Shown here piece after piece: positions 1 through 64,000 of a DNA stretch of 64,000 nucleotides; the stretch's first letter is position 1, and every line of letters begins with the position of its first letter. The notes beneath the pieces are model-generated. The model did not search any database and was not told where the DNA came from. It saw only the letters and a program-made list of their open reading frames with translations. Made by a program: the position numbers and the translations under genes. This DNA comes from Gammaproteobacteria bacterium (lineage in GTDB: Bacteria > Pseudomonadota > Gammaproteobacteria > SZUA-140). Location of the stretch: contig JADJWH010000007.1 in NCBI GenBank assembly GCA_016716465.1, positions 143,427 through 207,426 on the forward strand, written 5' to 3'.

Positions 1-2
1 CG

Positions 3-866
3 GGGAACCGCCCATTGGTCAATGAACCGGTCAAAGTGGTCGGTGATCTCGGTGCGCTGGTCAAGCATGCGCGGGAAGGCAAGATCGACGCCATTTATAT
101 CACCCTGCCGATGCGCGCCGAAGAGCGGATCAAGAAATTGCTCACCCAGCTATCGGATACCACGGTTTCGGTGCATCTGGTGCCGGATTTCTTCGTCTAT
201 AATCTTATGAACGCCGGGCTCAGCAACATCGGTCAGTTCCCCATCGTCAGCATTCATGAGACGCCTTTCAATGGTGTGGACGGTTGGATCAAGCGTCTGG
301 AAGACATCGTGCTGTCCAGCGTCATTCTCACGTTGATCAGCATCCCGATGCTGATCATTGCGCTGGGTGTCAAATTGTCGTCTCCCGGTCCCGTGTTGTA
401 CAAACAGAACCGGTACGGCTTGCGCGGAAACAGGATCGAGGTGTGGAAATTCCGCAGCATGACGGTGTGTGAAACCGAGGGCGAGGTCAAACAGGCCCAG
501 CAATCCGATAGCCGCATCACTGCCTTCGGCGCCTATCTGCGAAGGACATCCCTGGACGAACTGCCTCAGTTCATCAATGTGCTTCAGGGCAGCATGTCCA
601 TCGTCGGGCCGCGTCCTCATGCGGTGATTCATAATGAGGAATACCGCAAGCTGATCAATGGGTATATGCTGCGCCACAAGGTCAAGCCGGGTATTACCGG
701 GCTGGCCCAGATCAATGGTTGGCGAGGGGAAACGGATACCTTGGACAAGATGGAAATGCGCATCGAATACGATCTCGACTATATTAAGAACTGGTCGTTA
801 TGGCTGGACTTCAAGATCATATTCTTGACGGTATTTAAAGGATTTTCCGGTAAGAACGTTTATTGA
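3..866 (+). CDS. Polyprenyl glycosylphosphotransferase (WbaP/EpsB-type bacterial sugar transferase), 5'-truncated at the window edge
   Basis: ORF is open to the window start with no in-frame upstream stop. C-terminal sugar-transferase motifs are present (KFRSM, DELPQF.NVL.G.MS.VGPRP, KPGITGLAQ). A transmembrane helix precedes the catalytic domain. Confidence 0.85.
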   Translation, partial: GNRPLVNEPVKVVGDLGALVKHAREGKIDAIYITLPMRAEERIKKLLTQLSDTTVSVHLVPDFFVYNLMNAGLSNIGQFPIVSIHETPFNGVDGWIKRLEDIVLSSVILTLISIPMLIIALGVKLSSPGPVLYKQNRYGLRGNRIEVWKFRSMTVCETEGEVKQAQQSDSRITAFGAYLRRTSLDELPQFINVLQGSMSIVGPRPHAVIHNEEYRKLINGYMLRHKVKPGITGLAQINGWRGETDTLDKMEMRIEYDLDYIKNWSLWLDFKIIFLTVFKGFSGKNVY

Positions 867-1165
867 TTCTAAAGCGTGCGGGTTCGCTTTGTATCGATAA
901 GCGACAAGCCTCCTGCACGGAGGGAGTGCGTGCGGTAAGCCAAGGACTGGGCCAGATTTCTCTTCTGTCGACTCGCTTCCGAGCGGAAGAAGATCTTGAG
1001 CCTGTGGGTCTTCTCGATTGACATCCAGTCTCGTGCCGATCTGGATGCCTGGTTCCGGAACGGAAAGCACCGAATCTTCCCAGGATATCTTTTAATGACG
1101 CCCCGGCCTACTGGCTCATTTGTTGCTTTATTATGTCAAAACACAGCTTGTGACAGGTGGATATT

Positions 1166-1783
1166 ATGCGTGCTGAATGGGTAAGAGAGTCGCGCTACCG
1201 GAGAGTTGGCACATGGACGGTGGTGTTCCTGTGCGTGATGCTGGGTCTGGCAAGCCCCGGATTTACTCAGGAGCGGACGATAGTCGCCGGTGAGCTCAGC
1301 GGAGATTACCTGATCGGTCCGGATGATCTGTTGGACATAAGCGTATGGAAGGAAGATACGCTGCAACGCAAGGTTGTGGTGAGGCCGGATGGAAAGATCT
1401 CATTTCCATTGATAGGCGAGATTCCCGCCGCGGCCCGCCCCGCGGAGGAAATTCAGAAGGAAATAACGCAGCGGTTGAAGAAATATATCCCCGAGCCGGT
1501 AGTGACCGTGGTGGTTGAGAAAGTCGCCTCCTACAAAATATACGTGATTGGTGAAGTGAAGAACTCCGGTCAATACCAGGTGGGTCATTATCTGGACGTC
1601 GTTCAGGCCTTGGCGTTGGCGGGCGGATTGACCGCATATGCCGCCGAAAACAAGATAAGGATATTGCGTCGCGAGAATGGCGTCGAGATCGCCATTCCGT
1701 TCGAGTACGCCAAAGTAAAATCAGGGACCGATCTCAAGCAGAACATCATCCTGAGGCGTGGTGATGTGGTTGTTGTTCCCTGA
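1166..1783 (+). CDS. Polysaccharide export protein, Wza/EpsE-like (Poly_export + SLBB)
   Basis: Signal peptide (VVFLCVMLGLASPGF). Motifs typical of Wza N-terminal and SLBB domains (Y.IGPDDLL.ISVW, VRPDG.ISFPLIGEI, G.Y.V.HYLDVVQALALAGG). SD-like aggtgg lies 5 nt upstream of the ATG at 1166. Confidence 0.8.
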   Translation: MRAEWVRESRYRRVGTWTVVFLCVMLGLASPGFTQERTIVAGELSGDYLIGPDDLLDISVWKEDTLQRKVVVRPDGKISFPLIGEIPAAARPAEEIQKEITQRLKKYIPEPVVTVVVEKVASYKIYVIGEVKNSGQYQVGHYLDVVQALALAGGLTAYAAENKIRILRRENGVEIAIPFEYAKVKSGTDLKQNIILRRGDVVVVP

Positions 1784-1878
1784 TGCCGAATCGTATCTCA
1801 TGCGCGGGGGCGGCCTTGGCCATCTGAGTGGGGCTTATTCACGTGCCATCGGGTAGAAGGTTGATGTTTGGGGAGCGC

Positions 1879-3105
1879 ATGGGAGGTCGCGGTGGGAGTT
1901 TGACATGGCGGTGTGCCCGGATTGTCCTGGTTATACCGGTATTATTCATGTCATTTCCAATCCAGGCGGATCAGTGGGCGGTGACGCCATCAGTGCAGAT
2001 GCGGGCATCGCATGATGACAATATCAATTTGAGCGTCGATAACCCGATCTCAGTATGGGGCAGCTCCATATCGCCCCTCTTGGATTTAAGCAAGCGCAGT
2101 GCCGCCAGTTCGTACGGAATCGGTGGCAGGCTGATATTCAACCGCTATTCAGAGGAAAGCGTTCAGGACACGAATATCCAGTTATTGACGTTTTCAGGTC
2201 GTACCGCTACCCGGCTGAGCAGGTTTGGATTGTCCGGATCATATAAGCGTGACACCACGTTCGCGACGGTTACGGATACCTCCAGCGATGACGATGACGG
2301 GCAGCTAGCAGGTGATGTCGATGCCGGTCTGGTGCGGACTCAGGTGAGGCGCAATCGTCTTCTGCTGCGCCCAAGCTGGAGATATACCCTGTCTGAGGTT
2401 ATGTCGATCGATATGCGGTACATGTTCAATGACACTACGTATAGCGGAGACGGTAGCGAGGTGCTGACGGATTATCTTCGTCAGAGCGCCGAACTTACCG
2501 TGATCCGCAGGCTGTCCGAGCGGTCAAACATAACGGCTACTGCCGGCGCCGGACGATATACCACCTCCGGAGAAGGTACCGACACCGACGATTACAGCCT
2601 GAGCGCGGGATTCAGGCACGAATTCTCGCCGATGCTGACGATGCAGGTGGGCGTGGGGGTTCGGTCCGCCATATCAACCGTCGACAATTCGGACGTGGAA
2701 ACAACCGGGGCGTTGATAAATGCCAGTCTGAGCGGAAACCTCTCCGAGTTGACAACCTACCGCATAACCGCCAGCGAGAACTTTCAGCCGAGCGGTATCG
2801 GCTCGCTTGTGCTGAGTGACAGCCTGAGCTGGGACATGTCCCATGATCTTTCGCAGAAATTGTCCGTTTCACTCTGGGCAACCGCGTTCAGGAATCAATC
2901 CGTCGATTTCAACAGGGCCGCGTCGGACCGGACTCATTATGATGTCGAGCCGGGCTTTCGCTGGAAGCTGGGCAGGGAATGGAGCATGGACGGCTCCTAT
3001 CGTTACCGGTGGCAGAAGTATCGGGATGATGACGAGGCGGCAAGCAGCAACGCGATATATCTGGCCGTCAACTATGCCTGGCCGAGGATGGCGGTTTCGC
3101 GTTGA
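1879..3105 (+). CDS. Outer-membrane beta-barrel protein of the type associated with PEP-CTERM/EPS loci
   Basis: Signal peptide (ARIVLVIPVLFMSFPIQA). Alternating amphipathic strands and Y/R-rich repeats (SYRYRWQKY) along the length. Sits between the Wza-like and Wzz-like genes. ggggag SD lies before the ATG at 1879. Confidence 0.5.
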   Translation: MGGRGGSLTWRCARIVLVIPVLFMSFPIQADQWAVTPSVQMRASHDDNINLSVDNPISVWGSSISPLLDLSKRSAASSYGIGGRLIFNRYSEESVQDTNIQLLTFSGRTATRLSRFGLSGSYKRDTTFATVTDTSSDDDDGQLAGDVDAGLVRTQVRRNRLLLRPSWRYTLSEVMSIDMRYMFNDTTYSGDGSEVLTDYLRQSAELTVIRRLSERSNITATAGAGRYTTSGEGTDTDDYSLSAGFRHEFSPMLTMQVGVGVRSAISTVDNSDVETTGALINASLSGNLSELTTYRITASENFQPSGIGSLVLSDSLSWDMSHDLSQKLSVSLWATAFRNQSVDFNRAASDRTHYDVEPGFRWKLGREWSMDGSYRYRWQKYRDDDEAASSNAIYLAVNYAWPRMAVSR

Positions 3106-3189
3106 TGGAAATTAATGTTGTAGAATGGGCGGCACCTGGGCGGATTCTGGCTCGAGTATGCCCTAGTCCGTGTTTGGAGTAGTGTAATT

Positions 3190-4878
3190 ATGGAACGTTC
3201 AGGCCTCGATATTGGCGATTATGTGGATGTGCTGCGCAGGCGTAAGGCGCAGTTGCTCATCCCCATGCTGGCCGTGTTCGCGATCGCCGTTGCCATCGCC
3301 TTCGGCCTGCCGCCGGTATATCGTTCCACGGCGACTATCCTGATCGAACAGCAGGATATTCCGCAGGACCTCGTGCGGTCCACGGTCACGAGTTACGCGG
3401 CAGAGCGGATCCAGACGATCAGCCAGCGGGTGATGACGCGCGAGAATCTGTGGTCGATCGTCGAAAAGTACGATCTTTTCCCCGAGGAAAGACGTTCCGG
3501 GAATATCGATATCATCCTGCCGCACATACGGCAAAACATCGAAGTCGAAATGGTGAGCGCCGATATCGTCGATCCCAGAAGCGGCCGACAGAGCAAGGCT
3601 ACTATCGCCTTTGATCTTTCCTTTTATTACAGCGAAGCGACAGCCGCGAAAGAGGTGGTTGACGAATTGGTCTCGCTGTATCTGGAGGAGAACATACGAA
3701 TCCGGGAGCAGATGGCCTCGGAAACCTCCAGCTTCCTGTCCGAGGAAGCCAGCAGGCTGAGCGCTCATATCACCGAGCTGGAGGCCGTGCTGGCCAGCTT
3801 CAAGGAGAAGAATGTCGGCCAGATGCCGGAGCTGATGACGCTTAACATGAATCTGATCGAGCGTACTGAGCGGGAGCTGGAAGATACACGACGTGAAATA
3901 TCCTCCCTGGAGGAGCGCAAGGTCTTTCTCGAGTCTCAACTCGCGCAACTGGAACCCAATACCGGCGACAGCCCGGAGGGCCGGCTCAGATCCTTGCAGA
4001 TGCAGTTGTTGCGCGCCTCGTCGATCTACGCCCCCGATCACCCCGACATCGTCAATCTGCGGCGCGAGATCGAGGTGCTCAAGGCGCAGACGGGTAGCGG
4101 TACCAACAGAAAAGGTATCGAAGCGCAGATCTTGCAGCTCCAGTCCGAGCTGGCGTCGGCTCGTCAGAAATATTCCGATGATCACCCCGATATCATTGCG
4201 TTAAAGAAGTCTCTGGCGAACCTGAATGACGAGTTGAGGAACTCGACGTCGGGTGGTCTTATCTCGACAGACGGATTCCAGCCCGATAATCCGGCCTATG
4301 TCGCCACCAAGACCCAGCTCGAGGCGATAAAAATCGGCCTTAGAACGGCGCAGGAAAAGACGGATCGCTTGAAGGCCAAACTGGCTGAATACGAGGATCG
4401 CATCGTTCAGATGCCGCGCGTCGAGCAAGAGGGCGTCGCCATGCGCCGCGAATACGACAATGCGGTGCAGAAATACCATGAGATCAAGCAGAAATTGCTT
4501 GAGGCACAGGTCTCGGAACAGCTTGAAAAGGATCAGAAAGGCGAGCGGTTCTCGCTCATAGATCCTCCTATCATTCCAAGTGAGCCATACCAGCCGAATC
4601 GGATCGGGATCCTGTTGCTCGGAACCGTGTTGGCGATGGTAATTGGGCTCGGCGTCGCTTCGGTTGCCGAATATATGGATCAGACGGTGCGCGGCTCCCG
4701 CGGTGTCTCAGTTCTGCTCGGTTCTCCGCCGATAGCTACAATACCGTACTTCAAGGCCGATGGAGAGGAAGGACATCCCCAGCGCCGTATGCTGTTGGTC
4801 GGTACGATTATTCTTACCGTATTGATTCTTGGGGTTTTGGCCATAAAGGCTTTGTTCATGTCAGCGGATAATCTGTGA
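3190..4878 (+). CDS. Polysaccharide chain-length determinant (Wzz/Wzc N-terminal type, EpsF-like); no kinase domain in this ORF
   Basis: N-terminal TM (LLIPMLAVFAIAVAIAFGL). Long coiled-coil periplasmic region. C-terminal TM (IGILLLGTVLAMVIGLGVASV). Classic Wzz topology. Confidence 0.8.
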   Translation: MERSGLDIGDYVDVLRRRKAQLLIPMLAVFAIAVAIAFGLPPVYRSTATILIEQQDIPQDLVRSTVTSYAAERIQTISQRVMTRENLWSIVEKYDLFPEERRSGNIDIILPHIRQNIEVEMVSADIVDPRSGRQSKATIAFDLSFYYSEATAAKEVVDELVSLYLEENIRIREQMASETSSFLSEEASRLSAHITELEAVLASFKEKNVGQMPELMTLNMNLIERTERELEDTRREISSLEERKVFLESQLAQLEPNTGDSPEGRLRSLQMQLLRASSIYAPDHPDIVNLRREIEVLKAQTGSGTNRKGIEAQILQLQSELASARQKYSDDHPDIIALKKSLANLNDELRNSTSGGLISTDGFQPDNPAYVATKTQLEAIKIGLRTAQEKTDRLKAKLAEYEDRIVQMPRVEQEGVAMRREYDNAVQKYHEIKQKLLEAQVSEQLEKDQKGERFSLIDPPIIPSEPYQPNRIGILLLGTVLAMVIGLGVASVAEYMDQTVRGSRGVSVLLGSPPIATIPYFKADGEEGHPQRRMLLVGTIILTVLILGVLAIKALFMSADNL

Positions 4879-4954
4879 TCGAGACCATCATGATGGGAAA
4901 TTATTCTGTAAAATCATATGATTGTCAGCCCGGCATCCTGGCTTGCGTGGGTGG

Positions 4955-5755
4955 ATGATGTTCATGGACCGGATTACCAAGGCGGTTGAACGAACGCGGC
5001 AGGAAAAGGAAACGGCCCTCCAGCCAGGCGATGTCCTCATTGGCAATACACAGGACGCGAGCGAGATTTCCCGTATCGAGGTTTCGCAGGAGCTATTGCG
5101 CCAGAACCGTATTTTCCTAGGGAGTGAGGCTGGTGATTATGCCCATGCCTATAAAGTCCTGCGGACGCGCGTATGGCATCAGATGCGCACCAACGGCTGG
5201 CATAGCCTTGGAGTGACCAGTGCCAACCCCGGGGAAGGCAAAACGCTGACGGCAACCAATCTGGCAATAAGTCTGGCCAGGATGGAAATCGGCCGCAAGG
5301 TGGTCCTGGTCGATCTCGATATGCGGAGACCCAGTGTTCACAGGTACCTGGGGTTTCGTCCCGAATACGGGATCAGTGATTTCCTGCTCTCCGGTATGTC
5401 CCTCGGCAAGATACTAGTCGACATCGGAATCGAGAGATTCGCGGTATTGCCGGGTTGCGCCTCGTTTGCAAATTCATCCGAGATCCTGTCCTCGGGCAGG
5501 ATGGTGCAGCTGATGAATGAGATAAAGCGGTATTTCCCCTCGCGCGTGGTGATCTTTGACCTGCCCCCCATCCTCGCGGCGGACGATGTACTGGTCGTTG
5601 CTCCCCATATAAACGCCTTTCTGCTCGTGATCGAGGAAGGCAGGAGTCCCGCCAAAGACGTCGGCAAGGCGGCCGAATTGCTCAAGGATTCAAATATAGT
5701 CGGCACCGTGCTCAATAAGACCCCGGAAGCCGTTCAACAGTATTACGGTTACTGA
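4955..5755 (+). CDS. BY-kinase / ParA-MinD-like ATPase domain protein (EpsG-like tyrosine autokinase partner of the chain-length determinant)
   Basis: Walker A (SANPGEGKTLTATNLAIS), Walker A' (VVLVDLDMRRP) and Walker B (VVIFDLPP). In-frame start alternatives at 4922 (TTG), 4955, 4958 and 4964. Confidence 0.8.
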   Translation: MMFMDRITKAVERTRQEKETALQPGDVLIGNTQDASEISRIEVSQELLRQNRIFLGSEAGDYAHAYKVLRTRVWHQMRTNGWHSLGVTSANPGEGKTLTATNLAISLARMEIGRKVVLVDLDMRRPSVHRYLGFRPEYGISDFLLSGMSLGKILVDIGIERFAVLPGCASFANSSEILSSGRMVQLMNEIKRYFPSRVVIFDLPPILAADDVLVVAPHINAFLLVIEEGRSPAKDVGKAAELLKDSNIVGTVLNKTPEAVQQYYGY

Positions 5756-5772
5756 ACTGCCCGGCCAATTTT

Positions 5773-6678
5773 ATGTACGAATCGTTTTACAAACTGAGGG
5801 AAAAGCCTTTTTCCCTGTTGCCTGATCCGGGTTTCCTGTACATGAGCAGGAATCATCGCATGGCGTTGGCCATGCTGGAATATGGATTCATGAATCAGGC
5901 CGGATTTACGGTGATTACCGGAGAAATCGGCTCCGGCAAAACCACGCTGATCCGCCGCCTCATGGGTCAGATCGAGAATAACGAGAATTACAAGGTCGGG
6001 CTCGTTTCCAATACCCACCGCTCGTTCGGTGAATTGCTGCAGTGGATCCTGCTGGCCTTCAAGCTCGAATACCGAGGCAAGGAGAAGGTCGAGCTGTACC
6101 AGACATTGTCCGAGTTCCTTCTGCGCGAATATGACCTTGGGCACCGCACCATTCTGATCATCGACGAGGCGCAGAACCTTGATATCGAGTCGCTCGAACA
6201 GTTGCGCATGTTATCCAATATCAACGCGGGCAAGGACCAGATCCTGCAGTTGATGTTGATTGGCCAGCCCGGTCTGCGCGACATGCTCAGGCAGCCCGAG
6301 CTGGAACAGTTCGCGCAGCGTATCGCGGTGGATTTTCACCTGCGCCCTCTCGATATGCAATCGACAAGTGATTACATCCGGCACCGCCTGACGGTGGCGG
6401 GTGGAGATCCGGATCTCTTCGAGGCTGCCGCATGTGTCTCGGTTTATTACTATACGAGGGGAATACCCAGGCTCATTAACGTTCTGTGCGATACCGCCTT
6501 GATCTGTGGCTATGCCGATCAAAAATCCAGGATTGATGCCGATCTTATTCATGATGTGGTACGAGACAGGAGCGTAGGCGGGATCCTGCCGGTGTGGGAG
6601 GGCGACCAGGAAGAGCGCAGTGTGGTTCTCGATATCCACGCGGCGAAGAGCAAGAATCAGGGCGGCGGTGCTGAATAA
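5773..6678 (+). CDS. AAA ATPase, ExeA/GspA-like (EpsI-type ATPase of PEP-CTERM-type EPS loci)
   Basis: P-loop TGEIGSGKTTL and Walker B ILIIDEAQNL. Overall ExeA-like architecture of about 300 aa. Confidence 0.75.
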   Translation: MYESFYKLREKPFSLLPDPGFLYMSRNHRMALAMLEYGFMNQAGFTVITGEIGSGKTTLIRRLMGQIENNENYKVGLVSNTHRSFGELLQWILLAFKLEYRGKEKVELYQTLSEFLLREYDLGHRTILIIDEAQNLDIESLEQLRMLSNINAGKDQILQLMLIGQPGLRDMLRQPELEQFAQRIAVDFHLRPLDMQSTSDYIRHRLTVAGGDPDLFEAAACVSVYYYTRGIPRLINVLCDTALICGYADQKSRIDADLIHDVVRDRSVGGILPVWEGDQEERSVVLDIHAAKSKNQGGGAE

Positions 6679-6777
6679 CCGGTTCCGGCTAGGGATCTCC
6701 CTCGATATTGCGCTTGATCGATATATCCTCCGTACCATCCCGTTTCGCAGGACAACAGACTCATCAGGAGTGCATCA

Positions 6778-7545
6778 ATGAAGGTCGTGATCTTGGCTGG
6801 AGGACTGGGTACCCGTATCAGCGAGGAGACACAGCTGAAGCCAAAGCCCATGGTGGAGATCGGTGGCAAACCGATCCTGTGGCATATCATGAAGATTTAC
6901 TCGAGTCATGGCATCCACGATTTCATCATCTGTTGTGGCTATAAGGGGTACGTGATCAAGGAATATTTCGCCAATTACGTACTGCACTCCTCCGATGTCA
7001 CCTTTGACCTGAAGAATAACCGCATGGAGATGCACCAGAATGGAACGGACCCATGGCGGGTGACCCTCGTGAACACGGGAGACAACTCGGGGACGGGTGG
7101 GCGTCTGCGACGGGTGCGGGCCTACATCGGTGATGAGGATTTTTGTTTCACCTACGGTGACGGTGTCAGTAACGTCGATATCACCCGCTTGATCGCCTTT
7201 CACAAGAGCCGGGGCAGGCTGGCGACCCTGACGACGGTACAACCCCCCCATCGGTTCGGTGCCCTGGATTTCGATCAGGATTCCGTTATCAAGAGTTTTG
7301 AGGAAAAGCCTCATGAAGGCGGATGGATCAATGGTGGATTCTTCGTGCTTTCGCCCAAGGCGATCGACTACATCGAACAGGATGAGGTGATGTGGGAGCG
7401 TGAACCCATGCAGCGCCTGACCCGCGAGGGTAATCTATCGGCCTACCGCCATGAGGGCTTCTGGTATTCGATGGATACCCAGCGCGACAAAAACCGTCTG
7501 GAAGAGCTGTGGAATACCGGCAAGGCTCCATGGAAGATCTGGTAA
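6778..7545 (+). CDS. rfbF: Glucose-1-phosphate cytidylyltransferase
   Basis: N-terminus [34 protein letters not shown] and length 255 aa are characteristic of RfbF/DdhA. Confidence 0.9.
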
Positions 7546-7549
7546 ATTT

Positions 7550-8749
7550 GTGATCAATACGGATTTTCTTGTAATCGGCGGAGGGGTCATTGGGGTCAAT
7601 ATCGCCCGCACCATGAAGCGCCGATATCCCGATTCCCGGGTTGTCGTGCTCGAGAAGGAGCCGGGCTGCGGTTTGCACGCCAGCGGACGCAATAGCGGAG
7701 TCCTGCACGCCGGGTTCTACTATAGCCCTGACAGCCTGAAGGCGCGCTTTACTCGCATGGGTAACATCGCTATGACTGAGTACTGTCGCGACAGAGGCAT
7801 CAGGATCAACGCCTGTGGAAAACTGGTCGTGGCGCGGGACGAGGAGGATCTGCCCCAGATGGACGAGCTCCTGAAAAGAGGGCGGGCCAATGGGGTGCCA
7901 CTGGACGAGCTCTCCGAGTCCGATGCCCGGTCCATTGAACCTCGAGTGAAGACCTGCGGCAGGGCGTTGTATTCCCCCACCACGGCGTCCGTGGACCCAA
8001 CGGAAGTCATGCGCCGGATGGCCGAGGATGCCGCGCAAGAGGGGGTCGAGATACATACGGGGGTCGGCTATCTGAAGGCGGAAAACGGATCCGTCATGAC
8101 GTCCGCGGGCCGCTACGGCGCGGGTTATGTCATCAACGCCGCCGGGCTCTACGCGGATAAGGTCGCGAAAGATTTCGGCTTCTCCCAGCACTACAGCATC
8201 CTGCCCTTCAAGGGGCTATACCTCTATTCGGATGAACCCAGGGGTTCGATTCGCACCAATATCTACCCTGTCCCGGACCTGAGAAACCCATTTCTGGGCG
8301 TCCACTATACGTTGACGGTAAACAACGACGTGAAAATCGGGCCGACCGCCATCCCGGTGCTTTGGCGCGAGCAGTATCAAGGTCTGGAGAATTTCAGTTC
8401 GCGGGAATTTTTCGAGATCGTCTACCGTCAATTGGGGCTGTTCGCGCGCTCTAATTTCGATTTCAAGAAGCTCGCCATGGAGGAGATCAGGAAATATTCT
8501 CGCTCCCGGATGGTCGAACTCGCTTCTGTCCTTGTAGAAGGCGTCGACTCCGGCCGATACAGGCGGTGGGCCAAGCCCGGCATCCGGGCCCAGCTCCTGG
8601 ACCACAGGACAAAAAAACTGGAGATGGACTTCGTGATCGAGGGCGATGCGAAGTCACTGCATGTCCTCAACGCCGTGTCGCCGGCGTTTACCTGTTCCAT
8701 TCCGTTTTCGGAACATGTATGTAACGAGATTGATAGATTATTGCATTGA
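7550..8749 (+). CDS. FAD-dependent oxidoreductase (DAO / L-2-hydroxyglutarate-oxidase-like family)
   Basis: Rossmann FAD motif VIGGGVIGVNIA followed by LEKE.G.G.HASGRNSGV.HAG. The ORF track starts at 7451, but that stretch overlaps rfbF in another frame. GTG 7550 immediately after the rfbF stop is the likely start. Confidence 0.7.
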   Translation: MINTDFLVIGGGVIGVNIARTMKRRYPDSRVVVLEKEPGCGLHASGRNSGVLHAGFYYSPDSLKARFTRMGNIAMTEYCRDRGIRINACGKLVVARDEEDLPQMDELLKRGRANGVPLDELSESDARSIEPRVKTCGRALYSPTTASVDPTEVMRRMAEDAAQEGVEIHTGVGYLKAENGSVMTSAGRYGAGYVINAAGLYADKVAKDFGFSQHYSILPFKGLYLYSDEPRGSIRTNIYPVPDLRNPFLGVHYTLTVNNDVKIGPTAIPVLWREQYQGLENFSSREFFEIVYRQLGLFARSNFDFKKLAMEEIRKYSRSRMVELASVLVEGVDSGRYRRWAKPGIRAQLLDHRTKKLEMDFVIEGDAKSLHVLNAVSPAFTCSIPFSEHVCNEIDRLLH

Positions 8750-8765
8750 GCGGGTTGGAAATAAC

Positions 8766-9809
8766 ATGAATATCTTGATTACCGGAAATATGGGTTACGT
8801 GGGTCCCGTCGTCGTGAAACAGCTCAGATCGAGCTATCCGAAGGCGAGGCTGATTGGACTGGACATGGGCTATTTCGCCCATTGCCTCACGGCGGCGGAT
8901 ACCTTGCCGGAGTGCGACCTCGATGTTCAGTACTTCATGGATGTGCGGGACGTCGGGGTAGAGATGTTGTCCGGGGTCGATGCCATCGTACACCTGGCCG
9001 CGATCTCGAATGATCCCATGGGGAATGCCTTTGAGGAGGTTACCCTGGAGATCAATCACCGGGCCACCGTCGCGCTGGCGGAAAAGGCCAGGAAGGCCGG
9101 TGTCCGGCGCTTCGTTTTTGCTTCCAGCTGCAGCGTCTACGGGTTCGCCGAGGGCGGAGCGAGGGCCGAGGACGCGGAGTTGAATCCGCTGACCGCTTAC
9201 GCGAAATCCAAGGTCTACTCTGAGAAAGACCTGCAAGAGCTTGCCAGCGAGTCATTCATCGTAACCAGCCTGCGCTTTGCCACGGCCTGCGGTATGAGCC
9301 AGAGGCTGAGACTGGACCTCGTCCTGAATGATTTCGTGGCAAACGCGGTCGCGGCGAAGAAGATCGTGATTCTGAGCGACGGCACCCCCTGGCGTCCGCT
9401 GATCACGGTGCAGGATATGGCGCGCGCGATCGACTGGGCCGCGACCCGGCCGGTTGACAATGGCGGCGGTTTCATTGCGCTCAATGTCGGCAGCAATGTC
9501 TGGAACTACCAGGTCAGGGCCCTCGCCGAGGCGGTTGCGCGCGAGATTCCCGGGGTTGAAGTGACCATCAACAAGGATGCCGCCCCCGACAAGCGCTCAT
9601 ATCAGGTCAATTTCGACCTGTTTTCCAGGCTGGCGTCCGCTTATCAGCCCCAGGTTGATCTGCGCGGGGCGATTACGGGGCTGAAGGAAGGTCTGACGGC
9701 AATGCATTTCAAGGATGCCAATTTCAGGCAGTCGTCCTTCATGCGGCTGAAGGTGCTGCAGGAGCACCTCGATCGCGGCAGATTGACCAGGCAGCTGCGC
9801 TGGTCGTGA
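8766..9809 (+). CDS. NAD-dependent epimerase/dehydratase (extended SDR family) acting on a nucleotide sugar
   Basis: ILITGNMGYVGPVVVKQL glycine-rich NAD motif. Catalytic YAKSK (YxxxK). ATG at 8766. Confidence 0.8.
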   Translation: MNILITGNMGYVGPVVVKQLRSSYPKARLIGLDMGYFAHCLTAADTLPECDLDVQYFMDVRDVGVEMLSGVDAIVHLAAISNDPMGNAFEEVTLEINHRATVALAEKARKAGVRRFVFASSCSVYGFAEGGARAEDAELNPLTAYAKSKVYSEKDLQELASESFIVTSLRFATACGMSQRLRLDLVLNDFVANAVAAKKIVILSDGTPWRPLITVQDMARAIDWAATRPVDNGGGFIALNVGSNVWNYQVRALAEAVAREIPGVEVTINKDAAPDKRSYQVNFDLFSRLASAYQPQVDLRGAITGLKEGLTAMHFKDANFRQSSFMRLKVLQEHLDRGRLTRQLRWS

Positions 9810-9832
9810 CAACAAAGAGAGCAGGGTAACCT

Positions 9833-11074
9833 ATGTCTAGCGCAAACTTGTCGTGCCGCTTCTGTGGAGCAGGCCTGCGGCGCACATTCGCCGATCTCGG
9901 CATGTCGCCGGTGGCGAATTCCTATGTCAAACCCGACGCGTTGCATTGCATGGAGCCGTTCTATCCCCTTCATGCCTATGTGTGCGAGTCATGTTTTCTG
10001 GTTCAGCTCGAGGAATTCCAGAGCCCGTCGGAGATCTTCGGCGACTATGCCTATTTTTCCTCCTATTCAGAGAGCTGGCTGAAGCACGCCAGGGATTACT
10101 CGCTGGAGACCATGAAGCGCTTTGGTATTGATGCGAAATGGCAGGTGGTGGAAATCGCGAGCAATGACGGTTACCTGTTGAGGAATTTCAAGGAGGCCGG
10201 CGTCCCGGTGCTGGGTATAGAGCCGGCGGAGAACGTGGCCATGGTCGCGCAGCAGGCGGGCATACCCGCGGTCGTGAAATTCTTTGGCACCCGGACCGCA
10301 TCCGAGCTTGTCGATCAGGGTACCCGCGCGGATCTTCTGATCGGCAACAATGTATTGGCGCACGTCCCTGATCTGAACGATTTCGTCGGCGGGCTCAAGA
10401 TCCTGCTCAGTCCGCGCGGTGTCATCACGATGGAATTCCCGCATCTGCTTCGGCTGATGAAGGAGAATCAGTTCGATACCATTTACCATGAGCATTTTTC
10501 CTATTTCTCTTTCATTACGGTCGAGAAGGTCTTTGCCAAACATGGCCTGACCATTTTTGATGTCAAGGAACTGCCGACTCACGGAGGTTCGCTCAGGATC
10601 TATGCGTGCCATGATGCCGGTTCCGGGCATTTAGTGGGGGAGAGCGTAACTAAACTCAGGGCCGAAGAATTGCGCCAGGGATTTGACCAGCCTGGCACTT
10701 ACAGCAGCTTCAGCGAGCAGGTCAAGGAAACCAAGCGGAAACTTCTGGAATTTTTGATCGAGGCCAAGCGTGACGGTAAATCGGTCGTCGGTTATGGCGC
10801 CCCTGCCAAGGGGAACACGCTGTTGAATTATTGCGGGATCCGTTCCGATTTCATCGATTATACGGTTGACCTCAGCCCGCACAAGCAGGGGCTTTATCTG
10901 CCGGGAACACGCGTGCCGATTCACGCGCCTGACAAGATCAGGGAGACCCGCCCCGACTATGTCCTGATTCTGCCCTGGAATCTGAAGGACGAGATCATGA
11001 AGCAGATGCAGCACATACGCGAGTGGGGTGGAAAATTCGTCGTGCCGATTCCGGAGGTGAAGGTTTATCCATGA
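9833..11074 (+). CDS. SAM-dependent sugar C-methyltransferase family protein (N-terminal Cys4 zinc ribbon + class I methyltransferase + C-terminal C-MT domain)
   Basis: CRFCG..(x28)..CESC zinc ribbon. Methyltransferase motif I VVEIASNDGYLL. C-terminal domain typical of TylC3/NovU-type nucleotide-sugar C-methyltransferases. Confidence 0.7.
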   Translation: MSSANLSCRFCGAGLRRTFADLGMSPVANSYVKPDALHCMEPFYPLHAYVCESCFLVQLEEFQSPSEIFGDYAYFSSYSESWLKHARDYSLETMKRFGIDAKWQVVEIASNDGYLLRNFKEAGVPVLGIEPAENVAMVAQQAGIPAVVKFFGTRTASELVDQGTRADLLIGNNVLAHVPDLNDFVGGLKILLSPRGVITMEFPHLLRLMKENQFDTIYHEHFSYFSFITVEKVFAKHGLTIFDVKELPTHGGSLRIYACHDAGSGHLVGESVTKLRAEELRQGFDQPGTYSSFSEQVKETKRKLLEFLIEAKRDGKSVVGYGAPAKGNTLLNYCGIRSDFIDYTVDLSPHKQGLYLPGTRVPIHAPDKIRETRPDYVLILPWNLKDEIMKQMQHIREWGGKFVVPIPEVKVYP

Positions 11075-11616
11075 TATTCCGTGAGACGGAACTCGCTGGC
11101 GCCTTCATCATCGAGCCGGAGAAGATCGAGGATGACAGAGGATTTTTTGCGCGTAGCTGGTGCCGCAGGGAGTTTGGAGAGCATGGTCTAGAGACCGGCC
11201 TTGAGCAATGCAATATATCGTTCAACAAGATGAAGGGTACTCTTCGGGGGATGCATTATCAGATAGCCCCCCATGAAGAGGTGAAACTGGTCAGATGTAC
11301 ACGCGGGTCGATTTTCGATGTGATAATCGATCTGCGGCCTTCGTCCTCTACCTATGGGCGCCATTTCGGGCTTGTGCTTTCGGAGGATGAGAGAAACATG
11401 CTGTATATACCGGGTGGATTCGCGCACGGTTTTCAGACGCTGGTGGATTCGACGGAAGTGTTTTATCAGATGACCGAGTCATACCATCCGGAATCGGCGC
11501 GCGGCGTGCGATGGGATGATGCGGGATTTGATATCGAATGGCCACCTGCGGCGCCACGGTTGATTTCCGAGCGCGACAGAACCTGGCCTGACTTTACAGG
11601 TCATTCAGGGCGTTGA
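11071..11616 (+). CDS. Cupin-fold sugar nucleotide 3,5-epimerase (RmlC family)
   Basis: Motifs DDRGFF, RGMHYQ, KLVRC..G.IFDV.IDLR, YIP.GFAHGF. The ATGA start/stop overlap with the upstream gene suggests translational coupling. Confidence 0.8.
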   Translation: MIFRETELAGAFIIEPEKIEDDRGFFARSWCRREFGEHGLETGLEQCNISFNKMKGTLRGMHYQIAPHEEVKLVRCTRGSIFDVIIDLRPSSSTYGRHFGLVLSEDERNMLYIPGGFAHGFQTLVDSTEVFYQMTESYHPESARGVRWDDAGFDIEWPPAAPRLISERDRTWPDFTGHSGR

Positions 11617-11639
11617 TACAAAGCGAGAGTTCTATCACG

Positions 11640-12479
11640 ATGGCTAAGGAACAATCCGATAATATTCCCGTTCTGATCATCAAGCCGGACAGCGGCTGGA
11701 AGATGATCGACCTCGGCGAGATCATCAGGTACCGCGACCTGGCGTATAACCTGGTGTGGCGCGATATCACGGTTCAGCATGCCCAGACCGTCCTCGGGTT
11801 CATTTGGGCGATCATAACGCCGCTGGTCCAGATACTTATCTTCTCGATAATCTTCGGCAAGGTGGCCAAGATCAGCACGGACGGGATACCGTATACGCTG
11901 TTTACGACCGTTGCGATCATCCCGTGGACATATATGTCCACGGTCATGCTTCAGTCCAGTCAAAGCCTGATTTCGAACCATAACATGCTGGGTAAGATTT
12001 ACTTCCCGCGTCTGCTCTATCCGTTAACACCGGTCATTTCGAAAATGTTGAATTTCGGGATATCGCTGTTGCTACTGTTGGCGATCATGGTGTACTACAA
12101 GGTCGCGCCCACCTGGCAGTTGCTCTATTTGCCCCTATTCATCCTGATGATGATGATGGTTCCGGCGGGTATCGGCATGTGGATGTCCGCGATGGCGATA
12201 CGTTACCGCGACATAAAATTCATCATGCACTATGTTGTCCAGATGCTCATGTACAGCGCTCCGATCGTATATTCGGCGGCATCGATCCCGGAGAATTACC
12301 GGTTTGTATATTCATTGAATCCCATTGTGGGAGTGATCGAGGGGTATAGAGCCTGTCTCCTCGGCGCCGATATGCCCTGGCAATTCATACTGCCCGGCAT
12401 GTTCACGGCCGTTCTACTGTTCGTTGGGGGCGCCTTTTACTTCAAGCGTATCGAGCGGATATTTGTCGATGTTATGTAA
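11640..12479 (+). CDS. wzm: ABC-2 type polysaccharide export permease
   Basis: Six predicted TM helices, about 280 aa, ABC-2 signature region, directly upstream of the ATPase. Confidence 0.8.
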   Translation: MAKEQSDNIPVLIIKPDSGWKMIDLGEIIRYRDLAYNLVWRDITVQHAQTVLGFIWAIITPLVQILIFSIIFGKVAKISTDGIPYTLFTTVAIIPWTYMSTVMLQSSQSLISNHNMLGKIYFPRLLYPLTPVISKMLNFGISLLLLLAIMVYYKVAPTWQLLYLPLFILMMMMVPAGIGMWMSAMAIRYRDIKFIMHYVVQMLMYSAPIVYSAASIPENYRFVYSLNPIVGVIEGYRACLLGADMPWQFILPGMFTAVLLFVGGAFYFKRIERIFVDVM

Positions 12480-12509
12480 TGTATTCCGCTGCAGCAGAGT
12501 TGACACATC

Positions 12510-13871
12510 ATGCCTATGAACTCAGAAGAGATCGCTATCAGGGTCGAGAAAGTCGCCAAGCGGTTCCGTCTTGGCCTGGAAGACGCCATGCACGATACCT
12601 TCGGGGCGGCCATGCTCGATTTCATCAAAAGCCCCCTCAAGAACTATCGATACTATCGTTCGCTTCATAAATTCGACGACTCCGCCGGCCCGGACGATCC
12701 GTCGAGCGAGCCGTCGGATATCCTGTGGGCGCTCAGAAGCGTTTCATTCGAGGTCAAACGCGGGGAGGTCCTGGGGATAATCGGCACCAACGGCGCTGGC
12801 AAATCCACCCTGCTCAAAATCCTGTCGCGAATCACCCCGCCCACACGCGGCTCGATCGAAATCAGAGGCCGGGTATCCAGCCTGCTCGAGGTCGGCACCG
12901 GTTTCCATAATGAGCTGACGGGCAGGGAAAATATCTATCTCAATGGCACCGTTCTGGGGATGAGAAAGAAGGAAATTGACCGGAAATTCGATGAAATCGT
13001 CGAGTTCTCCGGCGTCGAGCGTTTCCTTGATACTCCGGTGAAGCGCTATTCCAGCGGCATGCGCGTCCGCCTGGCTTTTTCGGTGGCAGCCCATCTGGAG
13101 CCCGAGATCCTGATCATTGATGAGGTGCTGGCGGTGGGTGACGCGGCATTTCAGAAGAAATGCATGAACAAGATGCAGGATGTCGGCGAAGGCGGCCGCA
13201 CGGTTCTCTTCGTCTCCCACAGCATGCCCGCGATCACCCGATTGTGCCATCGAGCGATACTGCTGAATCAGGGTACCGTGCTGAAGGATGGTTTGACGCA
13301 TGACGTGGTGAGCGCCTATCTGGGATCTGGCCAGGGATCGCCATCACACAAACAATGGGACGATCCGGGCACGGCACCCGCAGGTAAAGTGGCGCGGTTG
13401 CTTGCCGTGCGAGCCCTGGATGCCGACCGCAAAATATCGAGCGCGATGAAGATTACTCAGCCGATCGCGATCGAGATTGAATTTGAGGTGATCGAGCCGG
13501 GATATATCCTGATGCCACATTTTCATGTCTTCAATGACGAAGGCGTGCGCCTGTTCGCGGCCTTGGACCAGGATCCGCAGTGGCGCGGAAAACAGCGCCC
13601 GAAAGGCCGCTATATTTGCCGTGGCTGGATTCCGGCGAACCTGCTGTCTGAGGGCTTGCTGTATGTGTCTCCCGCGCTAACGACACTGCAACCGGATATA
13701 CCGCAATTCATTGCCCGGGACGCCATCTCGTTCCAGGTAATGGACAGCCGGCATGAAGGCGCGGAGTCGGCGCGAGGGGACTATGCGAGGAATATCAAAG
13801 GGGTCATCAGACCGATGTTGAGCTGGGAGTCCGAAATCGTGGAGATACCAGGGCGGCGCTCAACCGCTTGA
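12510..13871 (+). CDS. wzt: ABC transporter ATP-binding protein with C-terminal polysaccharide-terminus-binding domain
   Basis: Walker A GTNGAGKST, signature YSSGMRVRL, Walker B ILIIDEV. About 190-aa C-terminal extension consistent with the Wzt_C beta-sandwich. Confidence 0.85.
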   Translation: MPMNSEEIAIRVEKVAKRFRLGLEDAMHDTFGAAMLDFIKSPLKNYRYYRSLHKFDDSAGPDDPSSEPSDILWALRSVSFEVKRGEVLGIIGTNGAGKSTLLKILSRITPPTRGSIEIRGRVSSLLEVGTGFHNELTGRENIYLNGTVLGMRKKEIDRKFDEIVEFSGVERFLDTPVKRYSSGMRVRLAFSVAAHLEPEILIIDEVLAVGDAAFQKKCMNKMQDVGEGGRTVLFVSHSMPAITRLCHRAILLNQGTVLKDGLTHDVVSAYLGSGQGSPSHKQWDDPGTAPAGKVARLLAVRALDADRKISSAMKITQPIAIEIEFEVIEPGYILMPHFHVFNDEGVRLFAALDQDPQWRGKQRPKGRYICRGWIPANLLSEGLLYVSPALTTLQPDIPQFIARDAISFQVMDSRHEGAESARGDYARNIKGVIRPMLSWESEIVEIPGRRSTA

Positions 13872-13928
13872 GTGTGCCGGCCGCGGGGCCGCGCTGCCGG
13901 CAGAATCGGCAATGCAGGATCGAATGAT

Positions 13929-15233
13929 ATGGACGATATGGACTTCTCTGCCAATGTGCCCTCCGTGGGCGATGACATGTACGGACTTGTCCGGCAATTG
14001 TTCCCGATTTGTCGCAGCATCACCGGTGACGGCGTGCGGGAGACACTCGCTCTCCTGAGAGAGCGGCTTTCGATCGAGATCCACGAAGTCGAAACCGGGA
14101 CGCAGGTATTCGACTGGACGATTCCGAAGGAATGGAACATCCGCGATGCCTACATCATGGATTCCCGCGGCCGGAAGGTGATCGACTTCCGGGACAACAA
14201 TCTGCATGTGTTGAATTACAGTACGCCGATACGTGCGCGGGTATCGAATGAGGAATTGAAGAAACACCTGTACACCCTTCCCGACCGGCCGGACTGGATT
14301 CCCTACCGCACCTCGTATTACAGCGAAAACTGGGGGTTTTGCGTCAGCCATAATCAATTCCTGAGCCTGACGGAACCGGAATACGAGGTTGTGATCGATT
14401 CCGATCTGAAGGCCGGTCATATGACCTATGGCGAGTACTACAAGCCGGGAGAGTCCACGGAGGAGGTACTGTTCTCCTGCCATGTGTGCCATCCCTCGCT
14501 CTGTAACGACAATCTTTCCGGGATAGCTCTCGCCGCGCAACTTGCACGCTGGCTGTCCGGTAGAACTACGAGATACTCCTACCGATTTCTCTTTATCCCC
14601 GGTACGATAGGGTCGATTGCCTGGCTGAGCCTGAACGAAGCCATGGTCGGGCGCATCAAGCACGGACTGGTGGTGGTCTGCGTCGGCGACGACGGTGACT
14701 TCACGTATAAGAAAAGCCGCCAGGCGGATAGCGAGATCGATCGAATCGTTTTGAATATACTGAAAAATTCGGGTAAGCCCTACAAGGTGATTGATTTCTA
14801 TCCCTATGGATATGACGAGCGTCAGTACTGTTCGCCCGGGTTCAATCTCGCCGTCGGCAGTCTGTCCAGAACGACCCATGGCGAATACCCTGAATACCAT
14901 ACCTCGGCGGATAATCTGTCATTTGTCAAACCAGTCAATCTGGCCGATTCCTTTGACAAGTATTGCCAGATCGTCGATGCGCTGGAAAACAATTACACCT
15001 ACCGCAATCTCAGTCCGAAATGTGAGCCCCAACTCGGGAAGAGAGGTCTATACGGCGGTATCGGGGCGGAGGACAAAAAGCCCGTGAAGACCATGACCCT
15101 CTTATGGGTCCTCAACCTGTCTGACGGCAAACACAGTCTGCTGGATATCTCGGAACGATCCGGCGTGCCGTTCGATGAGGTCGCCGCCGCTGCCGCTGCG
15201 CTGGCGGGTGCTGGGCTGTTGGCCAAGGTATGA
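13929..15233 (+). CDS. DUF4910 / M28-aminopeptidase-like domain protein associated with polysaccharide loci
   Basis: M28-like metal-ligand motifs (CHVCHPS, YHTSADN). Architecture recalls the DUF2172/DUF4910 proteins found beside wzm/wzt. In-frame GTG 13872 is an alternative start. Confidence 0.45.
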   Translation: MDDMDFSANVPSVGDDMYGLVRQLFPICRSITGDGVRETLALLRERLSIEIHEVETGTQVFDWTIPKEWNIRDAYIMDSRGRKVIDFRDNNLHVLNYSTPIRARVSNEELKKHLYTLPDRPDWIPYRTSYYSENWGFCVSHNQFLSLTEPEYEVVIDSDLKAGHMTYGEYYKPGESTEEVLFSCHVCHPSLCNDNLSGIALAAQLARWLSGRTTRYSYRFLFIPGTIGSIAWLSLNEAMVGRIKHGLVVVCVGDDGDFTYKKSRQADSEIDRIVLNILKNSGKPYKVIDFYPYGYDERQYCSPGFNLAVGSLSRTTHGEYPEYHTSADNLSFVKPVNLADSFDKYCQIVDALENNYTYRNLSPKCEPQLGKRGLYGGIGAEDKKPVKTMTLLWVLNLSDGKHSLLDISERSGVPFDEVAAAAAALAGAGLLAKV

Positions 15234-15967
15234 TGGGCCCGCTTTCGGGAAAGACCGCGGTCATCACCGGTGCCACCGGCGGCATCGGCAGGAGTGTTGC
15301 GCTGGCGCTGGCTCGGGAAGGCGTCAATCTGTGCCTGCTCGGTCGCGAGCGGGCTCGATGTGAGGGTCTCCTCGCGCAAGTGGCGACCGGGCATCCTGGG
15401 CTGCGTACCGCCTTTCAGGCGGTGGATCTTGCGGACGTTACCGGTGTGCGGCGTGCCTGCGAGAGCCTTCTGCGCGATCAGCCTGCTATCGATCTGTTGG
15501 TCCACTGCGCCGGCCTGATCGTTCCGGCCGAGTATGCGAGCGCGAAGACTGAGGATTTCGATGCGCAGTATTTCATCAACGTTCGGGCGCCATTCCTGCT
15601 GACCCAGGGGCTGCTCTCCGCGATCCGTGCCCGGAAGGGGCAGGTGGTATTCGTGAACTCAAGTGCGGCCCAGCAGAAGGCGAGGGGCGGTATGGCAGCC
15701 TACGCCGCCAGTAAATATGCCTTGACGGCGCTGGCCGACAGCCTGCGGGATGAGGTCAATGCGGATGGGGTGCGGGTCATCAGCGTCTACCCCGGCCGTA
15801 CCGCGACGGCCATGCAGGAGCAACTCCATGAGCGGGAGGGCAAGCCTTACCGGTCGAATGTTCTGCTGCAACCGGACGATGTCGCGGAGGCGATTCTTCA
15901 CGCCCTTATGGCCCCCCTCACCGCCGAGATCACCGATATCTCGATTCGCCCCTTTCAGAAGGGTTGA
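15230..15967 (+). CDS. Classical short-chain dehydrogenase/reductase
   Basis: TGATGGIG cofactor motif. NSSAA...YAASK catalytic tetrad region. ATGA overlap with the upstream gene. Confidence 0.8.
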   Translation: MMGPLSGKTAVITGATGGIGRSVALALAREGVNLCLLGRERARCEGLLAQVATGHPGLRTAFQAVDLADVTGVRRACESLLRDQPAIDLLVHCAGLIVPAEYASAKTEDFDAQYFINVRAPFLLTQGLLSAIRARKGQVVFVNSSAAQQKARGGMAAYAASKYALTALADSLRDEVNADGVRVISVYPGRTATAMQEQLHEREGKPYRSNVLLQPDDVAEAILHALMAPLTAEITDISIRPFQKG

Positions 15968-16060
15968 ATGGCGCGATGGATGGAGTGGCCGCATCCTCTC
16001 TTGGCGCGTCCGGATCCGGCGCCGGTGTGACAGGGGGCCAGGTACCGGCGGAGGTGCGGC

Positions 16061-16870
16061 GTGAAGCCCAGTAATCTGCTCGGGATTCTCGGCCATGCCG
16101 CGCCGGATTTTTTCATCATCGGGGTCCAGAAAGGCGGCACCACTTCGCTCTACAATTATCTCGCCCGTCATCCAGCGGTGCTTCCGGCGGTGGAAAAGGA
16201 GATTCACTATTTCAGTGAAAATTTCTATAGAGGCGAAGCGTGGTACAGCAAGCGCTTTCCGACCCGATACCACAAGCTGCGCCGCATGCTGGAGTTGCAT
16301 ACGCGTATCCTGACCGGAGAGGCAACCCCGTATTACATCTTCCATCCCCATGCCGCCCGACGGATCAGGGCGCGTCATCCACGCGCCAGGATCATCCTCA
16401 TGCTGCGCAATCCCGTCGATCGCGCCTATTCGCACTATCGTTATCACGTCAAGCTGGGTGTCGAGTCGCTGAGTTTCGAGGAGGCGATAGCCGCGGAGCC
16501 ACAGCGGCTGGCCGGGGAAATGGAGCGGATGATGGCCGATGAGTACTACTCCAGCGAAGCGTGCAAACTGTTTTCTTACCTGAGGCGCGGGATCTATGTC
16601 GACCAGATCCGGCGCTGGCGCGAATATTTTCCTCGCGAGCAGATGCTGGTCCTGAAAAGCGAGGATTTTTTTGCCAACCCGGCGGAGTCTTATCTGCAGG
16701 TCACCCGGTTTCTGGGCCTGGAGCACCATGATCTTAGCGCTTATGACACGTTCAATGCGGGCGCTGAATCGGCCCTGCGGTCTGACACACGGCAGGGGCT
16801 CGTGGAATATTTCCGGGCGAGTAACGAGCAGCTCTACGACTATCTGGGAGTCGATTTCGGCTGGAATTGA
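16061..16870 (+). CDS. Sulfotransferase (Sulfotransfer_1, heparan-sulfate-sulfotransferase-like PAPS-binding motifs)
   Basis: 5'-PSB loop IIGVQKGGTTSL, very similar to the animal HS sulfotransferase motif IIGV(R/K)KGGTRAL. 3'-PB motif RNPVDRAYSHY. GTG start. Confidence 0.8.
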   Translation: MKPSNLLGILGHAAPDFFIIGVQKGGTTSLYNYLARHPAVLPAVEKEIHYFSENFYRGEAWYSKRFPTRYHKLRRMLELHTRILTGEATPYYIFHPHAARRIRARHPRARIILMLRNPVDRAYSHYRYHVKLGVESLSFEEAIAAEPQRLAGEMERMMADEYYSSEACKLFSYLRRGIYVDQIRRWREYFPREQMLVLKSEDFFANPAESYLQVTRFLGLEHHDLSAYDTFNAGAESALRSDTRQGLVEYFRASNEQLYDYLGVDFGWN

Positions 16871-16893
16871 TGCTATAAATTTGCTCCGTATGG

Positions 16894-19800
16894 TTGGTGC
16901 CATTGATTGGCGGATATAGCTCAGTAAGCATGAATTTTCTCCCGCTCGTCGCCCGAGGTTTCAGCCAGGCCGTCCTGCTGGCCGCCCTCACGCTGTTACC
17001 GTTGACGATCCCCCCCGCGGCGGCGGCCGCGAATGCGCGTGCCGATTTCAACGGCGACGGGCGCACTGACCTGGCGATCGGTGTTCCGGGCGAGGATGTC
17101 GGGAGCATCATCGATGCCGGCGCCGTACGGATCGTTTATGGAAGCGGCAGTGGGGCGCCGGCGGCGGGTACAGAACAGATCTGGCATCTGGACAGCGTCG
17201 GTATACCGGGTACGGCGCAGTCGGGCGATCATTTCGGTGCGGCCATCGCCAGCGGGGATTTCAACCGGGACGGTTATACCGACCTCGCGGTGGGTATGCC
17301 GAACAAGAACGGCAATCGAGGCCAGATGCTGGTCATGTACGGCAGCGGCGCGGGTCTCAGCGCGGCCGGCAGCCAGATCTGGGATCAGGGGGTGCTCGCC
17401 GATGACCCGGAAACAGACGACCGCTTTGCATCCGCGCTCGTGGCGGGGGACTTCAACCGGGACGGATACGACGACCTCGCCGTCGGGGTTCCCGGGGAGG
17501 ATTATCCCGGCATCGGGCCACCTGAAGCCAACCCGCCGACTCCCAATTGCGATCCCTGCGTCAATGCCGGTGTGGTCAATGTGGTTTACGGCGGCCCCAG
17601 CGGCCTGACGGCCACGCGGAACGAGCTTTGGCACCAGGATCGCGGCGTTTCCTACGACGGCTGGGTTGAGCCACAGGACTGCTTCGGTGCAAGCCTGGCT
17701 TCCGCGGATTTCAATGGCGACGGCATAGATGATCTTGCCGTTGGCGTGCCGTGCGAGAACACCGGCGGCGCGGACGTGCCATTTCCGAACAACGGCGCGG
17801 TGAGCGTGTACTACGGTTCGACCGGCGGTCTGACGGGTGTCGGAGCGCAATACCTGCGGCAGTGGGCGGAAGACGTCGTCGATTATCCCCAGGCCAATGA
17901 TGCCTTCGGTTATGCCCTCGCGGCGGGAGATTTCGATGGTGACGGCCGCGCCGATCTGGCGATAGGCGTGCCGGGCGAGGATAGCGGCGGTATCAGCGAT
18001 GCCGGTGGCGTGGCGGTCTTTTACGGGGCTGCCGGCGGCCTGATCAGAAACGAGCTGTGGGGGACACACAGTCCGGATGTCATCGGCGACCCGGTCGCCA
18101 ATGCGCACTGGGGTTATGCGCTCGCCGCGGGAGATTTCAACCATGACGGGCGAGCTGATCTTGCGATCGGGGCACCCGGTGATAGCGTTTCGGCCATTAT
18201 CGAGGCCGGGTCCGTAAGCATACTTTACGGTGCCCCCACCGGACTGAGCGGCCAGTCCAGCCAACTGTTCACCCAGGATACCCCCGGCGTAGACGAGGTT
18301 GCCGAGCAGGTTGACTGGTTTGGACATACGCTCGCCGCTACCGATCTCGACGGCGATGGCGCTCAGGACCTCGTCATAGGCGTGCCATTCGAAGACTACG
18401 GATTCACCGTGGATGCGGGGGCCGTTCATCTCCTCTATGGCTCGGCAGGTACGGGGATTTCAGCAACCGGGAGCCGATTACTCGGTCAGGATGGACCAGG
18501 CAGCCAGGACATCAGCGAGGCAGGGGATCAATTCGGTGGTCGTCTGGTTCCGCGCCTCAACGGCGCGGCGCCCTGGCCGGATGAACCGACGAACTACATG
18601 ATGACGGCGCCGACCGCGGTGAATCTCACCGCGGAGGGTTCGGCGGACTGGGTTCATTGGGGCCGCGCCAGCGTAACAGCGCCGGATCGAAAATCCGGTG
18701 TTGCCCCCCAGATTGGCAACCTGTTTCCTCTGGGCGGGGCGAGTCCCGCGATCACGAACCAGACGAGCTCTGCCTATGCCTGGAGCGACGGCGCGCCACT
18801 CGCGACCCATTCCGGCACCAAATCCGGCGTTCGGGTGTTCAGCGCCGGCAATGGCTTCCAGTTCAGTGTGCCTGCAGATACGGGCTTCCGGACCCTCAAG
18901 GTCTATGTGGGAGCGAATGCCGCAAGAGGCCAATTTACCGCCAGTCTGAGTGATGGCAGTGCTCCGGCGTACACCACCGCGGTCGATCGCCGCAGTGGAC
19001 GCACCAGTCAGGTCATCACACTCAACTACCGCGCGGCATCGCCCGGCCAGACCCTGACCGTCAGCTACGTTTTGAACACGCTCTACCAGGCCAATCTCCA
19101 AAGCTGGATAACCCTCGAGTCGGCGGCACTGCGTGTTGCCGGGGATGATCGCCCGCCGATGCTTGAGCCGATCGGAAATCGAACCTTGCAGGAAGGCGAA
19201 CTGCTGAGTCTGGCCGTGGTCGCAGTGGATTCCGATGGTCCGGCCCCGCTGAGCCTGAGCCAGACCAATACGCTGCCCGGCAGCCCGAACATCCTGACCG
19301 ACAATGGCAACGGCAGCGGCACGCTGAACTGGACGCCGGCCGCGGGCTCCGCGGCCGGCAGCCCCTATTCGGTCACCGTCACGGCCACCGACGGCGCCGG
19401 GACCTCCTCGAGCACCAGCTTCACCGTGACCGTTCTCCCGGTCAGCTCGCACACGCCTTACGGCGGGAGCGCGTGGCCGATCCCGGGGATCATCGAGGCG
19501 GAGAACTACGACCTGGGCGGCTCAGGCGTGGGCTATTTCGACACCACGGCGGGCAACGCCGGCAATCTCTACCGCAGCGACGGCGTCGACATCTGGGTCG
19601 CCTCCGACGTGGATGGCGCCTACATGGTGGGCCAGACCAGCGCCGGCGAGTGGCTGGACTACACAGTCAACGTGGCAGCCGCCGGCAGCTACACGCTCAA
19701 TCTGCGGGTGGCGACGGCGGTGAACAACAAACGGCTGCGTATCCTGATGAACGGCGCCGACATCACCGGCTCGATCGCGGTGCCCAATACCGGCGGCTGG

Positions 19801-20694
19801 ACCGCCTGGACCACCCTCAGCCGGACGGTGACGCTCAATGCCGGCCAGCAGACCCTGCGCCTGCAGGTCGACAGCGGCAGCTTCAACGTCAACTGGATCG
19901 GTTTCACCTCCGGTTTCTCCAATGCCGCGCCCACCCTGAGCCCAATCGGCAATCAGACGGTGAATGAAGGGCAATTACTTGTCGTGCCGGTCTCGGCCAC
20001 TGACGCCGACGGTCCAGCCCCGCTGAGCCTGAGCCAGACCAGTACGCTGCCCGGCAGCCCGAACATCCTGACCGACAATGGCAACGGCAGCGGCACGCTG
20101 AACTGGACGCCGGCCGCGGGCTCCGCGGCCGGCAGCCCCTATTCGGTCACCGTCACGGCCACCGACGGCGCCGGGACCTCCTCGAGCACCAGCTTCACCG
20201 TGACCGTTCTCCCGGTCAGCTCGCACACGCCTTACGGCGGGAGCGCGTGGCCGATCCCGGGGATCATCGAGGCGGAGAACTACGACCTGGGCGGCTCAGG
20301 CGTGGGCTATTTCGACACCACGGCGGGCAACGCCGGCAATCTCTACCGCAGCGACGGCGTCGACATCTGGGTCGCCTCCGACGTGGATGGCGCCTACATG
20401 GTGGGCCAGACCAGCGCCGGCGAGTGGCTGGACTACACAGTCAACGTGGCAGCCGCCGGCAGCTACACGCTCAATCTGCGGGTGGCGACGGCGGTGAACA
20501 ACAAACGGCTGCGTATCCTGATGAACGGCGCCGACATCACCGGCTCGATCGCGGTGCCCAATACCGGCGGCTGGACCGCCTGGACCACCCTCAGCCGGAC
20601 GGTGACGCTCAATGCCGGCCAGCAGACCCTGCGCCTGCAGGTCGACAGCGGCAGCTTCAACGTCAACTGGATCGGTTTTTCGGGCATTAACTAG
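16894..20694 (+). CDS. Secreted FG-GAP (integrin-alpha-like beta-propeller) protein with two cadherin-like Ig modules and two CBM6 carbohydrate-binding modules
   Basis: Signal peptide (the start could instead be ATG 16930, MNFLPLVARGF...). At least seven FG-GAP repeats (DFNGDGRTDLAIGVPGED-type). Ig modules (PIGNQT..EG..L...V.A.D.DGPAPL.LSQT). CBM6 modules (PYGGSAWPIPGIIEAENYDLGG...NTGGW..W.T....V.LNAGQQTLRLQVD.GSFNVNWIGF). Confidence 0.8.
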   Translation: MVPLIGGYSSVSMNFLPLVARGFSQAVLLAALTLLPLTIPPAAAAANARADFNGDGRTDLAIGVPGEDVGSIIDAGAVRIVYGSGSGAPAAGTEQIWHLDSVGIPGTAQSGDHFGAAIASGDFNRDGYTDLAVGMPNKNGNRGQMLVMYGSGAGLSAAGSQIWDQGVLADDPETDDRFASALVAGDFNRDGYDDLAVGVPGEDYPGIGPPEANPPTPNCDPCVNAGVVNVVYGGPSGLTATRNELWHQDRGVSYDGWVEPQDCFGASLASADFNGDGIDDLAVGVPCENTGGADVPFPNNGAVSVYYGSTGGLTGVGAQYLRQWAEDVVDYPQANDAFGYALAAGDFDGDGRADLAIGVPGEDSGGISDAGGVAVFYGAAGGLIRNELWGTHSPDVIGDPVANAHWGYALAAGDFNHDGRADLAIGAPGDSVSAIIEAGSVSILYGAPTGLSGQSSQLFTQDTPGVDEVAEQVDWFGHTLAATDLDGDGAQDLVIGVPFEDYGFTVDAGAVHLLYGSAGTGISATGSRLLGQDGPGSQDISEAGDQFGGRLVPRLNGAAPWPDEPTNYMMTAPTAVNLTAEGSADWVHWGRASVTAPDRKSGVAPQIGNLFPLGGASPAITNQTSSAYAWSDGAPLATHSGTKSGVRVFSAGNGFQFSVPADTGFRTLKVYVGANAARGQFTASLSDGSAPAYTTAVDRRSGRTSQVITLNYRAASPGQTLTVSYVLNTLYQANLQSWITLESAALRVAGDDRPPMLEPIGNRTLQEGELLSLAVVAVDSDGPAPLSLSQTNTLPGSPNILTDNGNGSGTLNWTPAAGSAAGSPYSVTVTATDGAGTSSSTSFTVTVLPVSSHTPYGGSAWPIPGIIEAENYDLGGSGVGYFDTTAGNAGNLYRSDGVDIWVASDVDGAYMVGQTSAGEWLDYTVNVAAAGSYTLNLRVATAVNNKRLRILMNGADITGSIAVPNTGGWTAWTTLSRTVTLNAGQQTLRLQVDSGSFNVNWIGFTSGFSNAAPTLSPIGNQTVNEGQLLVVPVSATDADGPAPLSLSQTSTLPGSPNILTDNGNGSGTLNWTPAAGSAAGSPYSVTVTATDGAGTSSSTSFTVTVLPVSSHTPYGGSAWPIPGIIEAENYDLGGSGVGYFDTTAGNAGNLYRSDGVDIWVASDVDGAYMVGQTSAGEWLDYTVNVAAAGSYTLNLRVATAVNNKRLRILMNGADITGSIAVPNTGGWTAWTTLSRTVTLNAGQQTLRLQVDSGSFNVNWIGFSGIN
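19237..20678 (+). repeat. Direct tandem duplication with a 774-bp period inside the FG-GAP/CBM6 gene; 636 bp are perfectly identical (19269-19904 equals 20043-20678)
   Basis: Aligned by eye at offset 774. Two mismatches in the first 32 bp, then no differences to the end of the CBM6 module. Each unit encodes a partial Ig module plus a full CBM6. Confidence 0.9.
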
Positions 20695-20847
20695 CTCAAC
20701 TGGATTCAAATCCCCGGAATTTTGCCCGATACTCTCTGCATAGACACAGCCTCAAGAGCGCGTCAATTCCGTGGACAGCACCGGGTTTGGGTCGCGATAG
20801 CTTCGTTGGGGCAGGATCATTTTCGATAATTTAGCGGGACAATCGTG

Positions 20848-21789
20848 ATGTCGACCAATGAGCAGCGGCTGATCTTTCTGGGCGGGGCCCCCCGGTCGGG
20901 AACAACCTTGTTACAGAACATCCTCGATATGCATCCGGATATCCTGGGTGGTCCGGAGTTTCTGCATTTGCCGGATATCCTGCAACTTCGCGGCAAGCTG
21001 CGCGACTCCGTTGCCCGCGGATGGATCGATCTGATCTGCTCAGCGGAGGAGGTCGATGAACGCATGCGTAATCTCATTGGCGGATTTCTGTTGACCTTCG
21101 CCGACAGGCACGGCGCCAAATTGCTCAGCGAGAAGACACCCGAGAATGTCCTGGTCTTTCCCAAATTGGTGGAGTTGTTTCCGGGTTCGAAGTTCATTCA
21201 CATCGTGCGCGATCCACGCGCAACCGTGGCTTCTTTGCTGGAAGTTGGGAAAAAGGCCCGGCGTAAAGGTGAAACCCCGGCGTTGTTCACACGTGACGCA
21301 CAGTCCGCGATCAGGCATGTGCGACGCTGCCTGGATTCCGGCTTTTCGGCCTCCCGTACCGCGCCGGACAAGGTGTATACGCTGGTTTATGAACGATTGA
21401 TCCGGGACCCGGAGGCCGAGGGACGCCAGATCTGCGGTTTCCTCGGTGTGTCATGGGCGCCGGAGATGTTACGGCCCGGCGAGAAGCGCCACATGGGTGA
21501 GAGCGCCATTACCGTCAACTCAAAAGAGATCTGGTATGACGCCAAAACGTACAACTCCAATCCTCAACCGGACAGCCTGGAGAAATGGCGCGAAACGCTG
21601 GCGGCGCACGAAAAGCTGATGATTGCGCGCGCGTTCTCCGATTCAGAGGATTTGAGCCGGCTGGGGTACGATTTCACGCTCAGCGATATGGGGACGATGG
21701 ATCGCGCGCGCGGCGCCGTGGTAACGTGGCTGCGGGGGCTCCGTCGCCGGCTCGGCGGCGGGCTGCGCCGGCTTGCCGGAGATAAATGA
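20848..21789 (+). CDS. Sulfotransferase family protein (Sulfotransfer_3-like)
   Basis: 5'-PSB P-loop LGGAPRSGTTLL near the N-terminus. IVRDPRATVAS 3'-PB-like motif. Confidence 0.8.
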   Translation: MSTNEQRLIFLGGAPRSGTTLLQNILDMHPDILGGPEFLHLPDILQLRGKLRDSVARGWIDLICSAEEVDERMRNLIGGFLLTFADRHGAKLLSEKTPENVLVFPKLVELFPGSKFIHIVRDPRATVASLLEVGKKARRKGETPALFTRDAQSAIRHVRRCLDSGFSASRTAPDKVYTLVYERLIRDPEAEGRQICGFLGVSWAPEMLRPGEKRHMGESAITVNSKEIWYDAKTYNSNPQPDSLEKWRETLAAHEKLMIARAFSDSEDLSRLGYDFTLSDMGTMDRARGAVVTWLRGLRRRLGGGLRRLAGDK

Positions 21790-21797
21790 GCGATGTT

Positions 21798-22205
21798 TCA
21801 GTATTCCGCGTCGATCCCGTATCCACGGCCATCAGTAGGTGCCACGAGGAAGCGGACGTGCATCATTCCACCGTCCTGCAGATGGATCTCGGCATCGACC
21901 TCGACCTTACCTTCGGTGGTCTCTCTTGCATCCGAGATGCTGAACGTCGCGCCTGCGTAGGAATTCAACAATACCTGGCCATAGCCCGGACTTTCCAGCA
22001 GGGACTGACGTTCCTTGCGGAAGTCGGGCGTGATGAACTTGCTCAACTCGGCCGTATTTCCGCTGATCAGGCCGGCCATGTATCCCTCGACCGTTGCGCG
22101 CGCCATGGATTCGGCGGTCGTCATGGGCGCGGCGCCCAGCGCGGGGTGCGCGGTGAAGACCAGGAGTGCCAGGACGGTTGCCGTAAATGGGTGCATCGAT
22201 CTCAT
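21798..22205 (-). CDS. Small secreted/periplasmic hypothetical protein (135 aa), co-oriented with and directly downstream of the giant gene
   Basis: Clean signal peptide MRSMHPFTATVLALLVFTAHPALGA. 38-bp gap to the upstream gene. Confidence 0.5.
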   Translation of the reverse strand: MRSMHPFTATVLALLVFTAHPALGAAPMTTAESMARATVEGYMAGLISGNTAELSKFITPDFRKERQSLLESPGYGQVLLNSYAGATFSISDARETTEGKVEVDAEIHLQDGGMMHVRFLVAPTDGRGYGIDAEY

Positions 22206-22242
22206 GGCTCGTGTGCTCTATGGGTTGAATATCGTCCGGATC

Positions 22243-25200
22243 TCAATTCTTGACCACGATCGCAATGTAATTTGCCGCGGCACCGGTCGCCGCGGCGTTG
22301 GCGCCTCCTAGGAGGATGGTCCCCGACGCATTGTCCTTGCGATAGAGCTTCATCTGCGGCGTGGACGGGTTGCTGGTGTAGATCCGCAATCCGGAATCCA
22401 CGAATCCGGAGGATAGCCAGGAGGGCAGCGTGGCGGCATTGGCATCATACGCCACGTACAGCGTCGCGGGCGCCGGAATGTTGAACGACAGGTAATCGCT
22501 GTTGGCGGCGTTCTTGTCCAGATTGCCGGTCAGTATCCAGCGCCCATGCGCGAGCGCCGCCGGAATCGGGCTGTTGATCGTGTAGGTTTGATCGACATAG
22601 TACGGATCGCCGGGCTCCATCAGGTTTTCTTTGTAGGGAAGCGGGCTTGCGCACGAGCCGCCCTGGGACAAGCGCAGGCACAGGGCGCTGGCGACGAATG
22701 GCGGCGTCGAGTTTCCGGTCAGCGCGTTGGCGATCAGGCGCGCCATGACCTCGTAGCCGAGCGCGTTCGGATGAAGGTTGGTGGCGTACAGGTAGAATTT
22801 GTTCTCGCTGCCGAGGAAATAATCGTACAGATTCGCCCCCAATTGTCGGTCCGTGAGCTCATTGGCGATCACGGCATTGTATCCGTCACGAATCAGCAGA
22901 TTGCGTGCATGATTCGCCGGATCCGCATAGGGCGCCTGGAATGGATCGCCGAACCGGGGCGGCGCCCGGTTGACGACGACGGTTTTTCCCGCGGCGGTGA
23001 GCTGGTTGATAGTTGCCTGCAGATTACCCTTGAAGGTGCCGTTGCACTGGCTGCCGTTGCAGCCGAGGCCACTCGGTGTGAAGAGCGTTCCATTGGCGTC
23101 GTTGACGCCGATGGTTACGATGAATCTGTTGGAATCCGGATAGCCCTCGAGCACCGAGGCGAGCCTGTCGTTCAGCAAGTTGGCCGACGTGTCGCCGGGG
23201 ACGCCGGCGTTGTTCACGAGCGACGGATAGGGTTGTTGCGAGTTGAGCAAATCGGTCAGGGCGGCTTCATAACCCTGTGAGGAGATCACCCAGCCGCCCT
23301 GCGAAATACCGTCGCTGGAAGTGCTGTCGTCCAGCCCGTTGGTGATACTGTCGCCGAACGCCACATGGTTATCGCCACCGGAGCTTATGGAGGTATTGGT
23401 GTCGCTGTCCAGCTGGACATTGAACTGATCGCGCAATACCGCGCTCAATTGATAGACCCCCTGGGCCGGCGCGGTGCAGGAGGCGGTGAACAGGCCGGCA
23501 TGTCCCGTCTCGCTCGCGACGGTACAGGAGTTGAGCAGGCTGTTCAGCTGGAATTCGACCGTGGCTCCGGCGGGCTTGTTCATCACGACGGCGCCCACGT
23601 CGAACGTGGTGCCCGGAGAGACCGAGTAGGACACGGGCGCGGATATCGCGACGGCCGGAACCGTATCATTGTCCTGGATGTAAACATCGTCGAAGGCGCA
23701 CTGGTCGCGGCAGTAGAGTCCCACGGTGCCGCTGCTCAGGCTCGTGTCGTAAGCCCCGAACAGTTTCTCGCCGTTGACGCTGGCGATGACGACCGGTCCC
23801 TGGGCCTTCATGGTGACGTTCAGGGGCGTGCCGGTCAGATAGCCCCTGGCGTTTTTGGCCAGGGTATGGAAGGTGCCTCCGGCGCGGGTTTCGAGCCGTG
23901 CGAAGCCGTTCGCCGCGCTGTACGAGAGACGCGTATAGCTGTTGTCGTTGGGGTTGACGCGGATCATGACACCGATGTCCTGTCCCGAGGCCGCCGTCGG
24001 TAGAGCTTTGACGCTGAATGTGTAGTCGCCGAGCGTTATCCCTGGGACCAGATAGGAATAGGTGCCGCGATGGTATCCGCCCTGCAGGGCGCTTCCATTG
24101 AAGCCGACGAAGTTGTTCTGGCGGTATTCGCCGGCGGTCACGCCCCAATTCGGGTCTTGTCCGGAGTCATTGACGACCTGCCAGTTGGTGGCGAAGCCGC
24201 TGGAGAAATCCTCGGAGTAGGGAAGCGGCAACGCTCCGGCCGCCGTGAAGCTGATCCAGTTGACGTTGAAGCTGCCGTTGTCGATCTGGAGGCGCATCAC
24301 CTTCTGGCCCGCGCTGCCGATGTTGACCGGGATGCTGACGGTCTGCCAGGTGATCCAGCCGCCGGTATTCGGAATGGCGATCGGTCCGGCGATATCGTTG
24401 CCATTCATCAGTACGCGCGCCTGTTTGCCATTGGCCGCGGTCGCCACCCGCAGGTTCAACATGTAGGAGCCGGCGCTTTGCACCTCGACCGTGTATTCCA
24501 GCCACTCACCCGCCTTGGTCGAGCCCACCATATAGGCGCCGCTGACATCGGAAGCATTCCAGATGTCGACGTTGTCGCTCCGGTACAGATTGCCGTCGTT
24601 GCCGACGGTGGCATCCTGGTAAGCGATACCGGGCCCACCGAGGTCGTAGTTCTCCGCCTCTATGACCCCGGGGATCGGCCAGGGCGTGCCGCCATAGGGG
24701 GGCTGCGTGCTGGAAATGACTGTGACCTTGAAGCTCGCGCTGGAGAAGGCGCCGTCGCCATCGGTGGCCGTGACGGTGACCGAGTAGGGACTGCCGGCGG
24801 CCGCGCCCGTGGACGGCGTCCAGTTCAGCGTGCCGGTACCGTTGCCGTTGTCGGTCAGGATGAAGGGGTTGCCGGGCAGGGTGTTGGTCTGGCTCAGGGT
24901 CAGGGGCGCCGGGCCGTCGGTGTCGGAGGCCGAGACCGGCACGACGAGCGGCTGGCCTTCAGTTACGACCTGATTTCCGATGGGACTCAGGGTCGGTGGC
25001 AGGTTGTCGGTCACCGTGACTGTGAAGATCATGCTGGAGAAATGGCCGGCGCCGTCGGTGGCGGTAACGGTGATTGAATAGGGACTCCCGGCGGAGGAGC
25101 CAGCGGGAGGCGTCCAGTCGATGAACCCGTTGCCGCTGCCATAGTCCGTCAGGATGTTCGGGTTGCCGGGCAGGGTGTTGGTCTGGCTCAGGGTCAGGGG

Positions 25201-28200
25201 CGCCGGGCCATCCGTATCAGACGCGGTGACCACCAGGCCCAGCGACTGCCCCTCAGAGATCGCCTGGTTGCCGATCGGACTCAGTACGGGCGCCTGATTC
25301 CCAGCGACCGAAATGGTGAAGCTGGTGCTCGAGGAGGCCCCGGCACCATCGGTGGCCGTGACGGTAACGGAATAAGGGCTGCCGGAGGAGTCCCCTGTTG
25401 CGGGCGTCCAGTTCAGCGTGCCGGTGCCGTTGCCGTTGTCGGTCAGGATATTCGGACTGCCGGGCAGGGTGTTGGTCTGGCTCAGGGTCAGGGGCGCCGG
25501 GCCGTCGGTGTCGGAGGCCGAGACCGGCACGACGAGCGGCTGGCCCTCGGTCACGGTCTGATTGCCGATCGGATTCAGGGTCGGTGGGGCATTGGAGGAC
25601 CCGTCCGAGGTGAAACTGATCCAGTTGACGTTGAAGCTGCCGTTGTCGACCTGCAGGCGCAGGGTCTGCTGTCCGGCATTGAGCGTCACCGTCTTGCTGA
25701 TCGTCTGCCAGGTGGTCCAGCCCCCGGTGTTGGGCACCGTGATCGGACCGGTGATGTCGGCCCCGTTCATCAGAAAGCGCAGCCGCTTGCCGTTCGCCGC
25801 CGTCGCTACCCGCAGATTGAGCGTGTAGCTCCCGGCGGCCGCCACGTTGACCGTGTATCGCATCCATTCGCCTGTGCTGGTCTGGCCCACCATATAGGTG
25901 CCACCGGTGTCACCGGAATTCCAGATGTCGATATCGTCGCTGCGGTACAGGTTGCCGGCATTGCCCGCTGTGGTATCGAAATAGCCCACGTCCGAGCCGC
26001 CCAGATCGTAGTTCTCCGCCTCGATGAGGCCAGGGATCGGCCAGGGGAATCCGCCGTAGGGCGCCTGTCCGTTGGTTTGTATGGTGAACGTCCGACTGAT
26101 GACGGCGCTGTTGTTGTATCCGGTCCGTATCGCGATGGCCTTGACTGTGGTGGTAGCCGTCAAGGTGAATGGCGCCGTGTACAGCGTGGAGGTGGCGTTC
26201 GGCGTACTGCCATCCGTGGTGTAATGGATCGCTGCCCCCGGCGTGGTGCTGGAGAGTTGCACATCGACCGAGTTCTGGAACGTGCCTCCGTCCGGCACGA
26301 AGGCGGGTTCCGCGACGGCCGGCGCGCCGGCCTGCGAGTCGAACACCAGGTAGGCGACCTGCTCGGCTGAGAGATGCGAGCGTTCCACATCCAACTTCTG
26401 GTCTTCGTCGATCGCCACGGCGAGCTGGCTGGGCGAGACGGCGCCGGGTCCGTACTGTACCACCCAGCCGCCGTTGGTCCCTTTCATCCCGGCCTGGCTG
26501 ACGATGGCTATCTCAGGCTGGGTCAGGCCGCTGATCGGGATATTGAATGGCGGGCTGTCCTCGATCCCCTGCGCCACGGCGGAACTGAGTCCGGCCAGCG
26601 CCGTATCTCCATCGAGCGTGCTGATTCCCGCGTTCATGACCACATAGCCGAGCGTTTCCGCGCTGCGGGTCTTGTCGGGGTCTTCGCCGACGTGTTTGCC
26701 TATATAGAGGGTGTTGGTGTTGGGTGGATTCTGCGCCGAGCTGCCACGGCTCCAGAAGGTGGAGAAGTCGGCATCGTTATACGACATGACCTGTCCCAGC
26801 ACGACCGGTTGGGCGTACGAATTGGCGTAGGGCCGTTGCGTACCCACCCAGCTCGACGCATTGTCCGTCCGGTTTGTCCTCAGGCGCAGCGCCTCCAGGT
26901 CCACGCCGTGATGGGCCTGGTTATACACTCCCGCTTCGACCACCAGGTACTGGACGGTGGCCGGCGTGATCGCCGTGCCCGAGTTGTCGGCCCGCTCCAG
27001 CCGGATGTCGAAGCTGGCATGATCGACGGTGAGGTCATCGGCGTTGCGGATCCGGGTGACCACCGGTGGCATGGCGGCATCGGGATATTGCACACTGGTC
27101 AGTACGATTGGCGCGCGATAGGGATGACTCAGATTGATCGTGCGCCAGGCGCCGTCGACGTTGTTGAGTACCCCGCGCTCCAGGTCCAGCGGAGGCTGCC
27201 ACGGCACCAGACTTTCTTCCGCCTTGTAACCATTCAGTACCGCCATCAGTTCGGTGACCTTGGTCGGGTTGGAAGCGGCGAGATTCTGCGTCTCGTAGGG
27301 GTCACTGGCAAGGTTGTACAGTTCGAAGGTGCCGCCGGGCGCGTTCTGCACCAGTTTCCAGTCCTGTCTCCGCACCGCATAATGCGTCTTCCAGAGCGTG
27401 TCGGTGAAGGTGGAGCGGTTCTCGAAGAAAAGATCACGCGCGGGATACTGCGGGCTTTGTCCAAGCAATGTCGGCAGTATGGATCTGCCCTCGATCGGAT
27501 GTTGGATGGTAACGCCCGCGGCCTCGGCGATCGTTGCGTAGAGGTCCATGGTCAAGGCGATTTCCGCGCTTTGGGTGCCGGGCTGGATCCTGCCTGGCCA
27601 CACCGCTGCCATGGGTACGCGGAGGCCGCCCTCGTAGAAATCGAGTTTTCCACCCCGATACGGGCCATTATTGGCGTTATGCAGCAGGTACCCGCCGTTG
27701 TCGGACGTATAAATAATGAGCGTATTGTCGTAGATGCCGTTGTCTTTCAACTCCTGCACGACTTGACCGATGCTGTCGTCGAGGTGTTCGATGAGCGCGA
27801 CAAGCTTCGCCCGCTCGGGGTCAATGCCGGGTTCACGCGCCAGTACCTGATTCAGATAGGATTGCGGCGGCTGCACCGGGTCGTGAGGCGCACTGAAGGC
27901 CAGATACATCATGAACGGCTGGGATGAGCCCGCTCGTTCCTGGATGTAGTCCTTCGCCCATTGAGTCAGCAGGTCGGTCGTATGGATGCCCTGCAGTGAC
28001 GCCGGATCGAGCACCGTGTCATTGAGCATCAGCAGGTTGTCGCCCGGCCATCCATAGCTGGATCCGTCATGTGTGTAATAATCGCCCGCGGCCCCGATGA
28101 ATCCGTGAAAATGGTCGAAACCCCGGTGCGTCGGCAGGTTGTGCGGATCCCCACCCAGGTAGTCACCCAGGTGCCATTTACCAATCAGACCGGTGGTATA

Positions 28201-29373
28201 GCCGGCGGATTTGAGCAATTCCGGCAGGGTGGGGCCCGTGGGGGAAAAGTACCCCATGTTGGTGACCGGGTCGCGGGCCACGGTACCGGGTACGCCCACC
28301 AGCGCGGGATAACGCCCCGTCATCAGCGCGGCCCGGGTGGGGGAACAGACACTGCTGTTGGCGTAAAAATTATTGAAACGCATGCCATGCGCGGCGAGGT
28401 CGTCGAGATTCGGCGTCTCCAGGTCGGCCGCGAGCCCGGTGTAGGCAACGTCGCCATACCCCTGATCGTCGGTGAGGATTACGACGATATTGGGCGGTGG
28501 GGCGGACTGTATCGTCACCGCGAAGCTCAGGCTGGAAAACGCGCCGGCGCCATCGGTCGCGGTGACGGTAACCGAATAAGGGCTGCCCGCGGCGCTGCCC
28601 GCGGGGGGCGTCCAGTTCAGCGTGCCGCTACCATTGCCGTTGTCGGTCAGGATGTTCGGGTTGCCAGGCAGGGTGTTGGTCTGGGTCAGCGTGAGTGGGG
28701 CGGGACCGTCGCTGTCGGAGGCTGTAAAAGGGAGATTCCAGGATATCCCCTCGGTGACCATCTGGGTACCGATGGGGTTTATCACAGGAGCGGCATTGTT
28801 GGCGGTAAAGCTGATCCAGTTGATGTTGAGGCTGCCGACGTCGATCTGCAGCCGCATCACATGTTGTCCGGCGCTCAGATTGACCGTTCTGCTGACGGTC
28901 TGCCAGGTGGTCCAGCCGCCGGTGTTGGGTATCGCGATGGGGCCGGTGATATCCACCCCATCCATCAGGACGCGCGCCTGTTTTCCGTTCACGGCGGTGG
29001 CCGTTCGCAGGTTCAGGACATAGCTGCCGGTAGCCGCGACGTTGACTGTGTATGCCAGCCACTCTCCGACTTTGGTCGAGCCGACCATGTAGGCGCCGCT
29101 GACGTCCGCGGAGTTCCAGATGTCGACGTTGTCGGTTCGGTAGAGCCCGCCCTCGTTGCCCGAAGTGGCGTCCTGGTAGCCGACACCGGAGCCACCCAGA
29201 TCGTAGTCTTCCGCCTCGATCAGCCCGGGTACGGCCCATGGGGTACCGCCAAAAGGCGTTTGCACGGCCTCCGCATGCGGAGACAGCCCAAGAACCAGAA
29301 AGAAGGTACTGAGAAGAAGGTACTGCTTGGTTAACCTAAGATGCACCCAGGCGTCCGGCGTTTTATTGAACAT
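22243..29373 (-). CDS. Giant secreted multi-modular polysaccharide-modifying protein: CBM6 - Ig - Cys-type sulfatase - unknown beta region - CHB_HEX_C-like - CBM6 - 3x Ig - CBM6 - ConA/LamG-like - SGNH/GDSL hydrolase - C-terminal domain
   Basis: Signal peptide. Sulfatase signature NIVVILTDDQGYGD...CSPTRAALMTGRYP, with the FGly Cys at codon 343 (28345-28347). GDSL block VAFGDSITNG (about 23341-23370). Three CBM6 modules matching the IEAE(N/D)YDLGG...NTGGW...NWISF consensus. Four PIGNQ...DGPAPLTLSQTNTLPG Ig modules. Confidence 0.85.
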   Translation of the reverse strand: MFNKTPDAWVHLRLTKQYLLLSTFFLVLGLSPHAEAVQTPFGGTPWAVPGLIEAEDYDLGGSGVGYQDATSGNEGGLYRTDNVDIWNSADVSGAYMVGSTKVGEWLAYTVNVAATGSYVLNLRTATAVNGKQARVLMDGVDITGPIAIPNTGGWTTWQTVSRTVNLSAGQHVMRLQIDVGSLNINWISFTANNAAPVINPIGTQMVTEGISWNLPFTASDSDGPAPLTLTQTNTLPGNPNILTDNGNGSGTLNWTPPAGSAAGSPYSVTVTATDGAGAFSSLSFAVTIQSAPPPNIVVILTDDQGYGDVAYTGLAADLETPNLDDLAAHGMRFNNFYANSSVCSPTRAALMTGRYPALVGVPGTVARDPVTNMGYFSPTGPTLPELLKSAGYTTGLIGKWHLGDYLGGDPHNLPTHRGFDHFHGFIGAAGDYYTHDGSSYGWPGDNLLMLNDTVLDPASLQGIHTTDLLTQWAKDYIQERAGSSQPFMMYLAFSAPHDPVQPPQSYLNQVLAREPGIDPERAKLVALIEHLDDSIGQVVQELKDNGIYDNTLIIYTSDNGGYLLHNANNGPYRGGKLDFYEGGLRVPMAAVWPGRIQPGTQSAEIALTMDLYATIAEAAGVTIQHPIEGRSILPTLLGQSPQYPARDLFFENRSTFTDTLWKTHYAVRRQDWKLVQNAPGGTFELYNLASDPYETQNLAASNPTKVTELMAVLNGYKAEESLVPWQPPLDLERGVLNNVDGAWRTINLSHPYRAPIVLTSVQYPDAAMPPVVTRIRNADDLTVDHASFDIRLERADNSGTAITPATVQYLVVEAGVYNQAHHGVDLEALRLRTNRTDNASSWVGTQRPYANSYAQPVVLGQVMSYNDADFSTFWSRGSSAQNPPNTNTLYIGKHVGEDPDKTRSAETLGYVVMNAGISTLDGDTALAGLSSAVAQGIEDSPPFNIPISGLTQPEIAIVSQAGMKGTNGGWVVQYGPGAVSPSQLAVAIDEDQKLDVERSHLSAEQVAYLVFDSQAGAPAVAEPAFVPDGGTFQNSVDVQLSSTTPGAAIHYTTDGSTPNATSTLYTAPFTLTATTTVKAIAIRTGYNNSAVISRTFTIQTNGQAPYGGFPWPIPGLIEAENYDLGGSDVGYFDTTAGNAGNLYRSDDIDIWNSGDTGGTYMVGQTSTGEWMRYTVNVAAAGSYTLNLRVATAANGKRLRFLMNGADITGPITVPNTGGWTTWQTISKTVTLNAGQQTLRLQVDNGSFNVNWISFTSDGSSNAPPTLNPIGNQTVTEGQPLVVPVSASDTDGPAPLTLSQTNTLPGSPNILTDNGNGTGTLNWTPATGDSSGSPYSVTVTATDGAGASSSTSFTISVAGNQAPVLSPIGNQAISEGQSLGLVVTASDTDGPAPLTLSQTNTLPGNPNILTDYGSGNGFIDWTPPAGSSAGSPYSITVTATDGAGHFSSMIFTVTVTDNLPPTLSPIGNQVVTEGQPLVVPVSASDTDGPAPLTLSQTNTLPGNPFILTDNGNGTGTLNWTPSTGAAAGSPYSVTVTATDGDGAFSSASFKVTVISSTQPPYGGTPWPIPGVIEAENYDLGGPGIAYQDATVGNDGNLYRSDNVDIWNASDVSGAYMVGSTKAGEWLEYTVEVQSAGSYMLNLRVATAANGKQARVLMNGNDIAGPIAIPNTGGWITWQTVSIPVNIGSAGQKVMRLQIDNGSFNVNWISFTAAGALPLPYSEDFSSGFATNWQVVNDSGQDPNWGVTAGEYRQNNFVGFNGSALQGGYHRGTYSYLVPGITLGDYTFSVKALPTAASGQDIGVMIRVNPNDNSYTRLSYSAANGFARLETRAGGTFHTLAKNARGYLTGTPLNVTMKAQGPVVIASVNGEKLFGAYDTSLSSGTVGLYCRDQCAFDDVYIQDNDTVPAVAISAPVSYSVSPGTTFDVGAVVMNKPAGATVEFQLNSLLNSCTVASETGHAGLFTASCTAPAQGVYQLSAVLRDQFNVQLDSDTNTSISSGGDNHVAFGDSITNGLDDSTSSDGISQGGWVISSQGYEAALTDLLNSQQPYPSLVNNAGVPGDTSANLLNDRLASVLEGYPDSNRFIVTIGVNDANGTLFTPSGLGCNGSQCNGTFKGNLQATINQLTAAGKTVVVNRAPPRFGDPFQAPYADPANHARNLLIRDGYNAVIANELTDRQLGANLYDYFLGSENKFYLYATNLHPNALGYEVMARLIANALTGNSTPPFVASALCLRLSQGGSCASPLPYKENLMEPGDPYYVDQTYTINSPIPAALAHGRWILTGNLDKNAANSDYLSFNIPAPATLYVAYDANAATLPSWLSSGFVDSGLRIYTSNPSTPQMKLYRKDNASGTILLGGANAAATGAAANYIAIVVKN
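22750..23375 (-). other. SGNH/GDSL esterase-like domain within the giant protein
   Basis: Block I GDSITNG, later GVND-like block (TIGVNDANG). D-x-x-H-like C-terminal block (NLHPNALGY). Confidence 0.6.
27214..28506 (-). other. Sulfatase catalytic domain within the giant protein (approximately aa 290-720)
   Basis: C-x-P-x-R formylglycine motif and the N-terminal metal-binding DDQGYGD block; KWHLG, YTSDNGG-type sulfatase blocks downstream. Confidence 0.8.
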
Positions 29374-29442
29374 AGCTTGTCCATGATGTATCTGGCCACA
29401 CTGTGTCCTTACAGGCAGAGGCTAGGGTACGAACAAGCCAAA

Positions 29443-29471
29443 ATGATAGAGAAAACCGCCTGGTTTCTCAA
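29443..29471 (-). promoter_or_regulatory. Candidate sigma70-like promoter for the giant gene (minus strand: TTGAGA - 17 nt - TATCAT)
   Basis: Hexamers read on the minus strand in the AT-rich 190-bp region upstream of the ATG at 29373. Confidence 0.25.
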
Positions 29472-29566
29472 TGGGCTTGAGGCGGTGCGAACAGGGCAAA
29501 AAAGGTTAAGTGATTGAAATTAATAAATAAATAATTTTTGGTTATGTGACGGATTTTTGGCGATTC

Positions 29567-31651
29567 TCAAGGGGGGCTGTCGCCGGTCTCTTCCCGGGCC
29601 CGGAGGACACGGTCTGCCTGGACATCATGGAGGGTTTGAACGGTACCACTGGGCCAATGGATCGTGATCTCATCCGCCTGGACATTCGCGCCCAGGCCGA
29701 AGTGGAGGCGGGGGAAATTTTGCGCGATCCGGTGCATGCCGCCAGTCTGTACCCGGGTCTGGGTTACCCCTCCGGCCGTCAGGCTGACGACAGCCCCGAT
29801 GCCGTCGCGGTTGGAGCGGACCCCCTCGAGGTCGATCTCGAGCCAGTGGTTTCCATTGCCGAGATTCCGGAACAGCTGGTGCGGTCCATCCGCCACGAAG
29901 GGCGAGGTCGGATCCATCCCGTTGGTGACGAACAGATCGAGGAAACCGTCGCGATCGTAGTCAGCCACGGCGACGATGTCGCCGCGTCCAAGCGGGCTTC
30001 CCGCCGCGCCGCCCGCGTCGGAGACCAGAGTGAAGTTTCCCTTGCCGTCATTTTCCAGCAAGCGGTTCGGCAGATTTTCGACGGCACCGGAGCAAACCAG
30101 ATACAAGTCGATATCCATGTCATTGTCGAAATCGCCGGCGGCGACGGAATGACAGGCGGTATCGGCGCCGGCCGCGCCGGATAGCTTGTGTCGGATATAT
30201 CCGCCTTCTCCGCGCATCAGCAGGGCGTCGATACCCTGTTCGCGAAAGGGCTCGAATCCTTCCTGCTTCAGCCCGGTGATGGGCGTGGATGAATTGATGA
30301 TGAGATCAACGAACAGTCCATTCGAGATATTGCTGAAAACCCAGTCGCCAGATTCGCGATCGAAGGTGATCGAGAAGCCGCCGTTGCGAACGACTTCCGC
30401 GGATGGGGCTCCGTTAACCGCGGGGTCATCGCTGGATAAGGAAAACGAGCGCGAATCGGGATGGATGCCTTGCGTCCCGATATAGACGGTCGAGAGGTCA
30501 ATGAACGCGGGGAAGATCCGTACATCCAGGTGTCCCGGCGCATGGAATCGAACAGTTCTGGCTGCTTCATCCTTATTGCTGGTCAGCGTCGCCTTGATCG
30601 AATCAGGAGCGGTCTGAATCACATCCGACAGCAACCATGGACCGATCGTCAGATAGATATCGGGTTTTCCATCATTGTCGAAATCCGCGATCGCCGCGTC
30701 GCTGATATTGTCGAGCGCGGGAAAGCCCATCATCGCGGTTTCATCGCTAAACGGGACGTCATCGATCGAGTAAACCCTGGTCGGCGATGACAACAGAACC
30801 AGAGAGGCTTCCTGATCGCTCAGTAAGTCGGAAAGCTGGGCGGATTCCAGGTGTTTGTGCATATTGACCAGGCTGATTCGTCCGAATTTGAACCGCAGCG
30901 CGTTGCGCGCCATCCCCAGGTAGTCATCACGGCGAGACCAGCGGTCATCGCGGAAGCCGAATATTTTGTTCGCTTTCTCGAAGGAGTGATCGTCCTTCTG
31001 GCGAAAAATCCAGGAAGGCGTGGTGCCGCCACCGAGCCGTGTATTGGCCACCACCAGGTCGAGTCTGCCGTCCCGGTCAGCGTCGAGCCAGAGCGGGGTG
31101 CGCGCGAATCCTGTCGCGGCGAGGCCATATTTTTTCGCGCTTTCGACCAGTTTTCCCCCCTCGTTCACGAACAGATGATTGAGGCCGCACCCGAAACAGA
31201 ATGTGCCATCGATGTTCTGCATCGCCCCGACGACCTCGACCATATCCTGGTCGCCATCGTTGTCGAAATCGGCCCAGGCCGCCCCGTGGGTATCGGCGTG
31301 GGGATTGGTCGACCATACCTGGTCGATCACGTTGGAGAAACCGCCGCCCTGAAGATTGAGATAGAGCGTGGGTTTGCTGTCATGGTTGCCGACCCAAAGG
31401 TCGGGCCAGCCGTCGCCATTGAAGTCTCCCCACGAGGCGCCATAGCTCTGTCCCGCATGATCGATGCCCATCCGCTGGCTGGCATCCTCGAACCGGATGG
31501 CCGCCGGAAGCGACTGAACCGTGACCAGGCATAGCAGGGCGGACAGACGCGCAAGCCGGTTGGCCACGAAAGCGGGGCGGAAATCGTTCATCGGCCGAAC
31601 TCCCATCGAGAGCCGCTTGCGCGATATGTTGAGCGTCGAATCCAGGGTCAT
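29567..31651 (-). CDS. CRTAC1-like secreted protein: FG-GAP/VCBS repeats + C-terminal ASPIC/UnbV domain
   Basis: Signal peptide. FG-GAP repeats (GASWGDFNGDGWPDLWV, GAAWADFDNDGDQDMV, LDADRDGRLDLVVAN). C-terminal NHWLEIDLEGVRSNRDGIGAVV...HFGLG.....ITIHWPSG ASPIC/UnbV signature. Confidence 0.8.
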   Translation of the reverse strand: MTLDSTLNISRKRLSMGVRPMNDFRPAFVANRLARLSALLCLVTVQSLPAAIRFEDASQRMGIDHAGQSYGASWGDFNGDGWPDLWVGNHDSKPTLYLNLQGGGFSNVIDQVWSTNPHADTHGAAWADFDNDGDQDMVEVVGAMQNIDGTFCFGCGLNHLFVNEGGKLVESAKKYGLAATGFARTPLWLDADRDGRLDLVVANTRLGGGTTPSWIFRQKDDHSFEKANKIFGFRDDRWSRRDDYLGMARNALRFKFGRISLVNMHKHLESAQLSDLLSDQEASLVLLSSPTRVYSIDDVPFSDETAMMGFPALDNISDAAIADFDNDGKPDIYLTIGPWLLSDVIQTAPDSIKATLTSNKDEAARTVRFHAPGHLDVRIFPAFIDLSTVYIGTQGIHPDSRSFSLSSDDPAVNGAPSAEVVRNGGFSITFDRESGDWVFSNISNGLFVDLIINSSTPITGLKQEGFEPFREQGIDALLMRGEGGYIRHKLSGAAGADTACHSVAAGDFDNDMDIDLYLVCSGAVENLPNRLLENDGKGNFTLVSDAGGAAGSPLGRGDIVAVADYDRDGFLDLFVTNGMDPTSPFVADGPHQLFRNLGNGNHWLEIDLEGVRSNRDGIGAVVSLTAGGVTQTRVQTGGMHRIAQNFPRLHFGLGANVQADEITIHWPSGTVQTLHDVQADRVLRAREETGDSPP

Positions 31652-33801
31652 CTGGCCGCTTCCGTGACAGTCACTATCCGGTCGGCCTGGAGGTTCCTCA
31701 GTTCCTGTACGGTGCCGCCCGGCCAGCGGATCGTGAGCCTGTCGACCGTGCTGTTGGCGCCCAGCCCGAAATGGATGCGTGAATGGTTCTGCGAGAAACT
31801 GTGCATGCCGCCGCCCTGGGTCCGGGTCTGGCTCTTGCCGCCGGTCTCGAGCGTGAGCAGAGCCCCGATGCCGTCGCGGTTGGAGGTCGTGCCTGCGAGG
31901 TCGATTTCGATCCAGTGGTTGTCGTTGCCGAGGTTGCGGAACAACTGATGTGGGCCATCGGCGAATGGCGGAGGTCCCAGGCCGTTGGTCACAAACAGAT
32001 CGAGAAAGCCGTCACGGTCGTAATCCGCGACGCTCACCTGATTCCCGCGACCGCGCTCGCTGCCCGCCGCGCCGCCGGCCTGTTCTATCCGGGTGAAGTT
32101 GGCCTTGCCATCGTTTTCGTAGAGTATGTTGGGCTGATTCTGTGTGGGATCGGAACAGACCAGATACAGATCGATGTCCATGTCGTTGTCGAAGTCGCCG
32201 GCGGCGACCGAACTGCAGGCGGCGGGATTTCCGCTATCCGGGCCCTTGCGTGCCGTGAACTTTTTCCCGTCATTGATCAGGAGTCTGTCCTCGAGTCGGC
32301 CATTCGAGGGTTTGAAGCCCTCGGTGTGAATGGATGAGACAGGTTCGGTCGACGCCAGCTTGTATCCGATGGAGGCGATGGAGCTCCTCAGCGTCCAGGT
32401 TCGCGCGGCGCGGTCATAATGCAGAAAAATGCCCTCGCCCGCTCCCGCCGGAGGAAGAGCGCCAATCGATTCGTCATCGGGCGAAACGGTCAGCGCCTCT
32501 TCGGGCAGTTCCTGTTGCCGTTCCCCGAGATACAGCATGGGCCGGTTCGCCGATGCGGGATCGGAGGGGTCCATCCAGGGCCGGTGAATCTCGACCGTGA
32601 TCGAACCCTCGGAGATGAAAGCGATGGTGGAGGACTCGCCGGGTTTGTTGGCCAGATTGCCTTGCAGATGCGTCGCGTCGGTCTGGACCACATCCGTCGC
32701 CCAGGGCCTGGAACGTACCAGGTACCAGTCCGGTCTGCCGTCCCCGTTCAGATCTTCGAGGACGGCGTCCTGCACGGAGCTGACGTTGGGGAGCGATATC
32801 GTCCCATCCGCGTTCCGCAGGCCGGTGGAAGTCATGCCATAGATCCGCCCGGGCCGCATGTAGGCGATCAATTCGGGGTGGCCGTCGCCCGTCAGGTCAG
32901 CCAGTTGCGCGAATTCATCGGTGGATTTGATGGCGCCGGGCTTTTTATAACCCAGGGCCACGGCGTAGTCTCTGACGCGATTCATGGCCCGTGACAGAAA
33001 CGACTCTTCGGGCTGCGGGAAACCCAGGACCTTGTTGGCGAGAGAAAATCCGCCGGATGTCTGCAGGAAAATCGCCGACGGCGCCTCCACGCGGGGATGG
33101 TTCATCAACAGGAGGTCGAGTTTCCCGTCCTGGTCGATGTCGAGCCAGAGCGGTGTTCTGCCCCGGCCCAGCGAGTAATCCACCCCGTACTTCCCGGCCA
33201 GGTTGGTCAGCTTGCCGTCTTCGTTGATAAACAATCTGTTTGCACTGGCCCCCCGCCCCGCGCCTCCACCGGTGACCACAACCAGATCCTGGTCGCCATC
33301 GCCGTCGAAATCGGCCCAGGCCGCGCCATGGAAATCGGGCGCCGGAGCGGTCGGCAGACGTTTTCCGTTCGGCCCCAGGAAACCGGATGCGGCATCATCG
33401 ACGAGGATGTCGGCCGCGCGGTTTGCGAACGTGCCGTCGTGCAGGTTCAGATAGAGCGAGGGCCGGATGCCATGGTGGTTCGAGACCCACAGATCCGGCC
33501 ATCCATCGTTGTCGAAATCGCCCCAGGACGAGCCGGCCGACGGGCCGGTGAAATGGATACCGGCGGCGAGTGAAGACTCTTCAAACCGGATGTCGGCCAG
33601 CGCGGCAAAGGGGATCACGCATGCCAATAGCAGGCCGGTAAGGCGGTAAAGCCTGTCTGGCTGCGGGGAATTGTCAAATATGCGCATGCGGCTTGTTCTT
33701 TGTTCGAGGCAATAGTTTAATACGGGGCGGGAAATCCTGTGCAACATATGCGGTATTATCGATCTATTCAAGGCGAGCGTACAACATCCGCCGCGCATCA
33801 C
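31648..33801 (-). CDS. CRTAC1-like secreted protein (FG-GAP repeats + ASPIC/UnbV), paralog of the downstream gene
   Basis: Same repeat and C-terminal signature (NHWIEIDLAGTTSNRDGIGALL...HFGLG...LTIRWPGG). 4-bp ATGA-type overlap with the downstream paralog. Confidence 0.8.
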   Translation of the reverse strand: MMRGGCCTLALNRSIIPHMLHRISRPVLNYCLEQRTSRMRIFDNSPQPDRLYRLTGLLLACVIPFAALADIRFEESSLAAGIHFTGPSAGSSWGDFDNDGWPDLWVSNHHGIRPSLYLNLHDGTFANRAADILVDDAASGFLGPNGKRLPTAPAPDFHGAAWADFDGDGDQDLVVVTGGGAGRGASANRLFINEDGKLTNLAGKYGVDYSLGRGRTPLWLDIDQDGKLDLLLMNHPRVEAPSAIFLQTSGGFSLANKVLGFPQPEESFLSRAMNRVRDYAVALGYKKPGAIKSTDEFAQLADLTGDGHPELIAYMRPGRIYGMTSTGLRNADGTISLPNVSSVQDAVLEDLNGDGRPDWYLVRSRPWATDVVQTDATHLQGNLANKPGESSTIAFISEGSITVEIHRPWMDPSDPASANRPMLYLGERQQELPEEALTVSPDDESIGALPPAGAGEGIFLHYDRAARTWTLRSSIASIGYKLASTEPVSSIHTEGFKPSNGRLEDRLLINDGKKFTARKGPDSGNPAACSSVAAGDFDNDMDIDLYLVCSDPTQNQPNILYENDGKANFTRIEQAGGAAGSERGRGNQVSVADYDRDGFLDLFVTNGLGPPPFADGPHQLFRNLGNDNHWIEIDLAGTTSNRDGIGALLTLETGGKSQTRTQGGGMHSFSQNHSRIHFGLGANSTVDRLTIRWPGGTVQELRNLQADRIVTVTEAAR

Positions 33802-33926
33802 ACGAAGTATCCGTCACCCGGGCGGCCCCGCCAGGTGCCGTGTCGAGGTGCGGGCGCGGAAAAACCGCCCGTGACGGGTGGTTCCGGTCCGTGGCCGGTG
33901 CTGAGCGCTCCTGTTCGGGATAAACA

Positions 33927-34916
33927 ATGAATCAAAGTCCCACTCTGGTCAGTATCGTCACGCCCGTCTACAACGGCGAGGCTTATCTGGCGCAATGCAT
34001 CGAAAGCGTGCTCGGGCAGACCTACCATAACTGGGAATACATCATAGTCAATAATTGCAGCACCGACGGCACGCCTGCCATCGTGGAGCGTTATGCGCGG
34101 CGGGATTCGCGCATCAAGGTTCACGGCACCGACAGCTTGCTCTCGGCGGTGGAGAACCATAATTTCGCGGTAGCCAGGATGGATCCCGCGAGCGTGTACT
34201 GCAAAATCCTTCATGCCGACGACTGGCTGTTCCCCGAATGCCTGGAGCGCATGGTGGGCGTGGCGGTTTCGAACGCATCAGTGGGTATCGTCGGTTCCTA
34301 CAACCTGGTCGGGAAGACGGTGCGTTGCGACGGGCTGCCTTATCCGGACGCGGTGATTCCGGGACGGGAGGCCGGCCGCCTGGCTCTGTTGGGGAAGGCC
34401 TACCCGTTCTATTCACCTTCCTCCACGATGATCCGGTCGGATCTTGTCCGAGCCCGGGCCTCGTTCTACGACCCAACCAAGATGCATGCGGACGTCGAAC
34501 TTATGTACGAATTGCTCCAGGAACAGGATTTCGGCTTTGTACATCAGGTGCTGACGTACGTCCGTGAACACGCCGCGTCGGAAACCTCCCGGTCGGCTCA
34601 GCCGCTGAACAGGATTCTGTGGTCCAATTTCGATCTTCTGGTGAGATACGGCCCCATATTTCTCGAGGCAGGCGAGTTCAAGGCCAGGACCCGGGCCTAT
34701 GAGCGCAACTATTACAAATTTCTGGCCCGGGGCCTGTGGGAGCTGCGCGACCGGGAATTCTGGCGCTATCACGCGCGAGGATTGCGATCGCTCGGCTATC
34801 CGATCAATCCGGTGCGGCTGCTGGGTCGGGCCCTGGGCGAGGCCGTGTGTAGTCCACGGAACACCCTGGCGCGGCTGTTGCGCGGTTCAGGAATGACTCG
34901 CGGCGGCGCCCGCTGA
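33927..34916 (+). CDS. Glycosyltransferase family 2
   Basis: N-terminal VSIVTPVYNGEAYL and DxD region (ILHADD) typical of GT2. Confidence 0.8.
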   Translation: MNQSPTLVSIVTPVYNGEAYLAQCIESVLGQTYHNWEYIIVNNCSTDGTPAIVERYARRDSRIKVHGTDSLLSAVENHNFAVARMDPASVYCKILHADDWLFPECLERMVGVAVSNASVGIVGSYNLVGKTVRCDGLPYPDAVIPGREAGRLALLGKAYPFYSPSSTMIRSDLVRARASFYDPTKMHADVELMYELLQEQDFGFVHQVLTYVREHAASETSRSAQPLNRILWSNFDLLVRYGPIFLEAGEFKARTRAYERNYYKFLARGLWELRDREFWRYHARGLRSLGYPINPVRLLGRALGEAVCSPRNTLARLLRGSGMTRGGAR

Positions 34917-34954
34917 ACGCGGCGGACTGATCGGTCATATCTTGACCGGGCGGT

Positions 34955-35899
34955 TCAGGCCCAGTCGGCGTCGGAATAAAACTCGCGCGCGACGTCCTCG
35001 ACGTAACCCCGAATTCTCAGGATCTCTTCGCCCGACAGCCGGTGTTTCCAACTGGAAATGTTCTGCTGGCTGTCGAGTTTGAGAGTTTTCTCGGTGCCCG
35101 ATGCCCGTTCGGGGTTGGACTTCCCAGTGTGTTCGGCGATCACGGAGCGCGCTTTGTCCGTGTAGGGCAGCTCCAGTTTTTTGTACAGATCCGCGAAGGA
35201 CCGGGCGGGGTCGAGCGAGATGTCCTCATGGCGCAGGAAGGTCCAGTCAGGATGCCGTTTTTTGTAGGTTGAAATCACATGGTGATGCATCGCCCAGGCC
35301 AGCGACGCGCGCTCGATCAGGTCGTGCTCGCCACCGCTCATCTCACGTATTCGCCGTTCAAAGGGGCCGAGATAATCCCGCATCAGCAAGGTTTGCGGCA
35401 ACGCCCATTTTTCAGGATGGGAGGCCCATCCCAGCCGCTTCATGCTCGCGACGAATGCCGCGGGGTGGCGGATCATGACGATGCAGTGCATGTCGAAGTG
35501 GCCGCACAGCCACTCGGCCGACATCAGGGCGATCGGGTCCTTGATCAGGGGACGCCCTCCACCACGACGCAGCTCGCGGGATGCGCTCAGGTTGCGCGCG
35601 ATGCCCAGCAGGTCCCGGGGCGAGCGCGCGGAGCGCAGCCCATGCCTCCAGTCGTATCGCCCTTCGAGCAGTCGTTGCACCGCGGCGTGATATTCGTCGC
35701 CGTTATCCTCGCAGATATGAATGAAGTAGTGAGGCACCTTGAGCCCGTAAAGTTCCTCGCTCGCCTTGACGAGCGGGTTGAACGGTTCATGTACGTAGTA
35801 CAGCGCGGGATCGATGGTGAGCATGCGTCCGAGCCAAGTGGTGCCCGAGCGCGGGGCGCCGGTGACCAGGACGGGCTTGATCATTGCGGTGGCGTTCAT
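34955..35899 (-). CDS. Sulfotransferase family protein (Sulfotransfer_3-like)
   Basis: 5'-PSB P-loop VLVTGAPRSGTTWL. Overall similarity to the gene at 20848. Confidence 0.75.
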   Translation of the reverse strand: MNATAMIKPVLVTGAPRSGTTWLGRMLTIDPALYYVHEPFNPLVKASEELYGLKVPHYFIHICEDNGDEYHAAVQRLLEGRYDWRHGLRSARSPRDLLGIARNLSASRELRRGGGRPLIKDPIALMSAEWLCGHFDMHCIVMIRHPAAFVASMKRLGWASHPEKWALPQTLLMRDYLGPFERRIREMSGGEHDLIERASLAWAMHHHVISTYKKRHPDWTFLRHEDISLDPARSFADLYKKLELPYTDKARSVIAEHTGKSNPERASGTEKTLKLDSQQNISSWKHRLSGEEILRIRGYVEDVAREFYSDADWA

Positions 35900-36010
35900 G
35901 TGTTATCCATAAATGGGCGGGGATGGCTGGCCTTACATCGAAGCAAATCCTGTGCCACCGGGGTCTCATGGGCAGGATGTGTGCGATCGGTGAACAGCTC
36001 CGGGGCTCAG

Positions 36011-36016
36011 TATAAT
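36011..36016 (+). promoter_or_regulatory. Perfect TATAAT -10 hexamer upstream of the FG-GAP/ASPIC gene (weak -35)
   Basis: Sequence read directly. Lies in the divergent intergenic region about 80 nt upstream of ATG 36097. Confidence 0.2.
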
Positions 36017-36096
36017 CCGGGCCCGTGTAAACACACAGCCGCCCTCCGCACGTGGTCTGGCATGCTATCAGTGAAATAGCGGATAATGATATCTCA

Positions 36097-38154
36097 ATGA
36101 AGCCCGCCGAACATCTCGACTCCGACCATCACCTTGCCCAGGCGATCCGCGAACCAGGAATCTTCGCCCGGCGGCGCGGATTACAGCGGGCGTGCGTCGG
36201 GAGTATCTCCGGACGTCGCCTGCGGTCATGGGGACGTTTGCTGACGCTGGGCTGGGCAATCGCCACGATCTCCGCATGTTCTCCTTCGCTGCAGGGTGGG
36301 GAGGGGTTCAAGCCCGAACCCCTGGCGGTTGCCGACTATGGCATCTTCGATCTCGGAATCGCCGATATCAACGATGACGACCGCCTGGATGTCTTCACCT
36401 CGAATCATTCCGGCCCGCAAAGCATCTTGCTGAATCAGGGGGGCGGCGTGTTCAGTGATGGATTCTCAAACCTGAGGTTCGATCAGGATGCGAAATTTCC
36501 CGGGCTGGCCGTCGTCGCGCACGAGCCGGCGATAGACCGCCCCGGGCTCTTCATCAACTGGCGCGGTCCCAAGATTGTCATCCGTGCGCACGACCTCGAT
36601 CGACTCGACGGCACGGTATCCGGGACGATTCGGCTGCTCGACCCGGAGAAAGTGATTATCGAGGAAAAAAAGAACTTCGATGTATCGACCGAGTCCGCTC
36701 CCGGCGCGAATGGCATCTCCGATATGGTGATCCGGTTTACCGGCCGGGGGGAGGGTTACTTCGCCTTCAAGCCGAACATCCATGCCCAGTCCATCCACTT
36801 CCGAATCGATCCGGAAGTTACGCCCCGGGATATCCATGTCGGACCCGGGTACGCGTCACCGGCCGCGAATGAATTCTCGATGGATATGCGCGACCGCCAT
36901 GGCATGGCCTGGGCCGATTACAACGGCGACGGTCAAACCGATGTCTTCGTCACGCGCGGTGGACAGAGCGGCATGATGTGGATAATGCCGGGGGATTACT
37001 GGGACGAATTGCTGATCCGCGGGCGGACGGGTTTCGAGGATCGGGGAAAGTCGCTGGGCCTGGTAAAGCATGGCTGTTCGGGCAGACAGGCGGCATGGGT
37101 CGATTTCGACAATGACAACCGCCTGGATCTCTACATTGTCTGTGGGAGGGGCTTTCAGCGTCAGCTCAATCAGCTTTACCGCCAGAAAGAGGATGGCGCC
37201 TTTGTCGATGTCGCTCGGGAAACGGGGCTCGACATCGCCGATGACGGCATCTTCGAGTGGGTGGATGCCGACGGCGATGGAGACATGGATCTCGTCTGGG
37301 CCAGTCGCGACAAGTTTCTATTGTACGTCAACGACGGGGGCCGGTTCTCGGCGCGTGAAATCGGGGCCAATCCGGCGCGGCGTATTCCCACCGAGTTGGC
37401 GCCCTCGGATTTCGACAGTGATGGGGATATCGATATCTTTGCGGCCGCCCGGGGTGGGAATGCGCTCCTGATTAACCAGGGTGGAACGTACGTGGTGACC
37501 GATCTGAAGCCGCTGGGTTTGCCGCGGAAAAGCATGGCCGCCAACTGGGTGGATGTCGACAATGACGGGCGTGATGAGCTGCATCTCATGCCGGGCGGAC
37601 TGTATCGCCGGGTGGATGGGGTGTTCCGCCATGTCGGGGGGCCGGATCTCCGGATCAGGGAGCGCTTGTCGCCGGTCAATCTGACCGATGCCCGCGTTTC
37701 ATGGTTCGATGCCGATGACGACGGGACCCGCGACGTCATCGTGGCCGTGAATTATGTGGTCAAAAAGCAGAAATGGGCGAATTGGTATGCCGGTGTATCC
37801 GGTATTGAGGACCGCCTTGGCGGACTCAAGGATTATTGGGACGTCGGTTATTTCCATGTTGACCCGCCGGCTGCAAATCACTGGCTGCAGGTACGGCTTG
37901 TCGGTCCGGCCGGTAACCGCCCGGCCATCGGCGCGAGCGTGACGGTTACGACGTCGCGGTCCACGCAGATGAGGCAGGTCGGTTCCGCGGAAGGGTCGCG
38001 GTATTCACAGGGGCATTACCGCCTCTATTTCGGGCTGGGCGACGCGGACCGGGCCGAAAAAGTGGAAGTGCGCTGGCCTGACGGTCGCAGACAGGAAATC
38101 CGTGATCCGCGAGTCGATCGCCTCCTGGTGGCCGACTGGGACGCCGCGCGCTAG
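36097..38154 (+). CDS. CRTAC1-like protein (FG-GAP/VCBS repeats + ASPIC/UnbV C-terminal domain), third paralog; possible lipoprotein
   Basis: FG-GAP repeats (AWVDFDNDNRLDLYIV, WVDADGDGDMDLVWA, DFDSDGDIDIF). C-terminal GNRPAIGASVTV...YFGLG...VEVRWPDG. Possible lipobox ATISAC. Start uncertain: in-frame GTG 36052 or ATG 36097. Confidence 0.75.
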   Translation: MKPAEHLDSDHHLAQAIREPGIFARRRGLQRACVGSISGRRLRSWGRLLTLGWAIATISACSPSLQGGEGFKPEPLAVADYGIFDLGIADINDDDRLDVFTSNHSGPQSILLNQGGGVFSDGFSNLRFDQDAKFPGLAVVAHEPAIDRPGLFINWRGPKIVIRAHDLDRLDGTVSGTIRLLDPEKVIIEEKKNFDVSTESAPGANGISDMVIRFTGRGEGYFAFKPNIHAQSIHFRIDPEVTPRDIHVGPGYASPAANEFSMDMRDRHGMAWADYNGDGQTDVFVTRGGQSGMMWIMPGDYWDELLIRGRTGFEDRGKSLGLVKHGCSGRQAAWVDFDNDNRLDLYIVCGRGFQRQLNQLYRQKEDGAFVDVARETGLDIADDGIFEWVDADGDGDMDLVWASRDKFLLYVNDGGRFSAREIGANPARRIPTELAPSDFDSDGDIDIFAAARGGNALLINQGGTYVVTDLKPLGLPRKSMAANWVDVDNDGRDELHLMPGGLYRRVDGVFRHVGGPDLRIRERLSPVNLTDARVSWFDADDDGTRDVIVAVNYVVKKQKWANWYAGVSGIEDRLGGLKDYWDVGYFHVDPPAANHWLQVRLVGPAGNRPAIGASVTVTTSRSTQMRQVGSAEGSRYSQGHYRLYFGLGDADRAEKVEVRWPDGRRQEIRDPRVDRLLVADWDAAR

Positions 38155-38179
38155 ATTCGCGTGGTTCGCGCGCGAACTC

Positions 38180-38860
38180 TCAGGATGTGGCGGTTCGGAT
38201 TCTGACCACCCTGGCGGGATTGCCGACCGCGATGGCCATGGCCGGGATGTCACGTGACACCACGCTTCCGGCGCCCACGATGGCCCCTTCACCGATGGTT
38301 ACGCCGTCGAGCACGATGGTGCCAACTCCCAGCCAGACATCATCACCGATGACAATACCGCCTTTCGTCTGTACCGGCTGTTGTCTCAGTGGCTGATCAG
38401 ATGACATCCCGTGGTTATATGGGTAGAACGAACAGTTCGGTGCGATTTCCACCCGGCGGCCGATCCGAATCGAACCCACGTACGCCGACAACTGGCAGCG
38501 CGGCTGGATATGGCTTTCATCCCCGATGATGATCTTTCCGTCTGTGCCGGTTTGCAGGAAACAGTCCCGGTGGATATGTACCCCGGCGCCGAGTTCGATC
38601 TGTCCTCCGCCGTGATCCTCATAGATGAGCGCCTGTTCACCAATGAAGACCCGTGCATTCAGTCTGAGGTTCGAGTGGTGCAGGGTCGCGCAGGGGGATA
38701 TGTAGCCATTTTTGCCCATGGCTGCCAGCGGTAGACGGCCGTAGAAAGGAGGCCAGCCGAGTCCCGCAAGCCCGCATGCCGCGCGTCCCAGCGGTCCCTG
38801 TCCGGAGAATTTCATCCAGAACCGCGTCCAGCGGTTTCTGATGCGGGTCTTTATCGACAT
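38180..38860 (-). CDS. Hexapeptide-repeat (left-handed beta-helix) O-acetyltransferase, WcaF/Mac-like
   Basis: Tandem hexapeptide repeats (IGD.VWLG.G..V..GV.IG.GA.VGAGSVV). N-terminal region aligns with WcaF. Start chosen at the internal Met (MSIKTRIRN). Confidence 0.75.
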   Translation of the reverse strand: MSIKTRIRNRWTRFWMKFSGQGPLGRAACGLAGLGWPPFYGRLPLAAMGKNGYISPCATLHHSNLRLNARVFIGEQALIYEDHGGGQIELGAGVHIHRDCFLQTGTDGKIIIGDESHIQPRCQLSAYVGSIRIGRRVEIAPNCSFYPYNHGMSSDQPLRQQPVQTKGGIVIGDDVWLGVGTIVLDGVTIGEGAIVGAGSVVSRDIPAMAIAVGNPARVVRIRTATS

Positions 38861-39014
38861 GGATGTGTGTCTTTTATCGGTTCGGATAAACGGAAACCGC
38901 ATTATATCGCAGTTCAAGCAGGGTGCCCGGTTTCGCGGCTTGACTGGGCTCCTCGGTTGGGCATACTGGCGGGAAAGGCCGGAAGAGCCGAATCAGACGT
39001 GCCAGGGAGGCGTG

Positions 39015-39845
39015 ATGGTATCCGCTATCGCGAAGGCGGGCAGGAGAATCCGATCCAGGTTCAGCGGAGGCCGCTTCGGGGCAGTGTCCCTCCGCGCGCA
39101 GCCCCCACCGTTCAAAATCCTCGTCGGAACGCATCACAAGACGGGATCGTCCTGGATGCGCGGGATCTTCTCGAAGTTGTGCGAGACTTTCCAGTGGACC
39201 TTCTATGCCGGTGAACAGGAATTCCTTCCGCGGCAATTCGAGGTGTTCTTCAATAACCACAGTCGATTCGCGCCGGCGGACATTCACGAACCCTGCAGGG
39301 GAGTGCATGTGATCCGTGATCCGCGCGACCGCATCGTTTCGGGTTGTTTTTACCATCAAAAGTCTTCGGAAGGATGGCTGCACGTCAAGCGGCCCGAGTT
39401 CGGAGGGCTGACGTACCAGGAAAAGATCAACAGCTATGCAACCCTCGACGAGCAGCTTCTGTTCGAGATGGAGCATGCCGGTCGCAGGGGTATTGAGGAG
39501 ATGCTGTCCTGGGAATACCATCAGCCGGGGTTCTATGAGGCCAGGTACGAGGATCTCATACAGGACTACGACCTCCGAAAATTCCACGACATCTTCGCCT
39601 TTCTGGGTATCCCGGGCGAGATTCTTCCGGAATCCCTCCGGATCGCCTACGACAACAGCCTGTTTTCGGGGAACCACCGACGATCCGTCCATATCAGGTC
39701 AGGGCAGCCGGGGCAATGGGTTTCATACTTCAAATCGCGCCACCGGGAGAGATTCCGGGAACTGTTCGGGGACGCGCTGACGATTCTCGGTTATGAGCCC
39801 GATCATGCATGGGTGTCCGATGAGCGGGCCGGGGGTATGTCCTGA
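39015..39845 (+). CDS. Sulfotransferase (Sulfotransfer_1-like)
   Basis: 5'-PSB-like GTHHKTGSSW. 3'-PB RDPRDRIVS. C-terminal GQPGQWVSYF (R-G-x-x-G-x-W-x-x-F-type motif). GGGAGG SD before ATG 39015. The 5' part of the ORF in the track (38841-39014) overlaps the acetyltransferase. Confidence 0.75.
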   Translation: MVSAIAKAGRRIRSRFSGGRFGAVSLRAQPPPFKILVGTHHKTGSSWMRGIFSKLCETFQWTFYAGEQEFLPRQFEVFFNNHSRFAPADIHEPCRGVHVIRDPRDRIVSGCFYHQKSSEGWLHVKRPEFGGLTYQEKINSYATLDEQLLFEMEHAGRRGIEEMLSWEYHQPGFYEARYEDLIQDYDLRKFHDIFAFLGIPGEILPESLRIAYDNSLFSGNHRRSVHIRSGQPGQWVSYFKSRHRERFRELFGDALTILGYEPDHAWVSDERAGGMS

Positions 39846-39956
39846 CGTTCAGTGAAATAGCTCCCCCTAGTGGCCAACCCGCAGGGGATGTAGGAATCGA
39901 TCGGCTTTCTTTATACACTACGTCTATGTGCCGATTGATCGAGATGCGTCAGGTTT

Positions 39957-41153
39957 ATGGAGCCAAGCGGTAGTAAAAAGAAGATACTGGTTATATCTCC
40001 CACACCGACCCACCCTCACAGCGCCGGCAACCGGGCGAGAATACATACCCTGATGACCAGCATGCTTTCTTTGGGGCATGAGGTCCACTTCCTGCACATC
40101 GAGAAAGAGGCGGGTGATCGTCAAGCAATGCTGGCCTGTTGGGGGGGAAGATTTCATTCCCTGTCTTTCCGTATGCCGGAGAATCGTTTCTCGAGACTGC
40201 GACGCAGGGTCCGCAAATGGCTGGGTTTGGAGACACAATATATTTACGGTGTCGATGAATGGTACGATCCGGCCGCGGATGCCTTCATTCGCGATCTGGC
40301 CGCGAGGATCGGTTTTGATGCCGTGATCGTGGAATACGTGTTCTTTTCCAGGGCGCTGCGTTGTTTCGGCGGCGACGTATTAAAGCTTGTGGATACACAC
40401 GATGTTTTTGCGGATCGCCACCGGCGCTATCTGGCCGAGGGAAAAAAACCGCAATGGTTTTCCACCTCCAGGCGTGAAGAGGCGCGTGGCCTGGCGCGCG
40501 CGGATGTCGTTATCGCGATCCAGGAGAACGAGGCGCGCTTCTTTCGCGAAACAACGCCCCAACGGGTGATCACCGTTGGTCATATCGTGCCCGTGGATGA
40601 GGCGTCCGAAGACGAGGCGCGAACCTCCGGGATGTTGTACGTGGGGTCGGGTAATGAAATCAATGTGCATGCCGCTAAATATTTCATTGACGGCATATTG
40701 CCCGCCATCCGGCAACACATCCCCTCGGCGATATTGACAGTGGCCGGTGGTGTCTGCGACAGGCTCGCCGACACCCCGGGCGTCCGCCTGCTGGGGCAGG
40801 TCGAGGATCTCGCGCCTTTGTACCGGTCCGCCGCGGTCGTGGTCAATCCGATCCTGTTCGGGACCGGATTGAAGATCAAAACGGTGGAGGCCCTCGGGTT
40901 CGGCCGCCCACTGGTGACCACGCCAGCGGGCGCGGAAGGGCTGGAGGAGATGGCGGGCAAGGCGTTTGTGATAGCCGACTCGGAGTCCGCCTTTTCCAGC
41001 GCCGTGATCGACCTGCTCTCGGATCACCACGCCAGACAGGCGCTAGGGCAAAATGCCCGCGAGTGCGCCACGGATTGGAATCGGCATTGTCTGTCTGAGC
41101 TGGCGGCGGTGCTGAGCGGCCGATTGCCCGGTGCGCGCGATCGAATGGTGTAA
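39957..41153 (+). CDS. Glycosyltransferase family 1 (GT4-type)
   Basis: C-terminal GT1 motif (VVNPILFGTGLKIKTVEALGFGRPLVTT). Confidence 0.8.
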   Translation: MEPSGSKKKILVISPTPTHPHSAGNRARIHTLMTSMLSLGHEVHFLHIEKEAGDRQAMLACWGGRFHSLSFRMPENRFSRLRRRVRKWLGLETQYIYGVDEWYDPAADAFIRDLAARIGFDAVIVEYVFFSRALRCFGGDVLKLVDTHDVFADRHRRYLAEGKKPQWFSTSRREEARGLARADVVIAIQENEARFFRETTPQRVITVGHIVPVDEASEDEARTSGMLYVGSGNEINVHAAKYFIDGILPAIRQHIPSAILTVAGGVCDRLADTPGVRLLGQVEDLAPLYRSAAVVVNPILFGTGLKIKTVEALGFGRPLVTTPAGAEGLEEMAGKAFVIADSESAFSSAVIDLLSDHHARQALGQNARECATDWNRHCLSELAAVLSGRLPGARDRMV

Positions 41154-41180
41154 GATCGGAACCTACGGCGAAGATAGCGC

Positions 41181-42293
41181 ATGCATCCCCAGTCCTGGCC
41201 CCCGGCAACGCGGATCGTCCCGGCCCATGTCAAGGCCATCCCCCCGGCCACGCTGATCACGCTGCGCATGAGCGGTCATGCCGGCGCCTCCGGATATGAT
41301 CGTCTGCAGGAATTCACGGGTGGGGGACTGATCAGGCTGAATGATCATTGGACGCTGGGCCGGCGCGCCGTGGCCCGCTCGCTGCGCTTCATGATCCGGG
41401 GCTCGGGATCGCTCTGGTACCAGCGAGCGAACCTGGTCAGCGAACTGCAGGCGGCCCGGCAGTGGCTGGCGCGAAAAGGACAGGTGTTTCATTATCTGTA
41501 CGGCGAGAATTCGTATCGTTACCTGGGAGGGATGAAATCAGTGCGTCCCGGCAACGCCATCGTATGCACATATCATACCCCTCCCGACAGATTCAGGCAG
41601 GTGGTTACCGATCATAAGCACATCGCCCGTCTGGATGCCGTGATCGTCATGTCGACCGTTCAGTTGGAGCTCTTTACGGATCTGCTGGGCGGTGAGCGGG
41701 CATTTTTTATCCCGCACGGCATCGATGTCGATTGCTATGCGCCGGGCGCGGCGCCGCGGACGCGAGGCGGGATATTCCGCTGTCTCTTCGTCGGATCCCA
41801 CCTGCGCGATATCGATACCCTGGTGGCCACGGCGAGGGCGCTGCGACCGCGCGGAGATATCCGATTCACGGTGGTTACCCGGCCGGCCAATCTGCCGAAG
41901 CTTGAAGGCCTCGACAATATCGATATCCGTTCAAATCTCGATGACCGCCAATTATTGTCCCTGTATCAGGAATCGGATCTCTTTGTGATGCCTCTGCTCG
42001 ACAGCACGGCCAACAACAGCCTGCTGGAAGCCATGGCCTGCGGCATGCCGATGGTCACCACTGATCTTCAGGGGGTCCGGGATTACACTGACCCGGAGTG
42101 TGCCGTGCTCACGAAAAAAGGCGATGCGCGCGCAGTATCGGAGGCAATCGAATGGCTGGAGCGGGATGATGCCGCCCGCGAGCGAATGGGCCGGGCGAGC
42201 CGCGATCGTGCCCTGGCATTCCGCTGGGAAACGATCGCCGAACATACCCGCGATGTGTACTGCTTCGCGGGATTGAATCTTGCATCGGGATAA
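41181..42293 (+). CDS. Glycosyltransferase family 1 (GT4-type)
   Basis: E-x7-E region (LFVMPLLDSTANNSLLEAMACGMPMVTTD). Confidence 0.8.
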   Translation: MHPQSWPPATRIVPAHVKAIPPATLITLRMSGHAGASGYDRLQEFTGGGLIRLNDHWTLGRRAVARSLRFMIRGSGSLWYQRANLVSELQAARQWLARKGQVFHYLYGENSYRYLGGMKSVRPGNAIVCTYHTPPDRFRQVVTDHKHIARLDAVIVMSTVQLELFTDLLGGERAFFIPHGIDVDCYAPGAAPRTRGGIFRCLFVGSHLRDIDTLVATARALRPRGDIRFTVVTRPANLPKLEGLDNIDIRSNLDDRQLLSLYQESDLFVMPLLDSTANNSLLEAMACGMPMVTTDLQGVRDYTDPECAVLTKKGDARAVSEAIEWLERDDAARERMGRASRDRALAFRWETIAEHTRDVYCFAGLNLASG

Positions 42294-42299
42294 GGGGCC

Positions 42300-43493
42300 A
42301 TGAACATCATTCTCTATGTGAACAGTTTTCTTCCCACGTTGGGTGGGCGCGAGTTCGTCGTCCACTATCTGGCAGACGCTCTGTGCAAGCTGGGCCATCA
42401 GGCGCGGGTCGTGGGGCCGGCTGGCTTCTGGCGGCATCGCCACGAGCGATTCAGTTATCCCGTGCACCGTTGGCCAACCTTGCGGGGGTTGATGAGTGAT
42501 CAGGTCTCGCTGGCCAAAATCGCGCTGGATACCGCATTGTGGGGCGCTGATGTTATTCATGCCCACAACACCTGGCCGACCGGCTATCATGCGATCCGGT
42601 TGCGCAAGCTGCGGCGCTATCCGCTGGTGATCACACCACACGGCGCGGATATCCAGTCCATCCCTGAGATCGGCCACGGTCTGCGCCTTGATCCGGTAGT
42701 AAATCAGAAAATCATGTATGCGGTGAAGAACGCCGACATCGTCACCGCGATCAGTGACAACATCAAGTCAGCCCTGCTCGATGCCGGGGCGGTGCCGGAG
42801 CGCATCCGCATGATCCCCAACGGGGTCGATCTCATGCGTTATCAGCGACCATCCACGACGGACATACGGAGCTGGCTTGGCGTAGAGCCAGATTCCCGCC
42901 TGATCGTTACCATCGGCCGCTACAATCCCCGCAAGGGCCAGGATTATCTCATCCGCGCCATGCCAAAGATTCTGGCGCGCGAGCCGCGGGCGCGGCTGGT
43001 TATTGTGGGCAACAAGACTGAAGCGCTGGCTCCGCTGATCATAGAGCTTGGCTTGGAGAAAAAGGTCGTGCTGACTGGTGGCATCAGTCCATCACGCGCC
43101 ATCCTGGAGGCGGGCAGCGGGCCAACAGTTGAACCAGACTATCTGGCCGAATTGCTGCGTGCTGGCGAGCTGTATGTGTCCGCCGGTATTCAGAACAACG
43201 CTGAGGGGTTGTCACTCGCCGTATTGGAGGCGATGGCGTCCGGCCTTCCCATCGTGGCGACGGCCATCTCCGGCAATACCGATGTCGTTGCTCATGGGGT
43301 CAACGGTTTCCTGGTCGAACCCGCCAATGAGTCCATCCTGGCGGATGCGATCGTGGATGTGTTGCGGCAGCCCGGAGTTCAGAGCGAGATGCGGGAAAAA
43401 GCGCGCGAGACCGCGGCGAAATACGCCTGGGTCAATATCGCCCGCCAGTACCTGGATGTTTACCAGGAGGCGGTCGCGCTGGCGCGCAAATAA
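42300..43493 (+). CDS. Glycosyltransferase family 1 (GT4-type)
   Basis: EGLSLAVLEAMASGLPIVATAISGNTDVV E-x7-E motif. Confidence 0.8.
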   Translation: MNIILYVNSFLPTLGGREFVVHYLADALCKLGHQARVVGPAGFWRHRHERFSYPVHRWPTLRGLMSDQVSLAKIALDTALWGADVIHAHNTWPTGYHAIRLRKLRRYPLVITPHGADIQSIPEIGHGLRLDPVVNQKIMYAVKNADIVTAISDNIKSALLDAGAVPERIRMIPNGVDLMRYQRPSTTDIRSWLGVEPDSRLIVTIGRYNPRKGQDYLIRAMPKILAREPRARLVIVGNKTEALAPLIIELGLEKKVVLTGGISPSRAILEAGSGPTVEPDYLAELLRAGELYVSAGIQNNAEGLSLAVLEAMASGLPIVATAISGNTDVVAHGVNGFLVEPANESILADAIVDVLRQPGVQSEMREKARETAAKYAWVNIARQYLDVYQEAVALARK

Positions 43494-43523
43494 AAAAACG
43501 GGGACAGATTCAAATCCGTCCCC
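43491..43523 (-). terminator. Rho-independent terminator (minus-strand orientation): imperfect 10-bp stem GGGGACAGAT/ATCCGTCCCC followed on the minus strand by a T7 run
   Basis: Read directly. Overlaps the TAA stop of the plus-strand GT gene, so it may act bidirectionally. Confidence 0.4.
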
Positions 43524-43548
43524 ATGCCCATGTGCAATAAAAAAGGGG

Positions 43549-43580
43549 ACAGATTTTTCAATCTGTCCCCGTGTATGCCA
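43549..43580 (-). terminator. Rho-independent terminator for the minus-strand CBM gene: perfect 11-bp stem GGGGACAGATT/AATCTGTCCCC, loop TTTC, followed on the minus strand by TTTTTTATT
   Basis: Read directly. Lies 18 nt downstream of the stop at 43598. Confidence 0.6.
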
Positions 43581-43597
43581 GAAAGAGCTGGCGCGGC

Positions 43598-46324
43598 TTA
43601 CTGCGTCACACTGATCCAGTTGATGTTGACGCTGCCGCTCTCGATCTGCAGGCGCAGCACCTGCTGGCCGGCGCTGAGATTCACGGCCTTGCTGATCGTC
43701 TGCCAGTTCGTCCAGCCGCCGGTATTCGGCACCGCGACCGCGCCGGAGACGTCGGCGCCGTTCATCAGGACGCGCAGGCGCTTGTTATTAGCCGCGGTGG
43801 CGACCCTGAAATTCAGGGTATAAGCGCCCGCTTGCGCCACGTTGACCGTGTACTCCAGCCATTCGCCCGAGGTCGTGGCGCCCACCATGTACGCGCCGTT
43901 CACATCCGACGCGCTCCAGATATCCACGTCATCATCGCGGTAGATATTGCCCGCGTTGCCGCTCGTGGCGTCCGCGTAGGCGATGCCGCCGCCGCCGGTG
44001 TCGTAATCCTCGGCCTGAATGACGCCGGGCAAGGCCCAGGCGCTGCCGCCGAACGGCGCCTGACCGCTTGGCGGCGGGGTCGAGGTTCCCTGCAGCTCCA
44101 GATAGTCGATATTGAAGCTGCCGCTATCGACCTGCAGGCGCAAGACCTGCTGGCCGGCGCTGAGATTCACGGCTTTGCTGATCGTCTGCCAGGTCGTCCA
44201 GCCGCCGGTGTTCGGCACCGCGACCGCGCCGGTAAGATCGACTCCGTTCGACAGTACGCGCAGCTGCTTGCCATTGGCCGCGGTGGCGACCCGGAGATTC
44301 AGGGTGTAAGCGCCCGCTTGCGCCACGTTGACCGTGTACTCCAGCCATTCGCCGTTGGACATGGCGCCGACCATGTAGTTGCTGTCGCCCGTGATGGACC
44401 ACATATCCACGTCGTCATTGCGGTAGATGTTGCCCGCATTGCCATTGGTGCTGTCGGAGTAGGCGACGTCGCTCCCGCCCGTGTCGTAATTTTCCGCCTG
44501 GATGATGCCGGGCACGGCCCACGGCGTACCGCCAAACGGCGCCTGTCCACCGCTGGGCGGCGGCGTGGAGCTGCTCTGGAATTGCATGTAGTCGATGTTG
44601 AAGCTGCCGTTGTCCACCTGCAGGCGCAGAACCTGCGGGCCGGCATTCAGGGTGACCGGCATGCTCACCGTCGTCCAGTTTTCCCAGTTGCCGGTATTGG
44701 GTACCGATATCGTGCCGGTGATGTCGGCGCCATTCATCAGAAGGCGGAACTGCTTGCCGTTGGCTGCCGTCACGACGGGCATGGTCAGGGTATACTGGCC
44801 CGACTGCGCGACATTGACGCTGTATTCCAGCCATTCCCCCGTCTTGGTCGTGCCGACGTAGAGGGCGCCGTCCGCGGCCCGGGTCCAGATATCCACGTTG
44901 TCGCTGCGATAGACGCCGCCGGCGTTGCCGTTGGTGGTGTCGTTGAACGCCACGCCGGATCCGCCCAGATCATAGTTCTCGGCCTCGATCTTGCCCGGGA
45001 TCTGCCACACCGAGCCACCGTACGGCGACTGCTGAGCCCCGCCACCGCCGGTATCGATCGTAAAGGTCCGGGAAACCACCGAGCTGTCGTTATATCCGTC
45101 CAGTTTGGCGATGGCCCTGACCGTGGTGGTCGAGGTCAAAGTGAACGGGCCGCCGTAGGGCGTGGAGCTTCCGGTCGGGGTACTGCCGTTGGTGGTGTAA
45201 TAGATCGTCGCGCCCGGTGTCGAGCTTGTGAGCTGCACGGTGACGGAATCCTGGTGCGTGCCGCCATTGGGGTTGAAGCTGGGGTCGCTGACCGTAGGGG
45301 TCTCGCCGCCGCCCGAACCGGCCCTGGAGTAGACATCGATCTTGTCGAACAGGGGGCCGGCTGTGTATTCCACCGCGCGCAGGCGCACGGTATTGTTGCC
45401 GGGGTTCAGGTTTACCAACCAGTCATGGCTGGCCCAGCTCGAAACGCGCCCGGTAGCGGCCGGCTTCACCAGGCCCTGGCTGACCCCGTTTACCAGAAGT
45501 TCGACGTTCTTAACGTTACCCTCGTGAGCGTAACGCATGGAGATAACGCGTTGGCCACCGGAAGTTCCGCCGCTGACATTGGTCCACTGGACATAGCCGT
45601 TGTTATTCGGCTTGAAGAACCCACTGCCGGTATAGTCGGGTTCATTGGTCTGGATGGCGCCATTTGAAATCGTGCCGTTTTCCGCCTGGTAGGAGGCGAG
45701 CAGACTGCCGCGATTGGGGAATTCGCGCAGCGTCAGGGAGGCGTCGTCCCAGTAGCTGACACCGCCTGTTACATCCCACCAGATTCTGAACCCGGCGTCG
45801 ACCTTCGAGGCCGTGGAGGGCGCCTGGAGGTGGATGGTCGAAGGGAACCAGTCATAGGTTCCATACGGCCCCCACATATACATCTCTTTTGCCAGCGCGG
45901 CATTGGAGGCATCCCTCCAGCGCACCACCGCGAGTGGTTTCCCACCCGCGCCATTGCCCGCGACGTTATCGCCTTTGACATATACGGTGTAGACATACTC
46001 GGCGCCGGGGGTGATCCCGGGAATGCGCGCCTGAGTGATGTTCGTCTGGGTCTGCGAGGGGTTGCTGTTACCATTGTGGGTCAGCTTTATCGAGCGGTTC
46101 CCGCTGTGCGCGACTCCGTTGACCACGGCCCCGTTGGCGGTATTGGAAACCCACGCTGTACCGGTTTCCATTGAAGCATCGGGGATGATGTTGGCCGGGG
46201 CCGCGCCATGGGCGGGAAGCGCGATCAGCCCTAGGAGAATAGCGGTGGTCCCCAACCCCATCAGAGGACGGGAGAGATCCTTCCGCAGGCTCCGGATATA
46301 TTTCAACATGATTGTTATCCTCAC
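43598..46324 (-). CDS. Secreted multi-CBM lectin-like protein: CBM4_9-like N-terminal module, divergent CBM6/35-like module, CHB_HEX_C-like Ig module, four tandem CBM6 modules; no catalytic domain recognised
   Basis: Signal peptide. Four repeats of the PFGG(T/S)(P/A)WA.PG.I.AE.YD.GG...NTGGWT.WQTIS..V.L.AGQQVLRLQ consensus. Confidence 0.8.
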   Translation of the reverse strand: MRITIMLKYIRSLRKDLSRPLMGLGTTAILLGLIALPAHGAAPANIIPDASMETGTAWVSNTANGAVVNGVAHSGNRSIKLTHNGNSNPSQTQTNITQARIPGITPGAEYVYTVYVKGDNVAGNGAGGKPLAVVRWRDASNAALAKEMYMWGPYGTYDWFPSTIHLQAPSTASKVDAGFRIWWDVTGGVSYWDDASLTLREFPNRGSLLASYQAENGTISNGAIQTNEPDYTGSGFFKPNNNGYVQWTNVSGGTSGGQRVISMRYAHEGNVKNVELLVNGVSQGLVKPAATGRVSSWASHDWLVNLNPGNNTVRLRAVEYTAGPLFDKIDVYSRAGSGGGETPTVSDPSFNPNGGTHQDSVTVQLTSSTPGATIYYTTNGSTPTGSSTPYGGPFTLTSTTTVRAIAKLDGYNDSSVVSRTFTIDTGGGGAQQSPYGGSVWQIPGKIEAENYDLGGSGVAFNDTTNGNAGGVYRSDNVDIWTRAADGALYVGTTKTGEWLEYSVNVAQSGQYTLTMPVVTAANGKQFRLLMNGADITGTISVPNTGNWENWTTVSMPVTLNAGPQVLRLQVDNGSFNIDYMQFQSSSTPPPSGGQAPFGGTPWAVPGIIQAENYDTGGSDVAYSDSTNGNAGNIYRNDDVDMWSITGDSNYMVGAMSNGEWLEYTVNVAQAGAYTLNLRVATAANGKQLRVLSNGVDLTGAVAVPNTGGWTTWQTISKAVNLSAGQQVLRLQVDSGSFNIDYLELQGTSTPPPSGQAPFGGSAWALPGVIQAEDYDTGGGGIAYADATSGNAGNIYRDDDVDIWSASDVNGAYMVGATTSGEWLEYTVNVAQAGAYTLNFRVATAANNKRLRVLMNGADVSGAVAVPNTGGWTNWQTISKAVNLSAGQQVLRLQIESGSVNINWISVTQ

Positions 46325-46717
46325 TATATTGATAGCAAATAACTTTCCGGATCGTCTGATGGCGCAGAGAAGATATGCTTGTCAGCCGTTTCTTGAGACG
46401 GGCAAATGAAGGATTCAGTTCCTCACTTTTTGCACGATTGCGACGAGAAAGCCCGATACTTCCACCTCAGGACCCAAAATTGCCAGCCAAAGATACCATG
46501 CGTCGAATTCGTGTGACAACATTCTGACGCCGGATTTTTATGACGATTTTATGGCGATGAATCGGTAAATACGAGGGTTTGCGAGATGGTCTCACGAGTT
46601 TTCGGCAACTGAGTGGAGATCGGGGTTGGATATTCCTTATAGATTTATAGAGGGTGGAGAGCATAAGTTATTATGATTACAGGGAAATGCTTGCATCGAT
46701 CCCGGATTCGGGGAGAA

Positions 46718-46723
46718 TATAAT
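46718..46723 (+). promoter_or_regulatory. TATAAT -10 hexamer in the divergent intergenic region upstream of the sulfotransferase at 46804
   Basis: Read directly. No convincing -35 at 17-bp spacing. Confidence 0.15.
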
Positions 46724-46803
46724 CGGCTCCAGGGCCTTTGAGTTTTCTGGATGCCAGTCTTTACAAGAACAATAAGCAATTAATTATTCAGGGGCTTTTC
46801 GAG

Positions 46804-47751
46804 ATGTCCTTTTTCAACAGAATCAAACGGATTCTCAAGCATGGGCTTGAGGGTGTTCGTGGGGAACAACACCCATTTCTTATCGCATCAGAGCCGATAA
46901 AGGTATCCAGAGAGGCCATCGAGGTAGCGCGGACCATTCGGGGAGAGCGCCCGCCGGCGCTGATCATCCACGGCGTGATGCCAAGGTCCGGAACGGTATA
47001 TACCGGCGAGCTACTGCGTCTGCATCCGGATCTGCACGCCTATCCCAATGAATTATGGGAAGTTCCCTTTCTGGAGCTGACCGGCGATATCCTCAGGACC
47101 CAAGAGCATTTTTTCCGGGCCTACCGGCAGAACATCAGCCGAATGGGTAACAAGGATTTTCTACCCCTGTTCGGTGCCGCGTTCATTGCCTATCTATACA
47201 GCTTCGTCCCCCCCGGCAAGCGCATGCTGCTCAAGATTCCGGATGTGCAGTATTTGAATCATTTCTATACGGTATTTCCCCATGAAACCCCGCTGTTGTT
47301 GCTGCGGGATGGGCGGGATCTGGTGGCCTCGACAATAAACTCCTGGCCGGGTAGACGTTTCGATGAGGTATGTCAATTGTGGGCAAACAGCGCCAGGATG
47401 ATGCTGGCGTTTCAGCGTCAGTATCCGCGGGAGGAATACGAGTACCTGACGATGAAGTACGAAGACGTCGTATTGGCTCCGGAGGCGTTTGTGACCGCCG
47501 CTTGCAAAACTTATGGGCTCGATCAGTCGATATATCCCTATGGCCAGATCAAGGATCTACCGGTCAGGGGATCATCCACGGTAAAGGAATTGCAGAGGGG
47601 GGGCGTGTCCTGGGATCCGATGGATAAGCCGGATAACTTTAAGTCCGTCGGGCATTGGAGCGAGTGGCCGTCAAGCCGGAAGCGTATCTTCAAGGGGATC
47701 TCAGGGCAGGTTCTATTGGAGACGGGTTATTGTAAGGATCTGGACTGGTAA
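46804..47751 (+). CDS. Sulfotransferase family protein
   Basis: 5'-PSB-like loop IIHGVMPRSGTVYTG. LLLRDGRDLVAS 3'-PB-like motif. Start at the internal ATG rather than the track start 46738. Confidence 0.7.
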   Translation: MSFFNRIKRILKHGLEGVRGEQHPFLIASEPIKVSREAIEVARTIRGERPPALIIHGVMPRSGTVYTGELLRLHPDLHAYPNELWEVPFLELTGDILRTQEHFFRAYRQNISRMGNKDFLPLFGAAFIAYLYSFVPPGKRMLLKIPDVQYLNHFYTVFPHETPLLLLRDGRDLVASTINSWPGRRFDEVCQLWANSARMMLAFQRQYPREEYEYLTMKYEDVVLAPEAFVTAACKTYGLDQSIYPYGQIKDLPVRGSSTVKELQRGGVSWDPMDKPDNFKSVGHWSEWPSSRKRIFKGISGQVLLETGYCKDLDW

Positions 47752-48064
47752 TTGATATATAAATGGTGCCGAACAGGCCATGGACAATTTTATCTGCTGG
47801 CTAAAGTTGAGCGGTTTGATATTGATCCAATACTCAGAATCTTTCTCTGTTGAGTTTATAACAAAATAACGCCACGCGTGGTTTCATGTGTTCTATTATC
47901 GCTTTACAACTAATTGATTCCTTTGGCATGTAGTCGGATGCATTAAAGGTTGCCACTGACTAAACGATAGAGGCGGCGTATATGCTATTTGTCGATTATC
48001 CATCCCTCCCAGCACAGCTACATGCTGCGTAACGCATTGGGCTATATAACGTCAGCCTTGTCTT

Positions 48065-48073
48065 GGGGGGGGG
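48065..48073 (+). repeat. Homopolymeric G9 tract in the AT-rich intergenic region upstream of the first island glycosyltransferase
   Basis: Read directly (cttgtcttGGGGGGGGGcactt). It is the longest homopolymer in the window. Confidence 0.9.
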
Positions 48074-48244
48074 CACTTATGTTATGAAAAATGCTCGATT
48101 GATCTGGACACTCTTTGAGGGGAAGGCCACCAGATCATCGGCAAACAGCCAAGTCGTTTTAATGAGTTGAACGCAAGGCATACTTTAAATAGAAGAGTTT
48201 TTCTAAAAGCTTGTGACGAAATTTTCGGAATATGAGACGCTCCA

Positions 48245-49363
48245 ATGCCTTCCAGTGCTAGAAAATTAAAGCTCTGCTTCGTTATTCCCAGCCACTGGGC
48301 GGGAAGTTACGGTGGCGCCGAGCAGCAGGTGCGTCTATTGATCGACGCGCTTATTCAACAAAAGAGGTTCGAGTTAACCTATATCACCAGAAAGGCCAGC
48401 GAGAGCTACAAGCCAGAAGGATACGTCATAGAAAAGGTCAAGTCGGGCTTGCTTGCCGAGAAGCTAGGACTATTTCTCGATGCGCGCGCGCTATTGGCGG
48501 CACTGAACAAGATTAGGCCAGATGTAATATATCAGCGCATGGGGTGTTCATATACAGGAATCGCCGCTTTTTATGCTAAAAAGAACAGCTGCCGAATGAT
48601 TTGGCACATCGCGAACGATGTGAACGTATTGCCATTCCATCTGGATAAAAACAAATCCTATAACATCGTTTCCAGATATCTGGAGAAAAAGATTTTGGAG
48701 TATGGCATAAGGAATAGCGGTGGCATCATCGCGCAAACGAATCAGCAGGCTGAGATGCTCAGGACCTATTATGGTTGTACTGCCGAGCAGGTGATCCCGA
48801 ATTTCCAGCCTATCAGTGTGGCTTCGAGGAAGCGAAATGATTTGATCAAGGTTGTGTGGGTGGCAAATCTCAAGCCTGCAAAACGGCCAGAGCTATTCGT
48901 AAATCTTGCCAATGAATTGCATTCTAATTCCGGGATTGAATTCATAATGATTGGCCGCTCAGGCCATTCGGCCTGGCACAAAGATCTGATGGGCAGGATA
49001 AAGAGCGCCGCCCATCTCAGGTATCTGGGTGAGCTTCCGCAGGATGAGGTCAATGCCATCTTATCGGAGGCACATATTTTCGTGAATACCAGTGAATACG
49101 AAGGCTTCCCCAATACCTTTATTCAGGCATGGATGCGGGAGGTGCCCGTAGTAAGTCTAGAGATAAATCCTGATGGCATTTTTAACGATCGCAGGGTCGG
49201 TTTTTTCTCTGGAAACTATAAGCAGATGTGTGCGGATGTTTTAACGATTGCATCTGATGAGAGGCTGAGATCCGATATGGGGTCGCATGCCAGGAGGCAT
49301 GCCATGAAAAATCATTCTTTGGATAATATTTCCAGAATCATGGAAGTTATCGAGTCTGGATGA
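48245..49363 (+). CDS. Glycosyltransferase family 1 (GT4-type); first gene of the low-GC island
   Basis: VNTSEYEGFPNTFIQAWMREVPVVS E-x7-E motif. Confidence 0.8.
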   Translation: MPSSARKLKLCFVIPSHWAGSYGGAEQQVRLLIDALIQQKRFELTYITRKASESYKPEGYVIEKVKSGLLAEKLGLFLDARALLAALNKIRPDVIYQRMGCSYTGIAAFYAKKNSCRMIWHIANDVNVLPFHLDKNKSYNIVSRYLEKKILEYGIRNSGGIIAQTNQQAEMLRTYYGCTAEQVIPNFQPISVASRKRNDLIKVVWVANLKPAKRPELFVNLANELHSNSGIEFIMIGRSGHSAWHKDLMGRIKSAAHLRYLGELPQDEVNAILSEAHIFVNTSEYEGFPNTFIQAWMREVPVVSLEINPDGIFNDRRVGFFSGNYKQMCADVLTIASDERLRSDMGSHARRHAMKNHSLDNISRIMEVIESG

Positions 49364-49501
49364 ATATTATGGTGATGCCAAAAAGTCTACTGATTCGACT
49401 CTGCCGGTCCGATATCAAGCCCATTACTGGGAATAATCAGAGCACTTAGGGCAAGCACTTTCTAATCGGTCTAGGAAAATGATCGTGGCGGAGTTATTGA
49501 A

Positions 49502-50671
49502 GTGAAGGCAATCTTAAAAAAGATAATATGGATGGACCCAGATCGGTTTGATTTGAAGCCAAATAAAAGTCCGATGATAGAAATGTCGCGGGCTTTGACG
49601 CAGGAGGGATTTGACGTAGTAATCGTGACTGGATACGGAAAGAACCCATATCAGATCAGGGACTCGAGCATTGCTATCGTCAGTCTTTCGTCCATCAATT
49701 TATCCTTTCTGTTCAGATATAGTCTCATGATGAACATGCTGATATGGACGGCTTTCAACGCTAAAAGAGACGATATCTTCATTTTGAACCAGACGACTCT
49801 ACTGCTTTCGCCAGTTTTGCGTCTTCTCGGATTCTCCAATCTTCATCTGGACATTCGCACACTTCCCCTGAGGGCAAATAAATCCTGGAAGAAAAGGATA
49901 GATCGATTCTTGTTCTGGACTTTTCCTCTCATGATGTTTGTTCGATTGGTCAGAAGTTATTCATTTATAACCAACCGATTGAGGCTGGCGATCCAGGAAG
50001 AGTTTAGCATCACATTTGATGATTACGTTATCTGGCAGTCCGGCGTTAATACGAGGGTTTTCAAGCCGATTGAAAATAATAAGGTACGTGCGGCAGATAA
50101 CAGATATACGATTTTTTACCATGGAAGCATCTACGGAAATCGTGGCGTGGATAATCTTATTGATGCGATGTCAATTTTAAGGCCTGCATATAAAGATAAT
50201 GTGCGTCTGGTAATTGTCGGGCCAGTGTTGGATAAGATTGGCTTGGAGGGGCTTATCAATAAGCAAGGATTGAGTGGCACTGTGTTTCTGGAGGGTATGG
50301 TTCCGTATGAAGAAATACCAGAAAGAATAGCGCAGGCGGATTGTTGTGTCTGTCCTTTGCCGGATCTAATCGAATGGAATGTCTCAAGTCCGTTGAAGGT
50401 TTTTGAATACATGGCGTGCGGCAGGCCCATTATATTGACGCCTATCCCCGCGCATAAGGACGTTGCTGATGGCTTGGACTATATCGTATGGGCAAAGGGA
50501 TCTCAGGCCGAGGATCTCAGTAATGCAATAGAGTACGCGTTTGATCACAAGGATGAATTGTCGCAGACGGCTATAAAAGCGTACGACCATGTAAAATCAG
50601 AATATGACTGGGAAGTTCAGGGTAGAAAGTTATCAGAATATCTGCTGAAGCGGCAGCAATTAGATGATTAA
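49502..50671 (+). CDS. Glycosyltransferase family 1 (GT4-type)
   Basis: PLKVFEYMACGRPIILTPIPAHKDV motif. GTG 49502 or ATG 49532 start. Confidence 0.75.
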   Translation: MKAILKKIIWMDPDRFDLKPNKSPMIEMSRALTQEGFDVVIVTGYGKNPYQIRDSSIAIVSLSSINLSFLFRYSLMMNMLIWTAFNAKRDDIFILNQTTLLLSPVLRLLGFSNLHLDIRTLPLRANKSWKKRIDRFLFWTFPLMMFVRLVRSYSFITNRLRLAIQEEFSITFDDYVIWQSGVNTRVFKPIENNKVRAADNRYTIFYHGSIYGNRGVDNLIDAMSILRPAYKDNVRLVIVGPVLDKIGLEGLINKQGLSGTVFLEGMVPYEEIPERIAQADCCVCPLPDLIEWNVSSPLKVFEYMACGRPIILTPIPAHKDVADGLDYIVWAKGSQAEDLSNAIEYAFDHKDELSQTAIKAYDHVKSEYDWEVQGRKLSEYLLKRQQLDD

Positions 50672-52016
50672 CAGGCTAGTTAATTTGATAATTTGCACTG
50701 TATTCTTCTCCAGTTTCCTAGCGTCAAATGTACAGAGAGAGCTTACGCTGCTTCCCGAAGTATTATCCTTCCTTATATTTGTGGTGGTGATTGTTAGGTT
50801 CGCTGCGCACAAGTCGATGTCGCTGAGCCCGAAGTATGTGATACTTGGCATATTGGTTTTTCTACATGTATTGACGGGATTAGTTGTGAACTCGGTTGCG
50901 CCGGGTACCTTGCTAACGGGTCTTCGCCCTTATGTAAAATGGCTGCCAGTGTTTCTTCTGCCAATGGTGTATCCATTTTCAGAAAAGGAAATCAGAAATC
51001 AGCTGAGACTAGTGTTAGTTCTGTCGATAATTCAGTGCCCCATTGCTCTTTATCAGAGATTCGTCCAGTACAGGGGGATGGCTACTGGCGACGTGGTCAC
51101 TGGAACGCTAGGCTTGGGCGCCTCAGGTGTGCTTTCTATTCTTATGCTTTCGGCGATAGCTGTGCTGTTAGCATATTTCATCAGAGAAAAGATACGTGCC
51201 GGGGCATTCGTTATTATATTGTGCATCCTGTTCTTGCCAACGATGATCAATGAAACAAAAGCTACGCTGGTACTTTTGCCTATCGTATTGATTATTCCAT
51301 ATCTATATGCATCCAGAAAAAAACTGTCAGCACTGCAGCTAGTAAGTATATCCGCAATATCCTTGTCACTATTGATTGGGTTCGTATATGTCTATGACCA
51401 GATTTCGGGTCAATTGGGGCGTGGAGCCAGCATTCTAGAATTTATAACCTCAGATCGCAGCACTTCTTATCTTTATAGTCAAAAAGAACTCTACAAAGAG
51501 AAGGACTTGTTGGAGCGTATTCAGATTGGCAGTATGGAACTCCCTAGAGATGTAATAGGTAGCAAAGAAGGTGGTGGTAGGATCGACAAAATACTTCTCC
51601 CGATTAATGTATTTTCTGATCGACCGTTAAAATTGTGGCTCGGACTTGGGGTGGGAAATGTATCGACCTCGATCCTAAATGTATTTTCCGGAGAGTATGC
51701 CGTACGTCTGGGCGCGGTTAGCGGCGAAATGCTGTTAACATTATTGTTGTGGGAAACAGGTGTTGGTGGCGTAATCCTCTTCGTTTTGTTTCTAATTTTC
51801 CTAATCGTTGATGCACATAAATTGTCGAGGTCGGGTGACTCTAGTGCAATTTTGGCATCTGGATGGCTGGGAGTATTGGCAGTTATTCTCATAGCTATGA
51901 CTTATATCAACATGTTTTATTTTAATACGTTGATATTCATGTTTTCTTATTTTTCTGGTTATGTGGCAGCAAAATCCGCATCCTTGAGATACAATTTTCA
52001 CAAAGAGAGCAGATGA
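50664..52016 (+). CDS. Polytopic membrane protein, O-antigen polymerase/ligase-like (Wzy family)
   Basis: About 10-12 predicted TM helices with a large periplasmic loop near the C-terminal third. 8-bp overlap with the upstream GT. Confidence 0.55.
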   Translation: MINRLVNLIICTVFFSSFLASNVQRELTLLPEVLSFLIFVVVIVRFAAHKSMSLSPKYVILGILVFLHVLTGLVVNSVAPGTLLTGLRPYVKWLPVFLLPMVYPFSEKEIRNQLRLVLVLSIIQCPIALYQRFVQYRGMATGDVVTGTLGLGASGVLSILMLSAIAVLLAYFIREKIRAGAFVIILCILFLPTMINETKATLVLLPIVLIIPYLYASRKKLSALQLVSISAISLSLLIGFVYVYDQISGQLGRGASILEFITSDRSTSYLYSQKELYKEKDLLERIQIGSMELPRDVIGSKEGGGRIDKILLPINVFSDRPLKLWLGLGVGNVSTSILNVFSGEYAVRLGAVSGEMLLTLLLWETGVGGVILFVLFLIFLIVDAHKLSRSGDSSAILASGWLGVLAVILIAMTYINMFYFNTLIFMFSYFSGYVAAKSASLRYNFHKESR

Positions 52017-52023
52017 GCGCGTC

Positions 52024-53139
52024 ATGAAAAAATATGCGTTCATCAAGATCAGGTCGAACCATGCCATTATTGACCAGATCATTAAAATCTTGGCGCATAC
52101 ATTTCCTGACTATCAATTGGATGTTATCGATATAAAAGACATTTTAAGGAATAAAATATTTTATGTATTTATTAATTTATTTCACGTTATAAAAATCTAT
52201 GGTTTCTCGACAATATTTGAAAGTAAGAGCGTTATTTATAACCGATTCTTTGGTACTCCCTATATGTATCATGTGATCAGTCGCCTGCTGGATTCTCATA
52301 TAGCGAAGGGTTATGCATTTACTATTCAAGATTGCTCGTTGTTCAACGGGAAGCAGCGTGATATCCCAAATTTCGTATATACAGATCATACGGTTCTAGC
52401 CAATAAAAACTACCCTTCCTATGATGAAAAAAGAGATTTGCTGGCGGAATCGTGGATAAACCTTGAGCGTAATATCTACAGCGAAGCAAGTATGGTGTTT
52501 ACGCGTTCTGAGGCGATCCGTAATTCGGTGATAAATGATTATTCTTGCGACCCTAGTAATGTTGAATGCGTTTATTTTGCGCCATTCATTACAACTAGGA
52601 GCGGGGTTGTAAATGCTGAAAAATACAAGAGAAAGAAGATATTATTTGTCGGCATTGAGTGGGAGAGGAAGGGTGGGCCTCAGTTGGTTGAGGCGTTCAA
52701 GCAGGTGCTGGAGGTCATTCCTGATGCCAGCCTAGTTGTCGTTGGTTGTGCTCCCACCATTTTGTTACCTAACGTGGAAGTGATTGGTCTTGTCGATAAA
52801 GAATACTTACCGCTCTATTATGAAAATGCCTCGGTATTTTGTTTGCCTACCCAACGCGAGCCATTCGGAATAGTCTTTATCGAAGCTATGAGCTACTCAT
52901 TGCCAGTTATAGGAACCAATATCGGTGCTCTTCCAGAGTTCATCCATGATGGCATCAATGGATATAAGGTCAATACTGGCGATGTAGACAGGTTGTCAGC
53001 TCTGCTCATAGAGCTGTTATCTGACCCGATCAAATGCGAACAATTAGGGAAAATGGGCTATGGTATCTACCATGAGAAATTTACGTTGGAAGGAGTTTCA
53101 TCTCTGCTCAACCACCATATAAGTCGGTTTATTGTATGA
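52024..53139 (+). CDS. Glycosyltransferase family 1 (GT4-type)
   Basis: FCLPTQREPFGIVFIEAMSYSLPVIGTNIGALPEFI motif. Confidence 0.8.
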   Translation: MKKYAFIKIRSNHAIIDQIIKILAHTFPDYQLDVIDIKDILRNKIFYVFINLFHVIKIYGFSTIFESKSVIYNRFFGTPYMYHVISRLLDSHIAKGYAFTIQDCSLFNGKQRDIPNFVYTDHTVLANKNYPSYDEKRDLLAESWINLERNIYSEASMVFTRSEAIRNSVINDYSCDPSNVECVYFAPFITTRSGVVNAEKYKRKKILFVGIEWERKGGPQLVEAFKQVLEVIPDASLVVVGCAPTILLPNVEVIGLVDKEYLPLYYENASVFCLPTQREPFGIVFIEAMSYSLPVIGTNIGALPEFIHDGINGYKVNTGDVDRLSALLIELLSDPIKCEQLGKMGYGIYHEKFTLEGVSSLLNHHISRFIV

Positions 53140-53218
53140 TTTCTAAGTGTTTAAATAAGTAAATGTGCGTGTCTCTATTATAATGGCTGAACTTTGAAAT
53201 AAGAATATTTCTAATCCA

Positions 53219-54442
53219 TTGTCGAATCTACTATCAATCAATAATTATTATTACTTCCGCGGCGGTGCGGAAGCGGTATTTCTGAGGCAAAATGCCTTGT
53301 TTGAAAGTATGGGTTGGCGCGTGGCGCCATTCTCTATGCGCCATTCGAATAATATTGATTCTCCTTGGTCGGACTACTTTGTCGAGGAAATTGAGTTCGG
53401 ATCAGAATATTCCCTATGGGGGAAAATTCGGCGTGTTCCGAAGGTGGTTTATTCTCTTGAGGCGCGGAGAAGGGTGCGCAGGCTGCTTGATGTATTTCCT
53501 GCTGATATATGCCATGCCCATAATATTTATCACCATATCTCTCCATCGATATTGCATCTGATCAAGCAGCGTGGCATTCCGATCGTCATGACACTTCATG
53601 ACCTGAAGCTCGCCTGCCCTGCATATAACATGCTTGCCAATGACGGTATTTGCGAGCGCTGTAAGGATGGCCGGATATATAACGTCCTACGTCACAGTTG
53701 CATAAAAGGTTCAGTGACTCTGAGCGCGGTAGTCATGGCCGAAACCCTACTCCACCGAGCATTGAAAACATTCGAGCGGCACATAGACAGGTTTATTGTT
53801 CCCAGTCATTTTTATATGGCTAAGCTGGCTGAATGGGGTTGGGATAAGTCACGGTTTTTGTACATTCCCAACGCACTCGATGTGGAGACATTCAGCGTTG
53901 ATTATGTTCCAGGAAAATCATTTGTATATTTTGGAAGGCTAAGTCGGGAAAAGGGTATTTCGACCTTAATCAAGGCCGCCTCTATTGCTGGCGTGTCTTT
54001 GACGATTGTAGGGACTGGCCCTGACGAACACCTACTACGGAAACTCTCTAAAGATGAAGGGGCAGATGTTACGTTTCTGGGCTACCTGAAGGGGCAGAAG
54101 TTGCATGATGTTGTCCGTTCTGCCCGTGCGGTTGTGCTACCCTCGGAGTGGTATGAGAATGCGCCATTGTCTGTTATGGAAGCCTATGCATTAGGCAAGC
54201 CAGTTATTGGTGCCACGATAGGTGGCATCCCAGAATTGATACAGAATGGGATAACAGGCGCCACGTTTGAATCGGGTTCTATCAGAGAACTAGCGGAAAT
54301 ATTGGCCCGATTTTCCTGTCTTCCGGACTCGGATATGTCCAACATGGGGCATGCTGGACGTTCTTGGATAGAAAGGGAATTCAACATGGACCAGTATGGA
54401 TCTAGGATGCTGAGTTTGTATCGGGAGCTTGGAGTTCAATGA
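53219..54442 (+). CDS. Glycosyltransferase family 1 (GT4-type)
   Basis: N-terminal INNYYYFRGGAE. C-terminal LPSEWYENAPLSVMEAYALGKPVIGATIGGIPE. TTG start as in the ORF track. Confidence 0.75.
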   Translation: MSNLLSINNYYYFRGGAEAVFLRQNALFESMGWRVAPFSMRHSNNIDSPWSDYFVEEIEFGSEYSLWGKIRRVPKVVYSLEARRRVRRLLDVFPADICHAHNIYHHISPSILHLIKQRGIPIVMTLHDLKLACPAYNMLANDGICERCKDGRIYNVLRHSCIKGSVTLSAVVMAETLLHRALKTFERHIDRFIVPSHFYMAKLAEWGWDKSRFLYIPNALDVETFSVDYVPGKSFVYFGRLSREKGISTLIKAASIAGVSLTIVGTGPDEHLLRKLSKDEGADVTFLGYLKGQKLHDVVRSARAVVLPSEWYENAPLSVMEAYALGKPVIGATIGGIPELIQNGITGATFESGSIRELAEILARFSCLPDSDMSNMGHAGRSWIEREFNMDQYGSRMLSLYRELGVQ

Positions 54443-54494
54443 ATATAGTTCTAATAGCAGAAGCTCGCAACGGTGAAAAGGGTTTCAGTAATTG

Positions 54495-55616
54495 ATGCGC
54501 ATAATGGTGCTAGGCCTTCGTGGGTTCCCTAATGTCCAGGGAGGCGTGGAGCAACATGCTGAGCAATTGTATCCTTTGCTAGCTAAGTTGGGTTGCCACA
54601 TCGATGTAATTGCACGTTCACCCTATGTGCCGCGCGAGCTTCGGATGTGGAATGGCATTACTTTTCACCGATTATGGGCGCCAAGGATCAGGGGGCTGGA
54701 AGCGCTGATACATTCCTTGATCGGGGTATTCTATGCCGGCATCAAGAGGCCTGATATCTTGCACATTCATGCTGTTGGCCCTGCGATCATTGCGCCACTC
54801 GGTAGAGCGCTAGGACTTAGGGTTGTGGTCACGCATCATGGTCCGGATTATGATCGCGAAAAATGGGGAAGGTCAGCGCGTTGGTTACTTCGGCTAGGTG
54901 AGAAGTGGGGTATGCTCTGTGCGAATCAGAGGATTGTCATCTCCAAAGTGATTAGAAAGCTGGTGTTCGATAAATATCGTCTCGATTCAGTTGTTATCCC
55001 AAATGGTGTCACTCTCCCAAAAATTCCTGAGACCAAGGAAACGCTGGGGCGATTTTCGCTGGTTGCTAAGAGATATATTTTGTTGGTTAGCCGCTTTGTG
55101 CCAGAAAAGAGGCATCTCGACTTAATTGAAGCCTTTGCCATGTCCAGACTTTTGGATTGGAAGCTGGTGTTGGTTGGAGAGGTGGATCGCCGCGACAGGT
55201 ATTGCATGAAGGTGCTATCTTCCGCCGAGCAGATCCCGGGTGTGGTAATCACAGACTTTCAATTTGGCCAAGCACTACAGGAGTTATATTCGTATGCTGG
55301 TCTCTTTGTATTGCCATCATCGCATGAAGGGCTTCCGATTGCTTTGCTTGAGGCATTAAGCTACGGATTACCCGTGCTGGCAAGTGATATACCCGCCAAT
55401 CTGGAAGTCGGCCTTCCGGAAACTAATTACTTTCCCCTTGGGAATGTCGCCATACTCGCCGGGGTATTGTGCGAGCGGGCTGTTGAGCAGTCAGATGGCG
55501 CACAGCGGGAGAGGTTACGTGCATGGGTTAGTGAGCGTTATTGCTGGACAGAGGTGGCGCAACGTACATTGGATACTTATAAAAAAGTATTAAGAAGGTC
55601 TAAGATATATTGGTAG
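54495..55616 (+). CDS. Glycosyltransferase family 1 with N-terminal DUF1972-type domain
   Basis: MRIMVLGLRGFPNVQGGVEQHAEQL N-terminal signature. PSSHEGLPIALLEALSYGLPVLASD C-terminal motif. Confidence 0.8.
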   Translation: MRIMVLGLRGFPNVQGGVEQHAEQLYPLLAKLGCHIDVIARSPYVPRELRMWNGITFHRLWAPRIRGLEALIHSLIGVFYAGIKRPDILHIHAVGPAIIAPLGRALGLRVVVTHHGPDYDREKWGRSARWLLRLGEKWGMLCANQRIVISKVIRKLVFDKYRLDSVVIPNGVTLPKIPETKETLGRFSLVAKRYILLVSRFVPEKRHLDLIEAFAMSRLLDWKLVLVGEVDRRDRYCMKVLSSAEQIPGVVITDFQFGQALQELYSYAGLFVLPSSHEGLPIALLEALSYGLPVLASDIPANLEVGLPETNYFPLGNVAILAGVLCERAVEQSDGAQRERLRAWVSERYCWTEVAQRTLDTYKKVLRRSKIYW

Positions 55617-55717
55617 TTGCCTAGATCCAAAGCTTAAGAATAAGCTCTGGTCTGCGCGGTTATTCTGATGTGGTCAATCTCTAAGAGGAGCTATGTGAGG
55701 AACACCAAGGGGGTGTT

Positions 55718-57232
55718 ATGGGCCTTGTTTATCGATTTCAGAATAATAAAAAATTTTTTATAGAAAAAGGGCAGTCAGAAAAAAACCATATAAAAGTATT
55801 TTTAGGAAATAAACTATCTTCTGAGCATGATCCAACCGCAGATGGAATATGGGCGGAATGGGAGTGGGATGGGATTGAATTTAGATTTTCCAATGATAGG
55901 CTTGGATTTTACCCGATCTATTATTACAGTTATGAAGGAAAGTTTGGTATCTCCACGTCTATAATTGATCTTGTTGAGAAAGGGGACGTCCCTCTGGATC
56001 TCGACGATCAAGCAGTGGCATTCTTTATAAGAATGGGATTTTTTCTCGCTGATGACACCCCATTTAAATACATTCATAGTGCGCCACCAGCCTGTAGTAT
56101 TAAATGGAAAGATGGGAGAGTGGAGGTATTTACAAAAGGGTGTATATCATCACAGATAGCAGTCGGGTTATCTAGAGGGGCGGCGATCAAAGAGTATGGA
56201 GAGAGATTTCAGAATGCTATTAATAATACAACTCCTGATAAGAACGAAAAGGTTGGTGTCCCGTTAAGTGGTGGAAGGGACTCGAGGCATATTGCCTTGG
56301 CATTATATGAGGGTGGGGTAAATATACATTCGTTTTTGACTGTTAATAAGGGCCAGGATTTGACAGTCTCTCGCCAAGTAGCGCGTGAGTTGGGAATAGC
56401 TCAGTCAGTTATATATCAAAAGGGGTCTAGATTCGGGCAAGAAATTCGTAAGAATTATCTTACCAGTTTTTGTGCTGATGAGCATGCATGGGCTTTAGGC
56501 TTGGCCAATTCTATTGAAGAAAATCGATACACGGTTATTTATGATGGGATTGGTGGTGATGTTTTATCTGCGAGCGCGTTCCTCAATGAAAGGAGATTAG
56601 ATTTATATAGAAAGGAAAAGTTAGAGCAACTGGCAGAGCATCTAATGATAGACGAAGGTTATATACGATATTCTCTGCCAGAGGATTTTTATCAACGATT
56701 TAGCCGTGAACGAGCGGTCAATAAATTAACGGAGGAGTTAAGGAAGCATGTAAACACGCCAAATCCTGTTTCGCAATTCTTTTTTTGGAATAGAACGAGG
56801 AGAGAAATAGCATTATTGCCATGGGGTCTCTATAGGCGGGATATCAAAATTATGGCTCCTTATTTAATGAAAGGTATCTATGACTTTCTAACAGGATTGC
56901 CTGCCGAGTATATGCTCAACCGTCAATTCCATGAGCAAGCTATAAATAATCAATATGCTAAACACAGTCATATCCCTTATGAGGATAAGTCGGTATCTAC
57001 ACAAAGATTGTGTAAGCAATTTATTAAGACATTCAGAGAGGCGAGATTAATTAAAAACTATATTAATTATATTTCTATCTCTGGCGTCAAGAAATTTGAT
57101 ATCGGACTCGGGGCGCATTTCATAAAGCTGATTGGCATGTACTCAATGGCCCGCTCAAATGATCAATTCTTAAATTCCTTGAGAAGGATCATTTGGTTGG
57201 TACAGCTGTTGAGCCTACAGAAAATAAAGTAG
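55718..57232 (+). CDS. Asparagine-synthase-related amidotransferase (AsnB C-terminal synthetase domain; N-terminal domain lacks the Cys2 nucleophile)
   Basis: PP-loop VGVPLSGGRDSRHIA. N-terminus MGLVYRF... instead of MCGI. Similar to WbpS-like O-antigen sugar amidotransferases. Confidence 0.65.
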   Translation: MGLVYRFQNNKKFFIEKGQSEKNHIKVFLGNKLSSEHDPTADGIWAEWEWDGIEFRFSNDRLGFYPIYYYSYEGKFGISTSIIDLVEKGDVPLDLDDQAVAFFIRMGFFLADDTPFKYIHSAPPACSIKWKDGRVEVFTKGCISSQIAVGLSRGAAIKEYGERFQNAINNTTPDKNEKVGVPLSGGRDSRHIALALYEGGVNIHSFLTVNKGQDLTVSRQVARELGIAQSVIYQKGSRFGQEIRKNYLTSFCADEHAWALGLANSIEENRYTVIYDGIGGDVLSASAFLNERRLDLYRKEKLEQLAEHLMIDEGYIRYSLPEDFYQRFSRERAVNKLTEELRKHVNTPNPVSQFFFWNRTRREIALLPWGLYRRDIKIMAPYLMKGIYDFLTGLPAEYMLNRQFHEQAINNQYAKHSHIPYEDKSVSTQRLCKQFIKTFREARLIKNYINYISISGVKKFDIGLGAHFIKLIGMYSMARSNDQFLNSLRRIIWLVQLLSLQKIK

Positions 57233-57243
57233 CTTGACGATTT

Positions 57244-58215
57244 CTATTTGTGAGGCGGCTGGATTTGGCTGCTGCGAGCATAACGCAAATAGCCGAGGCT
57301 TCGCGCGAAAGAATTCTTCAGCCAGCGCGCCTGAACCTCGGGTGCCCGCATTTTTATATTTGGCCCTTCATCAGAGATGAGGTCGTTTCGCACATCGTGG
57401 AGTGTGAGCATTTTCATGATGCCCTGCAAATAGCCTGACTTTTTAATACGAAGAGCTACCAGTTCCTCCAATTGCGGATCATTGATCTGCTTATAGTAAA
57501 TAGTACGTAATTCTTGTGTGACAGCAGTCCGGTTGTTATTGGTTCTTTCTTCAAAATTGGCAGCAGAACTCTGATCTTGAAGGTGTACTCGCGCCGACTC
57601 GTTTCCAAACAGAAGATGGTGTTTCTTGTGCCAGAACTTCTCTTTTCCCTCGAAATAAGGTATGCCTAAGTAGCAACAAATATTCTCAAGCACTGCTGGG
57701 TCTCGTGTATAGTCGGAGTAGGGTACGGAGCGCCAGTCAGCTATCTTGGTTGTATATAGACGAAAATAGTTTATCCACGAACTCTCCCATTTGTCGTAAC
57801 CTTTGCCCCGCTTTTTTAATGAATGCGCGTATTCTAGAGGGGTTTTCCATATAACAATATGCTTGGTTTCAATGCCGGACTTTCTAAGAAGCTTCGACTG
57901 ATAGTTAATCCAAAAGGGATCCTTGCTGGAATCAATGATAAACCTTACCTCAGGTTTAAGTTCGAAGATCTTGTTATAGAGATTCTGCTTCCCCGCGGCG
58001 CGCACTTGTGACCAGAAGTTACAATTTATTTCTCCGCATCCACATATTGGATCTATATGGTGTGCGCGATAGGGGTGAATCAGTGCATTGACTTCCCCGG
58101 TTGAGAACCCAGCAGGATCATTTCCCAGCGTCATGTCAAAAAAGGTAGAACCACTAAATGCGGTTCCCCCAACAAAGATCAGTTTTCTTTCTGTCATTTG
58201 AGTTATTACCATCAA
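57244..58215 (-). CDS. P-loop sulfotransferase-like protein
   Basis: N-terminal LIFVGGTAFSGSTFF loop and overall size resemble Stf0/Sulfotransfer_3 proteins. Weaker motif match than the other five. Confidence 0.5.
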   Translation of the reverse strand: MMVITQMTERKLIFVGGTAFSGSTFFDMTLGNDPAGFSTGEVNALIHPYRAHHIDPICGCGEINCNFWSQVRAAGKQNLYNKIFELKPEVRFIIDSSKDPFWINYQSKLLRKSGIETKHIVIWKTPLEYAHSLKKRGKGYDKWESSWINYFRLYTTKIADWRSVPYSDYTRDPAVLENICCYLGIPYFEGKEKFWHKKHHLLFGNESARVHLQDQSSAANFEERTNNNRTAVTQELRTIYYKQINDPQLEELVALRIKKSGYLQGIMKMLTLHDVRNDLISDEGPNIKMRAPEVQARWLKNSFARSLGYLRYARSSQIQPPHK

Positions 58216-58872
58216 TGGGGATGTTCTTTGGAGGGATATTTTTTAGATAAATCAGCCAGATTTTCCGGAGGCGCTGCCATGGTTGTACTTTTCTGGTTTA
58301 AAGTATTTTTCTATTAGTTTCGGCTGATTTATATGCACTGCATTTATGAGTTGGCGGAAATTGGTTATATAGATTTTTATGCATTTGTGAGGCATATGAT
58401 TATGTTACAGTTTGCTCGATTGGGTTCTATATTTTCTGTGTGGCATATGCGAGTGACTTGTGGTGCTCGATGAAACACAGCTTTGCTCTTGAAAAATTTT
58501 CCGCGATGTTCCTGTAGAGAAATTCGTTATAGATGGGTGGCAAATAATCTCGATAAGGCAGAGCATTGGCGATAACGATCAGAATATCTGTTATTTGAAT
58601 CGGAAGGAAACTTCATCTGGCCAATATAGCGTACAGGAAGGATAAACGCCCCTTTTCGTATCCGTCAACCAGTTATTCACGGGGGGAGTGTTTAGATAGT
58701 TCATTGTTGTTACATCCAAGAAACGGCAACGGGAGCCGAATGTGAGGTGATGACGTACTTGCTTCAATGATGAGTCTGGGGCAGGGTCGGATAGTATTCG
58801 TATGCAGCCCGAGCCAGTTCAAGGAGCTAGTTGTGCTTGTATTATGAAATACCCTTTGAAGCTCCAACAGAC

Positions 58873-60342
58873 TCAGGGTTCATATCCTGGGGGCAGATAT
58901 GGGAAAGCAAATGTTCCTGGTGGCCCGAATGTATCAAGTGCCTGGTGAACCTCTTCAAGAGTCGGCGGGTTATTGTGCCAAGGGGTGTCCCATGATACAG
59001 CAAGATTATGGACGGGCATTATGCCGGGTGGGTCTTCGCCGGCCCGGCCTAGCCCAGAATTCCTCTTTGCCGGATCTGTCGCTTTTGGCGAGCCCGAGAG
59101 CGCCCATACAATATGGGAAAATGTCTGTGGCACAGTTACATTGCTGTAATTCCATGGATTGGGAATGCCAGCTGCAAAGAAAGTGGTTTCTCTCTGTCCG
59201 TTACTTTCAGTCGCCTGCGACAGAAATCTAATATCCTTCTGATAAACGCCATTCAGGTCATTAAACCTGGTCGCGCTAGTGAAATTATCTGTTCCCACCA
59301 TTTTCATGTCAGGGAAGTTCGCACCCATGTGTGGGTTGTTCATATATTGCCAGCGTATATCAAGCCCCCCCCCTACCAGGGTCGACTGTGTTACATAGAT
59401 GCCAGATGCCGCATAAATCTCTGCAATCTTTCTGTTAAGCAGGCTCATGCCATGATAATAGTCTGTTGAGTTGTAATCGCTGGGGAGATTACCTGACGGC
59501 TCCGCTTCTGGACAGCGTATAAACATGACCTTGTTTATATTGCCAGTTGCAACTAAATGGTCATACATTGCTTTGACAAAGATTAAAATCTCATCGATTA
59601 CATATGGCGCAGTGCCTCTGTTTCTTAGTCCTCTAGCATCAGGCCCAGAATATCGATAGAACTTGGGAACCCAATGTGACGTTCCATCAGTGCTCCAAAC
59701 GGCATCATACGGAGCTGCATTTAACCACGCCGGAGTGCTGGGACTGTTTCCCCACGAAACTACTCCTAGATTAAGTACCAGGAGCGCCCCTTCGTTTTGT
59801 ACTGCATTGATTTTAAATGCTGCATCAAGAAGGCTCCAATCATATCCCGGGTCAGTGTGATTTGCCGGATTAGAGGGTCTGATATTCTGGTTGGTGTAAT
59901 ATCTCCACATGCGTAAGGGAAATACTATCCCACCATATACCCCGGGTGGCCGATATGAGGCTTTGCGATTCGGGCTGGTGGTAAATAAGGCCTGCCACTT
60001 AGATTCCATGAGGGAAGGGGAAGGATTTTCTTCCGATGTATCCACCACGATGCCGGGGCGGAATTTCAAATTTGTTCCGGGGAATACTCCGGATTGGCTA
60101 CTTGATACATTTGCAGCAGAGGAATTGCTGGAAGCGGCACATTGAATCCCCTCCGAGTGTTCGATGCATATGTCCGTCGGCGTCGTCGGAGGAGCTGCTG
60201 GGGCCGCTCCAATCGAGCTTGCCAGTAGGAAGATCAGAAGATAGAGGGATTGTTTCAACATGATAGGTTTTGTGCTCGTATCTGGATAAACGAAGGGGTG
60301 TGCGTCGCGGCGCATGGATATGCTCATGTTCTTGTCATGCAT
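58873..60342 (-). CDS. Secreted hypothetical protein (low-GC), possibly a glycan hydrolase; co-transcribed downstream of the CBM6 lipoprotein
   Basis: Signal peptide MLKQSLYLLIFLLASSIGAA (an alternative start is at 60261). No motif recognised by eye. 20-bp gap to the upstream gene. Confidence 0.45.
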   Translation of the reverse strand: MHDKNMSISMRRDAHPFVYPDTSTKPIMLKQSLYLLIFLLASSIGAAPAAPPTTPTDICIEHSEGIQCAASSNSSAANVSSSQSGVFPGTNLKFRPGIVVDTSEENPSPSLMESKWQALFTTSPNRKASYRPPGVYGGIVFPLRMWRYYTNQNIRPSNPANHTDPGYDWSLLDAAFKINAVQNEGALLVLNLGVVSWGNSPSTPAWLNAAPYDAVWSTDGTSHWVPKFYRYSGPDARGLRNRGTAPYVIDEILIFVKAMYDHLVATGNINKVMFIRCPEAEPSGNLPSDYNSTDYYHGMSLLNRKIAEIYAASGIYVTQSTLVGGGLDIRWQYMNNPHMGANFPDMKMVGTDNFTSATRFNDLNGVYQKDIRFLSQATESNGQRETTFFAAGIPNPWNYSNVTVPQTFSHIVWALSGSPKATDPAKRNSGLGRAGEDPPGIMPVHNLAVSWDTPWHNNPPTLEEVHQALDTFGPPGTFAFPYLPPGYEP

Positions 60343-60361
60343 TGGCAGGTTGTTCTCAGTC

Positions 60362-62890
60362 TCAGATGGTCAGGGGGACCATGGTGCATGCGGGCATAGA
60401 CCAGTCTGAGATACCATCGGCATTATAAGCGCGAAGCTTAAAGCAGATATTATCCCCGGGTTTCATGCCTAAATCATACCAGGAGTCATACTGTATAGCC
60501 GGATTCACGGGGTCAAAGCTCCCGGCGAATGCCTGAATATTCGTGGTTTCGGTGGTGACCGCATTTTCGCTGGGGCCGAAATAGACGATATAGCCCTGTA
60601 TGGAATCAGAATTGGGTGACCAGGTGAGCGTTAATGTGGTGTTTGTAACATCAGCCTGATCATCTATGTTGCCAGACAGGATCTCGATCGAGTTGAGATT
60701 GAAGCTACCATTGTCCACCTGCATGCGCAGCACGTGCAGGCCGGCGCTGAGATTGACGGATTTCCTGACGGTCTGCCAGGTTTGCCAGCCGCCGGTGTTG
60801 GGGATGGCAATCGCGCCGGTAAGATCGCTGCCATCCACCAGGATGCGAGCCAGTTTTCCACTGTCGGCGGTGGCCACACGCAGGTTTATGGTATAGGTTC
60901 CGGTAGTGGTCACGTTGACGGTATATTCCAGCCACTCCCCGGCCTGGGTAGTGCCCACCATGTAGCCTCCGCCAATGTCGGTGGAGACCCAGATGTCCAC
61001 ATTGTCGCTGCGCAGATAACCGCCAGAGTTGCCGTTGGTAGTGTCGGAGTAGGCAACCCCGTCACCGCCTTCGTCGTAATACTCGGCCTCGATCAGGCCC
61101 GGAACCGTCCAGGGCGTCCCGCCATGAGGTTTTTGTAGGGGGTCAATGACTACCACCGGCGTCGTTTGCGTCCCATTGGTCTGTCCGCTGGAGCTGTCAG
61201 CCGTGATCTTGATCGAATTGAGGTTGAAGCTGCCGTTGTCGACCTGCACACGCAGGACATGCAGGCCGGATCCAAGATTGACGGATTTTCCTACGGTCTG
61301 CCAGGTTTGCCAGCCGCCAGTGTTGGGGACCGCAATCGACCCGGTAAGGTCGCTGCCGTCCAGCAGGACGCGGGCCAGTTTACCGTCTTCGGCGGAGGCC
61401 ACACGCAGGTTGATGACGTAGGCACCGGTGTTGACCACGTTGACGGTATATTCCAGCCATTCCCCGGTCTTTGTCGTACCCACCATGTAGCCACCGCCTG
61501 TATCGGTGGAGACCCAGATGTCCACATTGTCGCTGCGCAGATAGCCGCCGGCATTGCCGAGGGTGGTGTCGGAGTAGGCGACCCCGTCACCGCCTTCGTC
61601 GTAAAACTCGGCCTCGATCAGGCCCGGAACCGTCCAGGGTGTCCCGCCATAGGCTCGTTGCGCGGAGTCGGTGGCGGGTCCCACGGGGATACTGCTTATT
61701 ACCTGTTCCACAACCGCGGTTTCCTCGGTATTGGCCGGATTGAGGATTTCCGACATGGCATCGTCGAGCAAGCTGGTGTTGTTTGCCGCGGCCAGATTGA
61801 TGGCGATTTCCTGCGCTGTGCTGCCGACTTCAATAGTGGTGATGCTGGTCTGAATATCTGCGAGCCCCGCACTGGGGGCAATGACAGCAGCTACAGCGAG
61901 AGCGGTCTGTACGTTCTGCAAAATTTCCATGTTAACTGGAAGTTCCCCCGTTGTCTCGGTCGCGGTGGGCATAATCGCCTTGATCGAGTCATCCAGTTGA
62001 CTGGTGGCCGGAGCATTATTCACTTGCAGGTTATTGCTAAGGGCTTCAATTAGTACTTGCCCGGAAGCAACTGTTGCAGTTGCAGAAACTGTGGTGTCAG
62101 CCCCTGAGGCTCCCTTGCCATCGAGCACGCCATCCGTCATATCGGCGGCGAGGCTCTCAATCAAGGTGTTTTGAGTAACCTCACTATTGACGCTGGAAAG
62201 GGCGGAATAGTTCCTTCGAATTATCTCCGCGAGCACCTCGCTCGATTTGACGACGGTCGCGACATTCTGCTCGGTTACGGGTGTCGTGATTGGATTCGGC
62301 ATCTTCTTGGTATCCAGGCCGGCATTGAAGCCCGCAAGGATGTTCCGATTGGCCGTGACCAGATTCGCGGGGGTCAGGCCCGAGGGCATTTTCTGCGCCG
62401 TCTTCACGATCAGTGTGGAGAATGGGTTGATGTTCGCCGTGGTCTCCTGCGTGCTCATCACGGTGCTGACCATATTGAAGGTCGGCTCGGCATTGGTGAC
62501 CAGGTCGGTGCCGCCGCTGGAAGAGATCGTCACCGGGAATGCCGTGCCGGCGGGAATGTTGGCGGAGTAGCGGGCCTGGTAGTCGCTGTAGACCTTCGCC
62601 AGTTCCTGCCCTCCGGCGTCCCTGATGGTGATGGCGGCCCCGATCACGGGGCCATCGACGATGCTCCCGCTGATGGTGATCTGGGAATCGCTGCGCGATA
62701 CTCCCTGGATCGTGGCGGTTCCGGTTTGTCCGTTGCTGTCGTTTTCACCATTGGTGGAACCCAGGATGACACCGGTCTCATGGTTTTCGCCCGATGCTGA
62801 ATCATCCCCGCCTCCGCAGGCCGTCAGTGTGCCGACTAGAAATAATATGGAGGAGAGCGAGATCAGCCTGATCTTTGCGGGACGAAACAT
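60362..62890 (-). CDS. Lipoprotein with a roughly 450-aa low-complexity Thr/Ser/Ala/Asn-rich region, two CBM6 modules and a C-terminal FN3-like module
   Basis: Lipobox LVGTLTAC. CBM6 consensus twice (GGTPWTVPGLIEAE.YDEGGDGVAYSDTT.GN.GGYLRSDNVDIWVSTD). C-terminal WSPNSDSIQGYIVYFGP...CFKLRAYNADGISDWS. Confidence 0.75.
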   Translation of the reverse strand: MFRPAKIRLISLSSILFLVGTLTACGGGDDSASGENHETGVILGSTNGENDSNGQTGTATIQGVSRSDSQITISGSIVDGPVIGAAITIRDAGGQELAKVYSDYQARYSANIPAGTAFPVTISSSGGTDLVTNAEPTFNMVSTVMSTQETTANINPFSTLIVKTAQKMPSGLTPANLVTANRNILAGFNAGLDTKKMPNPITTPVTEQNVATVVKSSEVLAEIIRRNYSALSSVNSEVTQNTLIESLAADMTDGVLDGKGASGADTTVSATATVASGQVLIEALSNNLQVNNAPATSQLDDSIKAIMPTATETTGELPVNMEILQNVQTALAVAAVIAPSAGLADIQTSITTIEVGSTAQEIAINLAAANNTSLLDDAMSEILNPANTEETAVVEQVISSIPVGPATDSAQRAYGGTPWTVPGLIEAEFYDEGGDGVAYSDTTLGNAGGYLRSDNVDIWVSTDTGGGYMVGTTKTGEWLEYTVNVVNTGAYVINLRVASAEDGKLARVLLDGSDLTGSIAVPNTGGWQTWQTVGKSVNLGSGLHVLRVQVDNGSFNLNSIKITADSSSGQTNGTQTTPVVVIDPLQKPHGGTPWTVPGLIEAEYYDEGGDGVAYSDTTNGNSGGYLRSDNVDIWVSTDIGGGYMVGTTQAGEWLEYTVNVTTTGTYTINLRVATADSGKLARILVDGSDLTGAIAIPNTGGWQTWQTVRKSVNLSAGLHVLRMQVDNGSFNLNSIEILSGNIDDQADVTNTTLTLTWSPNSDSIQGYIVYFGPSENAVTTETTNIQAFAGSFDPVNPAIQYDSWYDLGMKPGDNICFKLRAYNADGISDWSMPACTMVPLTI

Positions 62891-63272
62891 TCAGTCTTAC
62901 CTTTGGGTTCGCGGCCATGTTCAGGACCTGTTACCTAGCAGCCGTATGTTGCCCGGGTTCGTCGCAGGCTTCCGTGAGGGGGTTCATCGGGGAGCTGTGA
63001 GATCAGTCACAGATCGGGAATCCCATGTGGAAAAGGCCGGGTTTCCAGGGGTGGAACTGCTTGTTCGCACGATGATATGACCGCAAACCCTCCCGTCACG
63101 GGAAGGCGGGGTCATGCTGTGTTAGCGTGTTGAGACCGGAACTGGCGCACACTTTCGCATGGTGTGCGGGAAACCCGGATCGCGTTCAGAGCTGTTTCAG
63201 CCGGCGGGTGTGGAAATGCTGAACTGGCGCGATCGAACGGTATGGCGCCGTTCGTGGAGGAATATCAGGGAA

Positions 63273-63776
63273 TCAGGTGTAGGTGAAGCACACGGCGTCG
63301 GAGAAATCGGAAGTGCCTTCGGCGTTGTAGGCCTTGATCCGGAAGCAGGAGGCGTCGCCGGTATTCAATCCGAGATCCAGCGTGGGGTCGTAATGAACCG
63401 TGGTCTCCAGCGTGATGGCCAGCAAGGCCGTGGCACTCTCCGGCGTGGGTCCGTGAAAGATCATGTAGCCGTCGATGAAGCCGGTGCTCGGGCGCCAGGA
63501 TAGAGTGAGGGTGTACGGTGATTCCTGTTGCTCGGCATCCGAATCCAGATCGGAGTAGTCGTCCAGATCGTAGTCCGAAGAATCGTTCTGGGCCACGTCG
63601 TCCGGATCCTCACGGGTATCCTGGCCGCCGGGCAGCATGACGACACCTGTGCTTCTTGTGCCGGATGTGTTCGGGCTGTTATTGTCGTAGCAACCGGTAA
63701 GCAGTGCGAAAGCGACGAGGATCAGAAGGCCCTGAACGTATGTGGTGAGAGGGTGGTGTGATGACATGCTCAACAA
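63273..63776 (-). CDS. Small lipoprotein with an acidic linker and an FN3-like module paralogous to the C-terminus of the upstream lipoprotein
   Basis: Lipobox ALLTGC. DYDLDDYSDLDSD acidic stretch. FIDGYMIFHGP...CFRIKAYNAEGTSDFS matches the FN3 end of the gene at 60362. Confidence 0.6.
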   Translation of the reverse strand: MLSMSSHHPLTTYVQGLLILVAFALLTGCYDNNSPNTSGTRSTGVVMLPGGQDTREDPDDVAQNDSSDYDLDDYSDLDSDAEQQESPYTLTLSWRPSTGFIDGYMIFHGPTPESATALLAITLETTVHYDPTLDLGLNTGDASCFRIKAYNAEGTSDFSDAVCFTYT

Positions 63777-64000
63777 TTTTTCATCTTTGACGATTTGTTA
63801 AAGTGGGTATCGGCAGGATTGAGAAATCAGCTTAATTCATACAAATCCGTTTGTTCGTAATCCCTGTGTGTCGAGTCGAGGGAATTGCCTGTCGGTGCGC
63901 TGGTCTAACTGGTTGATTTTTGGTGATGTAATTCTATTGGATGTCAGAACCGCTATATATAGTGGTTTAGAAATTGACCACATACTATATACATGGTTAC

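Follow-up and report, generated by a model that had tools for sequence, protein, structure and literature searches.

In Bacteroidota, the surface proteins SusE and SusF consist of a lipid anchor, an N-terminal Ig-like domain and tandem carbohydrate-binding beta-sandwich modules, and they are encoded beside glycosidases. The RbmC and Bap1 proteins of Vibrio cholerae are secreted lectin-bearing matrix proteins which bind the cell's own exopolysaccharide (EPS) and retain it at the surface; they are not lipoproteins, their lectins have a beta-prism fold and they are devoid of a glycosidase module. Finally, hydrolases are found in EPS operons, for example Pseudomonas PslG (GH39, clan GH-A), BcsZ and PelA.

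The three-gene locus analyzed here compares with all of these. Its 842-aa lipoprotein is like SusE/SusF in having a lipid anchor, an Ig-like domain, tandem carbohydrate-binding modules and an adjoining putative glycosidase gene, whereas the host is a gammaproteobacterium, the ORFs scanned contain no SusC/D transporter, the context is biosynthetic and the protein possesses an additional helical lobe and a terminal FN3 module. It resembles RbmC/Bap1 as a lectin-bearing protein that may bind the cell's own EPS, and FG-GAP propeller proteins with lectin modules are encoded in the island as well, but the 842-aa protein is a lipoprotein, its lectin modules are of the CBM6 type and a glycosidase-like partner is encoded next to it. 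In contrast to PslG, BcsZ and PelA, this partner of 489 aa matches neither a Pfam GH family nor a PDB chain in sequence. It bears a Cys-hairpin tag at its N-terminus and is paired with FN3-ended lectins.

All positions given below refer to the window, i.e. the whole stretch of 64,000 nucleotides that was analyzed. The three ORFs lie on the minus strand, as the first-pass annotation had described. In detail, the gene of a 167-aa small FN3 lipoprotein (63273..63776; TTG start with an ATG three codons in) is followed by an intergenic spacer of 382 nt (62891..63272), the gene of the 842-aa lectin lipoprotein (60362..62890) and, 19 nt downstream, the gene of the secreted 489-aa glycosidase-like protein (58873..60342), the likely true start of which is Met28 at 60261. 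No Rfam match was found in the spacer, and its single promoter-like site (63099-63072) does not exceed the number of sites in shuffled sequence. Over 57637-61007 the sequence agrees to 100% with an independent Logan contig, and the orthologue P0146 (830 aa) is 60% identical to the 842-aa protein over the full length and shares its architecture, so that misassembly is unlikely. The DNA of the supposed low-complexity region contains no tandem repeat. All known relatives come from uncultured MAGs or metagenomes.

Lipoproteins were recognized by a positively charged n-region, a hydrophobic h-region and a lipobox [LVI][ASTVI][GAS]C within about 35 residues. The 842-aa protein shows all three, namely the n-region MFRPAKIR with three Lys/Arg, the stretch LISLSSILFLVGT and the lipobox LTAC with Cys25 (62816..62890, minus strand), and of 34 homologues in the alignment at least 90% keep this cysteine. 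The 167-aa protein, a putative lipoprotein, has an h-region and the lipobox LTGC with Cys29 (63690..63776, minus), with an atypical n-region without Lys or Arg; an in-frame stop lies 8 codons upstream of its start, and its orthologues do carry Lys/Arg in the n-region. Both lipoboxes were located by regular expression and translation. The +2 residue is Gly in the 842-aa and Tyr in the 167-aa protein and in neither case Asp, which is only suggestive of Lol export of both lipoproteins.

The anchor of the 842-aa protein is followed by a flexible Gly/Ser/Thr/Asn/Asp-rich tether (residues 26-68; 62687..62815, minus), delimited by composition, alignment and model. Only 16% of its residues are hydrophobic, homologues have anything from 0 to about 45 residues in its place, and the first 10 modelled residues reach a pLDDT of 62. 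This segment is the only stalk candidate in the protein; two shorter linkers are found at residues 401-413 and 566-588.

The region behind the tether had been taken for about 450 residues of low-complexity sequence, forming an extended and possibly glycosylated stalk. Neither description is supported. The region does have a bias towards Ala, Thr, Ser and Asn (13, 12, 9 and 7%), but its complexity is like that of the CBM6 region, with a Shannon entropy of 3.85 versus 3.88 bits and a SEG-like mask covering 6.8% of residues 71-450 versus 8.6%, and 42% of it is hydrophobic. The region is common to 85 homologues with 33-80% identity and with invariant residues, whose motifs are seen across 34-71 homologues. 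The AlphaFold model (pLDDT 87.4, pTM 0.86) shows defined strands and helices; most of residues 70-350 have pLDDT values of 93-98, and from there to about residue 400 the values are 84-90. Conservation and model together show that residues ~70-400 constitute a folded domain, hereafter the N-domain, predicted to comprise a transthyretin/CnaB-like beta-sandwich lobe (residues 70-144; 62459..62683, minus) and a lobe of eleven helices (residues 156-400; 61691..62425, minus). The invariant residues of the helical lobe include E222, R225, R226 and the loop D250-x2-D253-G-x2-D257-G-x-G260, and with these charged residues the lobe could have a binding or catalytic function of its own.

There is no Pfam family for the N-domain, which is matched at E<=1e-3 by 570 representatives of clusters at 50% identity. 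In every case it forms the N-terminal part of a lipoprotein, and the cargo that follows it at the C-terminal side can be CBM6, discoidin, malectin, CBM4_9, Calx-beta plus pectate lyase, or an array of Ig domains. Among 66 species-representative genomes with an N-domain, the 489-aa family was found within 8 kb in none and a sister family of it in three, and therefore the N-domain is not generally tied to this type of enzyme. Distant members sit in unrelated contexts (L004). We also compared it with the N-terminal non-heme domain of PgcA from Geobacter sulfurreducens (PDB 9i0e), and neither similarity at the sequence level nor a significant Foldseek hit was obtained. The PgcA domain has about 190 residues as opposed to about 330, and its cargo consists of heme domains instead of lectins.

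The presence of two CBM6 modules was borne out by Pfam CBM_6 (PF03422; E 6.9e-41), which scores 139.9 bits against a gathering threshold of 28.9 bits in two stretches. Module 1 (residues 414-565; 61196..61651, minus) matches the PDB sequences 8zvk (1.4e-35) and 2y8k (6e-30). Module 2 (residues 589-742; 60665..61126, minus), with its best Pfam stretch at 628-737, matches 2y8k with an E-value of 7e-31 over 139 residues. Between the two copies, identity amounts to 83.8% at the protein level and to 82% over 300 nt, at a spacing of 525 nt. The closest solved CBM6 that aligns in one stretch over the whole module is that of CtXyl5A from Clostridium thermocellum (PDB 2y8k/5g56), a cellulosomal arabinoxylanase of a Gram-positive bacterium, where it accompanies a GH5 catalytic domain. 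In the motifs IEAE, AYxD, GEWLEY and FNLNxI, the positions E, Y, W and N are shared with the CtXyl5A module and may belong to ligand cleft A of CBM6. The window contains 10 related CBM6 copies in 4 proteins, with 51-64% identity to the copies of the 842-aa protein.

The 842-aa protein ends in a two-cysteine FN3 module (residues 746-842; 60365..60655, minus), and another one makes up the C-terminal part of the 167-aa protein (63276..63521, minus). As single sequences they reach 24.6 and 18.8 bits, respectively, with Pfam fn3 (PF00041), both below the cut-off of 25 bits. We assign them to FN3 by the similarity of the family profile to canonical FN3, since the profile of the 842-aa module matches fibronectin (E 2.6e-11) and titin (E 6.5e-34). 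The two modules are indeed paralogous, as had been proposed, with 37.8% identity over 90 aa (E 2.5e-16), and the module of the 842-aa protein is 64-72% identical to those ending four other protein types (L001, L002, L075, L077). The acidic linker reported for the 167-aa protein (63522..63689, minus), which contains DYDLDDYSDLDSD, has 16 Asp/Glu and 2 Lys/Arg in 56 residues, and residues 64-81 form a SEG-like low-complexity segment. Orthologues of the 167-aa protein with 38-42% identity occupy the same gene position in L001 (146 aa), L002 (151 aa) and L077 (179 aa).

The 489-aa protein begins with the Sec-type signal peptide MLKQSLYLLIFLLASSIGAA without a lipobox (60202..60261, minus), from which point its homologues align. 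The family comprises 60 homologues, one of them (P0086) 100% identical. Searches of Pfam, NCBIfam and PHROG gave no match, nor did PDB sequences, whether searched with the protein itself or, at E<=10, with a profile built from 51 sequences; no established GH sequence family was thus recovered in these databases, and the suggested assignment to DUF4832 is left without a match. The first-pass annotation had also proposed looking for a GH-like fold, and here the model (pLDDT 91.2) shows a (beta/alpha)8 barrel of the clan GH-A type (58876..60087, minus). Candidate catalytic residues are E279 (59506-59508), which is invariant and follows the model strand 245-249, taken as beta4, and E379 (59206-59208), 94% conserved behind strand 347-350, taken as beta7; the strand numbering is inferred. 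The ends of beta4 and beta7 are where clan GH-A enzymes have their acid/base and nucleophile, respectively. E279, the putative acid/base, sits in 'PEAE', the usual GH-A motif 'NE' being absent, and falls into the same hhalign block as the Glu of the 'GET' motif in the sister enzyme family, which takes the same place in the gene order and is distantly homologous (hhalign probability 98.2%, E 6e-14). Mu-like prophages have the catalytic domain as part of tail proteins (L003, L074), an arrangement typical of enzymes directed at cell-surface polysaccharide.

Between signal peptide and barrel lies the Pro-rich Cys-hairpin tag PAAPPTTPTDICIEHSEGIQCAA (60133..60201, minus). In at least 28 of the 60 homologues the signal peptide is succeeded by the motif P-x-G/D-[LIV]-C-x(4-11)-C, which recurs in the sister family and occurs once in the window. 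The tag is modelled as a beta-hairpin with a pLDDT of 50-67, and the stretch between it and the barrel has values below 50.

The EPS setting noted earlier was recovered. The window contains at least 6 sulfotransferase-like and at least 9 GT4 genes, a GT2, a Wzz/GNVR and a BBP2 porin gene. We suggest, at about even confidence, that the sulfated exopolysaccharide of the island itself is what an outer-membrane lectin lipoprotein and a glycosidase encoded here would bind and process. The 842-aa protein would be a lectin with a lipid anchor, most probably in the outer membrane, in which the lipobox Cys is followed by the tether of about 43 residues, the folded base domain, the two CBM6 modules and the two-cysteine FN3. 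The ligand would be the island's own sulfated heteropolysaccharide, because the same type of CBM6 is found in three other large secreted proteins of the island. By analogy with the hydrolases of other EPS operons, the 489-aa enzyme may trim, release or remodel this polymer. The 167-aa lipoprotein would add a second membrane-tethered FN3 module, and the FN3 modules might serve in assembly, holding lectin, small lipoprotein and tagged enzyme together at the cell surface.

A different function, unlikely in our opinion but deserving serious attention, would be foraging: the lectin lipoprotein would capture exogenous sulfated polysaccharide, e.g. from algae or neighbouring cells, and the tagged glycosidase would degrade it for uptake, in analogy to the surface glycan-binding lipoproteins of polysaccharide-utilization loci. 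The succession of lipid anchor, Ig-like domain and CBM modules does resemble SusE/F-type proteins, the window encodes a giant sulfatase-CBM6x3-GDSL esterase, an N-domain protein (P0159: N-domain, Calx-beta and pectate lyase) carries a pectate lyase, and in L079, which looks more catabolic than biosynthetic, one lectin is followed by 12 tandem paralogous tagged enzymes. However, the scan of six large window ORFs (694-2376 aa) yielded CBM6, FG-GAP and sulfatase proteins but no TonB-dependent transporter domain or SusC/D-like pair, so that among these ORFs there is no sign of the adjacent TonB-dependent transporter and SusD-like gene by which a polysaccharide-utilization locus is defined. No sugar catabolic or import genes adjoin the module. 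Its surroundings are GT4 and/or sulfotransferase genes, as in biosynthetic clusters, both here and in L001, L002, L006, L075, L077 and L080. At least five of the loci compared have GT4 genes close by, three of these five also sulfotransferase genes.

Alternatively, and rather improbably, the lipoprotein might be a mere matrix cross-linker or adhesin with which cells stick to other surfaces or to their own EPS, the enzyme being independent and the FN3 modules spacers. Indeed, many members with an N-domain are long, adhesin-like Ig-repeat arrays (up to 15 He_PIG domains in a protein of 2426 aa), FG-GAP and lectin proteins are present in the island, and FN3 often serves as a spacer. In agreement with the three-gene module first proposed, L001, L002 and L077 likewise have the genes of a small FN3 lipoprotein, an N-domain lipoprotein and a secreted enzyme with the tag in this order, and six further loci have reduced forms (L006, L075, L080, L082, L083, L087). 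The adjacency of FN3 and tag argues against a mere cross-linker: in all 11 non-phage loci the enzyme has the N-terminal tag and directly follows a gene ending in a two-cysteine FN3, whereas tag and FN3 neighbour are both absent from all four phage forms. Moreover, the N-domain is fused to enzyme domains in P0159 and in L056, where a single lipoprotein unites it with an Ig domain and a domain related to the enzyme (E 1.9e-40), and a lipoprotein of linker and FN3 alone is hard to explain as a spacer. Of the former suggestion that the module tethers the EPS or anchors a hydrolase, it is the anchoring half that these Rosetta-stone fusions support. The disordered, possibly O-glycosylated stalk holding the CBM6 pair off the membrane could point to the Ala/Thr/Ser/Asn bias and to the real tether at residues 26-68, but faced with the ordinary complexity, the invariant motifs and the confidently modelled fold it is hardly credible.

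Within the reading of a lectin and glycosidase acting on the island's own polymer, the FN3 modules might bind the N-terminal Cys-hairpin tag of the enzyme. As a tentative and on balance doubtful extension, FN3 and tag could represent an undescribed docking pair with which sulfur-oxidizer-type Gammaproteobacteria mount interchangeable glycosidases of two unclassified GH-A-like families on lipid-anchored lectin scaffolds. The cohesin-dockerin pair of the cellulosome is an analogue in concept only, as regards a tagged enzyme docking on a CBM-bearing, cell-anchored scaffold; there is no relation in sequence or fold, and the tag described here is N-terminal, about 20 residues long and has one Cys pair.

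What had been annotated as a disordered stalk is thus a defined domain without a Pfam family, widespread with about 570 clusters at 50% identity, and it appears to be a general base for the display of glycan-binding or glycan-cleaving cargo. The two related unclassified glycosidase-like families are candidates for new CAZy families, the substrate of both being probably sulfated bacterial exopolysaccharide. Such exopolysaccharides have been described mainly from cyanobacteria (PMC8205485). The use of the enzyme domain by Mu-like prophage tails points to cell-surface glycans as receptors. The strict adjacency of FN3-ended proteins and tagged enzymes makes the docking hypothesis directly testable and, if it proved true, the module would represent a Gram-negative cellulosome-like surface machine for sulfated polysaccharide.

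The first-pass annotation had described three open reading frames as a surface module, and ORF calls place them on the minus strand exactly where it had put them, encoding a 167-aa protein (63273–63776), an 842-aa protein (60362–62890) and a 489-aa protein (58873–60342). The gap between the last two genes is 19 nt, or 100 nt if Met28 is the true start of the 489-aa protein. Translation gives the 842-aa protein the N-terminus MFRPAKIR-LISLSSILFLVGT-LTAC, a textbook lipoprotein signal, and at least 90% of 34 homologues in the alignment keep the lipobox cysteine. The 167-aa protein, a putative lipoprotein, has an h-region and the lipobox LTGC, but its n-region contains no Lys or Arg; its orthologues have the usual positive n-region. 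An in-frame stop 8 codons upstream of the start rules out a longer form of the 167-aa protein, whose signal peptide (63690–63776, minus) begins at a TTG, or at an ATG three codons in. An exact-sequence look-up of the 842-aa protein returned no record, Rfam gave no match over 57–64 kb of the window, and a promoter and terminator scan yielded the same site counts as shuffled sequence.

Behind its lipid anchor the 842-aa protein had been thought to carry a low-complexity stalk of about 450 residues. This proved untenable, as sequence comparison and modelling identify the region as a predicted folded, conserved domain (the N-domain, about residues 70–400). Residues 71–450 have a Shannon entropy of 3.85 bits, compared with 3.88 for the CBM6 part, are 42% hydrophobic and are covered to 6.8% by a SEG-like mask, compared with 8.6% of the CBM6 region. 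With residues 63–416 as query, 85 homologous proteins were retrieved (best E 2e-84, identity 33–80%), none of which has a Pfam domain over this part, and in the alignment P81, G127, N153, P156, E222, R225, R226 and the loop D250-x2-D253-G254-x2-D257-G258-x-G260 are invariant. The AlphaFold model, built from 71 sequences, is confident (pLDDT 87.4, pTM 0.86) and shows a beta-sandwich at residues 70–144 and eleven helices at residues 156–400. Foldseek found no match to it in the PDB at E<=1e-3, and searches of PDB sequences with the single sequence and with a profile gave FN3 matches or noise only. By its appearance, the only flexible tether would be residues 26–68, which are rich in Gly, Ser, Thr, Asn and Asp and vary in length among homologues; further flexible parts are the short linkers 401–413 and 566–588.

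That the supposed stalk might be the translation of a misassembled repeat, a possibility raised with it, is rejected because a tandem-repeat search of the DNA found none over the N-domain and only two trivial 9-nt repeats, both within the CBM6 copies. An independent short-read contig (L078, Logan SRR11674018) is 100% identical to window 57637–61007 and ends inside the second CBM6 copy, at the start of a 525-nt-spaced repeat. Assemblies commonly break at repeats in this way, and the contig supports the window sequence against misassembly.

The two CBM6 modules claimed for the 842-aa protein are recovered by Pfam (E 6.9e-41). The copies span residues 414–565 and 589–742, are 83.8% identical in protein and form a direct repeat in DNA with 525-nt spacing and 82% identity over 300 nt. 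With tblastn, ten CBM6 copies, 51–64% identical to the CBM6 of the 842-aa protein, were found in four window proteins, namely those encoded at 16894–20694 (plus), 22243–29373 (minus) and 43598–46324 (minus) and the 842-aa protein itself, suggesting that one lectin module specific to this island, the polysaccharide gene cluster of the window, was shuffled between its proteins. Since one CBM6 type recurs across the island, a common ligand is suggested, presumably the sulfated polymer of the island itself. At the C-terminus, Pfam fn3 is borderline (24.6 bits against 25), and because a profile including the C-terminal module of the family matches canonical FN3 of fibronectin (2.6e-11) and titin (6.5e-34), the module can be classified by its sequence as a genuine FN3. 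Its proposed paralogy with the FN3 of the 167-aa protein is confirmed by 37.8% identity over 90 aa (E 2.5e-16), and each of the two modules has two conserved cysteines. As a homologue query, the 97-aa FN3 alone gave at least two matches, a number held down by the word-index limit.

A scan of 1.84 billion cluster representatives with the N-domain gave 570 matches at E<=1e-3, of which 314 reached E<=1e-30, in proteins of 281–2426 aa in which the domain is always N-terminal. Most aligned members end in FN3, and the C-terminal cargo is highly variable, including two CBM6, discoidin, malectin and Ig, CBM4_9 and discoidin, Calx-beta and pectate lyase, cadherin-like/TSP3 and up to 15 He_PIG Ig domains. 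The CBM6 cargo is found in P0146, an 830-aa orthologue 60% identical to the 842-aa protein over its full length, so the view that the window alone has this architecture was rejected. Because the domain next to the lipid is constant while the glycan-directed cargo swaps, analogy argues for the N-domain as a base, anchoring or export module. Read in this way, the constant lipid-proximal domain is reminiscent of PgcA, a lipid-anchored protein that is transferred to the cell surface and whose first domain is free of cofactor (PMC11520253, PMC10570954).

Among 66 N-domain loci of species-representative genomes, 65 belong to uncultured Gammaproteobacteria or unclassified Proteobacteria/Pseudomonadota and one to a Bdellovibrionales MAG; the hosts classified more finely are Chromatiales, Chromatiaceae, Ectothiorhodospiraceae, Thiohalobacter, Thioalkalivibrio, Thiotrichaceae and Wenzhouxiangella. 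The closest N-domain in this set is 52% identical. The 489-aa family was found within 8 kb of the N-domain at none of the 66 loci and distant members lie in unrelated neighbourhoods, so the link between N-domain and enzyme is not a general one.

The 489-aa protein, a putative glycosidase, has 60 clear homologues and no match in Pfam, NCBIfam, PHROG or PDB sequences, even with a 51-sequence profile. In this family E279, following the strand assigned to beta4, is invariant, E379, following the strand assigned to beta7, is 94% conserved, and nine conserved Arg/Lys would be compatible with an anionic substrate. At the homologous loci L002, L006 and L077 the same gene position is taken by a second unannotated family, which hhalign identifies as distantly homologous (probability 98.2%, E 6e-14) and which is referred to here as the sister family; one of its members has a sub-threshold GH42 match. 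The N-domain and both enzyme families are without match in Pfam, NCBIfam or PDB, among those of these libraries that were run on each.

In the non-phage enzymes of both families at the loci examined, the signal peptide is directly followed by the motif P-x-G/D-[LIV]-C-x(4-11)-C, with a shorter-loop variant in two enzymes of L079. In the 489-aa protein this tag (60133–60201, minus) reads PTDICIEHSEGIQC and is modelled as a hairpin, with a low-confidence Ser/Ala/Asn linker between hairpin and barrel. The same-strand ORF just upstream of the tagged enzyme ends in a two-cysteine FN3 at all 11 non-phage loci whose upstream sequence is available; the phage-type forms have neither tag (0/4) nor FN3 neighbour (0/4). 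The tag was found at the window, L001, L002, L006, L075, L077, L079, L080, L082, L083 and L087. By analogy with cohesin and dockerin, FN3 and tag might form a docking system, which we regard as rather doubtful.

The grouping into a three-gene module is borne out by its recurrence. L001 contains a 146-aa FN3 lipoprotein, an N-domain-FN3 lipoprotein, a discoidin-FN3 protein, a 489-aa orthologue (53% identity) and GT4 genes in this order, and L002 has the same order with a sister enzyme. In L077 a 179-aa lipoprotein that shares 42% identity with the 167-aa protein is followed by P0146 and then by a sister enzyme, which over its first 110 residues matches the 489-aa protein at 44% identity. Related forms are seen in L075 (small FN3 lipoprotein, discoidin x2-FN3 protein, enzyme) and L080 (N-domain-discoidin-FN3 lipoprotein, enzyme, GT4 and sulfotransferase genes). 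L079 (ENA ERZ27264496 k141_991232, 2398–20358) encodes one 928-aa discoidin/CBM4_9 protein with a two-cysteine FN3 end and then 12 tagged enzymes in tandem, seven of the 489-aa type and five of the sister type. Finally, in L056 (MAG CBDUNQ010000054.1, 4002–6692) a single 896-aa lipoprotein combines N-domain, He_PIG and a sister-enzyme domain (E 1.9e-40), and a 428-aa ORF follows downstream; judged from its sequence, this fusion links the enzyme to the putative anchoring domain in Rosetta-stone fashion.

Among the homologues of the 489-aa protein, those of 820–850 aa lack a signal peptide and lie in Mu-like prophage tail modules. Their interpretation as N-domain fusions was rejected, as they proved to be phage tail proteins whose N-terminal part is unrelated. 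In L003 and L074 the catalytic domain of the family is the C-terminal half of 828–851-aa tail-module proteins; the L003 form (10001–12556) follows a probable tape-measure gene (1031-aa ORF) in a module with Mu-like Pfam matches, and the L074 form (680–3166) adjoins the same 683–693-aa tail gene as in L003. Such placement in tail modules is typical of enzymes acting on cell-surface polysaccharide, and both proteins look like candidate phage depolymerases. Use by phages was seen only in these two contigs, which resemble prophages, and in two further long forms without the tag, and the family had no match in IMG/VR, PHROGs or, by tblastn, cultured phages.

A large polysaccharide island makes up the window and has genes for Wzz/GNVR, a BBP2 porin, an ABC ATPase, an epimerase, a C-methyltransferase, at least nine GT4 and one GT2 glycosyltransferases, at least six sulfotransferase-like proteins, a 1266-aa FG-GAP-CBM6x2 protein and a 908-aa CHB_HEX_C-CBM6 protein. 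A 2376-aa ORF (22243–29373, minus) combines a sulfatase (E 1.3e-59), three CBM6, He_PIG/Big_9 Ig, CHB_HEX_C and a GDSL esterase, and looks like a multi-activity enzyme that would desulfate and deacylate polysaccharide, encoded here within a biosynthetic island. Three FG-GAP/UnbV_ASPIC paralogues of about 700 aa with C-terminal ASPIC (29567–31651, minus; 31648–33801, minus; 36052–38154, plus) are interleaved with sulfotransferase and GT2 genes. The module is flanked by an Asn-synthase-like gene (55718–57232, plus) with weak NCBIfam similarity to lasso-peptide cyclase and PEP-CTERM amidotransferase; three such genes stand in tandem in L001 and L002 (1–5350). In L001, L002, L075 and L077 a divergent DnaJ-domain gene is a flanking gene, and L075 (1–3140) also holds PqqD, ScmC and NTP_transf_5 genes.

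The window (56% GC overall) is a mosaic in composition, 53000–60650 differing from 60650–63776. GC3 is 0.70–0.75 in the two lipoprotein genes, falls to about 0.58 at the FN3-coding end of the 842-aa gene and is 0.48 in the 489-aa gene, 0.48 in a sulfotransferase-like gene, 0.37 in the Asn-synthase-like gene and 0.48–0.51 in two GT4 genes. The drop is compatible with cassette exchange of the module's enzyme end. As evidence that FN3 and enzyme travel together the profile was rejected, being suggestive only, since the N-domain dips too. In the orthologous locus L077 the enzyme position holds the other enzyme family.

We give roughly even chances to a mechanism in which the 842-aa protein would be a lectin with a lipid anchor, probably in the outer membrane, with a folded base domain near the membrane and a CBM6 pair binding the island's presumed sulfated exopolysaccharide (EPS), which the putative glycosidase encoded downstream would trim or release; the FN3 modules of both lipoproteins would be assembly modules, possibly docking the Cys-hairpin tag of the enzyme. 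Architecture, fold, conservation, synteny, fusions and capture by phages are results of the analysis, and the ligand, the activity, exposure at the surface and docking are proposals built on them. A foraging system, for which the sulfatase and esterase in the window and the enzyme battery of L079 would speak, is improbable, as no transporter was found among the large window ORFs scanned (694–2376 aa) and the gene context is biosynthetic. It is likewise unlikely that the protein is a pure adhesin or matrix cross-linker and its neighbouring enzyme unrelated in function, and a disordered, glycosylated stalk is hardly credible in view of the invariant residues and the confident model. A lipid-anchored lectin paired with a glycosidase would work like SusE/F-type surface glycan-binding lipoproteins, PslG-type EPS-operon hydrolases and RbmC/Bap1-type matrix lectins; however, the module belongs to none of these types, differing from the first by having no SusC/D pair, from the second by having no sequence-level GH family and from the third in its lectin fold.

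A paper on synechan describes sulfated EPS as a cyanobacterial speciality among bacteria (PMC8205485). In the present, apparently gammaproteobacterial genome at least six sulfotransferase-like genes occur among about ten glycosyltransferases, and for this reason the island may be of interest in itself.
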